Of a stretch of 49,729 bases of DNA, positions 1 through 49,729 are shown piece by piece. The number at the start of each line of letters is the position of its first letter. The first letter of the stretch is position 1. This DNA is from Candidatus Bathyarchaeota archaeon. GTDB lineage: Archaea > Thermoproteota > Bathyarchaeia > Bathyarchaeales > Bathyarchaeaceae. The stretch covers positions 1,301,016-1,350,744 of the forward strand of contig CP070679.1 in assembly GCA_020352535.1 (NCBI GenBank), in the 5' to 3' direction. The translations under genes and the position numbers were made by a program. Under the pieces are notes generated by a model, which was not told the DNA's origin, did not search any database, and saw only the letters and a list, made by a program, of their open reading frames with translations.

Positions 1-78
1 CAGGAAGAAGCTGAGACCGAGAACAAGAAAGAGAATGTAGAAGCTGTTAATGCAGAAGACGATAAGAAGGAAGGTTGA
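1..78 (+). CDS. 3' end of an upstream ORF (partial) with an acidic/lysine-rich tail, QEEAETENKKENVEAVNAEDDKKEG*
   Basis: Open frame 1 runs from the window edge to TGA at 76-78. It lies 4 nt upstream of the S27ae gene. Archaeal S24e-S27ae synteny makes S24e a guess only. Confidence 0.3.
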   Translation, partial: QEEAETENKKENVEAVNAEDDKKEG

Positions 79-82
79 CTGA

Positions 83-418
83 ATGGCTGAGGAAAAGAAG
101 AGTGATGCTGAAGAGCCTAGAGAAGCTGAAGAGAAACAAGAAGAACCAAAAGTCAAGCCAGAAAAGAAAGCCGTGGCGAAGCCTAGGGAGGAGAAGCCTC
201 AAAAGGCAAAGAAGGAGAGAAAAGGCGTCTTCTCCTACTACAAGATTGACGAAACAGGACTTGAGAGGTTACGCCCATTCTGCGAAAGATGTGGATCTGG
301 GTATTTCATGGCAGACCACAAAAATCGTTTCACCTGCGGCCACTGTGGTTTCACACAATACAAGCATAATGAAGCAGCAAGTAATGCAGATAAAACCTTA
401 CAGCCTTCAACGGATTAG
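83..418 (+). CDS. rps27ae: Ribosomal protein eS31 (S27ae) with a long K/E-rich N-terminal extension
   Basis: C-terminal half 'FSYYKIDETG..RLRPFCERCGSGYFMADHKNRFTCGHCGF' matches the S27ae zinc-ribbon pattern (YYKvD..G...R..CP.CG.G.FMA.H.dR..CGkC). GGAAGG lies upstream of the ATG. An in-frame GTG at 173 is an alternative start. Confidence 0.85.
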   Translation: MAEEKKSDAEEPREAEEKQEEPKVKPEKKAVAKPREEKPQKAKKERKGVFSYYKIDETGLERLRPFCERCGSGYFMADHKNRFTCGHCGFTQYKHNEAASNADKTLQPSTD

Positions 419-502
419 TATACAAAGCACACAGAACGCATAGTCCTTTTGCCTATCTCTTCGTGCGCGTCCTCTGAATGCAGGTATTAGGCACAGCTGT
501 CT

Positions 503-907
503 TTACTTCAGTGGAACATACATTGATGATCTAGAAGCCCCGATACCTGGTGACCCATGTCTGACCATCTTGTTTGTTATAGCGAATTCACCTAAATAGT
601 GACCAATCATCTCAGGTCTTATTTCTACTGCTACGAACTCCTTCCCATCGTGGACCAAAACAGTGACTCCAACCATCTCTGGAAGAATAATCATGTCTCG
701 TGCATGTGTCTTGACAGTTTTCTCTGGAGCCGCCCCAGGTGTTTCTTTGATTGCTCGAATGCTCTCAAGGAGAATTCGTTGTTCTCGTGTGAGCCCTCGT
801 TGGAGGCTTCGTCGTTGCCGTGACGGCAGGAGACGAATGAACTCATCCATCGACATACCTTGAAGTCCATCAAGTGTATGACCTTGGTAGGCGAACTCTT
901 TGGGCAA
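503..907 (-). CDS. rps19: Ribosomal protein uS19 (S19p/S15e)
   Basis: 134 aa. '[57 protein letters not shown]' is the typical uS19 core. It lies downstream of uL2. Confidence 0.95.
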
Positions 908-979
908 TTGGTCAACTCCTGATTGCTTCTGGTTTCTTGGATTTATTAAACGTTTCTAGCTCTTCAGAAACGCTCATAG

Positions 980-1714
980 TCATCGCCTTCTTCTCTTCCT
1001 CTTGCCAGTGCTTCTCGCAGCAATCAGACCCACCTTCTTGCCGGGAGGTGCACGTCTAGACACAGTAGTAACCTTGCGTGCCCCTCGTCTACCACTTCCA
1101 TATGGGTGCACAGCAGCTATCATTGCTACACCACGTGTTCGAGGATACAGGTGACCCTTTGCCCGCATCCAATAGCGTTTTGCACCAGCCTTTAAGAAGG
1201 GTTTCTCAAGACGTCCTGCCCCGGATATTACACCAATCGTTGCCCTGCAGAGATCATTGACATACCGAGTTTTTCCGGATGGGAGCTTCAGCATAGTCCC
1301 TTCAGGCGTATGAGCAACGACTGTTGCATAAGAACCTGATGAGCGTGAGAGTTTTCCTCCATCGTTTGGCGAGAGCTCGATGTTGCAAATCATGGTGCCA
1401 GCAGGAATACTGCTCAGCGGGAGGACATTACCAATGCTCACTTGAGCTTTAGCCCCAATTTGGATTGACTGTCCTTCATGAATTCCCTCAGGAATTACTG
1501 TGTAATAGGTTTCACTAGTCTCTAGCCTCACAGAAGCAATCGGTGAACCTCGACCGGGTTCATGGAGTATTCCAACGATCTTGCCCTCAAGAATGTCTTC
1601 TTGCGCCGCTTTGGGGAGATGAGGGTAGCGAACCGGGGCTATTCTCTTATGAGTGGAGGCTACGAAAGTTGGCGAACCTCGACCACGTCTTTGAACTCGA
1701 ATCCTTTTACCCAT
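980..1714 (-). CDS. rpl2: Ribosomal protein uL2
   Basis: 'MGKRIRVQRRGRGSPTF' N-terminus and 'GNVLPLSSIPAGTMICNIE..PNDGGKLSRSSG..A' plus 'HPYGSGRRG' match uL2 motifs. The ORF extends to 1741, but the conserved MGKR start is at 1714. Confidence 0.95.
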   Translation of the reverse strand: MGKRIRVQRRGRGSPTFVASTHKRIAPVRYPHLPKAAQEDILEGKIVGILHEPGRGSPIASVRLETSETYYTVIPEGIHEGQSIQIGAKAQVSIGNVLPLSSIPAGTMICNIELSPNDGGKLSRSSGSYATVVAHTPEGTMLKLPSGKTRYVNDLCRATIGVISGAGRLEKPFLKAGAKRYWMRAKGHLYPRTRGVAMIAAVHPYGSGRRGARKVTTVSRRAPPGKKVGLIAARSTGKRKRRRR

Positions 1715-1727
1715 GTGTCCACTCTCA

Positions 1728-1994
1728 TTATAAGATGCCAAGCTTAATCGCTACATCAACTGCCTTATAGTCCGGTTGAAGCTTAACAAAGGCCTTCTTC
1801 TCGCCGGTAGGCGTGATTGAAGTATTAACGCTTTGGACTTCGACTTCGTAGAGCTCCTCAACAGCTCGCTTGATGTCACCCTTCGTGCCTTTAAGGTTAA
1901 CCACAAAGACGAGTTTATTCTCAGTCTCCAGTAAACGGCTCGTAACCTCTGTCATAACTGGGTATATAATGATGTCATAGGCGTCCAAATTCAT
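1728..1994 (-). CDS. rpl23: Ribosomal protein uL23
   Basis: 88 aa. 'IIIYPVMTEVTSRLLETENKLVFVVNLKGTKGDIKRAVEELYEVEV.SVNT' is the uL23 pattern. It sits between uL4 and uL2, with a 4-nt overlap with uL4. Confidence 0.9.
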   Translation of the reverse strand: MNLDAYDIIIYPVMTEVTSRLLETENKLVFVVNLKGTKGDIKRAVEELYEVEVQSVNTSITPTGEKKAFVKLQPDYKAVDVAIKLGIL

Positions 1995-2770
1995 CTTCTC
2001 CCGAATAGCGCATCTACTTTCTCAAACGCTGAGTGCGTCCAAATGACCAGTCTGCCAGAGTGAGTGCCAGGCGCTAGAAGCTCAGCATTTATGTTGTCGA
2101 CTTCAACTGCATCCACTCCTGGGATGTTGCGAGCTGCCTCAACGGCTCCTGCATTCTTGGCTACAACTAATAGTGGTCCTACGCTTTGTTTTATCCTCCG
2201 ACCGCGGCCCTTACCTTTCCCGGCTCGCACCTTTCGGCTCTCTTTGACCCGATAGACGTCTGGCCACACTCCCAGCTGAATGAACACCTCTTCAACTTCC
2301 TTGGTTGTTCTCAAGGCTTCGATGTCATCTACCACCACCAAGGGGAAGTCAGGGATATCTTCTACGACGTGCCCTCTAGAGGATACCATCTCCTTGGAAG
2401 CAGTGGCTGCGATTGCTGAGCGAAGAGCCAGTTGCTTTTCCTTTCGTGGAATCCTCTTCCTAATCTTCTTCTCCGCTCTTGGTGGATGCGTAGCCCTGCC
2501 TCCAACCGCAGATGAGATAAAGGCTGCCCGTTGTCCGCCCTTTATTCTTGAGACTCGGGCGATTCCCAAACCGGTTCCCCGAGATTCTGCCGTCGTTCGC
2601 TTTCCAGCGAGAGGGTCTCGACCTTGGGGTTGGAACCTATGGGACTGGATCGCGATTACTGCCCGTTTTATGACGTCTGGTCTTGATGGCGTTTTGAAGA
2701 TTGGGGGAATAATAATATTTCCTGTGGATTTTCCTTTGAGGTTAAAAATTTTAGCAGAGCGCTTTCCCAT
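1991..2770 (-). CDS. rpl4: Ribosomal protein uL4 (L4/L1e)
   Basis: 'QPQGRDPLAGKRTTAESRGTGLGIARVSRIKGG' and '..RAGKGKGRGRR' are uL4 hallmarks. The ORF runs to 2911, but that part overlaps uL3. The ATG at 2770 (MGKRSAKIFNLKG) sits 16 nt after the uL3 stop. Confidence 0.9.
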   Translation of the reverse strand: MGKRSAKIFNLKGKSTGNIIIPPIFKTPSRPDVIKRAVIAIQSHRFQPQGRDPLAGKRTTAESRGTGLGIARVSRIKGGQRAAFISSAVGGRATHPPRAEKKIRKRIPRKEKQLALRSAIAATASKEMVSSRGHVVEDIPDFPLVVVDDIEALRTTKEVEEVFIQLGVWPDVYRVKESRKVRAGKGKGRGRRIKQSVGPLLVVAKNAGAVEAARNIPGVDAVEVDNINAELLAPGTHSGRLVIWTHSAFEKVDALFGRR

Positions 2771-2786
2771 GTTTCCCACTTGCTCC

Positions 2787-3794
2787 TTACCCTTGCGGGG
2801 ACTCGAGGGATATGTAAGTGACCTTCGGTGCAGCTTCTGGAACCGCTTTCGGTGAGCGAGCTGGAGCCCGTAATCGTATAAGCCGCTTTGTCGAACCAGG
2901 AATGCTCCCATCTAGCAGTATGTACGTTCCTCGTACCAGACCGTAGCGTATGAATCCGCCTTTTGGAGTTACTTCTGCTCCATCTGTACCTATCTTTAGT
3001 ATGCGTTTGTTGTATTCAGTTCTTTGGTGATAGCCCATTTGCCCTGCTCTTGGCACAGTATATAAAACCCTAGTTGGGTGCCACGGTCCTATGACTGCGA
3101 CGCCTCGTTTGGTTTTGCGGGATTTACGAGGTAGAATCTTAATGCCCCAGCGTTTCACAGGTCCCTGAAAACCCTTTCCTTTGGTCACGCCCACAATGTC
3201 AACATACTGGCCTTCCTTGAACACCTCCATAACGGAGACCGTTTTTCCTAACAGCTTCTTCGCGTGTTCAAATTGCTGTTCAGTTGTGCCTCCATCAATC
3301 TTGATTTCGGTGATTTCAGGCTTCTTCTTAGGGACACTAGCTTCTCTAGGTTGTGTGGCAGCTAGGAATCTGAACTCGGTGATGCTATCAATTTGACTCT
3401 TCATCTTCTCTAAGGCTTGAGTAGGATCGAAGTGCTCGGGTAAAGTCATAGAGCGGTTGAGAAGCTTTGGCGGGTCTTTCATCCAAGCTTCAGTAAACGA
3501 GTGCAGACCATATGGGTCTCTTGTATAGGCTCGGAGGGCAAATAGGGTGATTGGCGGAGCATCTATTACAGTAGCGGGGTGAGCTGTCTCCTTACCAAAG
3601 TTTGGTGAACGTTCGTCATCTTCGACCAAGAACACATGAGTCATTCCTGCTTTGTATCCCATGAATCCTAATAGGATCGGACCCTCCTCTGCTTTTGGCC
3701 AGTAGCGGATTCGCCCGGTTTCACTTGCGGCACGCCCTCTAGGCAAATAGGCTAGTGAACCACGTCGTGGAGCGCTCTTCTTTCGATGACCCAT
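2787..3794 (-). CDS. rpl3: Ribosomal protein uL3
   Basis: 335 aa. 'MGHRKKSAPRRGSLAYLPR', 'GYKAGMTHV' and 'GVTKGKGFQGPVKRWG' are canonical archaeal uL3 motifs. It is the first gene of the cluster. Confidence 0.95.
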   Translation of the reverse strand: MGHRKKSAPRRGSLAYLPRGRAASETGRIRYWPKAEEGPILLGFMGYKAGMTHVFLVEDDERSPNFGKETAHPATVIDAPPITLFALRAYTRDPYGLHSFTEAWMKDPPKLLNRSMTLPEHFDPTQALEKMKSQIDSITEFRFLAATQPREASVPKKKPEITEIKIDGGTTEQQFEHAKKLLGKTVSVMEVFKEGQYVDIVGVTKGKGFQGPVKRWGIKILPRKSRKTKRGVAVIGPWHPTRVLYTVPRAGQMGYHQRTEYNKRILKIGTDGAEVTPKGGFIRYGLVRGTYILLDGSIPGSTKRLIRLRAPARSPKAVPEAAPKVTYISLESPQG

Positions 3795-4030
3795 GCGTTG
3801 CTGTCCTTCTTTTCAATACATTATTCTAGGTCGTCTTTGTTTCAATAAGAGCTTCGAGTTATAAACATTGCTTTTAAGGTGCTCTAGACATATGACCGAG
3901 TCACGGCTAAGGTCGAACGCGGGGAGATGGGATATGAAATATATTTTACAGTTTTCCTGCAAAATGCTTTAAATAATCGTATATCGTAATATATCGGATA
4001 GAGTCCGACCTCTGGAATTGGTGATTGACT

Positions 4031-4180
4031 ATGAGCACACCCTCAAATCATGTAGTCTGCGAGTGGCAAGTAGCTTTTCGACCGGTAAACATTAAGGATA
4101 TTTTGCGTCTTTTGAAAGCTGTCCTGGAAACCAAAATTCAAAGGCTTTTTAGTGCTTGGAAGAACCTGAAAGGGCAGTAG
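4031..4180 (+). CDS. Candidate 49-aa small protein (MSTPSNHVVCEWQVAFRPVNIKDILRLLKAVLETKIQRLFSAWKNLKGQ)
   Basis: ATG preceded by GGTGA 8 nt upstream and by an AT-rich TATA-like stretch (3969-3999). It is below the ORF-track cutoff and I recognise no family. Confidence 0.25.
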   Translation: MSTPSNHVVCEWQVAFRPVNIKDILRLLKAVLETKIQRLFSAWKNLKGQ

Positions 4181-4333
4181 GTCAACATCAACGCTACGGA
4201 TTTCCATACAATTGGCTGCCTAGTCGAGGAATCCATCACTCTGACAACATATAGGCTAGAAGGTCAGCTTTATCGAAACGCTTTTCTAGTGCTGCCATCA
4301 TTTCACGTTATCTGTTTCCAAGAGGTCTGGAGA

Positions 4334-4558
4334 ATGGCAAAGAAGGCAACTGAGGAAGACTGGGAGAACTTGACATTAGACGAGAAGCTAAACGTGCTTC
4401 GAGATAAGGTTAATGAGATGGCAAGTATAATCCAGAAGATTGTCGAGGATATGTACGTGGATGAGGAAGAGTGCGAAGGCGACGAAGAGGCTCCAGCTCG
4501 AGGAGAGATGAAGTCGCCAGCTTCAAGGAAGTTGCAGCCTCTCAGGTATATCACCTAA
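4334..4558 (+). CDS. Small acidic hypothetical protein (74 aa)
   Basis: ATG at 4334 preceded by GGAG. Helical, acidic sequence 'MAKKATEEDWENLTLDEKLNVLRDKVNEMASIIQKIVEDMYVDEEECEGDEE'. The track ORF starts at 4289, but that N-terminus looks non-coding. Confidence 0.4.
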   Translation: MAKKATEEDWENLTLDEKLNVLRDKVNEMASIIQKIVEDMYVDEEECEGDEEAPARGEMKSPASRKLQPLRYIT

Positions 4559-4685
4559 TTTTAATCGTTCAAAGCGCTGGAAGCAAAAGCAAGCTTAAAG
4601 TTTCCACCGTATCTAGACTGGCGTAAGACGAATGGTCCAGAAGGAATTTCAAGATACAGCGGTAGCATTACAGATACAAACCAGA

Positions 4686-5546
4686 CTATAGGGTTCCAAC
4701 GGAAATATTCAAGACTGCCAAGCATGTGAGGACCGCCTCCACCGTCCTTACAGTCTCAGTTCCCTGACCTGGAACCAGGTTCACCACAAAGTCCGTGACT
4801 TCCGACAGTTTTGCGCCCTCACGTCTCAGAATCTCGTGTAATCCTGCAGTCGGGGAGCCAAAGGCAATTAGTATCCTACTAGCATTATTCCATTGTTCAG
4901 TCATCTCATCGACAACCTTCATGAATGGAACTCCTCGACGTGAAGTGGCAACTACTAGGTCGAAACATCCCGTTTTCACCAACTGCCTCAGTCCAGCAGC
5001 TGAAACTCGTGTTTGGTAGCCCCAATACGGCTCAACATCATCACGACGAACCAATGAGCCCTTAAGATGCCTTCCTAGTTCAGCAAGCTTCACTGTGACT
5101 CTGTTATTAGTCGGAAGCTTCACATCAGAAACAAGGACAGATCGCTTTACACCAATGTCAACATAGGAACCAGCGTCAGTTTGGGAGATGACTACACCTT
5201 CACGATACTCTCCGATCTTCAAGTCTCTAATCCTGCTGCATATAGGGTGGTGTGGTGTGCGCAATGGTGGAAGGATACCAGCATACCGCAACTCAGGCCG
5301 AAGTCCGAACAGCCGTTTGCGGAGATACTGAGGGGTTTCAATATAGGATAAAATGGAAGCAATCAGATGCGAATCATGGCTTTGATTTGAGTTTGGAGTA
5401 TCATGAAAAATCACGATTTCATCTATACGGAATATTGCTGCTGCTCTGCCGACAAGGCCAATCTTGAAGGTCTTCTCTCGAAGATGAGGGATATCTGACG
5501 CTAACGAGGCAGGCAAGGCGATAGATAGCTTAGGATGATATTTCAT
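4686..5546 (-). CDS. SPOUT-class RNA methyltransferase-like protein (COG2106/DUF171, C9orf114/SPOUT1-like) with an inserted OB/S1-like segment
   Basis: 'LSIALPASLASDIPHLREKTFKIGLVGRAAAIFRIDEIVIF' at the N-terminus and 'ILIAFGSPTAGL.EI' near the C-terminus fit my recollection of this archaeo-eukaryotic family. The middle 'GEYREGVVIS..AGSYVDIGV' is OB-like. Confidence 0.7.
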   Translation of the reverse strand: MKYHPKLSIALPASLASDIPHLREKTFKIGLVGRAAAIFRIDEIVIFHDTPNSNQSHDSHLIASILSYIETPQYLRKRLFGLRPELRYAGILPPLRTPHHPICSRIRDLKIGEYREGVVISQTDAGSYVDIGVKRSVLVSDVKLPTNNRVTVKLAELGRHLKGSLVRRDDVEPYWGYQTRVSAAGLRQLVKTGCFDLVVATSRRGVPFMKVVDEMTEQWNNASRILIAFGSPTAGLHEILRREGAKLSEVTDFVVNLVPGQGTETVRTVEAVLTCLAVLNISVGTL

Positions 5547-5786
5547 AGGGTTTCCCCATTTGAGCTCAGGTTTTACTCCGTCATATCAATGTGCATCATG
5601 ATGGTATTTAGCCATTCAACCCAAGGTCTTCCTATTTATGCTGTTAGGGGAATTCAGGCTATTGTGTATTCGCCTTGGAATAATCACACGCGCATATCCT
5701 ACGAAGGTCTGAGATAATCCTACGAGGCCCTGCGGAATACTTGACAATGATTTGCGCGACGCATAATTAGACGAGTACAACCCAGT

Positions 5787-6266
5787 TCTAATCTAAGGGA
5801 TTGTCCCCCTTTACTCCTTTCTAATCCCTTTGGAGTCGGAATAGCGCCTTGTTATCCCTCTGCGTCCTCTCCTAGTAATTCTTACTCGCCCCATAAGGTG
5901 ATTCAATTCTACCCCAGTTGTTCCATTTTATCCCTGGATTCCTTGACTTTGCGCCACGTATCACATAATTACATGAGGTTTGTCCAGGGGGGCTGTCCCC
6001 TTGATTCCCATTTTATCCCCTTTTGTCCCTTTTTTGTCCCATGGGGCTGCCCCCGGACTGCCCCCTTTGGCCCCCTATGGGGGCAAGGGGGATAGGGGGA
6101 CATTAGGAATCCCTCTTTCCAACATTCCATCTATGTTGGTCTCCCTTTAGCTTCTCTAGGGGATGAGCTGTTGTGAGAAAAGGGGACAAGGGACAAATAA
6201 AGGCGCATGGGTTAGGAGAAGTTTCCAGGAGAAACGTAATCAACCTTGCATAACTATTTATCCCCA
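5787..6266. repeat. Non-coding island with at least 10 copies of a T(G/A)TCCC(C) motif, C5/G5 tracts and nested GC hairpins
   Basis: Motif copies occur near 5801, 5823, 5852, 5928, 5994, 6005, 6013, 6024, 6035, 6110 and 6258, with inverted copies at 6182-6197. C5 tracts at 6051-55, 6062-66 and 6072-76 face G5 tracts at 6080-84, 6088-92 and 6096-6100. No credible ORF. Confidence 0.6.
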
Positions 6267-6314
6267 GCATCACACTCAAGCATACCTGTTTCATGAAACC
6301 TTCGAGGTGATAGA

Positions 6315-7463
6315 ATGCAGGTGGATATGATTCTCGACGCACTGAAAAACTTGGCCCGAATCGACAAGAGCGATCTGCTGGGTTTCTGCATGAAAATTCC
6401 TGAGAGCTGCCGGGACGCGATACGAAGAACAGAGGAAACTGAGATTCCCAAAGAGGTCAAAGTATCCAAGCAGATTACGATAAAATACGGGAAACCAAGA
6501 AACATCATAGTCACAGGCATGGGTGGCTCTGCTATCGGAGGAGAGATACTTCAAGACTGGCTTCGAGATAGACTGACTGTTCCAGTCGAGATTTGCAGAG
6601 ATTATGTTCTTCCAGCATATGCTGATAGAAGCACGCTCGTTATTGCAGTCAGCTTCTCAGGGGAAACTGAAGAAACACTTAGTGCATTCGTAGATGCCAT
6701 TGGCAGAAGGTGTATGGTCATCACTATAAGCTCGGGAGGACGCTTGCTCTCCGCCTCAAAGGGAATGAAATTACCTCATGTAGTGATACCGAATGGACGA
6801 CCGCCCAGAGCCGCTATTCCTCACTTGTTCTTTCCCTTGCCAATCCTCTTGGAGAAGATGGATGTAATTGCAGGCTTGGATAGAGAGTTGAATGAGACTA
6901 TACAGGTTGTTGAGTCAGTAAGCAAAGAGAATTCGCCCCTCATTGCTACAAGGGAGAACCCGTCAAAGACCCTGGCTCTGGAACTGAGAGAGTCAATACC
7001 TGTAGTCTATGGGTTTAGGCAGTTCAGAGCTATAGCCCATAGATTGAAGACACAGTTTAATGAGAATAGTAAACAATTTAGTACATACAATGTCTTCCCC
7101 GAACTCAATCACAATGAAATAGTCGCATGGGAGAGCCCTGAGATCGCTACTAAGGGATTTGCAGTTGTGCTCATCCGAGATCCTGATGAACCTCTTGAAA
7201 TCAAACATAGAATCGAAATCATTAAACGGTTTGCGGCCCAGAGAGCTCAAAAGGTCTTGGAAATCCCCGCGAATGGCAAACAAAGACTTGCGAAGATGTT
7301 CTCCGTGATGTTGAAAGGGGACTTTGCAAGCGTCTATCTGGCGATTCTTCGAGGCCTAGATCCGACGCCTGTGAAGACCATCGATGAGACAAAGGCTGAG
7401 TTGAGTAGAAAGTCTGATATGTTGCAGAAGCTGGACCGAGAAATCCTGAAGCTAACCAATTGA
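6315..7463 (+). CDS. Bifunctional phosphoglucose/phosphomannose isomerase-like SIS-domain protein
   Basis: 'NIIVTGMGGSAIGGEIL' and 'LVIAVSFSGETEETL' are SIS motifs. The C-terminal 'FSTYNVFPELNHNEIVAWE' resembles the archaeal PGI/PMI family signature. Confidence 0.7.
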   Translation: MQVDMILDALKNLARIDKSDLLGFCMKIPESCRDAIRRTEETEIPKEVKVSKQITIKYGKPRNIIVTGMGGSAIGGEILQDWLRDRLTVPVEICRDYVLPAYADRSTLVIAVSFSGETEETLSAFVDAIGRRCMVITISSGGRLLSASKGMKLPHVVIPNGRPPRAAIPHLFFPLPILLEKMDVIAGLDRELNETIQVVESVSKENSPLIATRENPSKTLALELRESIPVVYGFRQFRAIAHRLKTQFNENSKQFSTYNVFPELNHNEIVAWESPEIATKGFAVVLIRDPDEPLEIKHRIEIIKRFAAQRAQKVLEIPANGKQRLAKMFSVMLKGDFASVYLAILRGLDPTPVKTIDETKAELSRKSDMLQKLDREILKLTN

Positions 7464-7556
7464 GGGTTGGGCTTCAGGGAAAAGACTTCTGTGAAAATTC
7501 AGCGGTTTCGCAGAAGTTTTCTGAGGAGAGCTTCTGATGCGTGCCCTTCATAAAGC

Positions 7557-7564
7557 TTTTATAC
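7557..7564 (+). promoter_or_regulatory. TATA-like box (TTTTATAC) upstream of the Sm-like gene
   Basis: AT-rich octamer about 33 nt upstream of the ATG at 7597. This favours a short or leaderless transcript starting after the upstream in-frame ATGs. Confidence 0.3.
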
Positions 7565-7596
7565 GTTTGAGTTTGTGTCTAATGATGGTGTCCGTT

Positions 7597-7836
7597 ATGG
7601 AGCCTAGTATGAAACCCCTCAATGTTTTAGCAAAGTTGCTGAATTCCCATGTAGCTATTGTTCTGAAAAGTGGCGTTGAGTATCGAGGAACAGTAATTCG
7701 TTGTGATGGCTATATGAATGTCTTACTCGAGGGTGCAGCCGAACGGTTTAGAGATGAGTTGGTCGCCAATTACGGTCGTGTCTTGGTGAGAGGAAACAAC
7801 GTCCTTTACATCAGGACTGATGTCCCAAAAAAGTGA
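7597..7836 (+). CDS. Sm-like archaeal protein (SmAP/LSm)
   Basis: 'PLNVLAKLLNSHVAIVLKSGVEYRGTVIRCDGYMNVLLEGAAE......G.VLVRGNNVLYI' carries the Sm1 and Sm2 motifs. The ORF opens at 7537, but its hydrophobic leader is unlikely to be translated. The start could also be 7609. Confidence 0.85.
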   Translation: MEPSMKPLNVLAKLLNSHVAIVLKSGVEYRGTVIRCDGYMNVLLEGAAERFRDELVANYGRVLVRGNNVLYIRTDVPKK

Positions 7837-8003
7837 GCATGCACGGCTGCAATCACCTAGAAGGCTCTTAGCAGCTTCCAATGATAAGGGCAATGCTAGG
7901 GCATACTAGTTCTTCATGTCTTGGCTTTAGGAAACCTTGAACAGTGTAGCCCTTAGAAACGCTGACTGCTGCAAGGTAAAGATGATAGAAGAAATGCGAG
8001 ATG

Positions 8004-8222
8004 TTAGTGTTGTTGCTTCCTTAGCGCATCAACTGTGGAGCTGCCTAGAGCCAAGGTCAGTATGAGAGACCAGATGCCAGTGGCACGTACAATAGCGTTA
8101 GGAATTGTAAGCAGGAAACAGAATAAGAACCAGACACCCATCACTGCAGCAGGTGCAGCGACCACCATCCATAATTCTTTCCAAGTGTAAATCGTCAGTA
8201 GATCTTTGAGCCACTGCTTCAC
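8004..8222 (-). CDS. Small membrane protein (72 aa, two predicted TM helices)
   Basis: ORF with two hydrophobic stretches (WMVVAAPAAVMGVWFLFCFLL and GIWSLILTLALG). No family recognised. Confidence 0.4.
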   Translation of the reverse strand: MKQWLKDLLTIYTWKELWMVVAAPAAVMGVWFLFCFLLTIPNAIVRATGIWSLILTLALGSSTVDALRKQQH

Positions 8223-8299
8223 AAGATCACGCCTTCTCTCTCGTTTTCTACCAAAGGAGCCAAAGGTTATTAAACCTTTTTAGCGGTGTCTACCATGAG

Positions 8300-8725
8300 A
8301 TGCAAACAAGCAAAAACCTGAAAAGTGAAAGCCTAAGGGCGATTCCTTATGTCTTCGGTATTCTAGTAATGATAGTCTTTGGATTTATCGCCTATAACGA
8401 AATTTTCGTCATAAATGTCTTAGCAATGACTGCTGCAGTGTATATAGCTGGCTCCATTGTCGTTGGAAGAGAACTCAAGAAGCTTTTGAATGTCTTTGTA
8501 ATATCCTTTCTTGCGGTTGTTGTCTCTGACTTGTGCTTTCTATTCTTGCAGCAGTTTGTGGCCCTCTGCATTACTCTCGCTGTCTTGCTGGTCTCAATAA
8601 AATACTCCTTAATTGGAGACCATGACTCTGGATGGTTTGGGGCTCTTGGGTCACTATTTCTAGGCATTATATTCCTTCTGATAATTGAGATAATTTTGGG
8701 GCCTGTGCGACTGTTCTTAATCTGA
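8300..8725 (+). CDS. Polytopic membrane protein (141 aa, about 4 TM)
   Basis: Four hydrophobic segments. Divergent from the 8004-8222 gene. No family recognised. Confidence 0.5.
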   Translation: MQTSKNLKSESLRAIPYVFGILVMIVFGFIAYNEIFVINVLAMTAAVYIAGSIVVGRELKKLLNVFVISFLAVVVSDLCFLFLQQFVALCITLAVLLVSIKYSLIGDHDSGWFGALGSLFLGIIFLLIIEIILGPVRLFLI

Positions 8726-8863
8726 AGGCATTCGAATCGCCCTGCCTACATCTATGAAATTAATACCTAACACACAATACTTTGAAAGAAATCTCAAGCC
8801 TTCAGTCTGAAGATGATTTATAAAGGATTTAAGCGCAAGTTACAGAACCGGAGGAGCTCCTGA

Positions 8864-9577
8864 ATGAAGAGTCCCGCCATAGTTACTGTCCTGCTCGTTC
8901 TTTCAGCAACGCTGACCACACCAAGCTTTGCTTCTTTAACCCTGCACGCGACAATAGGGCAAAACATTCAAGTTGTCTTCGACTTTGAAGACATCGACTC
9001 CGCATTGTATAATCAAACCAAACAACAGGACATATTTGGCGTTTCGACGATTCCAGAGACTATTAAGGCGGACCTAGAAGAACGTAATCTTGAGAATGTG
9101 GATTGCGTATATGACCCCACTCAGGAGATTTTTGAGGACTCAACAAAGTCGATACATATTGAGTTTGCCTTAATTGGTCTGGACATCATTCAAGTAGTAG
9201 TTGATAATACAACCAGAAATAAAGTCTCTACGATTAGAACAGATTGGCGGAGGTTTCAGGTTAACCTGACAAGCGAATACGTATTGGACTTCACTGAATA
9301 CTTTGGGATTCCTCTAAGAGAGTGGGAATTCCACAACCAAACATCACCGGCCTCCTTTTACTTCAACCGCACAGATTCGCTTGAATTTGACGCAATTTGC
9401 AGTTTTACATTACCAAATAATGCAATTAATCCCCGTGTTGCTGAGGACTGGGATACAATCATTTTCGAGCTTCCACCATCCCTTGGCGAGTCTCTTCTCA
9501 ATAGCCCATTCTCGATTCTTATAGCAATAGTATTGGTAAATGTGATTGCAGTCATCTACCGTAGGATTCGAAAGTAG
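8864..9577 (+). CDS. Secreted, C-terminally anchored surface protein with several N-glycosylation sequons
   Basis: Signal peptide 'MKSPAIVTVLLVLSATLTTPSFA', C-terminal TM plus basic tail 'FSILIAIVLVNVIAVIYRRIRK', and sequons NQT, NTT, NLT, NQT, NRT. GGAGG lies before the ATG. Confidence 0.6.
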   Translation: MKSPAIVTVLLVLSATLTTPSFASLTLHATIGQNIQVVFDFEDIDSALYNQTKQQDIFGVSTIPETIKADLEERNLENVDCVYDPTQEIFEDSTKSIHIEFALIGLDIIQVVVDNTTRNKVSTIRTDWRRFQVNLTSEYVLDFTEYFGIPLREWEFHNQTSPASFYFNRTDSLEFDAICSFTLPNNAINPRVAEDWDTIIFELPPSLGESLLNSPFSILIAIVLVNVIAVIYRRIRK

Positions 9578-9612
9578 GAGATTTTAATCTCTCTTGCATA
9601 CAATTGCCTGTC

Positions 9613-10170
9613 TTAACCTTCAGCTCCTAGAAGCAAGTCTACAAGTGTCTTTCGGTCAATCTCAGCACGAGTTCTCCAGTCAAGGTACAGCTGATTGTTC
9701 TCATCTTCAGCTAAATATCCAGAGCTGATGTAGCGATTCATGTTCATATCTACTCTCCAGCCTGGTAGCTTGTTGCGGAGAAGACCCTCCACGTCAGTTC
9801 TTGAAGCTTTACCCTTCTTTGACAGTATACAGGAGATAGCTGTAGCCAGCCCCGCGATGTCATCGATGCGCCACCCCATCATCTTTACCTCCTCGGAGGT
9901 AATGTCTCCTCGAAGAGTGACGTAGAATCGAGCCTTATCCAATTGCGATGGAGTTGGTTTATCTGTTGGTACGGGCTCTTCAAAGATTGTGTTCACCTGC
10001 AAATCTAGCTTTTCAAGGTAACTATCCAGTATCTTGAGCACCTTGGGGTAATCAGAGCCCAGCTTTCGCCGAAGCTCCCAGCCCTTAACGCCAGGCTTCC
10101 TATGATGCCTATAGAATAGGAGGTGGGTAGCTCCCTTAATCTTTCTAGCATAGTAAGCCTTTCTCTTCAA
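9613..10170 (-). CDS. Tandem winged-helix KITE-like protein resembling Nse3/MAGE (third gene of the SMC-like operon)
   Basis: 185 aa with a TTG start overlapping the upstream stop (TTGA). 'GLATAISCILSKKGKASRTDVEGLLRNKL' and 'YLAEDENNQLYLDWRTRAEIDRKTLVDLL' parallel the MAGE-homology WH-B pattern as I recall it. The N-terminal 'HLLFYRHHRKPGVKGWELRRKLGSDYPKVLKILDSYLEKL' resembles WH-A. Confidence 0.55.
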   Translation of the reverse strand: MKRKAYYARKIKGATHLLFYRHHRKPGVKGWELRRKLGSDYPKVLKILDSYLEKLDLQVNTIFEEPVPTDKPTPSQLDKARFYVTLRGDITSEEVKMMGWRIDDIAGLATAISCILSKKGKASRTDVEGLLRNKLPGWRVDMNMNRYISSGYLAEDENNQLYLDWRTRAEIDRKTLVDLLLGAEG

Positions 10171-10925
10171 TCAAGCTCACCTCGTTTCCATTTCATCCAT
10201 TCTTCAATACTGATGGAAACGGGAATTGAGACAAGTTGCTTCGACCCAACTATATTGCGCGGTTTCTTGAAGGGTTTGATGAAGACCTCTTCTTCTAGTC
10301 GATGGATTTCCAGAGTTGCATATCCATATGTTATGAGAAAGCTTGTCATATACGCCCGTTTCATCGTTTCAGCAAACGTTTCAGCTCCTATAAAGTCCCA
10401 ATAGCGAATCTTCTCGCCCCCTTTGACACTTTGCTTCAGTTCTTCCCAGAATGTTTGCAGTTCTTCGGAGAAAGCTTTCTCAGCAAGTATTCTCTGCTTC
10501 ACCAGCTCTTTGCGGGTTGTAGCTCCAAGGTCGGTTTTCTGGGAGGCCCGCTTCAGCCATCTTTCATTAGTTGGGAGAAGGTTTCGCCAGTAGCTTACCG
10601 CTCCAGCCAAGCTATGAGGGGATAGCTGCTCCAGCTCAACAATAGGGCGCCATGCTTTAAGAAAGAGAGCTGCCAGCTCTTCCTTGCCCAGCCTTCGAAT
10701 CTTGTCTTCTAGCAAGAAGGGGTCTGTGTAGAGAGAAGTCGATTGATGTTTAACCCAGCTACTTTGAAGCCCAATGACCGAGGCTAATCTCTCGATAGCC
10801 TCAGCATCCAAACAGAGCTCGTCAGGTGACTCCCACTCAGGGAAGTATTCTCGAACAACTTCTAGAATGTCATCGACGTCTACGATGAAAGGATCGAGGT
10901 TTCTTTCTTCAACGGATTGGCACAA
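10167..10925 (-). CDS. Kleisin-like protein (ScpA/Nse4-like; second gene of the SMC-like operon)
   Basis: 252 aa with a TTG start and no ATG in the first ~187 codons. C-terminal 'TFAETMKRAYMTSFLITYGYATLEIHRLEEEVFIKP' parallels the Nse4 C-terminal WH motif and the ScpA C-terminus in this window ('VRTFITLLFLAQTGEVSLWQEE'). Confidence 0.55.
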   Translation of the reverse strand: MCQSVEERNLDPFIVDVDDILEVVREYFPEWESPDELCLDAEAIERLASVIGLQSSWVKHQSTSLYTDPFLLEDKIRRLGKEELAALFLKAWRPIVELEQLSPHSLAGAVSYWRNLLPTNERWLKRASQKTDLGATTRKELVKQRILAEKAFSEELQTFWEELKQSVKGGEKIRYWDFIGAETFAETMKRAYMTSFLITYGYATLEIHRLEEEVFIKPFKKPRNIVGSKQLVSIPVSISIEEWMKWKRGELD

Positions 10926-10982
10926 GCTGACAACTCTCTGCAGTCTATCGCTACCTATCTTCTTCTGTTTGACCGAGGGCAG

Positions 10983-13028
10983 CTAGATGACCTCCTTGAC
11001 GAATGAAGTTCCCTCAACGTTCTGGACCGTGATAAGGTGGACGTCCTTTCCTACATAGGTCACCTGGCTAGGAGTGATTGCCAAGTATTGGGCATCCAAT
11101 CCCTTGACAGAGGCCACTAGCAGGTTAGCTATGATCTCCCTATTCTTAGGGTCCATATGAATGTCATATTCATCGACTGCTCTGAATGGAGATCGCACAT
11201 GTTGTTGGAGGGCTAGGAGAAAACTGATTGTGGCAATGCTTCGTTCGCCACCACTCTGCGTGTAAGAGTCGAGGTGTACCGGCGTTCCCCCTTTGAAGCC
11301 CACGAATATTTCAAGACCAGCATCTTCGATATCATGTTCATTAGCAAGCTTGACCTCTCCGATGGCTTGAGCTTGGGAGAGTATTTTTTTATATCGAAGG
11401 TTGACCTGCTTGAAAAGGGTCTGAATGATTGTTTTCCACGCTGCTACGCGAGTCTTAACCTCGGAGAGAGCCTTCTGACGGTTTTCCGAGACTAGTTGAG
11501 CCTTCTCCTTCAGTTCAAGATATAATGTGGAGTAAGACTCGTACATACGTTCGATATCTTCAGAAACGTCGGCGAGAGCTGCGAGATGCCCGTCAGTCAC
11601 TCGAATCTCATCAAGAAGTTCTAAAGGGGTTTTCGTGGTTATAACGCGGAGGCCTGACTCTTCGGCCTTTTTCACTTCGGAGTTTAGCCCAGCAAGGGAG
11701 GCATTGAGCTGCCGGTTAAGATCCTGTAGAGCCTTTGCAGCAACTTCGCTTCGGTATTGAAGTAAAACTAGATTAGCCTTCAAATCGGAGATGCTTGTGT
11801 TCATTGTTTCCATTTCGTTGAACAAGCGTTCATTCTCTTGTTTTGCATCCGAGACCTGAATGTGTAACCTTTCAAGTTGCATGTCTGAGTTCTCGATAGA
11901 AGCTTTTAGGTCTCTGCTTCTAGAATCAAGCTGTTCAGCCTGTATGCTCTCCGATATCTCGTATGTTTCCTTCAGTTCTGTAAGCAGAGCCTTGACATCT
12001 AGCGGGTTTGTGACTGCTTGAAATGCTGCTTCCAACCGGGCAACCCTGTTCGCATATTCTATCTTTCCCTTCTGCTGTATCTCGGACCACAATGCGGTTT
12101 CATTCAGAGCTTGGCTGGCCATTTGAGTGGTTACTTCATGTTTCGCCTGTTCGTATTCGAGAACTAGCTGCTCTTGGAGGATACTACGAAACTCTGCTTT
12201 CGTCTTGCTGAGCTTTGCTTCTTGACTGCTTAGCTGTTCTTGAGTTGTCTTCGCTTCAGTTTGGATCTGCAGGGCTTCGATTTGTTGTGCTTGAACTTGG
12301 TTTCTTAGTTCATTTACCTTATCCTCGCGCTTTGAGACTTCGGCCCATGCTAGTTCTCGTTCAAGCAAGTTTCTTTTAATTCTGAGCTGTTTCTTCTGTT
12401 GGTACCGATCATACTGTTCCCTCCAATAGTTGAGTGTTTGGACAGCGGATTCAAGAAGCTGATCTACCGATTCCTCCTGGCTCATGATTCGGCTTAGTTT
12501 ACGCTGAGCCTTAGCTACGTTCTTGCGGTAGGATTCGAGCCCAACCGCAGCTTCAACCATTCTAAGCTTTTCCTGAGGAGAGAGAACTGTGAATTGCCCC
12601 ACCATGTTTTGGTGCATAATAATAAGCATGTTGTCAGGATCGACTCCTAGCTTTGAGAGGAGTCTCTCGACCTCTTTTCTTGTGGCTGCTCTATTTTCTA
12701 GTTCAAACCAGTATTTTCCGTCACGTCTGAGCATTCTCGTAAGGAAGATGTAGTCCTTCTTGATTCTGGGTACTGGGCGTCGTCCGCTCCTTGGAGAGTT
12801 ATCCAAGGCCAGTGTGACTCGAGCTTGGTCTTTGCCCCATCGAATAAGATCGCTCAGCTTCCGGGATCGTTCAGTATAAGACTGGCCCAATGCAACAGAG
12901 ATTCCGTGCAACATAGATGACTTGCCTGAACCATTGGGTCCACAGACGACGTTGACGCCTGGTTTGAAGGGCATCCTGGCATATTCGTAGGACATGAAAT
13001 TTTCGAGGATAACTTCGCGAATCAGCAC
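10983..13028 (-). CDS. Short SMC-family ATPase (681 aa) with an SMC5/6-like head and no hinge
   Basis: GTG start. Walker A 'GPNGSGKSS' within 'ILENFMSYEYARMPFKPGVNVVCG', Q-loop region 'IIMHQNMVGQF', signature 'QSGGERSIATISFLLALQ', Walker B/D-loop 'SPFRAVDEYDIHMD'. About 370 aa of heptad-rich coiled coil lie between the head halves. Confidence 0.8.
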   Translation of the reverse strand: MLIREVILENFMSYEYARMPFKPGVNVVCGPNGSGKSSMLHGISVALGQSYTERSRKLSDLIRWGKDQARVTLALDNSPRSGRRPVPRIKKDYIFLTRMLRRDGKYWFELENRAATRKEVERLLSKLGVDPDNMLIIMHQNMVGQFTVLSPQEKLRMVEAAVGLESYRKNVAKAQRKLSRIMSQEESVDQLLESAVQTLNYWREQYDRYQQKKQLRIKRNLLERELAWAEVSKREDKVNELRNQVQAQQIEALQIQTEAKTTQEQLSSQEAKLSKTKAEFRSILQEQLVLEYEQAKHEVTTQMASQALNETALWSEIQQKGKIEYANRVARLEAAFQAVTNPLDVKALLTELKETYEISESIQAEQLDSRSRDLKASIENSDMQLERLHIQVSDAKQENERLFNEMETMNTSISDLKANLVLLQYRSEVAAKALQDLNRQLNASLAGLNSEVKKAEESGLRVITTKTPLELLDEIRVTDGHLAALADVSEDIERMYESYSTLYLELKEKAQLVSENRQKALSEVKTRVAAWKTIIQTLFKQVNLRYKKILSQAQAIGEVKLANEHDIEDAGLEIFVGFKGGTPVHLDSYTQSGGERSIATISFLLALQQHVRSPFRAVDEYDIHMDPKNREIIANLLVASVKGLDAQYLAITPSQVTYVGKDVHLITVQNVEGTSFVKEVI

Positions 13029-13171
13029 CTAGGTGGGCTCTCCGTTTGTCCGATATAGAGATGCCTTCACTTTTAAAAGGAATACGATTTCGTGCGGGGC
13101 ACTACTTAGATCTCGATCCTGCTTGATTGCAGACTTGGCTCTGCTAGGGTTCCTGCATTTGGTTCCCTGTT

Positions 13172-15001
13172 CTAGATTGGGTGCTCATACTTGAATTCTT
13201 GCATGCCGCCGCCACGGTTAACATTGCCATGCACAACCACAAAGACCGCTCCTTCAATAGCCCTTGGAAAAATGGGAAATCCGGTTGGGTTAAAGAGTAA
13301 GCCGCTAGTAAGGTCTATGTTACTGGCCCCTTTTGCTTTGATTTGGAAAACTATAATGGCTAGTGTCCCATTTCCGCTGACACCGCTATCTGGCGTGCCT
13401 AGTGTTGACAGTTCTTCTATATGGATTACTCCTTCACCGGGGTATGTTTCACAACTAAGTGCAGTCGTTCGGTTTCCATAAGAGCCTTTCAGAAAATCGC
13501 CTTCAGAAACATCGGAGGCTTCGAGAATCGCAGGATTCCACCAGAGGTAGACCTCCCAAGCATCTACGAATCTAGCCTCTGAGATATCTATGTTCAGGCT
13601 AAAGGATTCACCGGGGTCTCCGGTGTTTGAGTATGGTCCTAAATGGATGCGGGTGTACGGGGGTAGCGCAAAATTGGCAGTTACTGATCCACCGGAAGGC
13701 ACAGTCCTAGTAGTGGTATCACTTGAATATCCTGCTGCTGCAGCGGTTACATTGTAGGTCCATGATGGCAGATTGGAGAGGATGTAGTCTCCATTTGTGT
13801 CTGTGGTGTTGGTGTGGCCGTTCACGGTGACACTGGCTCCAGCTATTCCGGTACCGGTTTCGGTGTCTGTCACGTTTCCAACTATACTTCCGGTTGGGAT
13901 TGTGGAAATAATGAAATCAAGAGTTGTTGTGTCCCCTTCAGTGACTCTGACATTTGATTGTGACTCGCTAGCATAGCCTGGGGCTGAGGCTGCGACTGTG
14001 TATCTATCAGCCAAGGCAAACATGGTGTAGTGACCAGTAGAGTCTGTAGTGCCTTGAAATGCAGAGTCCGCTTTGACTAGTGCTCCAGCAATTGGCTGGT
14101 CCGTGTCTTGGTCTTTGACTGTCCCATTGATTATTCCAAATGGAGTTAACTCAAAGTCAAGGGTTAGCGAGCTACTTGGTTCCACTTCAGCGGTTGTGGA
14201 TTGAGACACATATCCTATTTCATATGCATCGACTGTCCAATATGGCCACGCTGGCACACTCTCGATTGAATACTCTCCATTTGGGTCTGCTACCGCTGAT
14301 TTTTCGAATGAACCTCTACTTACTCTTACAATGGCTTGGCTAAGAGCCTGCGTAGTCGAAGAGTCTGTGACCGTTCCAGAGATTGTGCCAGGTGCAACTT
14401 GGTCTAGCCCGAAGTCCGCTATTGCTGTTGCACCGGCAGACACAGTGACCTGTTGGGTTTCATTGGTGCAGCCTGGGGCTGTGGCAGCAATCGTGAGTTG
14501 TCCATCAGATAAATCTAGTGCTTCATAGTATCCCGTGGAGTTTGTGAAGACGAAATGACCATTTATTGTTACATTCGCTTCAGCTATTCCTACACCGGGT
14601 ATAGACGAGTCATACACTCGTCCTCTTATCGACAGTAGGTGTAGTCTGAAATCTGGAAGAGGTGGATTAGCAGTTTCACGAATAAATAACTCGTATGTTT
14701 GGCTGAGATAGCCAGAGGCGAGGGTTGAAATTGCGTATGGTCCTGGGGCTATCTCAGAGATTGTGTAGTATCCATTGGTATCTGTTGTGTTAGTCTGATG
14801 GGAGGGGCCGGCTGCAGAAACAATTGCTCCAGCGATTCCCAGCCCAGTGTTCAGGTCTACTACTCGCCCGTTCGCTGTTCCCATGACTTGACCGGAGCTA
14901 AGCTGCACTCCAGCTGTGAACAGATGAAACACCAATACGATCAGGAGGGCACACAGGGCTTTGGAACTGGAACGCTGTGATTTCACCTTAAGTCCGTTCA
15001 C
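13172..15001 (-). CDS. Secreted protein with about 5 CarboxypepD_reg-like beta-sandwich repeats and a C-terminal cohesin-like domain
   Basis: Signal/TM 'ALCALLIVLVFHLFTAGV'. Five repeats of the type 'G.V.D..TG.GIAGA.V...G....TD.NG.Y....P..Y.V.A.A.GY'. The C-terminal 'FSLNIDISEARFVDAWEVYLWWNPAILEASDVSEGDFLKG...GNGTLAIIVFQIKAKG' resembles cohesin. Confidence 0.7.
   Translation of the reverse strand: MNGLKVKSQRSSSKALCALLIVLVFHLFTAGVQLSSGQVMGTANGRVVDLNTGLGIAGAIVSAAGPSHQTNTTDTNGYYTISEIAPGPYAISTLASGYLSQTYELFIRETANPPLPDFRLHLLSIRGRVYDSSIPGVGIAEANVTINGHFVFTNSTGYYEALDLSDGQLTIAATAPGCTNETQQVTVSAGATAIADFGLDQVAPGTISGTVTDSSTTQALSQAIVRVSRGSFEKSAVADPNGEYSIESVPAWPYWTVDAYEIGYVSQSTTAEVEPSSSLTLDFELTPFGIINGTVKDQDTDQPIAGALVKADSAFQGTTDSTGHYTMFALADRYTVAASAPGYASESQSNVRVTEGDTTTLDFIISTIPTGSIVGNVTDTETGTGIAGASVTVNGHTNTTDTNGDYILSNLPSWTYNVTAAAAGYSSDTTTRTVPSGGSVTANFALPPYTRIHLGPYSNTGDPGESFSLNIDISEARFVDAWEVYLWWNPAILEASDVSEGDFLKGSYGNRTTALSCETYPGEGVIHIEELSTLGTPDSGVSGNGTLAIIVFQIKAKGASNIDLTSGLLFNPTGFPIFPRAIEGAVFVVVHGNVNRGGGMQEFKYEHPI
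13666..14875 (-). repeat. Intragenic tandem domain repeats (about 80-85 aa units, 5 copies) in the secreted protein
   Basis: Recurring 'I.G.V.D...' through 'TDTNG.Y' blocks: GRVVDLNTG, IRGRVYDSS, ISGTVTDSS, INGTVKDQD, IVGNVTDTE. Divergent at the DNA level. Confidence 0.6.
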
Positions 15002-15075
15002 CTACAGTCAGCTGATTGGTCTTAAAAAATAAAAAAGGAGATGGGGTTGGCTATCCCTTATGTAGGATTCGGCTG

Positions 15076-16455
15076 TCAGTGTGGTCCGAGTGCTGCGACT
15101 GCAGCAACAGCTGCGTCTGTCTGAAGAAGGCCTGAGCCTACTGCGGGGTCATCCCATTCTGTCCAGTAGAAATTGCCGTCGTAGAGTTCGTAAATCGCCA
15201 TATATGGAAGTGGGCCTAGCCAGTAGCCGTTTTCGTATGTCAGCGGCGCGATGTCTGCGGTGCTTTCAAGGATTGCTTCTACTTCGCTTTGCACTAGTTT
15301 TCGTCCGTTCTTCTCAGCCATGAGGGCAGCTGTTCCAGCTACGTGTGGAGCCGCCATGCTGGTTCCTCCAACGAACCAGTAGCAATCCTCAGGATCTTCG
15401 GGTAATGGCCCATAGTAGGGATCCCAATAGGGGCCAACACACCAGCTTCCGGGTGCAGCAACGTCAAGATCTTGGCCTTCAAGCTCCCAAGCGCTGTAGT
15501 ACGTAATATAGGTCTGTGTACCAGCGTAGGCTCCGAAGTAGACAGATGCAGGTGCAGGGGTCATCAGGTCTTCAGGGACGTCTTCGAGCCAGAAACCACC
15601 ATATCCACCAGGATGCCATTGGCCAGTCCAGCCTGCGGCAGCTGCGGATATGACCTGTGGATAGCCACCTGGGTAGCCCATACCAGCCATGCCGTTGTTA
15701 CCTGCAGATGCGACAATGATAACTCCGGCTTCAATTGCTTGGTTAATGGCGTCTTCGATGTCTGAGCTTGGTACGGATGAGCCCAAGCTCATGTTGATGA
15801 TGATCTTTCCAGGTTCAAGTGTTCCATCCAAGACTAGTGATGTGATATAGTCGATGCCTGCAGCAACCATTCCGGATGTGCCCCAAGCAGCCCATTCATC
15901 ATAGTCATAGAATGATAGTACCTTGACTGGAATGATTTTGGCTAAGGGAGCGACACCTGTTATTGGAAATCCATGGTAGTTGTAGCCAATGATTGTGCTA
16001 GCCACGTGGGTTCCATGACCGCTTACAGCATCGTCCCATGGGACAGTTGTGATTTCGTAGGGTGGTTCGAGATTCTGTACAAATCCGATGCCCAAGTCGC
16101 TTGCTATCCGTGACTTGGGGAAGAAGTAGTTCCAGTTTGGTAACATTCCTGTGTCCAGTACAGCAACGTATATCCCTCTACCGTACCATTTGTCCTGTGG
16201 GTGTGTGAGCTGTTCTAGATCGATCATGTCCATATCAAATGCTACTATACCACCTGCATAGTCGGTGAACCATTTGCCCGGTGGATACGCTGCATCAATA
16301 CCAAATTGACCCTCAGCTCGTATACTGACAGGGGCAGCACGAATGTCTCCAACCGAGAATATCACTGGTGTATGTGCGGTTACTAGGGGCAAGGCGGTGA
16401 AGATGCTCATCAGTAGTAGTGCGATTGCGATGGGGGTGAATAGCTTTCTCTTCAT
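15076..16455 (-). CDS. Secreted subtilisin-like serine protease (peptidase S8)
   Basis: Catalytic triad motifs 'VAVLDTGM' (D), 'SGHGTHVASTIIG' (H) and 'GGTSMAAPHVAGTAALM' (S), plus oxyanion 'SAGNNG'. Signal peptide 'MKRKLFTPIAIALLLMSIFTALPLVTA' from the ATG at 16455. The ORF extends to 16587. Confidence 0.9.
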   Translation of the reverse strand: MKRKLFTPIAIALLLMSIFTALPLVTAHTPVIFSVGDIRAAPVSIRAEGQFGIDAAYPPGKWFTDYAGGIVAFDMDMIDLEQLTHPQDKWYGRGIYVAVLDTGMLPNWNYFFPKSRIASDLGIGFVQNLEPPYEITTVPWDDAVSGHGTHVASTIIGYNYHGFPITGVAPLAKIIPVKVLSFYDYDEWAAWGTSGMVAAGIDYITSLVLDGTLEPGKIIINMSLGSSVPSSDIEDAINQAIEAGVIIVASAGNNGMAGMGYPGGYPQVISAAAAGWTGQWHPGGYGGFWLEDVPEDLMTPAPASVYFGAYAGTQTYITYYSAWELEGQDLDVAAPGSWCVGPYWDPYYGPLPEDPEDCYWFVGGTSMAAPHVAGTAALMAEKNGRKLVQSEVEAILESTADIAPLTYENGYWLGPLPYMAIYELYDGNFYWTEWDDPAVGSGLLQTDAAVAAVAALGPH

Positions 16456-16636
16456 GTTTGTCCATTCCTTCCTCTCTTTCGAGTTTAGCTTCAGGTATAT
16501 TGGCGGAGTAAGTGATAAGAAGCTTGTGGAGATATGTTCTAGCTGCAGATTTATAGCAGACACAGCTTGCACAAGACTAAAATTCATGTATGCCGCTGTT
16601 TTACAGGCTTATTAAAGAAGATGAAAGGAGAAGAGA

Positions 16637-17953
16637 ATGATGAAAAAAACTACAGTTTTGCTACTCTTAGCTGTACTTACGTTCGCGATAGTTCCGATGG
16701 CAAGGACAACTGATGCACCTAACTTTAACCTTCCAATGGACGTGATGATATACAGAGAACAGCTTGCAGCAAACTTTGAAGACACCATGACAACTGAGAA
16801 TGGTCTTACTGAGGAAATACCATTCTGGGTTGACATGGTAGATGCTGAAGTAGCTGAAGATGGCGAAGGCGTTTACGTGGCTGTTCTGGACACTGGGCTA
16901 CTGAGTATGTGGCCTTGGCTTTTCTCAGAAGCCAACGTAGCTTGGGAGCTAGGCAAAGGTTTCACTCATGATGTCTGGTGGGACGATGATTTACAAGACT
17001 TCTGGTGGGGTGACCTACGCGATGACCGGGGATTCCTGACAGATGATTTCATGGGCTCTGGTCACGGTACTCACGTGGTAAGCACAATTATCGGCTACAA
17101 CTACAACGACCTCTTCTGGGTTAGAGGAGTCGCACCGAAGGCCACGATAATCCCTGTGCTTGTATTGGATGCATGGATGGTTCCTTACCCAGGAGGAACC
17201 GCCCTATTCGCCGGAGGTACTAACGAGATGGTTGCTGCTGGCATCAACTACATCGCTGATTTAGCCGAGACTCTAGATGGTCCAGTAATTATAAGCATGA
17301 GTCTTGGTGGTCCATATCCATCTAGGCTGATCGAAAATGCAATCAAATATGCCATCCGCAACGATGTTATCGTAGTGGCCTCAGCAGGCAATGAAGGCTA
17401 CGACGGTATGGGGTGGCCAGGAGCATATCCTCAAGTCATATCCTGCGCCATGGCAGGATGGACAGAACAATGGATTGGCTATCCTGCGAGATGGTGGCTG
17501 AACGACGTAGCAGAGAACCTTAACACACCGGACTACTGGGGAAACAACTGGCAGCTCTTCCTTGATTACCTCAGCTCACGACCAAACAAAGACCTTGGAC
17601 AGAAAGCTTGGCACTTGGACGTTACAACTCCAGGCGCTGCCATCGTAGGACCCTACAAGCCCTACTTCAGCTACGCCGCCGGTTACTACTATCTCTGGGG
17701 TACCAGCATGGCCGCACCTCACACATCCGGAATCGCGGCACTAGTTCTTCAGAATCATCCAAAGACACGCCAAGAAGACATGGAACAGATACTCAAAACC
17801 GCAGCAGCGGGTCTACCTATGGCATCAGATGGCTCTCTGGCACTCGATGTCCCAGGCTGGCTGTATTACTTCTGGTGGTACGGCAAGGACTGGGGAAGCG
17901 GCTTCCTCCAAGCTGATACAGCGCTGTTCGTCGCAAGCGACAAGTCGAACTAG
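16637..17953 (+). CDS. Secreted subtilisin-like serine protease (peptidase S8), paralogue of 15076-16455
   Basis: 'VAVLDTGL', 'SGHGTHVVSTIIGYNYN', 'SAGNEG' and 'GTSMAAPHTSGIAALVL'. Signal peptide 'MMKKTTVLLLLAVLTFAIVPMA'. AAAGGAG lies before the ATG. Divergent from its paralogue. Confidence 0.9.
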   Translation: MMKKTTVLLLLAVLTFAIVPMARTTDAPNFNLPMDVMIYREQLAANFEDTMTTENGLTEEIPFWVDMVDAEVAEDGEGVYVAVLDTGLLSMWPWLFSEANVAWELGKGFTHDVWWDDDLQDFWWGDLRDDRGFLTDDFMGSGHGTHVVSTIIGYNYNDLFWVRGVAPKATIIPVLVLDAWMVPYPGGTALFAGGTNEMVAAGINYIADLAETLDGPVIISMSLGGPYPSRLIENAIKYAIRNDVIVVASAGNEGYDGMGWPGAYPQVISCAMAGWTEQWIGYPARWWLNDVAENLNTPDYWGNNWQLFLDYLSSRPNKDLGQKAWHLDVTTPGAAIVGPYKPYFSYAAGYYYLWGTSMAAPHTSGIAALVLQNHPKTRQEDMEQILKTAAAGLPMASDGSLALDVPGWLYYFWWYGKDWGSGFLQADTALFVASDKSN

Positions 17954-17958
17954 TCCCG

Positions 17959-18008
17959 CCTTCAAGTCCGCGAAGGAGAGGAACCTTCCAATCCTTTCCC
18001 CTTTTTTT
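17959..18008 (+). terminator. Hairpin plus T7 run downstream of the second protease gene
   Basis: ccttc(17959-63)...gaagg(17972-76) stem followed by a TTTTTTT run at 18002-18008. Oligo-T is the usual archaeal termination signal. Confidence 0.4.
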
Positions 18009-18064
18009 ATGCTTTAGCGTACGAGCTAGCAAATCCGCCAGTGGCAGACAACGAACTAGCTCAT

Positions 18065-19228
18065 CTATCCGAATAGGGAGTGATACCACTTTATGATGTA
18101 TTCCGGTAGGATTAGCCCTTTTTCTCTCAACCTTTCCACTAGCTTGACTGGCAGCGGACTCAGCACAAATGCAGCTCGCATATAGAACCTTCTGGGCTGT
18201 CCAGACTCGACTTCCTCCTCTAATACTACGCTGTAATCTGATTTCCTGTCTAGCGATGAGTTTCTAGTACCGGTTACTGAGAAGACACTCCCCTTCAGCG
18301 CTTTGAAGATGTCGCACCAATTGATAACAGACTTTGTTTCTCCTGAGTAGGATACTAAGATTTCAAGGTCTCCCGCTCTCGGGCGAGGCGTGTTTACACC
18401 TTGCACAATGTAAACATTGTCTCCGAGGAATTTCTTGATATGGGCGAGTCGGATCACAGTCATCTTCAACATTTCATCTGCTGTACCCTTTCCACCTAGG
18501 AACACGTCGCTTCTTCTCTCTAGTATGTCAATCAGCGAGTCGTAGGCTTGTGAGCTAACATTTTGGTCAATCATTCTTCCAAGAAGTCGGAATTCTCGTT
18601 CAGAACGGTTGAATTCCTCCCCTACAGTGCGATTGCGAAATAGGGCATCAGCCAACATGTGGAGAATAAAGAGACTTTCAAGTTCAAACACGTCGCCCAT
18701 TATTCCAGTTTCACTATACTTCTCGGTCGGCTGCTCTTCTTCCGCTCTCCCCTTAATCGTGACTACCTCACCATAACCGCCAACGACGTCTGCAATAGAA
18801 GACGATGGGGAAGAGGTTATCAACCCCATAGAAAAGCTCTTGCTACCTGTATCCTCAATGTACTGGGCAAGTTCTTCTACAAGCGCCTTTGGATCCTTAG
18901 ATTCCCCACTTCCAGAATTAATGAGCAAGAGTACCCGTTCATATCGCTTCTCAAGCTTGGCTGCAGCATCATACATATCCTTCCCAGGGAACCCTGGATC
19001 GTCAGGAGTGAGTACAATCTTCGAGTCTTTCATCATGGCCATTTGACTCATCGCCGCGTTCAAAGAATATAACGACCGACCCGAACCACCACAGACCACA
19101 CAATCTGCTGACTTCAAGATGTCATACAAAGGGGTAAGGCTGCTGTCTCTCAAATCGAAGATGTTATCTCGAATCTTGTTGACATAACCAATTTCACAGA
19201 TTCTACCTCGGATTTTCACCAGCTCCAT
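18065..19228 (-). CDS. Tandem SIS-domain protein (fused double phosphosugar isomerase/binding fold, PHI-like C-terminal half)
   Basis: First SIS: 'CVVCGGSGRSLYSLNAA...LLLINSGSGESKD'. Second SIS: 'VFLGGKGTADEML...GDLEILVSYSGETKSVINWC...SVFSVTG', resembling 6-phospho-3-hexuloisomerase. Confidence 0.6.
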   Translation of the reverse strand: MELVKIRGRICEIGYVNKIRDNIFDLRDSSLTPLYDILKSADCVVCGGSGRSLYSLNAAMSQMAMMKDSKIVLTPDDPGFPGKDMYDAAAKLEKRYERVLLLINSGSGESKDPKALVEELAQYIEDTGSKSFSMGLITSSPSSSIADVVGGYGEVVTIKGRAEEEQPTEKYSETGIMGDVFELESLFILHMLADALFRNRTVGEEFNRSEREFRLLGRMIDQNVSSQAYDSLIDILERRSDVFLGGKGTADEMLKMTVIRLAHIKKFLGDNVYIVQGVNTPRPRAGDLEILVSYSGETKSVINWCDIFKALKGSVFSVTGTRNSSLDRKSDYSVVLEEEVESGQPRRFYMRAAFVLSPLPVKLVERLREKGLILPEYIIKWYHSLFG

Positions 19229-19365
19229 AGAGACGCTCGGAGAGTTGTCTTCAGATGTTAGATCTGCAGGTTTATACCTCTTATGTCAAAACGATGTTCC
19301 GCTTTTGCAGTCCTGCATTCCTGCGCGTGCGCATTTTGCCCAGTGAGGGGGGAACTTTAAATATA

Positions 19366-19376
19366 TCGGATTAGCG
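19366..19376 (+). promoter_or_regulatory. TATA-like box (TTTAAATATAT) upstream of the tiny basic ORF
   Basis: AT-rich element in a 370-bp intergenic region, about 53 nt upstream of the ATG at 19429. Confidence 0.25.
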
Positions 19377-19428
19377 GAAGGAATATGTTTGCGAGAGAAA
19401 AGCGCTTACAGCAAAGGATTTGTGTGTA

Positions 19429-19521
19429 ATGGGAAGTAAAAGGCACCACGGTATGACTGGCAAAACCAAGAAAAAGAAGCAGCGCCGGGTCGGTCGAGCT
19501 CGAAGGCGCAGAAAAAAGTAA
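19429..19521 (+). CDS. Candidate 30-aa highly basic micro-protein (MGSKRHHGMTGKTKKKKQRRVGRARRRRKK)
   Basis: Not in the ORF track because it is under 60 aa. It has an ATG, 60% K/R content, a TATA-like box upstream and T-runs downstream. Composition resembles tiny ribosomal proteins of the eS30/eL41 class ('HG..T..GK ... GRA.RR'). Confidence 0.3.
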   Translation: MGSKRHHGMTGKTKKKKQRRVGRARRRRKK

Positions 19522-19535
19522 GACGACAGACTGCT

Positions 19536-19584
19536 AAAAAAAGCGTCGTTCTGTCTTTGCTGTTCTTTGAAAAAACGATTTTTT
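19536..19584. terminator. Bidirectional oligo-T/oligo-A termination region between convergent genes
   Basis: A7 (19536-42) and A6 (19570-75) give T-runs on the minus strand after the ecfT stop. T6 (19579-84) on the plus strand follows the micro-ORF. Confidence 0.35.
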
Positions 19585-19598
19585 GGGTTGTTATATGT

Positions 19599-20417
19599 TC
19601 AGGCTGCAGCTAGACGTAGAGGTATAAGTAGGCTAGAAAGCAGTGGAATCTGTTCTCGATAGAAAATCCAAAAGTAGGCTGCAAGAATAAGTATGGTAGC
19701 AGAGATGAGTATTAGGACATAGTCTCCCCGTTTCATCCGAAGGACATAAAGATTCGTGCGTTTCTTGGTCGCGCCCCAAGCTCGAGATTCCATTGCTTCA
19801 GCAAGCTCCAAGCTTCTTCGGATAGCGCTTACGATGAGTGGAATGAGAACTGGAATGTAGTTCTTGACCTTCTTGATGAAGTTCCCTCGCTCAAGCTCTA
19901 ACCCTCTAGCCTTTTGAGCATCCATGATGGTCTGTGCCTCTTCAGCCAGAACGGGCACAAAACGAACGGCTGTGGTGAAGGCGAAGCAGAATTCATAAGG
20001 TACGTGGCTCTGCTCCAACGCCAAGCCTAAGTGGTCAGGGGAGGTCGTGAGGAAAAACACGGAGAATGATTCAACTAGCACTATGAAGCGTAAGGTCATC
20101 GCGATAGAGTGTTCCAATAGGGATGGAGAGGGTAGGAGGGGGTACTCTGTCCAGAAATAGGTGAACACGAAATTAAAGACAAAAATCATAGTTGCGAAGA
20201 GCAGAGCGCCTCTTAAAGACCGAATCCACTCGCGTTGAACTCCGGCAATGAACACGAAGGGGAGTTGAATCAGAAATAGCAGAATAAGAGGTAGTAATTG
20301 ATTGAACATTATTGCTATCACAAATATGGCCAAGACGTAGAAGAACTTGACTCGTGGGTCTAACTGGTGAATTGGGGAGTAGACCCGCCTAAACTTGAAG
20401 CCTTCGAAGACACTCAT
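19599..20417 (-). CDS. ecfT: ECF transporter transmembrane component (EcfT/CbiQ family)
   Basis: 272 aa polytopic protein. 'MDAQKARGLELE' and '...LIVSAIRRSLELAEAMESRAW' resemble the EcfT coupling-helix Ala-Arg-Gly region. 4-nt overlap with the upstream ATPase gene. Confidence 0.8.
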   Translation of the reverse strand: MSVFEGFKFRRVYSPIHQLDPRVKFFYVLAIFVIAIMFNQLLPLILLFLIQLPFVFIAGVQREWIRSLRGALLFATMIFVFNFVFTYFWTEYPLLPSPSLLEHSIAMTLRFIVLVESFSVFFLTTSPDHLGLALEQSHVPYEFCFAFTTAVRFVPVLAEEAQTIMDAQKARGLELERGNFIKKVKNYIPVLIPLIVSAIRRSLELAEAMESRAWGATKKRTNLYVLRMKRGDYVLILISATILILAAYFWIFYREQIPLLSSLLIPLRLAAA

Positions 20418-21235
20418 GTTGAAGCCTCAAGGCGCTTGATAATGACATCTCTCGCATCGTAGACATTAATGATATCTTGTGGCAAATCTTGGTCAGAGAG
20501 CTCAAAGAATATCTGAGAAATCTGTGGGGGGACTATGGATGCCTGAGCAACCAAGTCACGGTTTGTCAGAATTTTATTAGCGGGGCCATCAGCTAAAATC
20601 TTCCCCTGAACCATCAAGGCAACGCGAGGGTTGCATTCTGCGACAAACTCGACGTCATGGGTGACAATTATCACGGTTTTTCCCTGCGTGTTCAGCTGAA
20701 CGATAAACTGTCGAAGCTTCTCCTTTTGCTGGTGGTCTTGACCGATTGTTGGTTCATCAAGAATCACAATGTCAGGATTCCAAGCAAGAACTGAGGCGAG
20801 TGCAACTCGCTTCCGCTCTCCACCACTAAGCATGAAGGGAGAGGTCTGTCGGTATTGCGTTAGGCTCAACAGGTTCAGAGCCCAAGTTACGCGCTTCTTT
20901 ATGAGTTGCTTTGAAAAGTTAAAGTTACGGAGGGCAAAGGCTACCTCCTCTTCAACGGTCTCGCAGAAGAGCTGATGGTCTGGATTCTGAAACACGAATC
21001 CAACTTCTCTTGAGAGTTTGGCTACGCTTACTTTCTTTGTGCTGGTTCCATTCACCAGCACTTCACCTTTTGTTGGCTTTAGCAATCCGTTGATGTGTTT
21101 TACCAAGGTTGTTTTTCCTGCTCCGTTTTGACCCATAATGGCCATGAACTCTCCGGTCTTGACTTCTACAGAGACACCGCTAAGGGCTTCGACACCGTTT
21201 GGATAGGTGAAATGGATGTTCCTAGCTTCAATCAA
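20414..21235 (-). CDS. ecfA2: ECF transporter ATPase component (second ABC ATPase)
   Basis: Walker A 'GQNGAGKTT', signature 'LSGGERKRVALA', Walker B 'IVILDEPT' and 'VTHD'. Gene order is A-A'-T. Confidence 0.9.
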   Translation of the reverse strand: MIEARNIHFTYPNGVEALSGVSVEVKTGEFMAIMGQNGAGKTTLVKHINGLLKPTKGEVLVNGTSTKKVSVAKLSREVGFVFQNPDHQLFCETVEEEVAFALRNFNFSKQLIKKRVTWALNLLSLTQYRQTSPFMLSGGERKRVALASVLAWNPDIVILDEPTIGQDHQQKEKLRQFIVQLNTQGKTVIIVTHDVEFVAECNPRVALMVQGKILADGPANKILTNRDLVAQASIVPPQISQIFFELSDQDLPQDIINVYDARDVIIKRLEAST

Positions 21236-22076
21236 GCGTTAAGACCTCTCGGAGGGATCTCGCTGCTTCTTCAGGGTTCATTGGAATCCTCTTTAATGAT
21301 ACGCCTTTCTCTCTGAGAACCTGGTATAGCCGGGTTGCCTTAGGAATTCCAACTCCAATTAGACGGGCATCTTCAGAGGTGAATATTCCTCGAGGTTCGC
21401 CGTCGAGCATTACCTTTCCTTCATCCATTACTATGACATGATTTGCGAATTTTCCAGCCAAGTCCAGTCTATGTTCAACGAGGATTGTTGTGATGCCTAG
21501 ATCCTTGTTCAGTCTACTTATCACATCGAAGATTTTCTGGGCTCCTACTGGGTCAAGAAATGATGTTGGTTCGTCGAGAATCATCACGTCAGGCTGCATC
21601 GCGAGTACGCAGGCAATTGCCACACGCTGCTGTTGACCTCCAGAAAGTTCATGAGGCGCCCTCTCTCGGATGTTTGTTATGCCAGTCATTCGAAGGGCCC
21701 AGTCAACTCGTTTTTGAATCTCGTCTCTGGGTATCCCGAGGTTTTCAAGTCCGAAGGCTACGTCCTTTTCCACTGATAATGCAAAGAGCTGATTTTCCGG
21801 GCTCTGGAAGACAAGACCAACGTGTTGAGCGAGGTCGCAGATTGCTTGCTGTGTCACATTGAGACCAGTGACTGTTACATCCCCTTGCAGCTCTCCACCG
21901 TAGAAGTGAGGAACCAATCCATTGAAGCATCGGCACAGTGTTGTCTTTCCGCAGCCACTCGGACCGGTGAGGACCACAAACTCTCCTTTTTTAATCTCTA
22001 TAGTTACGTCTTGAAGAGAAGACCTTGTGCTCCCAGGATAGGTGTATGTGAGATTTGCGGTCTCGATGATTGCCAT
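21228..22076 (-). CDS. ecfA1: ECF transporter ATPase component (first ABC ATPase)
   Basis: Walker A 'GPSGCGKTT', signature 'LSGGQQQRVAIA', Walker B 'VMILDEPTSFLD' and 'VEHR'. 8-nt overlap with the next ATPase gene. Confidence 0.9.
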   Translation of the reverse strand: MAIIETANLTYTYPGSTRSSLQDVTIEIKKGEFVVLTGPSGCGKTTLCRCFNGLVPHFYGGELQGDVTVTGLNVTQQAICDLAQHVGLVFQSPENQLFALSVEKDVAFGLENLGIPRDEIQKRVDWALRMTGITNIRERAPHELSGGQQQRVAIACVLAMQPDVMILDEPTSFLDPVGAQKIFDVISRLNKDLGITTILVEHRLDLAGKFANHVIVMDEGKVMLDGEPRGIFTSEDARLIGVGIPKATRLYQVLREKGVSLKRIPMNPEEAARSLREVLTLD

Positions 22077-22140
22077 GCATTCGCTCGCCTATCTACTTGC
22101 CGAGGGCTGTTCCACTTAAGAGTAGCTACTCAGAAAAGGG

Positions 22141-23127
22141 TCAATCCAGCCTCTTCTTCAGAAGTCTTGCACACCTATTGAGGACAGCTTCTAGACTGCC
22201 TTTCCCATTAGCACCTGCTGAGACTGCGTGCCCTCCACCCATGCCGTGAAGGAACTCACCTAAAGGCTTGGCTATGTCGCGGCCGAGGTGCACCCCAGTT
22301 TTCTCATAGAAGTCTCGACTTGACCGCAAACTCGTTTGAATCTCTCCTCCTTTTCGTCCTGCAACGATAGCAACATCTGCCCCGGTTCTAATCAGGGCTC
22401 TTGCAGCGGAAGCTTGGTATGCGTTGACATGTGATAGTAGGACCAGCCACTTTCCTAGATTCAGAAGCTTTGCGCGTTGAGAGGCCTTAAGTCTGGCAAC
22501 CCGTTCTGACTCGTCCATAACCAACGAAATTAAAGGTAGAACCTCTTGGGCATTCACATCAGAATCAACAAGATCTGCCACCGCCTTCAATGTGGCGGAG
22601 GTGGCTAGAATGAAGTGGCGCGTGTCAAACGCGATTCCAATGAAGAGAGCCGTAGCTTCTGATTGGCCAATTTCGATACTCGCCTCTTTAAAAAGATCAT
22701 ACACGATCTCGCAAGTAGATGAAGCGGTGTCATCACCCACGTATATCGTTGCTAGGCGCTCTGTTTCCGGATGCCTTGCATGGTGATCGACTACGACAAG
22801 CGGAGCACCAGCTGCCTCGATACATTCACCCCACTCACCAAGCTGCTGAATAGTGTTGGTGTCTAGCAGGATAATGACATCTGCTTCGTCTAAACGTGGC
22901 TCTGCCGTTAGTTCAACAGGCAGTGATTGCATGATAGATTTCGTCAGCTTACTCGGTCCTTGAGCTGCTGCGATCTTAACCTCGAGACTAGGGTTCAAGC
23001 GCTTCAGCAGCCTGGAAAAAGCAAACGCAGCATATGTTGCATCAGGGTCAGCGTTATGATGACATAGAAGGACGATATGTTTGGCCTTATGTTGATCTAG
23101 AAGAGCCTTTATTTTCTGGACTCGCAT
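22141..23127 (-). CDS. DHH/DHHA1 family phosphoesterase (NrnA-like)
   Basis: Motifs 'LLCHHNADPDA', 'ILLDT', 'VVDHHARH' and the DHHA1 motif 'GGGHAVSAGA'. Confidence 0.8.
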   Translation of the reverse strand: MRVQKIKALLDQHKAKHIVLLCHHNADPDATYAAFAFSRLLKRLNPSLEVKIAAAQGPSKLTKSIMQSLPVELTAEPRLDEADVIILLDTNTIQQLGEWGECIEAAGAPLVVVDHHARHPETERLATIYVGDDTASSTCEIVYDLFKEASIEIGQSEATALFIGIAFDTRHFILATSATLKAVADLVDSDVNAQEVLPLISLVMDESERVARLKASQRAKLLNLGKWLVLLSHVNAYQASAARALIRTGADVAIVAGRKGGEIQTSLRSSRDFYEKTGVHLGRDIAKPLGEFLHGMGGGHAVSAGANGKGSLEAVLNRCARLLKKRLD

Positions 23128-23411
23128 GCAATAGTCCTCAGATATTCTTCAACAGCCATGAAAGCTTTTTTCGTTGCCTCGTTGACTAGCTTATCGACAT
23201 CAGAAGATCTTTCATTCCTTACCAGATTGACCCTTACATCTACACTCACTGTGATAGGGTGTGTGCCCTCGGTGTCAATCGTCACATCAAGGCTAGAAAT
23301 CCTATTTGAAGTTAACTTTGATAAAATATGTTCTCGCGCTGCCTGCTCTGCGATTTCACAAAGCTTCTCCATCTGCTCAGAAGTAAGTTCTGGTAGACCC
23401 ATTTCCTCCAA
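23109..23411 (-). CDS. Small conserved archaeal hypothetical protein (possibly DUF3194-like)
   Basis: 100 aa, sitting between pfdB and the DHH gene with a 19-nt overlap with the latter. The family assignment is from memory of pfdB-linked small proteins and is not verified. Confidence 0.45.
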   Translation of the reverse strand: MEEMGLPELTSEQMEKLCEIAEQAAREHILSKLTSNRISSLDVTIDTEGTHPITVSVDVRVNLVRNERSSDVDKLVNEATKKAFMAVEEYLRTIACESRK

Positions 23412-23423
23412 AAGGCTCTCACC

Positions 23424-23798
23424 TTACGGAACGGGTGGTGAGATCGGGCGTAAATCGTGCTGCAATTTTGTCTGCAAATCCTTGGCTTGCGTCCGTAGTC
23501 GCTCCTCCTGCTTGCCCAAGACGTTAATTCTCATTTTGAGTAGATCCTTTCGTTCATTCAGGTCAACGGTCACTTTATCCTTCTTCGACTTCACTAAAAG
23601 CGAGCCAATTGACTTGTAGATTGTCGCAGACTCTGTCAGGTTCTCCAATTCGCCAAGTGCCTGATCAACCTCAGTCGACTCTAGCTCAAGCTGCTGTTTC
23701 TGCGTCAACACAGCCTGCAAGGTCTGTTGTACTTGCTGAAGCCTCAGTAGGCGCTGTTGAACCTGAGGAGGAAGCTGGGAGATATCTTCGCTCATCAC
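23424..23798 (-). CDS. pfdB: Prefoldin beta subunit
   Basis: 124 aa coiled coil - beta-hairpin - coiled coil. 'LPPQVQQRLLRLQQVQQTLQAV..QKQQLE.E..E...AL.EL' followed by 'IYKSIGSLLVKSKKDKV...L.ER...L..R...L.KQEERL'. Superoperon context. Confidence 0.8.
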   Translation of the reverse strand: MMSEDISQLPPQVQQRLLRLQQVQQTLQAVLTQKQQLELESTEVDQALGELENLTESATIYKSIGSLLVKSKKDKVTVDLNERKDLLKMRINVLGKQEERLRTQAKDLQTKLQHDLRPISPPVP

Positions 23799-23980
23799 AA
23801 TTCCTCAAGCAGTCATTTTCAGATTCTGTCTGCAATATAGCAGGGCATTAATTAAGCGTTTTCACAAATGAAGCAAGCCTTGTCTTTCATAGCAGTATCC
23901 GGACTGAAACCTTCAGCCCGGATGAAGTTGTGCATCCCTTGTTCCGTAGAATGATTTTCAGGCCAGGGAAGAACTGATCC

Positions 23981-24301
23981 TCAAGAAGCCGTTTCCACCT
24001 TAGCAGATGTCAATTCATCAACACAATCAATTATGCTTCTGGCCAAGAGAACCCATCGCAGGTAAGAATTTGCAGCCGCCCTTAATGCAGAGGTATCATC
24101 CGCCTTGAGCTCCATTATTAGCGTTCTCCCATCGCGTTCAACCTGCACCTTTGAGCGTTGTGTGGATAATCTAGTTTCTGGTTTTAAGGTTTCACACACG
24201 ACCCTCAGCCATCTCTCAGAAGGAAAGCTAAGGCAGATAGTTGCTTCTGCGCGCATTCTAGAGGCCTCATCCACGATATTGTTGATGAGGACATATTTCA
24301 A
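23981..24301 (-). CDS. pcc1: KEOPS subunit Pcc1-like protein
   Basis: 'EATICLSFPSERWLRVVCETLKPE.......KVQVERDGRTLIMELKADDTSALRAAANSYLRWV' fits the Pcc1/CTAG pattern. The start could be the internal ATG at 24256. Confidence 0.6.
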   Translation of the reverse strand: MKYVLINNIVDEASRMRAEATICLSFPSERWLRVVCETLKPETRLSTQRSKVQVERDGRTLIMELKADDTSALRAAANSYLRWVLLARSIIDCVDELTSAKVETAS

Positions 24302-24381
24302 TTCTGCCGAGATACAACATTAGGTCTTTTTGTTTATTCGCCTGTAATCTTGTTCTTACGGAAGAAGAGCTGTTTCCAGGA

Positions 24382-24693
24382 TTAAGAGTTTTTGCTGGGA
24401 GATAGAGCTGCTGCAGTTTCTGGCGGCGTCTGACCCTTTGCAGATCGTTCAGCTACAATGCCAAGCTCTGTGGATGGAAGGTAAGCCCCTCCGGAAAATG
24501 TTGAACCACACTTCCGGCAATTCCAGATCCCAACACTCTTTCGTCGAACGGATTCTGAAGCACACTTAGGGCATCTGTGCTTCTTCTTCATCTGTGAAAG
24601 CACTTTAATGTACTTCTTTCTAACTGTGGAACCATAGCGGGCACCTAGCCCTCTTGTTGGTCCAACCTTCTTGGTGCGTCGTCGAGGGCTCAT
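24382..24693 (-). CDS. rpl37ae: Ribosomal protein eL43 (L37Ae)
   Basis: 'TKKVGPTRGLGARYGSTVRKKYIKV...KKHRCPKCASESVRRKSVGIWNCRKCGSTFSGGAY' shows the zinc ribbon and conserved N-terminus. It has a short C-terminal extension. Confidence 0.9.
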   Translation of the reverse strand: MSPRRRTKKVGPTRGLGARYGSTVRKKYIKVLSQMKKKHRCPKCASESVRRKSVGIWNCRKCGSTFSGGAYLPSTELGIVAERSAKGQTPPETAAALSPSKNS

Positions 24694-25490
24694 CAGGCTT
24701 TCACCACGAGCTTTCGGAGTTCTCTGCCTTTCTCACTGGCGATCTTTGCAGCCTCAAGAATTTCTTCGGCTGTGAAGTACCCGACGCCACCTTTTTGTAT
24801 TGCACAGATGTTCTCCTCTTTCTTTGTTGTTATTGTGAGTCGGGCGTCTATGACATGTTCTTCATCAAGTTCAGGATCCACAATGAGATTGTCGTCGATT
24901 TTACCAATTGTGACGGCTATTGGTTGATTTCTTATCGGAAGTTGGGTGTAACCGGGCTTTTTCTCAATCTCGCCATCTTTCACAACATACTTAAACATCT
25001 TTGTGTTGAGCAACGCGGCAAGCGCTGCCATGGCTGAGGCATCGATGAGGTTTCCATCATGGTTCAGAACATATACATCGATGAAGACGATGAAGACCTT
25101 CTCTCCAGGGACTGCACAGAGTTTCTCTACAGCAATTGCCTTTGACTCGCGTATGCCACGGTCAACAACTCTGGCGAGTTCTATGGCTTCTTTGCTTGGA
25201 GGCCCTGGTTCAAAATCCGGAGAGGCTATTGGCGCTAACTCAGCATTTACTGTAAGTACTCCCTCATTGGGAGTGTCAGAGAAAGGTTCACCAATGTCAA
25301 TCTTTATTCCTACAAGTACTTCCGTTTTACCCAAATATATTCGAGCTGAGCCCTCAGCGCTTCCAATTACTCCTGTCTCCAGCTTGATTTCACGGTAGTC
25401 AGCTAGGCCTCTACCGTCAAGTCGCTTTCCGCTGGGCAGCGTTTCAGCTATCTTCTTCCTTTTGACAAGTGGAATTATTGTCGAGGTCAT
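24693..25490 (-). CDS. rrp42: Exosome complex RNase PH-like subunit Rrp42
   Basis: 265 aa. 'GKRLDGRGLADYREIKLETGVIGSAEGSARIYLGKTEVLVGIK' is an RNase PH fold. It sits after rrp41 in the conserved order. Confidence 0.85.
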   Translation of the reverse strand: MTSTIIPLVKRKKIAETLPSGKRLDGRGLADYREIKLETGVIGSAEGSARIYLGKTEVLVGIKIDIGEPFSDTPNEGVLTVNAELAPIASPDFEPGPPSKEAIELARVVDRGIRESKAIAVEKLCAVPGEKVFIVFIDVYVLNHDGNLIDASAMAALAALLNTKMFKYVVKDGEIEKKPGYTQLPIRNQPIAVTIGKIDDNLIVDPELDEEHVIDARLTITTKKEENICAIQKGGVGYFTAEEILEAAKIASEKGRELRKLVVKA

Positions 25491-26236
25491 TATTCTTCTA
25501 CCGCCTGCTTAACAGCGATATGCCTTGTCTTTAAGGCTTCTCTCTGAATCATGTGTATCTGCTGACATCCATTGATGGCAAGGTTCAGCGCTTTCTCGAA
25601 TTCATCAGCTGATAGCTCTCCGTCCATTTGAAGCAGTGTAATGACATTTAAGCTTGGTAATAGTGCAACAGGCAAGTCTGCGTCGCCCATTTTATCCTCA
25701 ACATCCATCAAGTCAAGAACCAATTGGCCACCCACTTTTCCAGCAGCACAAGCTGCAACCAGGTCTCTCATAGGGATTCCAGCATCTGCTAAGGCGACGG
25801 ACGCAGCGGTAATAGCGGCACATCTAGTTCCTCCATTTGCTTCTAGAACCTCAATGAATACATCGAGGGAAGTTCGCGGAAAACGGTCAGTAAAGACTGA
25901 TGGTTCAATCGCCCATGTGATTACTTTGGATAGTTCCTGTTCCCGTCGAGAAGGAGCCGGTGACTTTCGCTCGTCGACGGAAAAAGGTGCCATGTGATAG
26001 CGGCAACGGAGCAATGCGCGGTCTAGCTGAGTTAGATGTCGCGGGTGAACCTCCCTAGGACCATATACACCCACTAGAATTTTGTTTCTGCCCTGTTCGA
26101 TGTAGGCAGAACCATCAGCATTCTCTATTACACCAGCTTTAATCATTATTGACCTTAGCTCATTTGGCTTTCTGCCATCAACTCGAACTCCTTTTTTATC
26201 AATTAGTTTCTTAGTTGTCTTTCTGGGCACTTTCAT
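25490..26236 (-). CDS. rrp41: Exosome complex exonuclease Rrp41
   Basis: '[45 protein letters not shown]' and '[24 protein letters not shown]' are RNase PH active-subunit motifs. Confidence 0.9.
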
Positions 26237-26924
26237 TACCTCCTTTTTCCTTTTGAATCATTTTAGTTATTCGATCAGTTAAGCCGCTTGTGTGGGCTTC
26301 TGCATCAACCTTGCGGATGGCTCTAATTGCGAGTTGCTCATCTTCAAGCGTCTTTCCACTGACAAGAACCAACCCATTCTGACCAAGCGTTATGTGACAG
26401 CCTGTTTCCCTTTTCAGCATACTGATCATTGAACCTTGTCTGCCTATAAGTCGAGGGATTTTCGAAGGAGTAACTTCAACAATCTGACCTTTTGATATCT
26501 TCCCGAGACTCGGTTCACTAATGGTAAGGAGAGGGTCGCGTGTTCTGCTATAGGATACAACCTTAGCCACGATGAGATCACCTATATTGAAAATAGAGGA
26601 TAGGTCATCTCTTTGTGGCTTGAATGGGCGGTCAAATACGTCTGAGGCTTTGAGCATTGCAGCGTATGGGGCGTTTATGTCCAAGGTCCATCCATTGAAG
26701 CCTACATCCACTACCTTTCCTATGACAATGTCACCTACATAGGGTATATAGAATGACCGCAAGGCAACAACGTGAATAGTCTTTTCTTCAAAGTCGACAA
26801 GTCCGAGTTGAGCCGAAAAGACCTTTTCGTCCTCCTTATAGGCATTCTCACCAGCTGCGTAACCGCCTTCAGCAAGCAGGTCGCCAGGCATAACGAGTTG
26901 TTTATCCTCGAAAAATGTGGGCAT
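26211..26924 (-). CDS. rrp4: Exosome complex RNA-binding subunit Rrp4 (S1 + KH)
   Basis: '[10 protein letters not shown]', S1 region '[33 protein letters not shown]' and KH region '[29 protein letters not shown]'. 26-nt overlap with rrp41. Confidence 0.85.
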
Positions 26925-26933
26925 GCGTCTACC

Positions 26934-27623
26934 TCATTTAATCTGTTTTACTTCGAGAGCACCCCGAGTGATTTCTCCAACCTTATCCAAGAATGGGCCA
27001 TAAAGCCCTGCTGGCAATTCCACGATTGCGAACCAAGATCCATCTGCCCGCCACTCCTCCCGCCTTATCTGACCAAAGCCTTTGACTGTTCCGTAGGCTT
27101 TGCTCGCATACTCAGGTGGGATATGAACTGATACTGAGATCTTCTCCATCTTGAGAGGTAGGACTGGTCGGAGAAGCCTTATGATTTCTTTGGCCTGCTC
27201 TTCGGCCTCTTTGAATGGGTCAATTGGATAATGAATCTGTTCCATCGCCTGTTCTATGCGTAAAGGCGGGTGTGGGAGGTTCGTCCTAGGATCGACGCTT
27301 TGACGTGATATAAAGGAGATGATTTGTCTGCGCTTATCCTGGGTCATTTGTCGTCGCTGCTCTGTCGTTAACTGCAATGTGCCTTTCTTCAGGATTACAT
27401 CGGCAATTGCAGAGGAGTCTAATGTCTGGAAAACCCGCTGTAAGATATCTTCAGAGGCACGAAGGCCCTTATTGGCATCTGTGAAAATGGTGTCAGCAAT
27501 CAGCACCTTAGAGATTGAAGTAGTCTTACCGAGTCTATAAGAAAGCGCGTGTTGAGGATCAACCAGAATCTCGAAGTGTTCTCCTTCTCTGGTCATGCGA
27601 GCAACTGTGTGGCGTTCGCTCAT
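26934..27623 (-). CDS. SBDS/Sdo1 family ribosome maturation protein
   Basis: 'VARMTREGEHFEILVDP..AL.YR.GK..SISKVL..DTIFTDA.KG.RAS...L..VF.T.D' is an FYSH-domain pattern. It sits between psmA and rrp4. Confidence 0.85.
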   Translation of the reverse strand: MSERHTVARMTREGEHFEILVDPQHALSYRLGKTTSISKVLIADTIFTDANKGLRASEDILQRVFQTLDSSAIADVILKKGTLQLTTEQRRQMTQDKRRQIISFISRQSVDPRTNLPHPPLRIEQAMEQIHYPIDPFKEAEEQAKEIIRLLRPVLPLKMEKISVSVHIPPEYASKAYGTVKGFGQIRREEWRADGSWFAIVELPAGLYGPFLDKVGEITRGALEVKQIK

Positions 27624-28357
27624 GGAGCCCCACTGCCCTTGGGACCCCTCCGATAAGCCTCAATTTCTTCGTCAGTCAGCTCTCTAAGTTTCTTCGTTTT
27701 AGAGGGTACCACAAGTATCTTCACTCTAGTTGGCTGTTCTCTTGCTTCAAGGGCTTTAACCAGACAATTTATGGCGAGCTTGACTGCATCATCAAGTTTC
27801 ATGTTTTCATGATACTCAGTCTTCAATATGTTAACCACAGTCTCGCGACCAACACCTACTGCAACAGCCTTGTAGCCTCTATAGGAGCCGCTTGGATGGG
27901 TGGAAAACAATCTGCTTCCATTTCTATCCACGCCACCAAAAAGAATCGATACTCCAAAAGGTCTTACTCCGGCGTGTTGAGTATACAGCTGTTTCATGTC
28001 TCCGACTCTTTTAGTGATTATCTCAATATCAATCGGCTCATCATACATCAATCGATTGCTTTGCGCGTATACCCTTGCTTGGTCGATAAGAATGCGGGCA
28101 TCAGAGCTCAAGCCAACAATTGCTGCTCCAACATGATCGTCCACCTTGTAGAGTTTCCACGAGAAATTTGGGTCTTCCAACTTGGTCTCGATTGTCTCCT
28201 CTGCTCCTAAAACCACACCTTCAGAGCAGATAATCCCTAAAATGGTTGCCCCTCTGTTCACTGTCTCTACCGCATACTCAACCTGAAAAAGGCGTCCATC
28301 TGGGGAAAACACGGTGATGGCACGATCATAGGCTCCTGGTGCTGCAAACATAGACAA
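27620..28357 (-). CDS. psmA: Proteasome alpha subunit
   Basis: 'YDRAITVFSPDGRLFQVEYAVE' is the alpha-subunit hallmark. It is the first gene of the superoperon and overlaps the SBDS gene by 4 nt. Confidence 0.95.
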   Translation of the reverse strand: MSMFAAPGAYDRAITVFSPDGRLFQVEYAVETVNRGATILGIICSEGVVLGAEETIETKLEDPNFSWKLYKVDDHVGAAIVGLSSDARILIDQARVYAQSNRLMYDEPIDIEIITKRVGDMKQLYTQHAGVRPFGVSILFGGVDRNGSRLFSTHPSGSYRGYKAVAVGVGRETVVNILKTEYHENMKLDDAVKLAINCLVKALEAREQPTRVKILVVPSKTKKLRELTDEEIEAYRRGPKGSGAP

Positions 28358-28516
28358 ATCACATCACCTCATGTTCTGAAACGCATTTTGCCTGTTGTGT
28401 TGTAGAGATGGACCTAAAAAGGCTTTTCGTCAAAGGTAAGAATGTCTAGAGGTGAGAGGGTTGGAAACTCGTAGAGGCTAGGATGCACAGGAGTAGAAGC
28501 ACCAAACTTCAGATTT

Positions 28517-29137
28517 ATGAAACAGCAAATAGTTAAAATACTGAAGGTTTTGAGGATAACCATGAGAACGAGTAGAGGTCTAGAAAGCATGCGTTACGAA
28601 GATTCTTGGAAAGTTTTAGCGGATCTGATTGCTGAGCTACGAAGAAAAGGTGAACCAATCCCTGAGAACATTATGAATGACCTGCGTTCAGCCAAGACAA
28701 TGGTACATATTCTCCAAGCCAATCAATCACATCTCGAGAACGTTGAGAGAATCGAAACATACTTGGGAAATGTTGAATTCTATGCCATCTCTACAACGCA
28801 AGAGAGGTTTGGCGCAGCATTTGTTGAGCAATGGATGAAAAAGCTAGGGAAGGCCAAGGAAAAGATAATGGAAGGAAAAGAAATTAAAGGCGTCTCAAGG
28901 TTTGTCCCAGGGATTCCCCGAGGCAAGTGTTGGGTACGAATAAAACCCTCCCAGGATTTTCCCAAAGAAACAATTCAGAAATTTGCTGAGGAAAACAGAC
29001 TTTCGCACAAGACACAAAGTAATGGATTTGTACTCACCTATGGTAAAGAAGAGAATGTAAAAACCTTCATGGATAAACTAAGGATGCAGCAGAAACAGCT
29101 AAGAAAAAGGAAGCAAAAAGGCAGACCAACTAACTAG
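28517..29137 (+). CDS. Conserved archaeal hypothetical protein (possibly DUF2096-like) with a basic C-terminal tail
   Basis: ORF of 206 aa; internal ATGs at 28562 and 28589 are alternative starts. 'YEDSWKVLADLIAELRRKGEPIPENIMNDLRSAKTMVHIL' resembles a family I only recall vaguely. Tail is 'QQKQLRKRKQKGRPTN'. Confidence 0.45.
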   Translation: MKQQIVKILKVLRITMRTSRGLESMRYEDSWKVLADLIAELRRKGEPIPENIMNDLRSAKTMVHILQANQSHLENVERIETYLGNVEFYAISTTQERFGAAFVEQWMKKLGKAKEKIMEGKEIKGVSRFVPGIPRGKCWVRIKPSQDFPKETIQKFAEENRLSHKTQSNGFVLTYGKEENVKTFMDKLRMQQKQLRKRKQKGRPTN

Positions 29138-30376
29138 TTATGGACTAGAGATGGTTGTCTCCGTCAGCTGCTGCATATTCTTCTTGAACACCGTAGCGAG
29201 CCTTTGGATTCCTACGTCAATCTGTCGTTCGGATGCATACGAGAAATTCACCCTCATGGTATTCTGTCCTTCCCCGTTGCAGTGAAAAGCTGAGCCAATG
29301 ACATAAGCGACTTTGTTTTGAATGGCTATAGGGAACAAAGTATTGGCGCTCATATTCTTCGGCAATTCAACCCACAGGAATAGCCCTCCCTTCGGCTTGG
29401 ACCATTTTACACCCTTAGGCATATATCTGTCTAAGGCCTTCAACATAACATCTAGTTTCCTTCCGTATAACTTTCGGATTTTCTCGATTTGCCTAGGCAA
29501 CAAGCCCCGTCTCAAGTATTCGGCAACCAAGAGCTGCGTAAAGGAAGGAGAACAGAGATCCATACCTTGCTTGGCTACGACCATTCGATCCATCCATTCA
29601 GCGGGAGCCATTATCCAAGCTATCCTCAACCCGGGGCATAGCAGCTTGGAGAAAGTCCCAAGTACTATAACTTGGTCTTGATTGTCCAAGCTGTAAATGG
29701 CGGGAACACTCTTCCCCGCATATCGCAGGTCTCTATAAGGGCTGTCTTCAAGAACTGGAACTTCATATTGATACGCTAGTTCCAGAAGCTTCTTCCGTCT
29801 TTGCAGTGACATTGTGACTCCAGAGGGATTCTGGAAGTCAGGTACGACATAGATGAACTTCAGCTTTCTGCCTTCGCTAACTGAATTGGCTAGTGCCTTC
29901 TCCAGCAGATCTACTTTCATTCCTGCATCATCCTGAGGAACCCCAATCATTCTGGCTCTATAGGCGTTGAAGGCCTGCAAGCCACCAACGTAGGTGGGCA
30001 ATCCTACTATGATAGAGTCCCCTGGGTCCAGGAACACCTTGGATACAATGTCAAGACCCTGCTGCGACCCAACTGTGATTAGGATGTTCTCAGGCTTGAT
30101 AGCAGCTTTCTCCCGGCTCATCCACTTGGCTATCTCCGCTCGTAATGGGGTTTCACCTTCTGTAGGTCCGTACTGTAAGGAGGTGGCACCTTTTTCTTGC
30201 AGAAGGTGGCACGCGATGTCCTCCAATTCATTTACAGGAAATGTCTGAGGATCGGGAAGTCCACCCGCAAAAGAAATAATGCCTGGTCGCCTAGCCAGCT
30301 TGAGGAGCTCTCTGATTTCAGAACGTTTCATGTTAAGGGCAGCTTTAGAGTAGAACGCTGTTAAATCCTCAATCAA
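29138..30376 (-). CDS. PLP-dependent aminotransferase, class I/II (2-aminoadipate/aromatic aminotransferase-like)
   Basis: 412 aa. 'ISFAGGLPDP..FP', 'LQYGPTEG...LR..IA', 'IYVVPDFQNPSG' and the PLP-lysine region 'LGTFSKLLCPGLRIAW'. Its stop abuts the stop of the convergent gene. Confidence 0.85.
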   Translation of the reverse strand: MIEDLTAFYSKAALNMKRSEIRELLKLARRPGIISFAGGLPDPQTFPVNELEDIACHLLQEKGATSLQYGPTEGETPLRAEIAKWMSREKAAIKPENILITVGSQQGLDIVSKVFLDPGDSIIVGLPTYVGGLQAFNAYRARMIGVPQDDAGMKVDLLEKALANSVSEGRKLKFIYVVPDFQNPSGVTMSLQRRKKLLELAYQYEVPVLEDSPYRDLRYAGKSVPAIYSLDNQDQVIVLGTFSKLLCPGLRIAWIMAPAEWMDRMVVAKQGMDLCSPSFTQLLVAEYLRRGLLPRQIEKIRKLYGRKLDVMLKALDRYMPKGVKWSKPKGGLFLWVELPKNMSANTLFPIAIQNKVAYVIGSAFHCNGEGQNTMRVNFSYASERQIDVGIQRLATVFKKNMQQLTETTISSP

Positions 30377-30710
30377 ATCGGAATCTTCTCCCCTATTGTC
30401 TGCTGAGCCCTCATCTGTCCATCAACATTAAAGCAATAGAATATAAGATTTCCGAGGGCGTGTAGAATGAATCGTCAGCTGCTCAAGGAAAGGTTTTCAA
30501 GCTTCATACAGCAAGGGAATTAGCTACACGTGCTACAGACCGCTGCTTTGGTGATGAGGATCTGGTCAATGCTTCATGTTAATCGCGAGATTAATGCTGT
30601 AATATAGAGGTCATCGCGGTTTCTGCATCTCCTTTGTATTGAAAGCTCATTGCCGTGTTTTGACACATTCATGTCAAACACTTAAGGTCATTTGATAGTA
30701 GAGTAGAACA

Positions 30711-30742
30711 AATTTTATTATAGAAGAATTTTATAGAAAGGA
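30711..30742 (+). promoter_or_regulatory. AT-rich TATA-like elements upstream of smc
   Basis: 'aaattttattatagaagaattttatagaaagg' lies 60-90 nt upstream of the smc ATG and is followed by GGAGG-like sequences. Confidence 0.3.
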
Positions 30743-30802
30743 GGACAAGGGTTACGTTGATCCCCGCTGACCTGAGATCTTTGGAGGCGGGCTAGAAGAG
30801 AA

Positions 30803-33800
30803 ATGCCATACATCAAGAAAATTGAGCTGAAAGGCTTCAAATCTTTTGGCCCCAGAACCGCTAGCCTAGTACTAGACAAAGGCTTTACAGCGCTTACTGG
30901 ACCAAATGGAAGTGGAAAGACTAACATCGTGGATGCGGTTCTATTCGGACTCGGGGAGCTGAGTGCTAGAAGACTGCGTGCTGAGAGTTTCGCGAAACTC
31001 ATTTTTCATGGCTCCCCCAAAGCTGGCGTAGAAAAGGCGAAAGCTGCGAAGGTTGTCATCCAATTTGATAATCAAGACCACCGAATACCTGTCGACACGA
31101 GCACAGTTACGATTTCTCGTGAAGTCCATAGGAATGGTCAAAGCATCTACAGATTGAATGGAAGGAGAATCTCGAGATCTCGAATAGTGGAAATGCTGTC
31201 AATGGCGGGAATTAGCCCGACTGGTCATAATATCATTGTCCAAGGAACAATCACGCGAATAGCTGAAGTGTCCCCGCATGACCGAAGAAAGATGATAGAG
31301 GATTTAGTGGGCATTGCTCAGTATGATTCTGAGAAGGCTGAAGCAGAAGAGAAGCTTCGAACTGCTGAAATCTCCATTCGGACGGCTATGGGGCGCATAG
31401 ATGAAGTTCAGAAAAGAGTTGACGATTTAGAAAGAGAACGTAATGAATTACGGCGATGCAATTTTATCCAGCATGAAATCAAACGATTTGAAGCGATGAA
31501 GCTCTCCTATGGAATTTCACAGACTAACATACAAATTGAAGATATATCATCTAGTATTGAAGAGGCCGGTTCCAGAGTTGAGAAGCTTAGGGATTTGAGA
31601 GACCAGCTTAGAACTCGACGTTATGAAATCGCGACTGAGTGGAGAACCCTTAGTTCAGAGGGTGTGGATAAAGGTGGGACACGAGTTCTTGAAGCTCAGA
31701 TTGAGATAGGTGAAATCAAGTCGAAGCTCTCTGAACTAACAGCCAAAATCAACGCTGGAACGGTGAGTCTTGAAGGGTTCAAGAAGATAGAGGAAAATAG
31801 CCTTGAGCGTTTAGAACCCGTCAGAAAGGAAATTTCTGAGGGCCGAAAGAGAATTAAACAGTTAAAACGGTTGCATGACCGGCTATTAAAAGAGCTCACA
31901 TCGAAACAGCTTCAACATAAAGCTATCTCAGATGAAGCAGCAAAGCTTAGGGCAAACCTTGGCGATAATAGCAGGAGAATCAGAAAAGCTGAACAACAAC
32001 TGGATAAGCTCTATCGAAATATGGTAGCCCTCCGAAGCAGTAGTGCCAAGAATCAAGCCGTGGCCAAAGCCCTTGCCAGACGACTAGGCGATCTCCATAC
32101 CCGTAAAGAGAAGTTTGCATCCAGCCTTGAGGAGCTTAAAACATCTTTCGGAGACCTCAAGGATGTAAGAAGCAAACAAGAGAAGCAACTCAAGACTTTA
32201 CAGCGAACTCTAGATCGGAAAAGAATGCAGAAAGAGTCTATGGAAAAGGAAATCATCGAGGCTGGCAAGATTGCAGAGACTGCTAGAGAAGCAGTAGTCG
32301 AGTTTGCGACGCAGCGCAAATTAGCCGAGCGTATTGCAAGAGAGGAGAAAGCACTAAGGAGCATTGAGGAGCTAGGAGAGCTAGGTGTTATACCCGGTAT
32401 ACATGGACGACTTAGAAACCTGATTAAGATAGATCGCGGGTATGAACATGCGATAGAAGCAGCTGCAGCTGGTTGGTTAGACTCTATAGTTGTCGAAAAT
32501 CTTAATGTCGCATTCACGTGCACTGAGACCCTTACACGCCTGAAGTTGGGCAGAATTAAGATAATCCCAATTCAAGAGTCTTCAGACATTAAACCCGTAA
32601 AAGCGCAGAACAGCCGAGATATCGATGGAGCAGCGTTCAGGTTTGTTAAGAGCACAAGACAATATGAACCTGCGATTCTCTTTGTGTTTGGTGATACGCT
32701 AATTACGAGGGATGACAAGGTCGCTCTCTCAATTTCCCGCAGCGGGAACCGAACCGCTACTCTCAGTGGAAACGTGTATGAAACCGGCGGAGGGATTGAA
32801 AGCGGCTACTATAGGGCTCCAATCGATTTCTCCGCAATCATCCCGAGCGAGTCAGCTATCGAGAACCTGAATCAAGCAGTAAGTGCCCTTAAAGACCACC
32901 TCACACGTAGAGAAAGCGATGTAACCGACTTTGAGGACGAAATCGACAGGAACCAACTGGAGTCAACTCGACTAACCGGAGCCATACACACGCTTGAGAA
33001 CGAAATTCATAGAATACAGAAGAGCATCAAATCTACTAAGCGTAACGTGAGACGCATCGATAAATATATCCAAAACGTACAGAAGCGCCTGGAGAGAGAG
33101 AAAGCTCAGAGAGACCTTCAGAGAGCAGAACGCAGCATTACCCAGAAGGAGATACAGAAACTACGTAATGAATTGGCTGATTTGCGGCGGAAGGTAGATT
33201 TATCCAAGATACAGGAGATGGAAATCCAGAAGGAAGGGCTAGAAGAGGAGATCATCAAGTGGCGGCAAAATCTTGGCACTACCGAAACGGAGCTATCAAC
33301 GCTCCAGTCCAAGCTAGATAAGGTTCTCAAGATTAGTGCCGACAACATAAGAGTCCACCTTCGAAAGGCAAAACATCAATTCTCTGTTGTGAACAAGGAG
33401 ATTGTAGGGGTATTAGAGCAGAAGGAGACACTCGAGAAGCGGCTGACTGAACTAGAGAAATCAAAAGATGATTTATCTCGATCAGTTCTGACTGCCAGAG
33501 AGGAGTCAAATAAATTCGCATCTCAGATTGATTCCATTGACAAGAAACTGCGTCAACACGAAGAAGAGCATGACCGCGCTGACCAACTTTTCAACAAGCT
33601 TCAGCTGAAACTTAAGACGCTGCAACTACAGCTAGAACAATATACAAATCGACTAGGGGAATCAGGCTACGAGAAACCTCTGAATGTGCCACCAGAGCAG
33701 CTTGAGCTGGCTGAATCGACAGTAAAACTAATGCGATTTGAGCTGGAAAGACTTGGAGCTGTGAACCAGCTGGCTTTATCTCACTATGCCGACCAAGCAT

Positions 33801-34351
33801 CTCGTTACAAGGAACTTTCTGTTCGCATGAACGAGTTAGAACGGGAAAAACAGGCCATACTTGAGTTTATGGATGAGATTGAACAAAAGAAACGCAAGGT
33901 CTTCCTGAAGGCTTTCAACCAGGTAAACGAGAATATTGGTCGGTTCTTCTCTAAACTTACAGGAGGTGGTGAGGCAGCGCTTAGACTTGAAAAGGCAGAA
34001 GAACCGCTGGCTGGTGGAATAGATATGGTTGTGCAGTTTCCGGCGAAACCACCCATTCTTGTGAGTGGAGCCAGTAGCGGAGAGAGATCGGTCGCAGCAG
34101 TTGCCTTCATATTCGCTATACAAGATTTTCTACCTGCCACCTTTTACTTATTCGATGAAGTTGATGCCCATCTGGATGCACTTCACGTGGAGAAGCTGGG
34201 GGCACTTCTATCTGAGGAGACAAGTAATTCACAATCTCTGATTGTCACTCTAAAACCTGAAATGGTCAGCAAGGCGCGAAGGATTTATGGTGTGTACGAA
34301 CGCAAAGGAGTTTCGCACGTGGTTTCCACCACGTTCAAGGGGGCGGCCTAG
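30803..34351 (+). CDS. smc: Canonical chromosome segregation ATPase SMC (1182 aa)
   Basis: 'YIKKIELKGFKSFG......L.....FTALTGPNGSGKTNIVDA', hinge 'GIHGRLRNLIKIDRGYEHAIEAAAAGWL', signature 'SGASSGERSVAAVAFIFAIQ' and Walker B 'FYLFDEVDAHLD'. Confidence 0.95.
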   Translation: MPYIKKIELKGFKSFGPRTASLVLDKGFTALTGPNGSGKTNIVDAVLFGLGELSARRLRAESFAKLIFHGSPKAGVEKAKAAKVVIQFDNQDHRIPVDTSTVTISREVHRNGQSIYRLNGRRISRSRIVEMLSMAGISPTGHNIIVQGTITRIAEVSPHDRRKMIEDLVGIAQYDSEKAEAEEKLRTAEISIRTAMGRIDEVQKRVDDLERERNELRRCNFIQHEIKRFEAMKLSYGISQTNIQIEDISSSIEEAGSRVEKLRDLRDQLRTRRYEIATEWRTLSSEGVDKGGTRVLEAQIEIGEIKSKLSELTAKINAGTVSLEGFKKIEENSLERLEPVRKEISEGRKRIKQLKRLHDRLLKELTSKQLQHKAISDEAAKLRANLGDNSRRIRKAEQQLDKLYRNMVALRSSSAKNQAVAKALARRLGDLHTRKEKFASSLEELKTSFGDLKDVRSKQEKQLKTLQRTLDRKRMQKESMEKEIIEAGKIAETAREAVVEFATQRKLAERIAREEKALRSIEELGELGVIPGIHGRLRNLIKIDRGYEHAIEAAAAGWLDSIVVENLNVAFTCTETLTRLKLGRIKIIPIQESSDIKPVKAQNSRDIDGAAFRFVKSTRQYEPAILFVFGDTLITRDDKVALSISRSGNRTATLSGNVYETGGGIESGYYRAPIDFSAIIPSESAIENLNQAVSALKDHLTRRESDVTDFEDEIDRNQLESTRLTGAIHTLENEIHRIQKSIKSTKRNVRRIDKYIQNVQKRLEREKAQRDLQRAERSITQKEIQKLRNELADLRRKVDLSKIQEMEIQKEGLEEEIIKWRQNLGTTETELSTLQSKLDKVLKISADNIRVHLRKAKHQFSVVNKEIVGVLEQKETLEKRLTELEKSKDDLSRSVLTAREESNKFASQIDSIDKKLRQHEEEHDRADQLFNKLQLKLKTLQLQLEQYTNRLGESGYEKPLNVPPEQLELAESTVKLMRFELERLGAVNQLALSHYADQASRYKELSVRMNELEREKQAILEFMDEIEQKKRKVFLKAFNQVNENIGRFFSKLTGGGEAALRLEKAEEPLAGGIDMVVQFPAKPPILVSGASSGERSVAAVAFIFAIQDFLPATFYLFDEVDAHLDALHVEKLGALLSEETSNSQSLIVTLKPEMVSKARRIYGVYERKGVSHVVSTTFKGAA

Positions 34352-35049
34352 TGTCAGCGTCCACTGAGAAGCCTTTCTACTTTCAGCCCCCACTAAACCT
34401 CCTTTTTGAACTCGATAAACTTCACAAGATAATGCCTTGGGATATCAGTATCTCATTTCTTCTCAACTCCTTTCTAGACGAAATGAAAAATCGCGGCGAG
34501 ATTGACTTTAGAGCATCAGGAGTAGCGCTTGACTCTTCAGCTACAATATACCTTATGAAGACCAAACTTCTAATGAAGCTTGAGGAGCCTCCGCCTCCTG
34601 CCAAACCACCGCCAGACTTTCTGCCTCCACCTTTGTTTCTTCCCCTTCGCTACGAGCTGACTTCCACAACAATGCAGCACCTGTTGACAGTACTAGATGA
34701 GGTTCTCAAGGGTGAAAGCCTTTTCAGGTTGAAACCACGTTCAGAGCCCATACTACCGTCTCCTCCTGACCTTCTTCCCCCAGTCGACCTCTATATGATG
34801 GAAATCGAAGAGAGGATGAGAATCCTGCAAAATCTTCTGCGAGAGCTTGCAGGGAGTGGAGAATTGTTATATTTCTCAAGAGTGGTCTCAGGGTTGGAGA
34901 AGCTGGAAGCAGTTAGGACATTCATCACACTCCTCTTCCTGGCGCAAACAGGTGAGGTTAGCCTGTGGCAGGAAGAAGACTCGAGTGAAATCTGTATAAC
35001 TTTACCTGAGGGATCTGCGGTTGGCAGAGATCGAGCTGGAATCGTCTAA
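34351..35049 (+). CDS. scpA: Segregation and condensation protein A (kleisin)
   Basis: GTG start overlaps the smc stop by 1 nt (taGtg). ScpA-like N-terminal helix region and C-terminal WH 'LEAVRTFITLLFLAQTGEVSLWQEE'. Proline-rich linkers 'EEPPPPAKPPPDFLPPPLFLP'. Confidence 0.8.
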   Translation: MSASTEKPFYFQPPLNLLFELDKLHKIMPWDISISFLLNSFLDEMKNRGEIDFRASGVALDSSATIYLMKTKLLMKLEEPPPPAKPPPDFLPPPLFLPLRYELTSTTMQHLLTVLDEVLKGESLFRLKPRSEPILPSPPDLLPPVDLYMMEIEERMRILQNLLRELAGSGELLYFSRVVSGLEKLEAVRTFITLLFLAQTGEVSLWQEEDSSEICITLPEGSAVGRDRAGIV

Positions 35050-35599
35050 ACTCCCTAGCGAAGAGAGATTGAGACGAAGACTAGATTTATTGGAAGCAGC
35101 TCTCTACGTAGCTGGCCGTCCTTTGGATTCAAAGACTCTAGGGTCCATCATTAAGACTCGCTCTAAAAGTAAGGTTCAAAAGTGGGTGAGAATCCTGCAG
35201 CACGAATACAAGAACCGTGAAACAGCCCTTGAAATCTTAGAACTCGAAGATGAACGATTTGTGTTGCAGTTGAAAACTGAGTACTCACCCCAGGTTCAGA
35301 AGTTGGCTATTCGACCGCTTCTTTCTAAGGGTCCATTAAAAACGCTATCTTACATCGCTTACCGACAACCTGTCTTACAATCTCAGGTCATCGATGTTCG
35401 TGGTCATCATGCATATGGTCATCTGGGGCAACTAGCAGACATGGGCTTAATTTCCCGAGAAAGGGTTGGCAGAACCCGATTGCTACGAACTACTGGGTTC
35501 TTTGCTGATTACTTTTGTCTAAGCCACGATCTACGAACCATGAAACGGCAGTTGAAACGAGTATTCGAGGATTTCGGGAAGACAGAACCTGAGCATTAG
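35021..35599 (+). CDS. scpB: Segregation and condensation protein B (KITE, tandem winged helix)
   Basis: TTG start, 29-nt overlap with scpA. 'LLEAALYVAGRPLDSKTLGSII' and 'LKTLSYIAYRQPVLQSQVIDVRG....HLGQLADMGLI' are ScpB patterns. Confidence 0.8.
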   Translation: MAEIELESSKLPSEERLRRRLDLLEAALYVAGRPLDSKTLGSIIKTRSKSKVQKWVRILQHEYKNRETALEILELEDERFVLQLKTEYSPQVQKLAIRPLLSKGPLKTLSYIAYRQPVLQSQVIDVRGHHAYGHLGQLADMGLISRERVGRTRLLRTTGFFADYFCLSHDLRTMKRQLKRVFEDFGKTEPEH

Positions 35600-35788
35600 T
35601 CATTTAGACATCAGAGCAGAGTCAGAAGATTCAACCAGCAATTGCGCCCCTATTTATTGAGCATTCAGCGCGTCTAAGCTATTGTGCATGCTGCATATCG
35701 AATAAAGCATATATTAAGCTGGCTACAATGACCCTTTACCTAGACTCGTGAGAAGACTAAGAGGACGAAGGGCTAAGACACATATGAG

Positions 35789-37744
35789 TTGACATCTGAC
35801 AAGAAGGTGAAAGAATTGGGTAGCATTTGGTATCCTCCAGAGAAGCTTATTGAGACAAGTAACGTGAAGGCATTCATGAACAAACATGGCATAGAGAAAT
35901 ATCAAGACTTGATCAGACGATCCACAGAAGATATCGAGTGGTTTTGGAAAACAGCTGTCAAGGAGTTGAAGGTAGAATGGTTTAGCAGTTACGAGACTGT
36001 TCTAGACGCAGCTGAAATACAGTGGGCTAAATGGTTTATTGGAGGCAAACTGAACATCGCACACAATTGCATTGACAAACATGTAAAATCCTGGAGAAAG
36101 AATAAGATAGCTTTCATATGGGCAGGCGAGAATGGCGAAGAGAGGAGATACTCCTATTGGGACCTATACTTCGAGGTGAACAGATTCGCCAATGCCTTAA
36201 GAAGCTTGGGTGTCAAGAAGGGAGACACAGTAGCTCTTTGTATCCCTATGCTGCCAGAAACAGTCGTGGCACTCTTTGGTATACTGAGAATTGGCGCAGT
36301 AGTAGTTCCGATTTTCTCTGGATACAGCCCAGCAGCTGTGTCTACACGATTGAGAGACGCAGGGTCAAAGGTTCTCATAACAGCAGATGGCTACTACCGC
36401 AGAGGCAGACCTGTTAAGCTGAAAGAAAAGGTTGATGAAGCAGTCAAAGCTGCCCAGAAAGTGAAAACGGTAGTAATCTGTAAGAGGATGGATATTGACA
36501 TTCCATTGACGAAGGGAAGGGATCTATGGTGGCATGAGCTTCTAGCTGATCAGCTGGCAGAATGTGAAAGTGAGAAGATGGACTCACAAGCTCCCGCGCT
36601 GCTACTATACACTTCAGGCACAACTGCTAAGCCCAAAGGAACAGTAATTTCCCAGGTTGGTACCCTCCTCCAGAGCTCTAAGGAAATCTATTTCAACCTT
36701 GACCTAAAAGATGAGGATGTCTTCTTCTGGATTACAGATATCGGATGGATGATGGGTCCTTGGCAGCTTGTAGGTGTCCAGCATCTAGGCGGAACCCACG
36801 TAATTTTTGAGGGGGCACCTGACTACCCTAAGCCTGACAGACTATGGAGGATGATAGCCAAGCTCAGCGTCACAGCCCTTGGAGGCTCTGCTACTGTCTT
36901 CAGAATGCTAAAGAAATATGGAAATGAGTATGTTGAAGCTCATGACCTGCGCAGCCTTCGCATCTTCGGGAACACAGGAGAAGCTATAGACCCTGATACG
37001 TGGCTTTGGCTTCACAAGACGGTTGGACAAGAGAGATGCCCGATAATAAATCTCTCGGGAGGAACAGAGATATTTGGTTGCTTCCTATTACCACTACCGA
37101 TTATGCCCTTAAAGCCTTCAACGCTAGGAGGGCCAGGGCTAGGAATGGATATCGATGTCTTTGATGATAAGGGGAAGCCAGTCAGAGGTAAGGTCGGATA
37201 CCTGGTCTGTAAGAAACCTGCGCCATCCATGACTAGAGGCTTCTGGAGGGATCCTAAGAGGTATATCGAGACCTATTGGTCCAAATGGCCCAACATCTGG
37301 TATCATGGAGACTGGGCTTCAATCGACGAGGATAACTTCTGGTTCCTCCATGGGCGAGCTGACGATGTAATCAAAGTGGCTGGGAAAAGAATTGGACCTG
37401 CTGAGATAGAGTCAATCCTTAACCAACACTCAGCTGTCTATGAGTCCGCTTGTATAGGCGTACCTCACGAAGTTAAAGGTGAAGAAGTGCTGTGCCTTGT
37501 TGTTCCTAAGCCAGGCTATGATACCAACCAGGAATTAAGGGATGAGCTCGTAGGAGAGGTTGTTAGGCTTATGGGCAAGCCATTTCGGCCTCGAGATATC
37601 AGCTTCGTCGGTGACCTACCTAGAACAAGGTCTGGGAAGATTATGCGTAGACTGATGAGAGCTGTTCTACTTGGCAAAGAACTAGGTGACACCTCAGCTC
37701 TAGAGAACCCAAAAGCCCTAGAAGAGATAGCGAGAGTGGCGTAG
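35789..37744 (+). CDS. Acetyl-CoA synthetase-family AMP-forming acyl-CoA synthetase
   Basis: 'KWFIGGKLNIAHNCIDKH', AMP-binding motif 'LLLYTSGTTAKPKGTV', 'TDIGWMMGPW', 'FEGAPDYP', 'GNTGEAIDPDTWLW' and C-terminal 'LPRTRSGKIMRR'. The TTG start is uncertain; GTG at 35807 is possible. Confidence 0.85.
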   Translation: MTSDKKVKELGSIWYPPEKLIETSNVKAFMNKHGIEKYQDLIRRSTEDIEWFWKTAVKELKVEWFSSYETVLDAAEIQWAKWFIGGKLNIAHNCIDKHVKSWRKNKIAFIWAGENGEERRYSYWDLYFEVNRFANALRSLGVKKGDTVALCIPMLPETVVALFGILRIGAVVVPIFSGYSPAAVSTRLRDAGSKVLITADGYYRRGRPVKLKEKVDEAVKAAQKVKTVVICKRMDIDIPLTKGRDLWWHELLADQLAECESEKMDSQAPALLLYTSGTTAKPKGTVISQVGTLLQSSKEIYFNLDLKDEDVFFWITDIGWMMGPWQLVGVQHLGGTHVIFEGAPDYPKPDRLWRMIAKLSVTALGGSATVFRMLKKYGNEYVEAHDLRSLRIFGNTGEAIDPDTWLWLHKTVGQERCPIINLSGGTEIFGCFLLPLPIMPLKPSTLGGPGLGMDIDVFDDKGKPVRGKVGYLVCKKPAPSMTRGFWRDPKRYIETYWSKWPNIWYHGDWASIDEDNFWFLHGRADDVIKVAGKRIGPAEIESILNQHSAVYESACIGVPHEVKGEEVLCLVVPKPGYDTNQELRDELVGEVVRLMGKPFRPRDISFVGDLPRTRSGKIMRRLMRAVLLGKELGDTSALENPKALEEIARVA

Positions 37745-37796
37745 CACTAGGACGCACTAACATGTACTCTAGGGTCACAAGGCAGATAGGGCTGAT

Positions 37797-38792
37797 TTGG
37801 GGAGTGAACCATTGAAAAGCCTCACAGTCGGAATCATCGGATTAGGACCAGTAGGGTCCATTTTAGCCTCGCATCTAGCTGATTATGGAGTGGATGTAAT
37901 TGTCGAAGATATCGCTGAAGAACTTCTAGCTCAAATCAGGAAGAATGGTCTAAAAGTTTCAGGAATCCATGAATTAACTGCTGACATTGATAGGATTACG
38001 GGTTCATTAGATGAGTTGGCTGAGTCAGAGCCTGATATTATCTTCATTGCGACAAAAGCCTGTTTCTTGAGGACAGTGTTGTCTAACTTAAAATCAGTAT
38101 ACAAAGTGAAAATGAAGGTAGTTAGCTTCCAGAATGGATTGGGCAATGAGCAAGTTATTACTCAAGTTCTAGGTGTTGACACAGCATATCGTGTAGTGAT
38201 TAACTATGCAGGAGAACTGGTAAGCCCAGGTAGTGCGAAGATGAATTGGTTTCAACCGCCTAACTACGTTGGGGCTCTCAGAGATGGACAGTACACAACA
38301 GATGATACGACAGAGTACATCGCGGAAATCATGACCGCTTCAGGATTGGAGACCGAGGAATCCCAAGATATCAAGCGACACGTGTGGAAGAAGACGATTC
38401 TGAACGCTGCCCTATGTTCTGTCTGTGCCTTAACCGGTCAGACTATGAAGGAAGCCATGGAACTCAAATCCAGTCGCAATGTTGCCATAAGGATTCTTGA
38501 GGAGGGATTGCGGGTAGCTGAAGCTGATGGGTATGCTTACGGAGAGGACGCACTCGAAAAATTCGCCAGCTACCTGATGAAGGGTGGCGCTCACAAGCCT
38601 TCCATGTTAGTGGACATAGAGAATAGGCGGAAGACCGAAGTTGATTTCTTGAGCGGAGCCATCGTAAACCAAGGAAAGAAACTTGGAACTGACGCACCTA
38701 CAAATTGGGCTGTGACTCAGTTGTTGAAGACCTTAGAGGAGATGCGTCTAGAGAGGAAGCACCGGCGCCCACACGTCAAGAGTCTAATTTAG
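37797..38792 (+). CDS. Ketopantoate reductase (ApbA/PanE) family NAD(P)H-dependent 2-oxoacid reductase
   Basis: Rossmann 'VGIIGLGPVGSILASHL', 'IFIATKA', 'FQNGLGNE' and C-terminal 'KPSMLVDIENRRKTEVDFLSGAIVNQGKKLG'. TTG start. Confidence 0.75.
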   Translation: MGSEPLKSLTVGIIGLGPVGSILASHLADYGVDVIVEDIAEELLAQIRKNGLKVSGIHELTADIDRITGSLDELAESEPDIIFIATKACFLRTVLSNLKSVYKVKMKVVSFQNGLGNEQVITQVLGVDTAYRVVINYAGELVSPGSAKMNWFQPPNYVGALRDGQYTTDDTTEYIAEIMTASGLETEESQDIKRHVWKKTILNAALCSVCALTGQTMKEAMELKSSRNVAIRILEEGLRVAEADGYAYGEDALEKFASYLMKGGAHKPSMLVDIENRRKTEVDFLSGAIVNQGKKLGTDAPTNWAVTQLLKTLEEMRLERKHRRPHVKSLI

Positions 38793-38848
38793 ACTCGTAG
38801 CGACTCTTAAAAGATACTAATAGCCGAGTAAATCATATTCGTGCGACA

Positions 38849-39343
38849 TCACAGAGTCTCGAATAGCTTTGCGATGCCTTCGAAGGAGAAAGGCTTTGGA
38901 ATGAAATCATTCAGGCTAATGAGATATGTTTCATTCTCCTCAATGTCATCCCCACCTTCAGCAATTATGCTTGAGATAAACCTAGAATAGTCTGTGTAGT
39001 TTTTATGCAGTGATATGATCAGCCCATTCTTTCCTCCACCTTGACATCTAGCGGAGAAAAGTATGTTTGGGCTGTTCATAGTAACTTCTTCAGCCTTATC
39101 TGCTAGCTCTTTTCTCACCCGCGATCTGAAGCAATTGATTGCCATAATCTCAAATCCCATTTCTGAAAGATTCGGGATTACTGTGAATTCCTTTATCATA
39201 CCTTCCTTGACAAGCTTGCTTCTTGTCCTAGTAACAGTCGGCTGTGACACTCCTACAAGCTTTGCAATCTCTCGGTCGCTTCTCTTGGAATCCCTCAACA
39301 TCTCTACAAGGATTTTCCTCATCGTCCTTTTCATCTGCATCAC
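38849..39343 (-). CDS. Lrp/AsnC-family transcriptional regulator
   Basis: HTH 'ILVEMLRDSKRSDREIAKLVGVSQPTVTRTRSKLVKEGMIKEF' followed by a RAM-like domain. GAGGTG lies before the ATG. Confidence 0.8.
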   Translation of the reverse strand: MMQMKRTMRKILVEMLRDSKRSDREIAKLVGVSQPTVTRTRSKLVKEGMIKEFTVIPNLSEMGFEIMAINCFRSRVRKELADKAEEVTMNSPNILFSARCQGGGKNGLIISLHKNYTDYSRFISSIIAEGGDDIEENETYLISLNDFIPKPFSFEGIAKLFETL

Positions 39344-39488
39344 CTCTTCTGAGGTGTATCACATGCAAATAAACCTTTGTGTATTCATGACTCACGATGC
39401 ATCAGGAAAGAGTCGAGCCCAACATGCACGGACAATGCGCACACGATTGCATTCATGATACGAAAGCGCTAGCTACACCGGTGCTACG

Positions 39489-39797
39489 TTATACATATCC
39501 ATCTTTTTTCGTGCACCGTGTCAACTTTTCGCATGTCAGGCACTCGTCTGGGAACTCCGTTCGGTTAGAGAATAACTTCAGATATCCGAAGTAGTGAGGG
39601 CAGCCTGGTTGAGTCTCTTGCGCAACATCTTTAGAGCGTCTTGGAAACTTCAAGTCTCGCTCTACTAAATCAGATAATTCAATACGGTTCCTGCAGTGAG
39701 GGCAAGCATAACATGTTTCCCTAATAACCCCTGAAAGGTCAACCCTAGTGACTAGCTGATCGAACTTCTTTCCACAGTCTGGATGAGGACACCTCAA
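39489..39797 (-). CDS. Cysteine-rich zinc-ribbon protein (102 aa), unknown function
   Basis: N-terminal CxxxxC...CxxC ribbon ('CPHPDCGKKF...CYACPHCRN') and C-terminal 'GCPHYFGYL....EFPDECLTCEKLTRC' Cys cluster. TTG start. Divergent from the dehydratase genes. Confidence 0.55.
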   Translation of the reverse strand: MRCPHPDCGKKFDQLVTRVDLSGVIRETCYACPHCRNRIELSDLVERDLKFPRRSKDVAQETQPGCPHYFGYLKLFSNRTEFPDECLTCEKLTRCTKKDGYV

Positions 39798-39996
39798 TGA
39801 GGTTCAACCTAACTTGTTCTATATCAACTAGGAACTAACTCAAGCACCTGCAAATTCGTCCAGACAAAATTAAACATTTATGAATAGACAATCAGTATTC
39901 CAGACTCCCCGTAGCAGAGCCCTTTCAGCTGAGTATATACATATTCTTTAAGAGCCAAGCCTACTTAGAAGCCAATTCAAGCTTGAGTGTCCCAAC

Positions 39997-41118
39997 ATGA
40001 AGATTCTGGAGTCCTTTGGAAGAATATTATATGAAAGACACGTGATCGCAGAGAAATGGAAGGCTCAACATAGACCAGTGATAGGCTGGAATAGCACTTA
40101 TACACCGGAAGAAATCATCCTTGCCGCTGATGCGCTACCGATTAGGATTTTAGGAAGCCTTAGACCTACAACCCTAGCAGACGCATGTCTCCCTCGTAAT
40201 GCATGCTCGTTCGTCAGAAGCACCCTTGATATGGCATTAAGAGGTGACTACGCCTACTTAGATGGACTTGTAACTTCTAACTCTTGCGACAACTTCAACA
40301 AGACATACGACCTCTGGAAGTCCTACGCGAAGATTCCTTACTTCCACTTCATCAATACCCCCCACACGAATACTTCTGTGGCTCACAGCTTCTTCTGCAG
40401 GGAGATTAGAAGGCTTAAAGAATCTCTGGAAGACGCCTTCAGAACCACCATACCCAGCAAGGCAATCAATAGAGCTATTCAGCGCTGTAATGAAAATAGA
40501 GTTCTCCTCAAGAAGGTTTATGATCTGAGGAGAAAGAGCACGCCTGCTATCAATGGTGTTGAAGCACTTGAAATTGTACTATCCAGTATGCTAACCTCGA
40601 AGGAGCAACATAGTACTCTCTTAAGACAACTCCTGAAGGAGATTGAGAACCGACCCAACCCGCCTAAACCAGGTATAAGGCTCTTAATCACAGGAAGTGT
40701 AATGGACGCAACAGACCTGATAAGCATTACCGAGGCTGTTGGCGGAATTGTAGTAGCAGATGACCTATGCACGGGAACAAGATACTTTTGGAACCTTGTC
40801 AGCGCAAGCAAAGACCCCATAGATGCAATATCGAAAAGATACCTGGACAAGATACCCTCACCATCCAGATATCATCACCGAAATGGACGATTCGCCCACA
40901 TAGAAAACATGATCAGACGGTACGATGTTGAAGCTGTCATCAACTTTCTTCTGAAATTCTGCGACACCCATATGTTCGATGCCCCGCTCTTGACAGAAGA
41001 ACTGAGAAGCCAAGGAATACCTGTCTTGAACCTTGAATGGGAGCACACCAGAAGCGGGATTGCACCTTTGAAAACAAGAATTGAAGCTTTCATAGAGACT
41101 ATCAAAGGAGTGCCATGA
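39997..41118 (+). CDS. 2-hydroxyacyl-CoA dehydratase / benzoyl-CoA reductase BcrC/BadD/HgdB-family subunit
   Basis: 373 aa. 'PVIGWNSTYTPEEIILAADALPIRILG' with conserved Cys contexts (CSFVRS, NSCDNF, DLCTGTRY, KFCDTH) is typical of the HGD-D family. Confidence 0.8.
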   Translation: MKILESFGRILYERHVIAEKWKAQHRPVIGWNSTYTPEEIILAADALPIRILGSLRPTTLADACLPRNACSFVRSTLDMALRGDYAYLDGLVTSNSCDNFNKTYDLWKSYAKIPYFHFINTPHTNTSVAHSFFCREIRRLKESLEDAFRTTIPSKAINRAIQRCNENRVLLKKVYDLRRKSTPAINGVEALEIVLSSMLTSKEQHSTLLRQLLKEIENRPNPPKPGIRLLITGSVMDATDLISITEAVGGIVVADDLCTGTRYFWNLVSASKDPIDAISKRYLDKIPSPSRYHHRNGRFAHIENMIRRYDVEAVINFLLKFCDTHMFDAPLLTEELRSQGIPVLNLEWEHTRSGIAPLKTRIEAFIETIKGVP

Positions 41119-42332
41119 CGATGACAAGATTGCAGACCCTCCAAGATTTCTATCAGAAGCATGTTCAACCGTACTATCGAGATGCCCATAAAAGCCAGGA
41201 AGAGCACAAGCCTATTGCTTGGGTAGCATCTACCTTCCCTATCGAAATACTTCAAGCCATGGACATAACGCCGATATGGCCTGAAAACTATGCTTCAATT
41301 TGCGCAGCGAGACAGATTTCTGTGCAGCTCGCGGAAATCGCCGAGAATCAAGGTTACTCTAGGGATTTGTGCTCCTATGCCAGAACTGTAATCGGCGCTA
41401 TCCTAAAAGAGGATACTCAGCATCTGCCTGAAGGGGGATTACCAAAGCCTGACTTCCTTGTAGCGTCAACCGCAGCATGTGATACACATCTTAAATGGTT
41501 CCAGATCCTCAGTCACCATCTGAAGCGACCCTTGTTTCTCCTAGATTCACCCTACAACACAATGGGTGCAGACGCTGATCATCTTGAAGCTGGCTTAATA
41601 GAACAATACGTACTTCAGCTACTGGGATTAATCAAATTTCTAGAAGAACAGACAGAAACAACGCTAGATCGATCCAAGCTGCGCGAGAGTTTAGCTCTTT
41701 CAGACAATACGAGTAATCTATGGCTGGAAATTCAAGGTTACAGGAAAAACTCTCCGTCGCCGATGGGAGCCAGAGATGCTTTCTCAGCCATCTTCTTCAT
41801 GCTTAGCATCCCAGCTACAAAAGTGGCTGTGAATTTCTACCAAGCTCTACGAGACGAGGTTAGAAACTTAGTAGGAAAAGGCCTTGGAAAAATCGAAAAC
41901 GAACGGTATAGGTTGATCTGGGACAACTTGCCTATGTGGTTCAATCTGAGATTCTTTAACTATCTAAACAGCTTGGGCGCTGTCACCGTGGCTGAAACAT
42001 TCTCTCATGTCTGGACAGGAAGTTTAGACCCTTCAGAACCTCTGGAAAGCCTAGCCAAGAAATACCTTCCAAACTTCGCCAACTGCAGCCTTGACCGAAG
42101 AGTCAACCTCATTCTCCAACTAGCAGAGGATTATCAAGCCAACGCAATAATCCTCCCTACAAATTGGGGATGCAGAATGATGTCAATAGGAGAGACAGTC
42201 GTGAAAGAAGCTATATTCAAGAAGCTTGGGATTCCTAGCCTCATACTCGACGTAGATTCATCGGATTGGAGAAACTATGATGAATACCAAGTCAAAACCA
42301 AGCTTGAAACCTACCTCAAAACATTGAAATAA
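41115..42332 (+). CDS. 2-hydroxyacyl-CoA dehydratase-family subunit (partner of 39997-41118)
   Basis: 405 aa. 'KPIAWVASTFPIEILQAMDITPIWPENYASICAARQ', 'DLCSYART', 'AACDTHLKW', 'NWGCRMM'. ATGA overlap with the upstream subunit indicates translational coupling. Confidence 0.8.
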   Translation: MTMTRLQTLQDFYQKHVQPYYRDAHKSQEEHKPIAWVASTFPIEILQAMDITPIWPENYASICAARQISVQLAEIAENQGYSRDLCSYARTVIGAILKEDTQHLPEGGLPKPDFLVASTAACDTHLKWFQILSHHLKRPLFLLDSPYNTMGADADHLEAGLIEQYVLQLLGLIKFLEEQTETTLDRSKLRESLALSDNTSNLWLEIQGYRKNSPSPMGARDAFSAIFFMLSIPATKVAVNFYQALRDEVRNLVGKGLGKIENERYRLIWDNLPMWFNLRFFNYLNSLGAVTVAETFSHVWTGSLDPSEPLESLAKKYLPNFANCSLDRRVNLILQLAEDYQANAIILPTNWGCRMMSIGETVVKEAIFKKLGIPSLILDVDSSDWRNYDEYQVKTKLETYLKTLK

Positions 42333-42340
42333 CAGGAGAG

Positions 42341-43912
42341 TCAGAGAAGGTCAGAGTAGTGTTCTTTAAGCTTTCTATGTAAAATCTTTCCCGTTGCTGC
42401 TCGAGGCATTTCCGCATAGTCGATGAAAATCACTCTCTTCGGCTTCTTGTATCCAGCCATCTTTCCCCTACACCATTCAATGATGTCATTGCTGGTTGCG
42501 GTTTCACCATCTCGTAATACAACAACAGCGGTTACAGCCTCACCCCACCTATCATCCGGAAGGCCTATCACTGCGACGTCGCGGACTTTCGGGTTTGAGG
42601 AGATTATCGCCCCAACCTCTGATGGGTAGACATGCTCTCCTCCAGTGATAATCATATTGTCTTTCCGGTCGACAATGTAGTAGTAGCCTTCTGCATCACG
42701 CTTCACTAGATCTCCTGCACTGAAGAAGCCATCTATAAAAGCAGCCTCCGTCTTCTCAGGCATCTTGTAATACTCATCAAACATCATTGGACCTCTAGAA
42801 TATAGTTCGCCAACTTCATCAATAGCGACTTCATACCTGCCTTTCCCTAGAAGCCGAATCGCATCGATACCCAAGCATTCCCTCCCGATTGAACCAATCT
42901 TTCTCAATTGGTCTTCTGGCTTGAGTATTGTAACGAGACCAGCTTCCGTAGAGCCATATGCCTCATAAAGCTCAACCCCTGGAAAGCATGCCATGATCTC
43001 ACGCTTTATCTTACCTCTAGCTGGAGCAGATGAGCACAACAGCTTAGATAATGATCCTGTATCGAATTGCCGGCGCTCCTCATCAGGAATACTTAGAATC
43101 AGGCTGTAATGTGTTGGAATTAATGAGGTGAATGTTATCTTCTCCCTATGGACAGACTTCAACAGCTCAACTGGATTGAACCCTTTGTCGCGACCAATGA
43201 ACAGAGATCCACCAACGTAAAGGAAGAGGAGTCCATAAAAGGTGGAGTTCACGTGGAAGAGAGGCATGATAATCATTCCATAATCCTTCTCTGAGAGGCC
43301 AAATTCCACAGTGTTAACTAGGAAAAATGCAACATATGATTCGTGGGACCTGACAACACCCTTGGGAAAACCTGTTGTCCCTGAAGTGTAAATTTGAGCC
43401 CACGTGTCTTTGCCCGTTACTTCCACATTGGGCTTATGACTCGGGGAATCCGCAATCAAGTCCTCAAGATTCATATAGCCGCTAGGCTTGGTCTTGCCTA
43501 CAACTATGTAGTTGCTTCGTCCCACCTTTCTGAACGTCGACCGAAGCGCATCAATCTGATTCGTAAACTCTTCGAAAACTATGATCGCTTTGGCATCAGA
43601 GTTGGCAACAACGTACTGGATTTCCTTCCCAACATAGCGCCAGCTGACTGGAGCAATCACCAATCCAGCTTTAGCAGTTGCACAATATATCTCGACAAAT
43701 TCGACACAGTTGTACAGCAAGACCGCAACACGATCACCTTTACATAAGCCTAAACCAAGCAAGCCATTAGCCAGCTTATTTACCCTGTTATTCAGCTCCG
43801 AATATGTCCTAGTAGTTTCGCACCAATCCTTGACAGCTAATTTCTCAGGATACTTCTTGGCGTGAACGCTTAAAATCTCCCCTAGGTTTAACCAAGCCAT
43901 AATCGACTTCAC
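42341..43912 (-). CDS. AMP-dependent acyl-CoA synthetase/ligase (FadD-like, medium/long-chain or aryl)
   Basis: 'WAQIYTSGTTGFPKGVVRSH', 'YGSTEAG', 'GDLVKRDAEGYYYIVDRKDNMIITGGEHVYPSEV' and 'PRAATGKILHRKL'. Confidence 0.85.
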   Translation of the reverse strand: MKSIMAWLNLGEILSVHAKKYPEKLAVKDWCETTRTYSELNNRVNKLANGLLGLGLCKGDRVAVLLYNCVEFVEIYCATAKAGLVIAPVSWRYVGKEIQYVVANSDAKAIIVFEEFTNQIDALRSTFRKVGRSNYIVVGKTKPSGYMNLEDLIADSPSHKPNVEVTGKDTWAQIYTSGTTGFPKGVVRSHESYVAFFLVNTVEFGLSEKDYGMIIMPLFHVNSTFYGLLFLYVGGSLFIGRDKGFNPVELLKSVHREKITFTSLIPTHYSLILSIPDEERRQFDTGSLSKLLCSSAPARGKIKREIMACFPGVELYEAYGSTEAGLVTILKPEDQLRKIGSIGRECLGIDAIRLLGKGRYEVAIDEVGELYSRGPMMFDEYYKMPEKTEAAFIDGFFSAGDLVKRDAEGYYYIVDRKDNMIITGGEHVYPSEVGAIISSNPKVRDVAVIGLPDDRWGEAVTAVVVLRDGETATSNDIIEWCRGKMAGYKKPKRVIFIDYAEMPRAATGKILHRKLKEHYSDLL

Positions 43913-44113
43913 CGCTCAACGCTAACCTTGAGCTCTGCTGGAGCTTTAAAATGTTGCCAGCTAGTGGAGGTTGGATGCTTAGAAGGCTCTACACTTAGCC
44001 TTCTCAAGTCATCCTGTGACATTACTTTCATTAGACTCCCTCCACTCGTTCGGCTGACGCCAAGCAAATCGCCTTAAGTAGGAGGAATTATCAGAACCGG
44101 TTGAGGAGCATCA

Positions 44114-44263
44114 ATGACCCAGCACGCTGAGCATTGCAGAAACCCCTGGAACGGTAAATGCAGGAACACCGACATAGAAGTCTACATATACCACAGAGGT
44201 GAACGCCAGCCAATATGCCGAATCTGCTGGCAAGAAATAGCAGAGAAAGATCTCGAATGGTAG
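44114..44263 (+). CDS. Candidate 49-aa zinc-binding micro-protein (MTQHAEHCRNPWNGKCRNTDIEVYIYHRGERQPICRICWQEIAEKDLEW)
   Basis: Below the track cutoff. GAGGAG lies 6 nt before the ATG. Ligand spacing is C-x7-C...C-x2-C. Its stop is 3 nt before the next ORF. Confidence 0.4.
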   Translation: MTQHAEHCRNPWNGKCRNTDIEVYIYHRGERQPICRICWQEIAEKDLEW

Positions 44264-44266
44264 AGA

Positions 44267-44449
44267 GTGATGGCTTTGCCCTTACGGATTACTTGTCAAG
44301 AGTGTGGTTCTATTCTCTACGAAGGAGCAGAGCTGAAGCCGCCTTACGAAATCATCAGCATCTTCGACGGCAAATGCCCAAGTTGTGGCAAGAGGTTGTC
44401 TAGCATCCCAGCGCAAGTTGAAATACAGCCTATTACAGAACCAGATTGA
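44267..44449 (+). CDS. 60-aa zinc-ribbon protein
   Basis: 'CQECGSILYEG...(19)...CPSCGKRL' is a classical CxxC...CxxC ribbon. Start is GTG 44267 or ATG 44270. Tightly follows the previous micro-ORF. Confidence 0.5.
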   Translation: MMALPLRITCQECGSILYEGAELKPPYEIISIFDGKCPSCGKRLSSIPAQVEIQPITEPD

Positions 44450-44578
44450 GAAAACCACAAAATCTTGACTAGTTACGCCCCGCATTTAGGGGCTTGAAGA
44501 TCCCCCATCTCAGTATTTTTACCTGAAACCGCAAGCACTCTGTGAGCAATTACGCTTTGTATCCTTGGAGAGGGTGGT

Positions 44579-44737
44579 GTGTTTCGGAAAAAAGAGGTAT
44601 CCCTTAGACTCTGCTCATCCTGTGGTCACATGGTGACCATCAGCTATGAATGTTCAAAGTGCAAGCAGAGAGCTTGCATAATCTGTACCATCGAAGCAAG
44701 TTGGAGATGCCCGAATTGCGGCGCAGACCTGCTCTGA
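44579..44737 (+). CDS. Candidate 52-aa double zinc-ribbon micro-protein (8 Cys)
   Basis: GTG start preceded by GGAGAGGGTG. 'CSSCGH..(6)..CSKCKQRACIICT..(6)..CPNCG' gives four CxxC pairs. Below the track cutoff. Confidence 0.4.
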   Translation: MFRKKEVSLRLCSSCGHMVTISYECSKCKQRACIICTIEASWRCPNCGADLL

Positions 44738-44813
44738 AACACATTACTCAGAATCGGGAGGACTAAATCTGGAATACCGATTCAAGCGACTTGAGTACAA
44801 TGGCTTAAAGGGC

Positions 44814-45386
44814 GTGATTGGAGAACGCCTTGCACGAAGCTTCATACGAAACAAGCTTGCACCGAAACTTATCAAGAACGAGGGGTGGAGCCATGTTCTG
44901 CTAAGTAACAATGATTACAAAAATCACGCATGGATTTGGAATACTAAGTTGTTCGACTTTGACAACTTCAGAGAGGATTTCGTAGCTCATGGCTTCTATC
45001 CGTCGATGAAGCTGCTCTCGAAGTATACATTGGCTATAGGCATCCTCAACCAGAGCTACTGCACGCCTGACGGATTGCTACTGAAGCTGCGAGAAACTGG
45101 GGAAACAAAGAAACTGAAAGTACGCTCTTGGTCGCCCCTTTCAAGAGTACGCATTGAAAGGCCTAGAAAGCCAGGCAACATCTACGAGCTCCCTGCGGTT
45201 GAGGGTGACCTAGAAATTGTTGAAATCAAATGCGGTCGTCAGGCCAAACTCATGACTAGGCAGAAGGAAACCTACAACAACCTGATAGCAAAAGAGGTTC
45301 CCTTACGCATAATTAAAGTCCGAATTGTCTCCTTCGACCTCAACAGATACCTCGTGGAGGAACATAAATATGAAAGGTTCCTGTAA
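44814..45386 (+). CDS. PD-(D/E)xK nuclease-like protein (Hjc/VRR-NUC-like core with an insertion)
   Basis: 'GERLARSFIRNKL' (N-terminal Glu helix), 'TPDGLLLK' and 'LEIVEIKCGRQAKL..RQKETYNNL' fit the E...PD...(D/E)xK...Q arrangement. GTG start. 17-nt overlap with the polymerase gene. Confidence 0.5.
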   Translation: MIGERLARSFIRNKLAPKLIKNEGWSHVLLSNNDYKNHAWIWNTKLFDFDNFREDFVAHGFYPSMKLLSKYTLAIGILNQSYCTPDGLLLKLRETGETKKLKVRSWSPLSRVRIERPRKPGNIYELPAVEGDLEIVEIKCGRQAKLMTRQKETYNNLIAKEVPLRIIKVRIVSFDLNRYLVEEHKYERFL

Positions 45387-46458
45387 CAGGAACACACGAA
45401 TAATTCTTCACATCGATATGGACCACTTCTTCTCCGCCTGTGAAGAACGAGAGCATCCTGAATTAAAGGGCAACCCGGTTGTGGTAGGTGCAGAACCGAA
45501 GCAGGGAAGAGGTAGAGGTGTTGTTAAGACCTGTAATTATGAAGCCAGGGAGTTTGGCATACAGTCTGGCATGCCGATATCAACAGCTTGGAGGCTTTGC
45601 CCAAACGCTATCTATGTTCGGGGGAACTACAGGCTATACAAGAAAGTATCTGAAAGAATAATGGCAATTCTAAAGAAGTATTCTGAAAGGTTCCAGAGAT
45701 GGGGGCTCGATGAGGCTTTCCTCGATGTAAGCTTGATGACCAAAGACTTCGAAGAAGCCACCAAGCTTGCTGAAAGTATTAAACATGAAATTCTATGGAA
45801 TGAAGGAATCACCTGCTCTATAGGCATAGGGCCTAACAAACTTATAGCCAAGATTGCCAGCGGTCATGAAAAGCCTGACGGAATGACAGTAGTCAGAGAA
45901 GATGATGTAGAGAGGTTCCTAGCCCCTCTTCCAGTACAGAGAATTGTGGGAATTGGTGAAAAAACCACAGCCAAGCTACACGGCATGGGAATCAAGACTA
46001 TTGGTGATCTTGCAGCTTTCAGTGCCTCGATTCTTGCTCAGAAATTTGGCGCCATGGGAATGAGGTATCATCAGTATGCACTTGGATTATCTGAATCAGA
46101 TGTTGGAGAAAGAAGGGGAATAAGGAAGTCTATAGGACACGAGTGTACATTTGCGGTCGATACCGATGCTCGCGATGTTGTCTCTAGAAGACTAGTTGAC
46201 ATCTGCTGCAAAGTCTATCAAAGAGCCACCGAAAAGAACTTGCTCTTTAAAACAGTAACCGTGAAGGTTCGGTACAAGAACTTTCACACGTTCACGCATA
46301 GCAGGACTCTATCTTTTTTTACGAACAGCAGCCAGAATCTGCGGAAAACAGCTGAGGAATTGGCGCAAGATGCCCTTTCGGGCAAGGAGAAGGTTAGGTT
46401 GCTTGGAGTTCGTGTATCAAATCTCAAGCTTGCTAAAGGACAGAGGATTCTGATATGA
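45370..46458 (+). CDS. dinB: Y-family DNA polymerase IV (DinB/Dpo4-like)
   Basis: 'ILHIDMDHFFSACEEREHPELKGNPVVVG', 'SIDEAFLDV'-like 'GLDEAFLDVS', 'CSIGIGPNKLIAKIAS...KPDG' and 'GIGEKTTAKLHGMGIKTIGDL'. The ORF opens at 45325, but the conserved N-terminus begins at the ATG at 45370. Confidence 0.95.
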   Translation: MKGSCNRNTRIILHIDMDHFFSACEEREHPELKGNPVVVGAEPKQGRGRGVVKTCNYEAREFGIQSGMPISTAWRLCPNAIYVRGNYRLYKKVSERIMAILKKYSERFQRWGLDEAFLDVSLMTKDFEEATKLAESIKHEILWNEGITCSIGIGPNKLIAKIASGHEKPDGMTVVREDDVERFLAPLPVQRIVGIGEKTTAKLHGMGIKTIGDLAAFSASILAQKFGAMGMRYHQYALGLSESDVGERRGIRKSIGHECTFAVDTDARDVVSRRLVDICCKVYQRATEKNLLFKTVTVKVRYKNFHTFTHSRTLSFFTNSSQNLRKTAEELAQDALSGKEKVRLLGVRVSNLKLAKGQRILI

Positions 46459-46517
46459 TCTCTGGATTTCTGCTAGGGCTCAATCTTGATGGAGATTGGT
46501 TGTGAACAGAGTAAGGC

Positions 46518-47060
46518 CTAGTCAGAGAGGGACCTAAGATACAAGACAAAGTCCTCTGCGGCATTGTTCCTTGTGGTTTCCGTGTCTGCATCTATACCGA
46601 ACAGCAGTACTCCTGACCGCCAGAAAAATACGCTTCTATTATCCTTGTAGACTGTGAACCAATCATTCGTCTGGACTTTAGAAGAGGCCTCACCATACCA
46701 ATTAACGTCCTCGAGTATGGCAACGAGTGTGTCTGATGCTTCAGATGTAGAGTCTGCTTTGAATATATGCACAAAAATCCCATCATATGTAGCTCTGGTT
46801 CGCTCGACTTCAAAGATTCTAGTACCGGTGTCAACTGTCAGAGGTACTGTGAAATCACTTCCACCAATCATTGGCATGCCAGCTACAATCTGTGGTAGAA
46901 GCTCATAACTGGATGAATACGCGGCTGGACTAATCCCTGAGATGTCAACTGGTGGAGCAAACAGGCTTGGTAATATGACAAAAACGATCATACCTATGGT
47001 CAATGCAACAACTGCCAAGGCTGCAACCAGAGCTATGTGCTTCTTTTCCAAGCTAGGCAC
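46518..47060 (-). CDS. N-terminally membrane-anchored extracytoplasmic hypothetical protein
   Basis: GTG start. TM 'IALVAALAVVALTIGMIVFVILPSLF' followed by a ~150-aa soluble domain. No family recognised. Confidence 0.5.
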   Translation of the reverse strand: MPSLEKKHIALVAALAVVALTIGMIVFVILPSLFAPPVDISGISPAAYSSSYELLPQIVAGMPMIGGSDFTVPLTVDTGTRIFEVERTRATYDGIFVHIFKADSTSEASDTLVAILEDVNWYGEASSKVQTNDWFTVYKDNRSVFFWRSGVLLFGIDADTETTRNNAAEDFVLYLRSLSD

Positions 47061-47158
47061 AACCTGGCTCTACATGACCCGCCCTCAGATAATAATTTCG
47101 GTCCACTCTTGGATGAAGAGGTTTTAACAATTCCTGTAGACATGATACAAGCATCTGC

Positions 47159-47198
47159 TTGCACGCTGAAATCACACCAGCGTGCAATCTGATTTTTT
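47159..47198 (+). terminator. Perfect 10-bp hairpin followed by a T6 run (orphan terminator- or attenuator-like element)
   Basis: ttgcacgctg (47159-68) pairs with cagcgtgcaa (47178-87) across a 9-nt loop, then TTTTTT at 47193-98. It lies about 130 nt upstream of the sensor kinase gene. Confidence 0.4.
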
Positions 47199-47325
47199 CA
47201 TGTCGCATACAAGCGCAATCCTCATTCTTAGGAATGATTTCAGATTCATAATGTCTTTAATTGAGCTTGGCGAGATTCTGAACCGAGTCGTGAAGGCAAA
47301 GGTGAAGCAGTAGGGGCGTAGTCAG

Positions 47326-49560
47326 TTGGAAACGTGTGCTCTAGAACGTGGGGATGAAGTGGTTCTCAATCTCAAGGAGAGAGAAGAGGTTACAGTTTTG
47401 CATATCGACGATGAGCGTGAGTTCTTGCAGACTGCAAAACGATGCCTAGAACTAGAAGAGGGCTTCTCTGTGTATTCCGCATCATCAGTAGAGGAGGCTC
47501 TTGAGAGAATGAAAGAGCAAGATTTCGATGTGATAGTCTCAGATTATATGATGCCAAGTAAAAACGGGCTGGAATTCTTGCGGGAGCTAAGAGAAAATGG
47601 GAATGAAACACCTTTTATTGTCCTCACAGGCAAAGGCAGGGAGGAAGTAGCAATCAAGGCTCTGAATCTTGGAGCCGACCAGTATCTGAGTAAGTCAGGC
47701 AGCCCCAAAGCAGTCTATGGCGAGTTAGTACATAGTATACGACAAGCCGTGAAAAGAAGAAGGGCTGAGGAAAAGGTCATTCGTTCAGAGGAGCTGATGA
47801 GGTCACTGTTCAATGCAGCTGTCGATGGCATAGCCTATGTTGACCCGTCTGGGAAAATCCTTGCCGCAAATAAAAGGCTGGTGGAGGAGATGCTAGGGTA
47901 TGAGATCGAAGACACAATTGGTCGGGACTTCACCAAACTTGGGAGAATCGAATCCAGTGATCGCCCACATGTTCTTAATGCAATGAGGGAGGTTATCACC
48001 TCTGGGCAACCAATAGAGCACTTCGAAGTAACATTAATAGGGCAAGATGGTTCGCGAATCCCCACGGAAATCAGCACTGGAGTTTCGAGGGAGAACGGCG
48101 TAGTTACAGGTATAACAGCTGTGGTCAGAGATATTTCAGAACGGAAGAAAACCGAAAAGGCAGTTCGCGAAAACCAAGAGAAATTCCAGAAGCTGTTTGT
48201 ACATAGCCCTGAAGCGGCAGTTTATGTAGATTCGAACTATAAAATCACAGACATCAACCCACGCTTCTCAGACCTTTTCGGATACTCCTTGAATGAGATC
48301 AGAGGAAAAGAAATCGACGATGTTGTAGTTCCTGAGGGCAAGGAAGAAGAAGGAAAGATGCTAGGGCGTCGAGCCAGCGAAGGATACGTGTACTTCGATA
48401 CTGTCAGGAGGAGAAAGGATGGAACTCTTGTCCATGTTTCGATATCAGCTGCTCCAATTACAATTGGAGGGCAGCTCGTGGGTCATGTAGGATTATACAA
48501 AGACATTACAGCTCAGAAGAAGGCTGAAAGAGAACTGGAAGAAGCCAGAACTCATTTCCAGACTCTTTTCAATCTCATGGTCGATCCAGTAGCCATCGTA
48601 GACAAGAAAGGAAGAATCCTTGACATTACAAAGAGTGCCGTGGAGGCAACCGGGTTCAAGAAAGAAGAACTCATTGGGAAGAACTTTCTGAGGACAAGGA
48701 TAGCGACTACGAAGAGCAAAGCCCTCCTGGTAAAGAATTTGGCAAAACGAATGATGGGGATGCATATGGCCCCCTACGAAGTGGAGATGCTGACAAAGGA
48801 TGGAAGAAAATTGCCTTATGAAGTGAACGCACTAAAGATAGAGTACAAAGGCAAACCAGCAGACCTAGTTGTGTTCCGAGATGTTTCGGAGAGAAAGAAG
48901 ATGGAGGAGAAGCTGCGTGTCGTTGGAAAATTGACTAGGCATGATGTCCGAAACAAGCTATCAGTGATTACTGGGAATGCGTTCTTAGCTAGGAATAAGG
49001 TAGATAACCCTGAGACCTTGGGATACCTAGAGGATATTGAATTCGCTTGTCAGCAAATCGAAGGAATCTTTGATTTTGCTAGGGCGTATGAAAGGCTGGG
49101 CGTTGAAAAATCATCGTACATGAACGTTGAGAGAACATTCAGTGAAGCTGCAGCGTTATTCCCGAATCTGAGTGGCATCGAGGTTATCAGGAATTGCCCT
49201 CAATTAACAGTTCTCGCAGATTCATTGCTTCGCCAGGTTTTCTATAACCTGATAGACAATTCAATAAGGTATGGAGAAAGGGTTAGTCAAATACAGATGT
49301 ATTGTGCGGAGAGAGCAGATGAGATAGAATTGATATACGAAGATAATGGTATCGGCGTGGCCGACACCGAGAAGGAGAAAATCTTCGCTGAAGGCTACGG
49401 AAAGGGGACAGGTTACGGATTGTATTTGATAAAGAAGGTATGCGGAGTATATGGCTGGACTATCGAAGAAACGGGCGAAGAGGGCAAAGGAGCTCAATTC
49501 ACCATGACTATTCCTAAAAACAGCGAGAAAGGAGCAGAAGGGTACCGTCTGCGCTCCTAA
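47326..49560 (+). CDS. Hybrid signal-transduction protein: receiver (REC) + 3 PAS domains + histidine kinase
   Basis: REC 'VLHIDDE...DVIVSDYMMPSKNGLEFL...PFIVLTGKG....ALNLGADQYLSK'. Three PAS blocks each end in '..RDISERKK', 'KDITAQKKAE' or 'RDVSERKKME'. H-box 'LTRHDVRNKL', N-box 'NLIDNSIRYG', G-boxes 'DNGIGV' and 'GTGYGL'. The TTG start is uncertain. Confidence 0.85.
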   Translation: METCALERGDEVVLNLKEREEVTVLHIDDEREFLQTAKRCLELEEGFSVYSASSVEEALERMKEQDFDVIVSDYMMPSKNGLEFLRELRENGNETPFIVLTGKGREEVAIKALNLGADQYLSKSGSPKAVYGELVHSIRQAVKRRRAEEKVIRSEELMRSLFNAAVDGIAYVDPSGKILAANKRLVEEMLGYEIEDTIGRDFTKLGRIESSDRPHVLNAMREVITSGQPIEHFEVTLIGQDGSRIPTEISTGVSRENGVVTGITAVVRDISERKKTEKAVRENQEKFQKLFVHSPEAAVYVDSNYKITDINPRFSDLFGYSLNEIRGKEIDDVVVPEGKEEEGKMLGRRASEGYVYFDTVRRRKDGTLVHVSISAAPITIGGQLVGHVGLYKDITAQKKAERELEEARTHFQTLFNLMVDPVAIVDKKGRILDITKSAVEATGFKKEELIGKNFLRTRIATTKSKALLVKNLAKRMMGMHMAPYEVEMLTKDGRKLPYEVNALKIEYKGKPADLVVFRDVSERKKMEEKLRVVGKLTRHDVRNKLSVITGNAFLARNKVDNPETLGYLEDIEFACQQIEGIFDFARAYERLGVEKSSYMNVERTFSEAAALFPNLSGIEVIRNCPQLTVLADSLLRQVFYNLIDNSIRYGERVSQIQMYCAERADEIELIYEDNGIGVADTEKEKIFAEGYGKGTGYGLYLIKKVCGVYGWTIEETGEEGKGAQFTMTIPKNSEKGAEGYRLRS

Positions 49561-49672
49561 GTAAAAGCTTCGATTCCAGCCCCACGATGGCTAATTAACG
49601 AGAGAGGGTTCACTTAAAAAGGGTTTATATTCACGTCGGAATACCTTTCCCATAAACCTCGGTGGGATAGTC

Positions 49673-49729
49673 TTGAATTTTGAGTTGAACGCAGAACAAA
49701 AGATGATTGTTGACACTGCCTCTGACATT
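49673..49729 (+). CDS. 5' end of an acyl-CoA dehydrogenase-like gene (partial)
   Basis: TTG start. 'MNFELNAEQKMIVDTASDI' matches the common ACAD N-terminus (F.L.eEq.mi.dt). The ORF runs off the window. Confidence 0.4.
   Translation, partial: MNFELNAEQKMIVDTASDI

What the first reader, a model, noticed from the sequence alone, without database searches (positions are those of the whole stretch)
9613..13028. Second SMC-kleisin-KITE operon whose three proteins look like SMC5/6, Nse4 and Nse3/MAGE rather than Smc-ScpAB
Three co-directional, tightly packed genes encode:
(i) A 681-aa SMC-family ATPase. Its head motifs are 'ILENFMSY..FKPGVNVVCGPNGSGKSS', 'IIMHQNMVGQF', 'QSGGERSIATISFLLALQ' and 'SPFRAVDEYDIHMD'. 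As I recall the families, these fit the eukaryotic SMC5/SMC6 pattern (NFM...; LSGGERS.ST..F.L.L; PFR..DE[FI][DN]..MD). They differ clearly from the canonical SMC 18 kb away ('SGASSGERSVAAVAFIFAIQ', 'FYLFDEVDAHLD').
(ii) A 252-aa protein. Its C-terminus 'TFAETMKRAYMTSFLITYGYATLEIHRLEEEVFIKP' parallels the Nse4 C-terminal winged helix (SF..TVENIFH.SF.I.DG.A.I......P.I.P). Its N-terminus is ScpA-like.
(iii) A 185-aa tandem winged-helix protein. 'GLATAISCILSKKGKASRTDVEGLLRNKL' and 'YLAEDENNQLYLDWRTRAEIDRKTLVDLL' parallel the MAGE-homology domain of Nse3 ('GLLMIVLGLIFMKGN.I.E...W.FL..LG', 'YLEY......YEFQWGPR...E.SK.KVL.F').
The same window also carries a complete canonical smc-scpA-scpB. This would therefore be an additional, compact prokaryotic counterpart of the Smc5/6-Nse4-Nse3 core. 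That bears on the origin of the eukaryotic complex, or on an unexplored DNA-restriction or repair role.
Basis: partly seen in the sequence, partly recalled or inferred. Interest (0 to 1): 0.9.

Follow-up and report, generated by a model that had tools for sequence, protein, structure and literature searches.

The report
Archaeal Smc5/6-like operon, hinge-less ATPase
This Bathyarchaeia genome carries, beside its ordinary Smc-ScpA-ScpB genes, a second three-gene operon whose proteins are the archaeal relatives of the eukaryotic Smc5/6, Nse4 and Nse1/Nse3 subunits; this kind of operon is already published, but its ATPase has short arms and no hinge domain, which the papers I read do not discuss.

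Summary
Three co-directional, translationally coupled genes lie on the minus strand at 9613-13028. They encode a 681-aa SMC-type ATPase, a kleisin and a 185-aa tandem winged-helix protein. The kleisin is annotated at 252 aa but is probably 271 aa.

- The ATPase and its family profile hit SMC5 and SMC6 first in the PDB. The window's canonical 1182-aa SMC hits no SMC5/6 chain.
- The kleisin family profile hits only Nse4.
- The third protein's profile and its AlphaFold model (pLDDT 93) hit Nse3/MAGE-G1 and Nse1 ahead of JetB, MukE and ScpB.
- The trio is contiguous in 56 of 62 Bathyarchaeia loci that have enough upstream sequence, and it recurs in more distant archaea.

The finding is not new. 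Yoshinaga and Inagaki (2021) described SMC5/6-related archaeal SMCs. van Hooff et al. (bioRxiv 2024/2025) described whole SMC5/6-related operons in TACK and Asgard archaea, and their table includes Bathyarchaeia.

What I add is the ATPase architecture. Across the family (570-681 aa) it is a coiled-coil hairpin with no hinge domain and no zinc hook. It therefore cannot close a hinge-dimerised ring. The function has not been tested. I infer an ATP-gated DNA clamp, more likely in DNA repair than in chromosome folding.

The parts
13071..13078 (-). TTTTAAAA, a likely archaeal TATA box about 45 nt upstream of the ATPase start codon. It sits in the 143-nt gap after the preceding gene.
   Evidence: Read directly from the sequence. 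A consensus resemblance only; no transcript data.
10983..13028 (-). SMC5/6-related ABC ATPase, 681 aa, GTG start. An N-terminal and a C-terminal head half are joined by a coiled-coil hairpin. There is no hinge domain.
   Evidence: Pfam SMC_N 1.9e-35 spanning residues 3-661, with no SMC_hinge at E<=1. Best PDB hits are SMC5/SMC6. AlphaFold gives helices 165-337 and 344-458 at pLDDT above 90.
12915..12941 (-). Walker A / P-loop, GPNGSGKSS (residues 30-38).
   Evidence: Sequence. Invariant in 35 homologues.
12000..12017 (-). Coiled-coil apex loop (residues 338-343, VTNPLD), the position where a hinge would sit in a true SMC.
   Evidence: AlphaFold secondary structure. N341 and P342 are nearly invariant among close relatives. 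In more distant relatives the whole apex is deleted by about 45-60 residues.
11238..11258 (-). ABC signature motif, QSGGERS (residues 591-597).
   Evidence: Invariant QSGGER in alignment A5. Aligned with TQSGGERAVST of yeast Smc5.
11151..11186 (-). Walker B and D-loop, FRAVDEYDIHMD (residues 615-626).
   Evidence: Aligned with [13 protein letters not shown] of Smc5. The canonical paralogue has FYLFDEVDAHLD.
10167..10982 (-). Nse4-like kleisin, probably 271 aa from the CTG at 10982 that directly follows the ATPase TAG stop. The annotated 252-aa form starts at the TTG at 10925.
   Evidence: The N-terminal extension is conserved in homologues. The family profile hits only Nse4 chains in the PDB.
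10194..10394 (-). C-terminal winged-helix domain of the kleisin (Nse4_C-like, residues 197-263 of the 271-aa form). It is the presumed contact with the ATPase cap.
   Evidence: Pfam Nse4_C at E=0.04 for this protein, below the cut-off. It matches 10 of 15 family members, best 2.9e-4. The profile aligns with yeast Nse4 residues 261-356 at 1.6e-7.
9613..10170 (-). Nse1/Nse3(MAGE)-like kite: 185 aa, two winged-helix domains, no RING finger. Its TTG start overlaps the kleisin TGA stop (TTGA).
   Evidence: for family and fold. for the start/stop overlap.
30803..35599 (+). Canonical smc (1182 aa, with hinge), scpA (232 aa) and scpB (192 aa). This is the paralogous housekeeping complex and served as the internal control.
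   Evidence: Pfam. PDB hits are Pyrococcus Smc and SMC1-4 only. Only distant similarity to the second operon.

Best explanation
This is the Bathyarchaeia copy of the archaeal SMC5/6-related complex. That complex is an ancient paralogue of Smc-ScpAB whose three subunits are the closest prokaryotic relatives of eukaryotic Smc5/Smc6, Nse4 and Nse1/Nse3.

Shown here:
- The three genes form one tightly coupled operon.
- Each subunit sorts with its Smc5/6-complex counterpart and not with the Smc-ScpAB subunits of the same genome.
- The trio is chromosomal, conserved across hundreds of species, and absent from the mobile-element collections searched.
- The ATPase is a coiled-coil hairpin with no hinge.

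Inferred from what is established for kleisin-kite SMC complexes:
- Two ATPase molecules engage their heads around two ATP.
- One kleisin binds the head-proximal coiled coil (neck) of one ATPase through its N-terminal helices. It binds the cap of the other through its Nse4-type C-terminal winged helix.
- A kite homodimer sits on the middle of the kleisin.
- Together these parts clamp DNA on top of the engaged heads, as in the DNA-bound Smc5/6 structures.

My own inference: there is no hinge, and arm length varies (ATPases of 570-681 aa). The only compartment that is certainly closed is therefore the kleisin-heads one. I expect an ATP-gated DNA clamp or short-range tether acting in DNA repair or on aberrant DNA, rather than a long-range loop extruder. 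The canonical Smc-ScpAB would keep the chromosome-folding role.
For: - ATPase affinity to SMC5/6: with the negative control.
- Kleisin is Nse4-like.
- Kite is Nse1/Nse3/MAGE-like.
- The kite and kleisin are not recent copies of the ScpB and ScpA in the same window. The ATPase heads are only 25-28% identical to the canonical SMC.
- Operon conservation: kleisin-kite adjacent in 75 of 77 loci and the full trio contiguous in 56 of 62. At least 557 matched stretches in species-representative genomes encode the kite. Distant trios are seen.
- No hinge.
- Not mobile and not a known defence system. The surrounding genes are ordinary metabolic genes.
- Soft link to repair: an Lhr-type helicase gene lies directly after the kite, convergent to it, in three distant loci, and within about 1.4-7 kb in eight others.
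- Published phylogenies reach the same placement.
Against: - I built no phylogenetic tree. The SMC5/6 placement here rests on hit ranking, and the margin over archaeal Smc is moderate (110 vs 96 bits for the single sequence; 192 vs 145 for the profile).
- The kleisin N-terminal domain matched nothing, so only its C-terminal domain is demonstrably Nse4-like.
- The single-protein Pfam hits are below the curated cut-offs.
- The AlphaFold model of the ATPase heads is poor (pLDDT below 50), and no multimer could be predicted. Stoichiometry, neck and cap contacts, and any dimerisation at the coiled-coil tip are untested.
- The window itself has no Lhr gene nearby.
- No experimental data exist for any archaeal member in the papers I read, so the repair-versus-organisation assignment is inference.
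Confidence: 0.85

Rival explanations
1. The complex is a second chromosome-organising machine. It would work as a condensin or coalescin-like factor that folds or compartmentalises the chromosome alongside, or redundantly with, Smc-ScpAB, rather than as a repair or clamp complex. The identity of the parts is the same; the cellular role differs.
For: - It is a core, single-copy, highly conserved operon in ordinary chromosomal context.
- Yoshinaga and Inagaki argue that many archaea kept only one of the two SMC types, which implies partial redundancy.
- ATP-binding and hydrolysis motifs are intact.
Against: - With no hinge and short, length-variable arms, the architecture lacks the features established for loop-extruding SMCs.
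- The same genome keeps a complete canonical Smc-ScpAB.
- An Lhr repair-type helicase is a recurrent neighbour in distant lineages.
Confidence: 0.25
2. The operon is an SMC-based defence system of the Wadjet (JetABC) or Lamassu type that senses and restricts foreign DNA.
For: - Smc5/6 restricts episomal DNA in humans, and Wadjet uses the same SMC-kleisin-kite layout.
- The ATPase gives generic hits to PADLOC models mad3 (94 bits), LmuB (59) and JetC (43).
- Foldseek lists JetB at rank 7 for the kite.
Against: - The kleisin and kite hit no PADLOC model.
- No JetD-type or other effector gene accompanies the trio in the window or in related loci.
- The genes are near-universal and 64-85% identical across Bathyarchaeia, unlike patchy defence islands.
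- There are no copies on plasmids, phages or IMG/VR contigs.
- The ATPase scores far higher against SMC models (178 bits).
Confidence: 0.05
3. The SMC5/6 resemblance is an artefact. On this view the trio is a fast-evolving, reduced duplicate of Smc-ScpAB that arose within TACK archaea and is drawn to SMC5/6, Nse4 and Nse1/3 by long-branch or compositional effects.
For: - The score margins for the ATPase are moderate.
- van Hooff et al. report that monophyly of all eukaryotic SMCs cannot be rejected (p-AU 0.317).
- Loss of the hinge shows the lineage is derived.
Against: - Three unlinked protein families give the same answer independently, and two of them hit nothing from the ScpA or ScpB families.
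- The structure comparison agrees.
- A 36%-identical relative gives the same ranking.
- Published trees recover Nse4-related and Nse1/3-related archaeal clades with strong support, and kleisin monophyly is rejected (p-AU 0.002).
Confidence: 0.07

Closest known systems
Archaeal SMC5/6-related complex (SMC5/6-related aSMC of Yoshinaga and Inagaki 2021, PMC8665677; SMC5/6-related SMC + Nse4-related kleisin + Nse1/3-related kite operons of van Hooff, Raas, Tromer and Eme, bioRxiv 10.1101/2024.01.07.573240)
   Same: Same three subunit families, same gene order and co-localisation, same coexistence with a canonical Smc-ScpAB operon, and same lineage. Bathyarchaeia rows in their Supplementary Table 3 show an adjacent Nse4-related kleisin and Nse1/3-related kite.
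   Different: Nothing essential; this locus is a member. The main text of those two papers, and the one supplement section of the preprint that I read, do not mention that the ATPase lacks a hinge. A term search for 'hinge' in the preprint's supplements found nothing. Both studies removed the coiled-coil region before tree building.
Eukaryotic Smc5/6 holo-complex (Smc5-Smc6-Nse4-Nse1-Nse3, plus Nse2 and Nse5/6)
   Same: Head motifs match (QSGGERS; PFRxVDE....MD; QY..ITP aligned with yeast Smc5). The kleisin C-terminal winged helix is Nse4-type. The kite has the tandem winged-helix fold of Nse1 and Nse3/MAGE.
   Different: One ATPase gene, so presumably a homodimer rather than a Smc5-Smc6 heterodimer. 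One kite gene rather than Nse1 plus Nse3. The 185-aa kite has no RING domain. No Nse2 or Nse5/6 genes are adjacent. There is no hinge, and the arms are about 170 residues where Smc5/6 has longer arms plus a hinge.
Smc-ScpAB (prokaryotic condensin), present in the same window at 30803-35599
   Same: Same overall ATPase-kleisin-kite logic and same gene order.
   Different: Heads are only 25-28% identical. The kleisin similarity is marginal and the kite similarity is undetectable. The canonical SMC has a hinge and is 1182 aa.
Hinge-less coiled-coil ABC ATPases: Rad50/SbcC, archaeal ASRP/ClsN/Sph, RecN, Lamassu LmuB
   Same: An ABC head with a coiled-coil hairpin that lacks an SMC hinge.
   Different: Rad50 and ASRP dimerise through a CxxC zinc hook. 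This ATPase has a single cysteine, C29, in the P-loop region. It scores only 66 bits against the ASRP model (cut-off 300), 75 against Rad50 and 19 against RecN. To my knowledge, none of those proteins pairs with a kleisin and a kite.

Membership tests
Archaeal SMC5/6-related complex | ATPase head closer to SMC5/SMC6 than to canonical Smc or SMC1-4 | tested here: met
   PDB ranking for the single sequence, the family profile and a distant relative. The canonical paralogue gives no SMC5/6 hit.
Archaeal SMC5/6-related complex | Placement in the clade sister to SMC5+SMC6 in a head-domain phylogeny | not tested
   No reference sequences for SMC1-6, MukB, Rad50 and others were available to the scripting tool. 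I rely on the published trees.
Archaeal SMC5/6-related complex | Nse4-related kleisin | tested here: met
   The profile hits only Nse4 and EID3 in the PDB. Nse4_C matches 10 of 15 members. This holds for the C-terminal domain only.
Archaeal SMC5/6-related complex | Nse1/3-related kite (tandem winged helix, MAGE-type) | tested here: met
   (SMC_Nse1 in 8 of 36 members, MAGE in 2 of 36).
Archaeal SMC5/6-related complex | Genes co-localised as SMC-kleisin-kite, separate from the canonical operon | tested here: met
SMC protein in the strict sense | Walker A, Q-loop, signature motif, Walker B and D-loop split between the N- and C-termini | tested here: met
   GPNGSGKSS, MHQ, QSGGERS, FRAVDEYDIHMD. 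SMC_N spans residues 3-661.
SMC protein in the strict sense | Hinge dimerisation domain at the coiled-coil apex | tested here: not met
   No SMC_hinge hit at E<=1, against 6.3e-20 in the canonical paralogue. AlphaFold shows a 6-residue apex loop between two long helices. The apex is unconserved and variably deleted. Relatives of 570-643 aa also lack it.
SMC protein in the strict sense | Antiparallel coiled-coil arm of about 50 nm | tested here: not met
   The arms are about 170-185 residues (helix 165-337 against 344 to about 530). By my estimate that is roughly half the canonical arm length. The arms are shorter still in the 570-580-aa relatives.
Eukaryotic Smc5/6 holo-complex | Smc5-Smc6 heterodimer and distinct Nse1 (RING) and Nse3 subunits | tested here: not met
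   The operon has one ATPase gene and one 185-aa kite gene. The AlphaFold model shows two winged-helix domains only.
Eukaryotic Smc5/6 holo-complex | Nse2 SUMO ligase on the Smc5 arm; Nse5/6 loader | not tested
   No candidate is adjacent. The rest of the genome was not available.
Wadjet (JetABCD) | JetA, JetB and JetC profile matches plus a JetD Toprim nuclease gene | tested here: not met
   The kleisin and kite have no PADLOC hit. The ATPase scores only 43 bits against JetC. There is no fourth gene.
Rad50 / ASRP (ClsN, Sph) | CxxC zinc hook at the apex; curated model score | tested here: not met
   The only cysteine is C29. ASRP 66 bits against a cut-off of 300; Rad50 75 bits or less against cut-offs of 700 or more.

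The most novel reading that the evidence does not exclude
The SMC5/6-related ATPases of Bathyarchaeia and other TACK archaea may be natural hinge-less mini-SMCs (570-681 aa) that still work with a bona fide kleisin and kite. To my knowledge, every other kleisin-binding SMC has a hinge. If this is true and not yet described, these archaea carry a core, conserved SMC-kleisin-kite machine that cannot form the classical hinge-closed ring. That would show that the head-kleisin-kite DNA-clamp module can function on its own. It would also mean the TACK versions are reduced derivatives, not faithful proxies of the ancestor of eukaryotic Smc5/6.
Probability: 0.45. Interest if true: 0.6.

Novelty: already known. 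Interest (0 to 1): 0.35.

Why it matters
The existence of an archaeal SMC5/6-related complex bears on how eukaryotes acquired several SMC complexes. That point has already been made in print, and this locus is one more Bathyarchaeia example of it.

The part worth passing on is architectural. A minimal complex of an ATPase homodimer, one kleisin and one kite, with no hinge, is small and apparently self-contained. That would make it a convenient system for reconstitution and cryo-EM. Such work could show what the Smc5/6-type head-kleisin-kite module does to DNA without a ring, and whether the hinge is needed for DNA loading or translocation.

The recurrent Lhr helicase neighbour gives a testable hint that the complex works in DNA repair.

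Tried and rejected
- Single-protein Pfam and NCBIfam scans of the kleisin and kite gave nothing above the cut-offs. Family profiles were needed.
- The first call to the search for related loci, with the 36-sequence kite alignment, failed because no stretch was conserved enough. A smaller alignment worked, but it returned only Bathyarchaeia because the best 80 are kept. The taxonomic breadth therefore had to come from single contig look-ups and one cluster look-up that named only 'Nitrososphaerota archaeon'.
- The top PDB hit of the kite profile, a designed helical repeat protein (7udk), is a repeat-driven false positive: four short, individually insignificant stretches.
- The AlphaFold model of the ATPase gave unusable heads (pLDDT below 50), so I did not search folds with it.
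- Defence-system membership was rejected.
- Plasmid, phage and IMG/VR searches found nothing.
- The ASRP/ClsN, Rad50 and RecN assignments were rejected on score and on the absence of a zinc hook.
- I considered that the in-frame TAG between the ATPase and the kleisin might be read through to make a fusion protein. The in-frame arrangement is not conserved in relatives; by my arithmetic on the coordinates, L029, L059 and L078 are out of frame. I treat it as stop-start coupling.
- A literature search for hinge-less archaeal SMC5/6 relatives found no paper on the subject.

Full report
**1. What is in the sequence**

- an ATPase at 10983-13028 (681 aa, GTG start);
- a second gene at 10167-10925 (252 aa from a TTG);
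- a third at 9613-10170 (185 aa, TTG).

All quoted peptide strings are present.

The genes are tightly coupled. The kleisin stop TGA overlaps the start TTG of the third gene (TTGA). The ATPase stop TAG (10985-10983) is followed directly, in the same frame, by CTG and 19 codons, LPSVKQKKIGSDRLQRVVS.

These 19 codons match the N-termini of the 272-aa homologues that dominate the family: P0244 begins LPSKRQKKKLGKERLQRIIDL, and P0257 begins with an ATG methionine. In tblastn the match to related genomes runs back to residues 1-8 of this extended form. A GGAGGT sits 7 nt upstream of the CTG. I conclude the kleisin is most likely 271 aa (10167-10982).

A TTTTAAAA about 45 nt upstream of the ATPase start looks like an archaeal TATA box.

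The window also holds a complete canonical smc (1182 aa, SMC_N plus SMC_hinge), scpA and scpB at 30803-35599. The surrounding genes are ordinary: phosphoglucose isomerase-type SIS proteins, subtilases, acyl-CoA synthetases, 2-hydroxyglutaryl-CoA dehydratase subunits and a PAS histidine kinase. There are no tRNA genes.

Database names for the identical proteins give the organism as a Candidatus Bathyarchaeota MAG.

**2. The ATPase**

Pfam places it in SMC_N (1.9e-35, residues 3-661) with no hinge hit. NCBIfam gives 178 bits to the archaeal SMC model. That is far below the model's cut-off, but far above Rad50 (75 bits), ASRP (66), arcadin-4 (45) and RecN (19).

Against all PDB sequences:

| Query | SMC5/SMC6 | Pyrococcus Smc | Others |
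|---|---|---|---|
| Window ATPase, 681 aa | yeast and human SMC5 107-110 bits; human SMC6 101 | 96 | SMC3 63; Rad50 38 |
| Family profile, 15 sequences including two relatives at 36% identity | first ten hits all SMC5 or SMC6, 157-192 bits | 145 | SMC2 117 |
| 580-aa relative from a 'Nitrososphaerota archaeon' MAG | SMC5 124 bits; human SMC6 107 | 99 | - |
| Control: window's canonical SMC, 1182 aa | none among 54 hits at E<=1e-5 | 358 | SMC2, SMC3, SMC4, SMC1 |

The residue-level alignment to yeast Smc5 shows the shared head motifs:
- TQSGGERS aligns with TQSGGERA.
- SPFRAVDEYDIHMDPKNREII aligns with [21 protein letters not shown].
- AQYLAITPSQVT aligns with SQYFLITPKLLT.

I did not build a tree, so the placement rests on ranking plus the published phylogenies.

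**3. The kleisin**

On its own it gives only a sub-threshold Nse4_C hit (E=0.036). I built an alignment of 15 family members, six of them taken from distant loci at 23-35% identity. Its profile hits exactly four PDB sequences, all Nse4: yeast Nse4 at 1.6e-7 to 6.5e-7 and human NSE4/EID3 at 4e-3. No ScpA, MukF, JetA or Rad21 chain appears. Pfam Nse4_C matches 10 of the 15 members (best 2.9e-4).

The match covers the C-terminal winged helix. Against the ScpA of the same window, profile comparison gives only E=0.05, over the equivalent C-terminal region.

**4. The third protein (kite)**

An exhaustive HMMER search of 1.84 billion cluster representatives found 117 clusters. A 36-member alignment of full-length representatives has a mean column identity of 31%.

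- Profile against the PDB: after one repeat-driven false positive, the profile hits Xenopus Nse3 (3.9e-5), human MAGE-G1/NSE3 (1.8e-3, 5.3e-3), NSE1 (0.23-0.28) and MAGE-A4 (0.3-0.4). No ScpB or MukE appears.
- Pfam per member: SMC_Nse1 matches 8 of 36 members (best 4.7e-6) and MAGE matches 2.
- Structure: AlphaFold with this alignment gives a confident model (pLDDT 93, pTM 0.80) of two winged-helix domains.
- Foldseek against the PDB ranks human NSE1 first (2.2e-5, TM 0.64). Xenopus Nse3 (6.0e-5) and Nse1 (9.6e-5, TM 0.65) follow, then MAGE-G1 and MAGE-A4. JetB (4.5e-3), MukE (8e-3) and ScpB (1.4e-2) come only afterwards.
- Against the window's own ScpB, the profile comparison finds nothing (probability 0.2%).

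**5. Conservation of the neighbourhood**

A scan of one genome per GTDB species found at least 557 stretches that encode a relative of the kite. The best 80 loci are all Bathyarchaeia.

In these loci:
- the kleisin is directly upstream of the kite in 75 of the 77 that have room for it;
- ATPase-kleisin-kite is contiguous in 56 of the 62 that have room.

The six exceptions are as follows. Two have a 2.5-4.7 kb insertion between the ATPase and the kleisin; in genome BA2 (L003) the insertion carries a PaREP1 gene. In three the ATPase lies elsewhere in the genome. In one the kite stands alone.

Flanking genes are shared only with the two closest relatives, so the trio is the conserved unit.

Kites at 30-40% identity from other archaea sit in the same arrangement. 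The sizes below are ATPase / kleisin / kite in aa:
- L087: 623 / 254 / 255
- L088: 643 / 242 / 192
- L086: at least 649 / 273 / 193
- L089: 570 / 234 / 184
- L090: 580 / 257 / 207

One further locus has only the kleisin-kite pair.

No relative of the kite is found on plasmids, phages or IMG/VR viral contigs. The kleisin and kite match no defence-system model.

**6.

Four lines of evidence agree.
- The ATPase has no SMC_hinge match, whereas the canonical paralogue scores 6.3e-20.
- AlphaFold models the heads poorly because the alignment was shallow. It models the arm with pLDDT above 90: one helix from 165 to 337, a six-residue loop (338-343, VTNPLD), and a return helix from 344 to 458 that continues, with two short breaks, to about 554.
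- Among 35 close homologues the heads and the head-proximal coiled coil are nearly invariant, while residues of about 230-455 are poorly conserved.
- In more distant relatives the apex is simply deleted by about 45-60 residues. The family goes down to 570 aa, and the two shortest relatives scanned (570 and 580 aa) also have no hinge hit.

There is one cysteine in the protein (C29), so there is no zinc hook either.

The protein is therefore an SMC5/6-type head on a short hairpin arm, and it fails two of the three architectural criteria for an SMC proper. The main texts of the two key papers mention hinges only as general background, and both removed the coiled-coil region before phylogeny. A term search of the preprint's supplements for 'hinge' found nothing. 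Three further literature searches found nothing on hinge-less SMC5/6 relatives.

**7. How it most likely works**

By homology with kleisin-kite SMC complexes, I infer the following assembly.
- Two ATPases engage their heads around ATP.
- One kleisin bridges them asymmetrically, its N-terminus on the neck of one and its Nse4-type winged helix on the cap of the other.
- A kite homodimer binds the kleisin.
- DNA is clamped on the engaged heads.

Without a hinge or hook, the arms cannot be shown to enclose DNA, and only the kleisin compartment is certainly closed. I therefore favour an ATP-gated DNA clamp or short-range tether over a long-range loop extruder, with the canonical Smc-ScpAB keeping the chromosome-folding role.

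One soft functional hint points to repair. A gene for an Lhr-type helicase (DEAD, WHD_Lhr and DEAD_assoc domains) lies directly after the kite, convergent to it, in three distant loci. It lies within about 1.4-7 kb in eight more of the 90 loci held. It is not in this window.

Confidence in the identity of the complex is high (0.85). Confidence in the clamp-and-repair reading is moderate at best.

**8. Comparison with the literature, and novelty**

Yoshinaga and Inagaki (2021) defined 'SMC5/6-related aSMC'. Of 80 such proteins, 66 came from TACK archaea, Bathyarchaeota among them, and 44 of the genomes also carried a canonical SMC.

van Hooff et al. (bioRxiv 2024, version 2 of May 2025) extended this to the whole complex. 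They found Nse4-related kleisins and Nse1/3-like kites in TACK and Asgard archaea. These are encoded in operons separate from the condensin/cohesin-related operon, and the kleisin and kite were neighbours in all 31 cases. Bathyarchaeia rows in their Supplementary Table 3 show exactly this pair.

I rate the finding as already known and its interest as modest (0.35). The residual value lies in four points: the hinge-less architecture, the probable 271-aa kleisin with a CTG start abutting the ATPase stop, the use of non-ATG starts for all three genes, and the Lhr association.

Noticed in passing
window 10925-10985 (minus strand): The ATPase stop TAG is followed directly and in frame by CTG plus 19 codons that are conserved with the N-termini of 272-aa homologues. 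The kleisin therefore probably starts at a CTG (271 aa), not at the annotated internal TTG (252 aa). GGAGGT lies 7 nt upstream of the CTG.
   Followed up: partly
window 13028, 10982/10925, 10170: None of the three genes of the operon has an ATG start (GTG; CTG or TTG; TTG). In homologues the same positions are sometimes ATG. This may reflect low or coupled translation.
   Followed up: no
L088:3305-4663, L089:9521-12373, L090:3175-6018; also L082, L004, L028, L030, L043, L056, L061, L067: An Lhr-type helicase gene (DEAD, Helicase_C, WHD_Lhr, DEAD_assoc) lies directly after the kite gene, convergent to it, in three distant lineages. It lies within about 1.4-7 kb in eight other loci. There is none in this window.
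   Followed up: partly
L003:4654-7188 and L005 (between ATPase and kleisin): In Bathyarchaeota BA2 and one other MAG the operon is interrupted by 2.5-4.7 kb between the ATPase and the kleisin. In BA2 the insert carries a PaREP1-family gene and an unassigned 143-aa ORF.
   Followed up: partly
L007, L011, L014 (Bathyarchaeia); L082: The kleisin-kite pair occurs without the ATPase within 8 kb upstream. In L007's genome (CP070759.1, 1,722,799 bp) an ATPase, P0083, appears to lie on the same-length contig but elsewhere. The pair is thus the more tightly linked unit.
   Followed up: partly
window 8864-9577 (plus strand): The 237-aa ORF convergent with the operon has an N-terminal signal-like and a C-terminal hydrophobic segment and no Pfam hit. 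It recurs directly downstream of the kite in 18 of the 80 Bathyarchaeia loci at 36-47% identity.
   Followed up: no
window 13172-17953: A 609-aa protein with five CarboxypepD_reg repeats and a cohesin domain sits next to two subtilase (Peptidase_S8) genes. This looks like a secreted protease cluster unrelated to the finding.
   Followed up: no
window 39997-43912: Two 2-hydroxyglutaryl-CoA dehydratase D-component genes lie next to an AMP-binding acyl-CoA synthetase gene. A second AMP-binding acetyl-CoA-synthetase-like gene lies at 35789-37744, directly after scpB.
   Followed up: no
window 34351-35049: The canonical kleisin (ScpA) matches SMC_ScpA, CNDH2_C and Rad21_Rec8 only below Pfam's cut-offs. 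Both kleisins of this genome are thus hard to recognise with single-sequence scans.
   Followed up: no

Follow-up and report, generated by a model that had tools for sequence, protein, structure and literature searches.

Known relatives

The phenyllactate dehydratase FldABC of Clostridium sporogenes, with its activator FldI, works along a route from a 2-oxo acid to an (R)-2-hydroxy acid, its CoA ester and then cinnamoyl-CoA, and relies on FldA, a CoA-transferase subunit, and on an activator of its own, in a reductive Stickland branch. In HadBC and HadI of Clostridioides difficile (PDB 3O3M, 4EHT) two HGD-D proteins make up the heterodimer, a BcrAD_BadFG-type homodimeric activator is dedicated to it, a CoA-transferase is used and a 2-oxo-acid reductase of the D-2-hydroxyacid-dehydrogenase family is encoded alongside. 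[quoted passage not shown] DCCP and its reductase from Carboxydothermus hydrogenoformans (PDB 6ENO, 7YYL) are ATPase-driven and of the same fold family, DCCP being a homodimer with six Cys ligands per subunit and no CoA-ester site. An activator is needed by all characterised members of the family (PMC11971306, PMC7317905).

A coupled HGD-D pair in a Bathyarchaeial genome

The window, meaning the whole stretch of 49,729 nucleotides that was analysed, is one entire contig of a Bathyarchaeia MAG that is fragmented into 222 pieces and 77 % complete. It encodes two adjacent HGD-D proteins, here sub1 and sub2, which by a modest balance of probability form a ligase-fed 2-hydroxyacyl-CoA-dehydratase-type module that would draw its energy in trans from BzdPQ. 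The genes of the locus are these:

35789..37744, + strand, ACS-family AMP-forming CoA ligase, 651 aa (Pfam ACAS_N, AMP-binding, AMP-binding_C)
37797..38792, + strand, ketopantoate-reductase (KPR)-family NAD(P)H oxidoreductase (ApbA and ApbA_C domains)
38849..39343, − strand, AsnC/Lrp-type HTH regulator (HTH_24 and HTH_AsnC-type domains)
39489..39797, − strand, Cys-rich, zinc-ribbon-like ORF, 102 aa (CxxxxC, CxxC and CxxC spacings in the translation)
39997..41118, + strand, sub1, beta/BzdN-like subunit, 373 aa (PF06050 HGD-D, 300.2 bits)
41115..42332, + strand, sub2, alpha/substrate-binding subunit, 405 aa (PF06050 HGD-D, 237.9 bits)
42341..43912, − strand, FadD-type AMP-forming acyl-CoA synthetase, 523 aa, convergent with sub2 (AMP-binding and AMP-binding_C)

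Both subunits score well above the PF06050 cutoff of 28.4 bits, as the preliminary description of a coupled HGD-D pair had it, and its ORF coordinates hold; the domain matches likewise agree with the two AMP-forming ligases, KPR-type reductase, Lrp-type regulator and Cys-rich ORF that it placed around the pair. The ATGA overlap between sub1 and sub2 is real (4 nt, 41115-41118, with AAGGAG upstream), and a start of sub2 two codons later in the public annotation (403 aa) leaves the coupling unaffected. The cysteine contexts earlier suggested to hold Fe-S clusters are present when the subunits are aligned to solved structures, with the BzdN and BzdO ligand lists of PMC11971306 used for residue mapping, and the pair is a genuine Fe-S heterodimer of the BCR/HAD family.

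The two subunits and their cluster sites

The best solved match of sub1 is BzdN (8S02_B, 224.8 bits), ahead of HadC (151.7) and DCCP (128), whereas that of sub2 is HadB (3O3M_A, 159.5 bits), ahead of BzdO (121) and MbdO (70). Both subunits stay below every NCBIfam equivalog cutoff, sub1 scoring 222.4 on the BzdN model (cutoff 453.8) and 180.3 on HadC (700), and sub2 134.6 on BzdO (448.6) and 204.7 on HadB (750). The top NCBIfam match of sub1 is the double_cubane model (234.5 bits, cutoff 350), and no Hgd, Fld or Lcd model match to the pair was returned in the NCBIfam scan. In limited trees, which were built without the named dehydratase references HgdAB, FldBC and LcdAB, the pair and the Bzd-like pair fall on one side and the bacterial pairs on the other. 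Bacterial relatives at 29-34 % identity mostly have their own activator adjoining the pair (8/12 loci).

In sub1 the proximal-cubane triad, equivalent to BzdN Cys73, Cys100 and Cys327, is invariant, and the distal triad is here Ser-Cys-Ser, so the six positions Cys36/73/100/263/293/327 of BzdN read S-C-C-C-S-C and four of the six [8Fe-9S] ligands are kept. Across the 23 sub1 orthologues the distal triad ranges from C-C-C, with all six double-cubane cysteines (5/23), to C-S-G, and the distal ligands are incomplete in 18, this genome included, with the environment of the site (Arg53, Arg267, His330) largely kept. Unlike HadC, sub1 thus carries remnants of a distal cubane site, and unlike the DCCP homodimer it is partnered with a distinct alpha subunit.

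The three cluster cysteines of sub2, equivalents of BzdO Cys95, Cys128 and Cys380, are invariant in 10 orthologues and keep the three-Cys open-iron cluster site seen in HadB. Glu57 and His125, which are invariant too, align with the BzdO Glu65/His131 dyad, and Tyr97 of BzdO is also retained. HadB has no His at the His131 position, and such a His is found in just 27/143 of the nearest sub2 representatives. At BzdO Gln274, Tyr298, Leu302, Glu381, Gly382 and Leu383, in contrast, sub2 has Leu, Phe, Trp, Arg, Met and Met, the Cys380-Glu-Gly motif of BzdO being absent and Cys-Arg-Met standing in its place. The L, F, R and M that replace Gln274, Tyr298, Glu381 and Gly382 are invariant among the orthologues, and so, in 10 of them, is the whole 14-site signature S-F-E-C-Y-C-H-L-F-W-C-R-M-M. 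Cys-Arg/Lys with a hydrophobic residue at 274 is found in 135/143 of the nearest representatives; Cys-Arg/Lys after the third ligand and Trp at the Leu302 position are HadB-like features. The predicted substrate pocket of sub2 is distinct from that of BzdO.

Conserved partners of the pair

The KPR-family gene immediately precedes sub1 in 16 of about 23 orthologous loci and is present in all 11 sampled genomes that have the pair, and the pair and KPR are both missing from two same-genus genomes (G002 and G003). It is a conserved, non-housekeeping partner, and KPR-sub1-sub2 is a conserved core. The protein passes the TIGR00745 cutoff (178.5 vs 141.35) and the closest solved members of its family cannot be told apart by their PDB scores (83.8 vs 80.7 bits). 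It is proposed here as the reductase that would take a 2-oxo acid to an (R)-2-hydroxy acid, family membership as such being no proof of 2-hydroxy-acid formation.

CoA ligases are also conserved neighbours. The ACS-family ligase only just passes NF001208 (659.8 vs 657), falls below cutoff on TIGR02188 and is without the acetate-gating Trp, the pocket motif TWWQTETG of the ACS structure 8RPK aligning with LSGGTEIF. Its orthologues (74-84 %) adjoin the pair in the same-genus relative G004 and at locus L031, and a 31-32 % paralogue adjoins KPR at five loci (L019, L020, L028, L033, L036). The FadD-type ligase (PRK06187, 433 vs cutoff 476) has orthologues (63-77 %) that run convergently to sub2 at most of the orthologous loci, and its PDB neighbours (FadD13, FadD5, feruloyl-CoA synthetase and malonyl-CoA synthetase) do not discriminate a substrate. 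In five relatives of 92-99 % completeness no CoA-transferase of family I or III (PF02515 and PF01144) was found, nor was PF02515 found in this MAG, its absence from the window having been noted before. A thiolase, a crotonase and a 3-hydroxyacyl-CoA dehydrogenase often lie, in relatives, between the pair and a second cluster, here cluster A.

The ATPases and cluster A

That the window is without an activator is correct (search with PF01869, BcrAD_BadFG), but for the genome the earlier statement fails. On a 2.8-kb contig of the same MAG (G000:C1:237149-239920) lie a fragment resembling BzdP and an ATPase resembling BzdQ, together with a ferredoxin and a GltD-like flavoprotein. The ATPase, of 293 aa, falls just under the BzdQ model cutoff (372.4 bits vs 380.2) and matches the HadI structure at 204 bits with both cluster-Cys motifs aligned; the sole PF01869 match of the assembly falls outside the window. 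The 30-aa fragment upstream of the ATPase shares 73 % identity with the C-terminal end of P from G004. N' and O', the HGD-D subunits found beside P and Q in relatives, are not assembled in this MAG, in which the ATPase contig is short.

In relatives cluster A consists of N'-O'-P-Q, a ferredoxin and a GltD-like ferredoxin reductase. Its O' in G004 passes the BzdO cutoff (547.7 vs 448.6) and matches BzdO at 13/14 sites, N' (441.8 vs 453.8) keeps 6/6 double-cubane Cys, and Q scores 376.6 vs 380.2; as judged by these scores and residues the cluster is a Bzd-type class I benzoyl-CoA reductase. The genomes have this true BzdNO-like pair apart from sub1 and sub2. It lies 1-17 kb from the orthologue of the pair on the same contig: about 15-17 kb apart in G004 and G001, within 10 kb at L035, L041, L043 and L046, and with one small gene between them at L019. 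The ATPases thus share the contig of the pair at seven examined loci, and at no Bathyarchaeial locus examined is an ATPase beside the pair or in its immediate operon. Each of the 11 sampled genomes that have a sub1 orthologue also has N'-P-Q, several genomes have N'-P-Q alone, and no genome with the pair and without P/Q was found among those sampled. In each of the five relatives of 92-99 % completeness there are exactly two PF01869 genes above cutoff, and in four of the five exactly four HGD-D genes (G018 has six matches, some of them fragments).

The pair differs from both HadBC and BzdNOPQ in having no ATPase genes of its own, and its low-potential electron would most likely come from the only two BcrAD_BadFG ATPases of the genome, a BzdP/BzdQ-like heterodimer. 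This sharing we infer from gene counts and proximity; the probable electron source would then be the BzdPQ-ferredoxin module of the same island in relatives, and a second module serviced by BzdPQ is plausible. An activator in the same operon just outside the window had been named beforehand as what would make the system ordinary, and the linkage in relatives comes close to that. It is very improbable that the pair is self-sufficient, as the preliminary description had alternatively proposed with an unknown radical chemistry: the lack of an ATPase in the window or the immediate operon at any Bathyarchaeial locus accords with that idea, but every sampled genome with the pair has the ATPases, they are on its contig at the seven loci, all characterised family members require an activator (PMC11971306, PMC7317905), and such chemistry is unnecessary because BzdP/Q-like ATPases are in the genome and near the pair in relatives. 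The pair would rather be a variant of a known enzyme system that shares the ATPases of a reductase.

A proposed route and its alternatives

A ligase-fed sequence from 2-oxo acid to 2-hydroxy acid, CoA ester and enoyl-CoA is reasonable because the pair is genuine, KPR and ligases are conserved and no CoA-transferase was found. The ligase-driven route of the preliminary description stands in these respects. The aminotransferase at 29138-30376 is no part of the conserved system: an SMC-ScpAB operon intervenes and the syntenic region of G004 has no such gene. Built on gene content, synteny, co-occurrence and residue conservation, which are directly observed, the proposal would run as follows. The KPR-family enzyme would reduce a 2-oxo acid to an (R)-2-hydroxy acid, an AMP-forming ligase would make the CoA thioester, the pair would use ketyl-radical chemistry, at the open iron of the sub2 [4Fe-4S] cluster, to convert 2-hydroxyacyl-CoA into 2-enoyl-CoA, and the neighbouring crotonase, 3-hydroxyacyl-CoA dehydrogenase and thiolase would take the enoyl-CoA further, although this triad could alternatively belong to the lower benzoyl-CoA pathway and not to the pair. 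A ligase in place of a transferase is in keeping with an oxidative funnel that passes the thioester on without recycling it.

An aromatic substrate is one candidate only, with phenyllactyl-CoA going to cinnamoyl-CoA and then to benzoyl-CoA and acetyl-CoA, which would feed the adjacent reductase; if true it gives a role to every gene of the island. Fld would then be the candidate functional analogue, a likeness drawn from what is known of the family, and, set against Fld, the ligases, the probably shared BzdPQ and the adjacent beta-oxidation and ring-reduction genes suggest the oxidative funnel. Features of the dehydratase kind are the higher score of sub2 with HadB than with BzdO, the Cys-Arg/Lys and hydrophobic-274 signature, the incomplete distal cubane and the KPR and ligase partners. 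HadBC is unlike the pair in its CoA-transferase and in the family of its reductase, and the pair has its beta gene before its alpha gene.

That last order is the one of BzdNOPQ, and the greater nearness of sub1 to BzdN than to HadC, the His131 equivalent of sub2 and the six cysteines of 5/23 orthologues also fit a reductase. It is nevertheless rather unlikely that the pair acts as a second reductase module, a paralogue of BzdNO using BzdPQ stoichiometrically on another aryl-CoA or a conjugated enoyl-CoA, such as a substituted benzoyl-CoA or a cinnamoyl-type ester from the flanking ligases. Its retained Glu65/His131 dyad, the largely kept distal environment, the placement in the trees, the island shared with the reductase and the precedent of class I reductases that are specialised for their substrates, such as MbdONQP (PDB 9G87/9GAI), speak for it. 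The thioester- and ring-binding Gln274, Tyr298, Glu381 and Gly382 of BzdO are however lost from sub2 and invariantly replaced, the BzdO and BzdN scores are far under cutoff, most orthologues have incomplete distal ligands, and the tight coupling to a non-housekeeping KPR is left unexplained.

More improbable still is that the same enzymes run in reverse for assimilation, so that an enoyl-CoA activated by the ligases, such as a cinnamoyl-type ester derived from lignin, would take up water to give a 2-hydroxyacyl-CoA, which would then be released and oxidised by KPR to a 2-oxo acid for amino-acid synthesis. The gene set would be identical to that of the dehydratase reading, and 2-hydroxyacyl-CoA dehydratases are reversible. 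An Lrp-type, amino-acid-responsive regulator lies within the local cluster, and Bathyarchaeia have been associated with lignin-derived aromatics (PMC12694404). Against this direction, no thioesterase or CoA-transferase was identified to free the 2-hydroxy acid, the aminotransferase of the window is non-syntenic in relatives, and catabolism better fits the conserved beta-oxidation triad beside the pair. Reaction type, direction and substrate are what we infer for the dehydratase-type module.

Local genes

The Lrp-type regulator has a single weak syntenic counterpart (L015, 40 %), and is local and not conserved in the island. The Cys-rich ORF at 39489-39797 has no Pfam and no NCBIfam match and a homologue near the pair in L038 only, and is likewise a local gene; a paralogue of it is found elsewhere in the same MAG. 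At 49673 an acyl-CoA dehydrogenase gene starts and is interrupted by the contig end.

Gene organisation in the window

The preliminary description had placed a dehydratase-like subunit pair among CoA ligases, a ketopantoate-reductase-family enzyme (KPR) and an Lrp-type regulator, with neither an activator ATPase nor a CoA-transferase, and had read this as a ligase-driven route or an unknown radical dehydratase or reductase chemistry. The ORF map confirms the gene coordinates listed here. Also confirmed is the ATGA overlap of the two subunit genes, sub1 (beta, BzdN-like) and sub2 (alpha, substrate-binding), which is preceded by AAGGAG. Families are from Pfam and NCBIfam.

35789-37744: ACS-family ligase
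37797-38792: KPR-family protein
38849-39343, minus strand: AsnC/Lrp-type HTH protein
39489-39797, minus strand: 102-aa Cys-rich ORF without family match
39997-41118: sub1, 373 aa, HGD-D
41115-42332: sub2, 405 aa, HGD-D
42341-43912, minus strand: FadD-type ligase

Neither subunit attains an NCBIfam equivalog cutoff, and profile searches with PF01869 and PF02515 bear out that the window itself lacks a BcrAD_BadFG ATPase and a family III CoA-transferase. Judged by the relatives' loci, conservation of the cluster does not extend to the Lrp-type regulator, the Cys-rich ORF or the aminotransferase; the last, being without synteny there, is rejected as the pathway member it had been taken for. Elsewhere in the MAG (G000:C1:~202005-202295) lies a 39 % paralogue of the Cys-rich ORF, and one other Bathyarchaeial genome (L038, ~12303) has a homologue at 51 %, some 1 kb downstream of its copy of the pair. 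At 47326-49560, downstream of the cluster, is the gene for a 744-aa hybrid sensor (receiver domain, three PAS domains, HATPase_c), a syntenic counterpart of which was not found in relatives.

The activator ATPases

The assembly, displayed as a single contig, was put together from 222 pieces (median 3.4 kb) with 100-N spacers between them, and so distances and coordinates between pieces, including that from ATPase to pair, are meaningless. The window is its entire longest contig. With such fragmentation and a completeness of 77 %, absences must be checked in relatives. The claim that no activator is present did not survive a genome-wide check, which found one PF01869 match on another contig (G000:C1:237149-239920, 2,772 bp, locus L004). 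The 293-aa protein aligns end to end to the BzdQ equivalog model with 372.4 bits, where the cutoff is 380.2, and scores 204 bits against the HadI structure 4EHT with both cluster-Cys motifs aligned. Upstream of it the contig end leaves only 30 residues of a further protein, which share 73 % identity with the C-terminus of P, the BzdP-like ATPase, of a same-genus genome; downstream lie a 94-aa 2x[4Fe-4S] ferredoxin and then a GltD/NfnB-like Fe-S flavoprotein. The island in this genome is split between the window, this ATPase piece of 2.8 kb and a third piece, of 7.4 kb, at whose end lie thiolase and crotonase. The catalytic subunits N' and O' of the Bzd-type class I benzoyl-CoA-reductase genes (cluster A) are absent from the assembled contigs of the 77 % complete MAG.

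The intact arrangement is seen in G004, a 99 % complete genome of the same genus, where one contig bears N'-O'-P-Q-ferredoxin-GltD-like, Q being the BzdQ-like ATPase. Its O' passes the BzdO equivalog cutoff (547.7 vs 448.6), N' falls just below its own (441.8 vs 453.8) and Q likewise (376.6 vs 380.2). About 17 kb from cluster A on the same contig are the ACS, KPR, sub1, sub2 and convergent FadD-type ligase genes, at 72-84 % identity, and the layout of G001 is similar. On L019, a metagenome contig of 666 kb, KPR-sub1-sub2 and GltD-ferredoxin-Q-P-O'-N' are convergent and separated by one small gene. Comparison over 38 named genome loci and two long metagenome contigs gave a recurrent layout, [P-Q-ferredoxin-GltD]-[thiolase-crotonase-3-hydroxyacyl-CoA dehydrogenase]-[KPR-sub1-sub2]-[FadD ligase], and a second that is the mirror image of its blocks. 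In some relatives the N'-like match contains one in-frame TAG (G010:C232:11279-12379 and G008:C132:539-1639, in long open frames of 819 and 594 aa), and in others the P-like ATPase match contains one in-frame TGA (G039:C130:1654-2448 and G016:C3:21068-21835). Read-through between neighbouring genes, errors of sequencing or recoding could be the cause.

All 11 of the genomes with a sub1 orthologue, among 41 related genomes, have N' and the P/Q ATPases; several of the 41 have N'-P-Q without the pair, and none has the pair without N'-P-Q. Such a pattern is to be expected if the pair depends on the P/Q ATPases, although the relatives are not independent samples. Exactly two PF01869 genes score above cutoff in each of five relatives (92-99 % complete), four of which have exactly four HGD-D genes, the fifth (G018) giving six matches, some of them fragments. 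A third, dedicated activator was not found in the near-complete relatives. The missing activator has an explanation: the pair is a second catalytic module without ATPase genes of its own, in an island where BzdPQ, a ferredoxin and a flavoprotein that reduces ferredoxin are encoded already. The ATPase and catalytic dimers of the BZD type are predicted to associate only transiently (PMC11971306), which would allow ATPase sharing.

Pair orthologues at 55 % identity or above occur in Bathyarchaeia-type MAGs only, and the next relatives (34 % or below) are bacterial, with their own activator gene beside the pair in 8 of 12 loci. A 4.2-kb contig binned as Anaerolineales (L060, CAYGAW010000015.1) carries a 65 % sub2 fragment with 68 % FadD-ligase and 74 % 3-hydroxyacyl-CoA dehydrogenase orthologues in Bathyarchaeial order and is probably a mis-binned Bathyarchaeial contig.

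Conserved partners of the pair

In 16 of about 23 orthologous loci the gene immediately upstream of sub1 is that of KPR, which is present in 11/11 genomes with the pair against 8/29 without it. In G002 and G003 (93 % and 98 % complete, same genus) both pair and KPR are absent, and so KPR is not a housekeeping panE. It is accompanied by an ACS-family ligase, either an orthologue or a 31-32 % paralogue, and in most loci the gene of the FadD-type ligase converges on sub2. The ACS of the window is narrowly above the NF001208 'acetate--CoA ligase' cutoff (659.8 vs 657), and where acetate-specific enzymes have the pocket motif 'TWWQTETG', with its Trp, the aligned sequence in it is 'LSGGTEIF'. Loss of the Trp in published ACS pocket mutants gives a larger acyl pocket, and from its motif this protein is probably not an acetate-specific ACS; its Trp-less pocket would predict substrates that are larger acids than acetate. 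Solved structures gave non-discriminating scores as substrate hints for the KPR enzyme and the FadD-type ligase. Family I and III CoA-transferases (PF01144, PF02515) were not found in five near-complete relatives, nor was family III (PF02515) in this MAG.

Cluster ligands and active-site residues

In the BzdNO structure the BzdN [8Fe-9S] cluster is held by Cys36/73/100/263/293/327 and the BzdO [4Fe-4S]-OH2 cluster by Cys95/128/380, with Glu65 and His131 as acid/base residues, the His being replaced in HadB, and with thioester and ring contacts from Tyr97, Gln274, Tyr298, Trp46, Leu302 and Leu383 (PMC11971306). At BzdO positions 44, 46, 65, 95, 97, 128, 131, 274, 298, 302 and 380-383 sub2 reads S-F-E-C-Y-C-H-L-F-W-C-R-M-M, a 14-site signature shared without variation by 10 orthologues of several genera. 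It retains BzdO's cluster ligands and Glu/His dyad, and six pocket residues are changed; the O' paralogues agree with BzdO at 13 of these sites. In a 1.84-billion-protein library the nearest 143 full-length representatives all score above HadB; Cys-Arg/Lys follows the third ligand in 135 of them and position 274 is hydrophobic in most. His131 is found in only 27 of these uncharacterised representatives, and so as a reductase marker it is non-diagnostic. This comparison sets sub2 within a broad, mostly uncharacterised HAD-like alpha radiation with a minority His.

For sub1 the proximal triad (Cys73/100/327 equivalents) is retained in 23/23 sequences, while the distal triad varies: C-C-S in ten, C-C-C in five, S-C-S in three (this genus), S-S-C in three, and C-S-G and C-S-S once each, compared with C-C-C in 6/6 N' paralogues. 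Replacements are nearly always Ser, and neighbouring Arg/His residues are mostly retained (orthologues L019-L047; window 39997-41118). A canonical [8Fe-9S] cluster in this genome's sub1 is unlikely from the ligand pattern, and the variable positions may mean that Ser serves as a ligand or that the cluster is being lost step by step.

Trees were built from the pair clade, its Bzd-like paralogues and 9-11 bacterial pairs, the named HgdAB, HadBC, FldBC, LcdAB and BcrBC not being included. Common to both subunit trees is a split of the pair plus Bzd-like sequences from the bacterial clades (support 92/93 for beta; 89 for alpha, in a quick version of the tree), and the O' branch in the alpha tree is very long (3.3). 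This accounts for sub2 scoring higher against HadB than BzdO (159.5 vs 121 bits) and sub1 higher against BzdN than HadC (224.8 vs 151.7 bits). Given thin sampling and long-branch effects the placement is provisional and weakly informative.

Dehydratase or reductase

A redox-neutral dehydratase is favoured, as far as residues and gene order can indicate, over a second two-electron reductase. The retained Glu/His dyad would suit the latter, which is nevertheless improbable: the alpha pocket resembles that of a dehydratase, the distal cubane, proposed to store electrons, is in decay, and the pair is tightly coupled to CoA ligases and a putative 2-oxo-acid reductase of the KPR type. For the dehydratase, use of a ligase and not a transferase would be sensible if the thioester were carried forward into the adjacent crotonase, 3-hydroxyacyl-CoA dehydrogenase and thiolase rather than recycled. 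One coherent scheme would run from phenylpyruvate via phenyllactate, phenyllactyl-CoA and cinnamoyl-CoA to benzoyl-CoA plus acetyl-CoA, the ring then being reduced by cluster A; branched-chain or short 2-hydroxyacyl-CoA substrates are equally allowed. The phenyllactyl-CoA/cinnamoyl-CoA sequence to benzoyl-CoA has until now been no more than a hypothesis on a bacterial benzene degrader, with the dehydratase unassigned (PMC13416013).

Taken jointly, a dehydratase-type alpha subunit with the reductase Glu/His dyad, a beta subunit losing its distal double cubane differently by lineage, and one BzdPQ heterodimer shared with a bona fide reductase might make up a phenyllactyl-CoA-type dehydratase opening an archaeal route from aromatic 2-oxo/2-hydroxy acids through cinnamoyl-CoA and beta-oxidation to benzoyl-CoA, a combination to which we give only a small chance.

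Earlier publications report class I bcr genes from Bathyarchaeota MAGs (PMC6472368, PMC12694404), and HGD-D genes in Bathyarchaeia surveys are commonly scored 'benzoyl-CoA reductase' (e.g. JGI names; bcr counts in PMC6472368). Among the papers searched, none linked Bathyarchae* with '2-hydroxyacyl-CoA dehydratase', and there was no description of the second pair, its KPR/ligase partners, its missing own ATPases or its variable cubane ligands. By their sequences these genomes encode two distinct enzymes, one a true Bzd-type reductase, the other a dehydratase-like pair that has a reductase and ligases of its own as conserved partners, and so bcr counts can overstate ring-reducing capacity and overlook a separate 2-hydroxy-acid pathway. 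The clade offers enzymologists one ATPase module apparently serving two catalytic modules, and a transferase-free, ligase-fed version of the 2-hydroxyacyl-CoA route. Its natural double-cubane ligand variants are a useful test of the sub-cluster-loss scheme proposed for the BCR/HAD family (PMC11971306).

For ring opening this genome gave sub-cutoff matches only (Had-like 235.9 vs 338.65; Oah-like 134.3 vs 464.45). A Had-like Zn-dehydrogenase and crotonase-family Oah-like ORFs, at most about 8 kb apart on a 41.6-kb contig (G000:C1:900989-911315; L021, L023), may be ring-opening enzymes.
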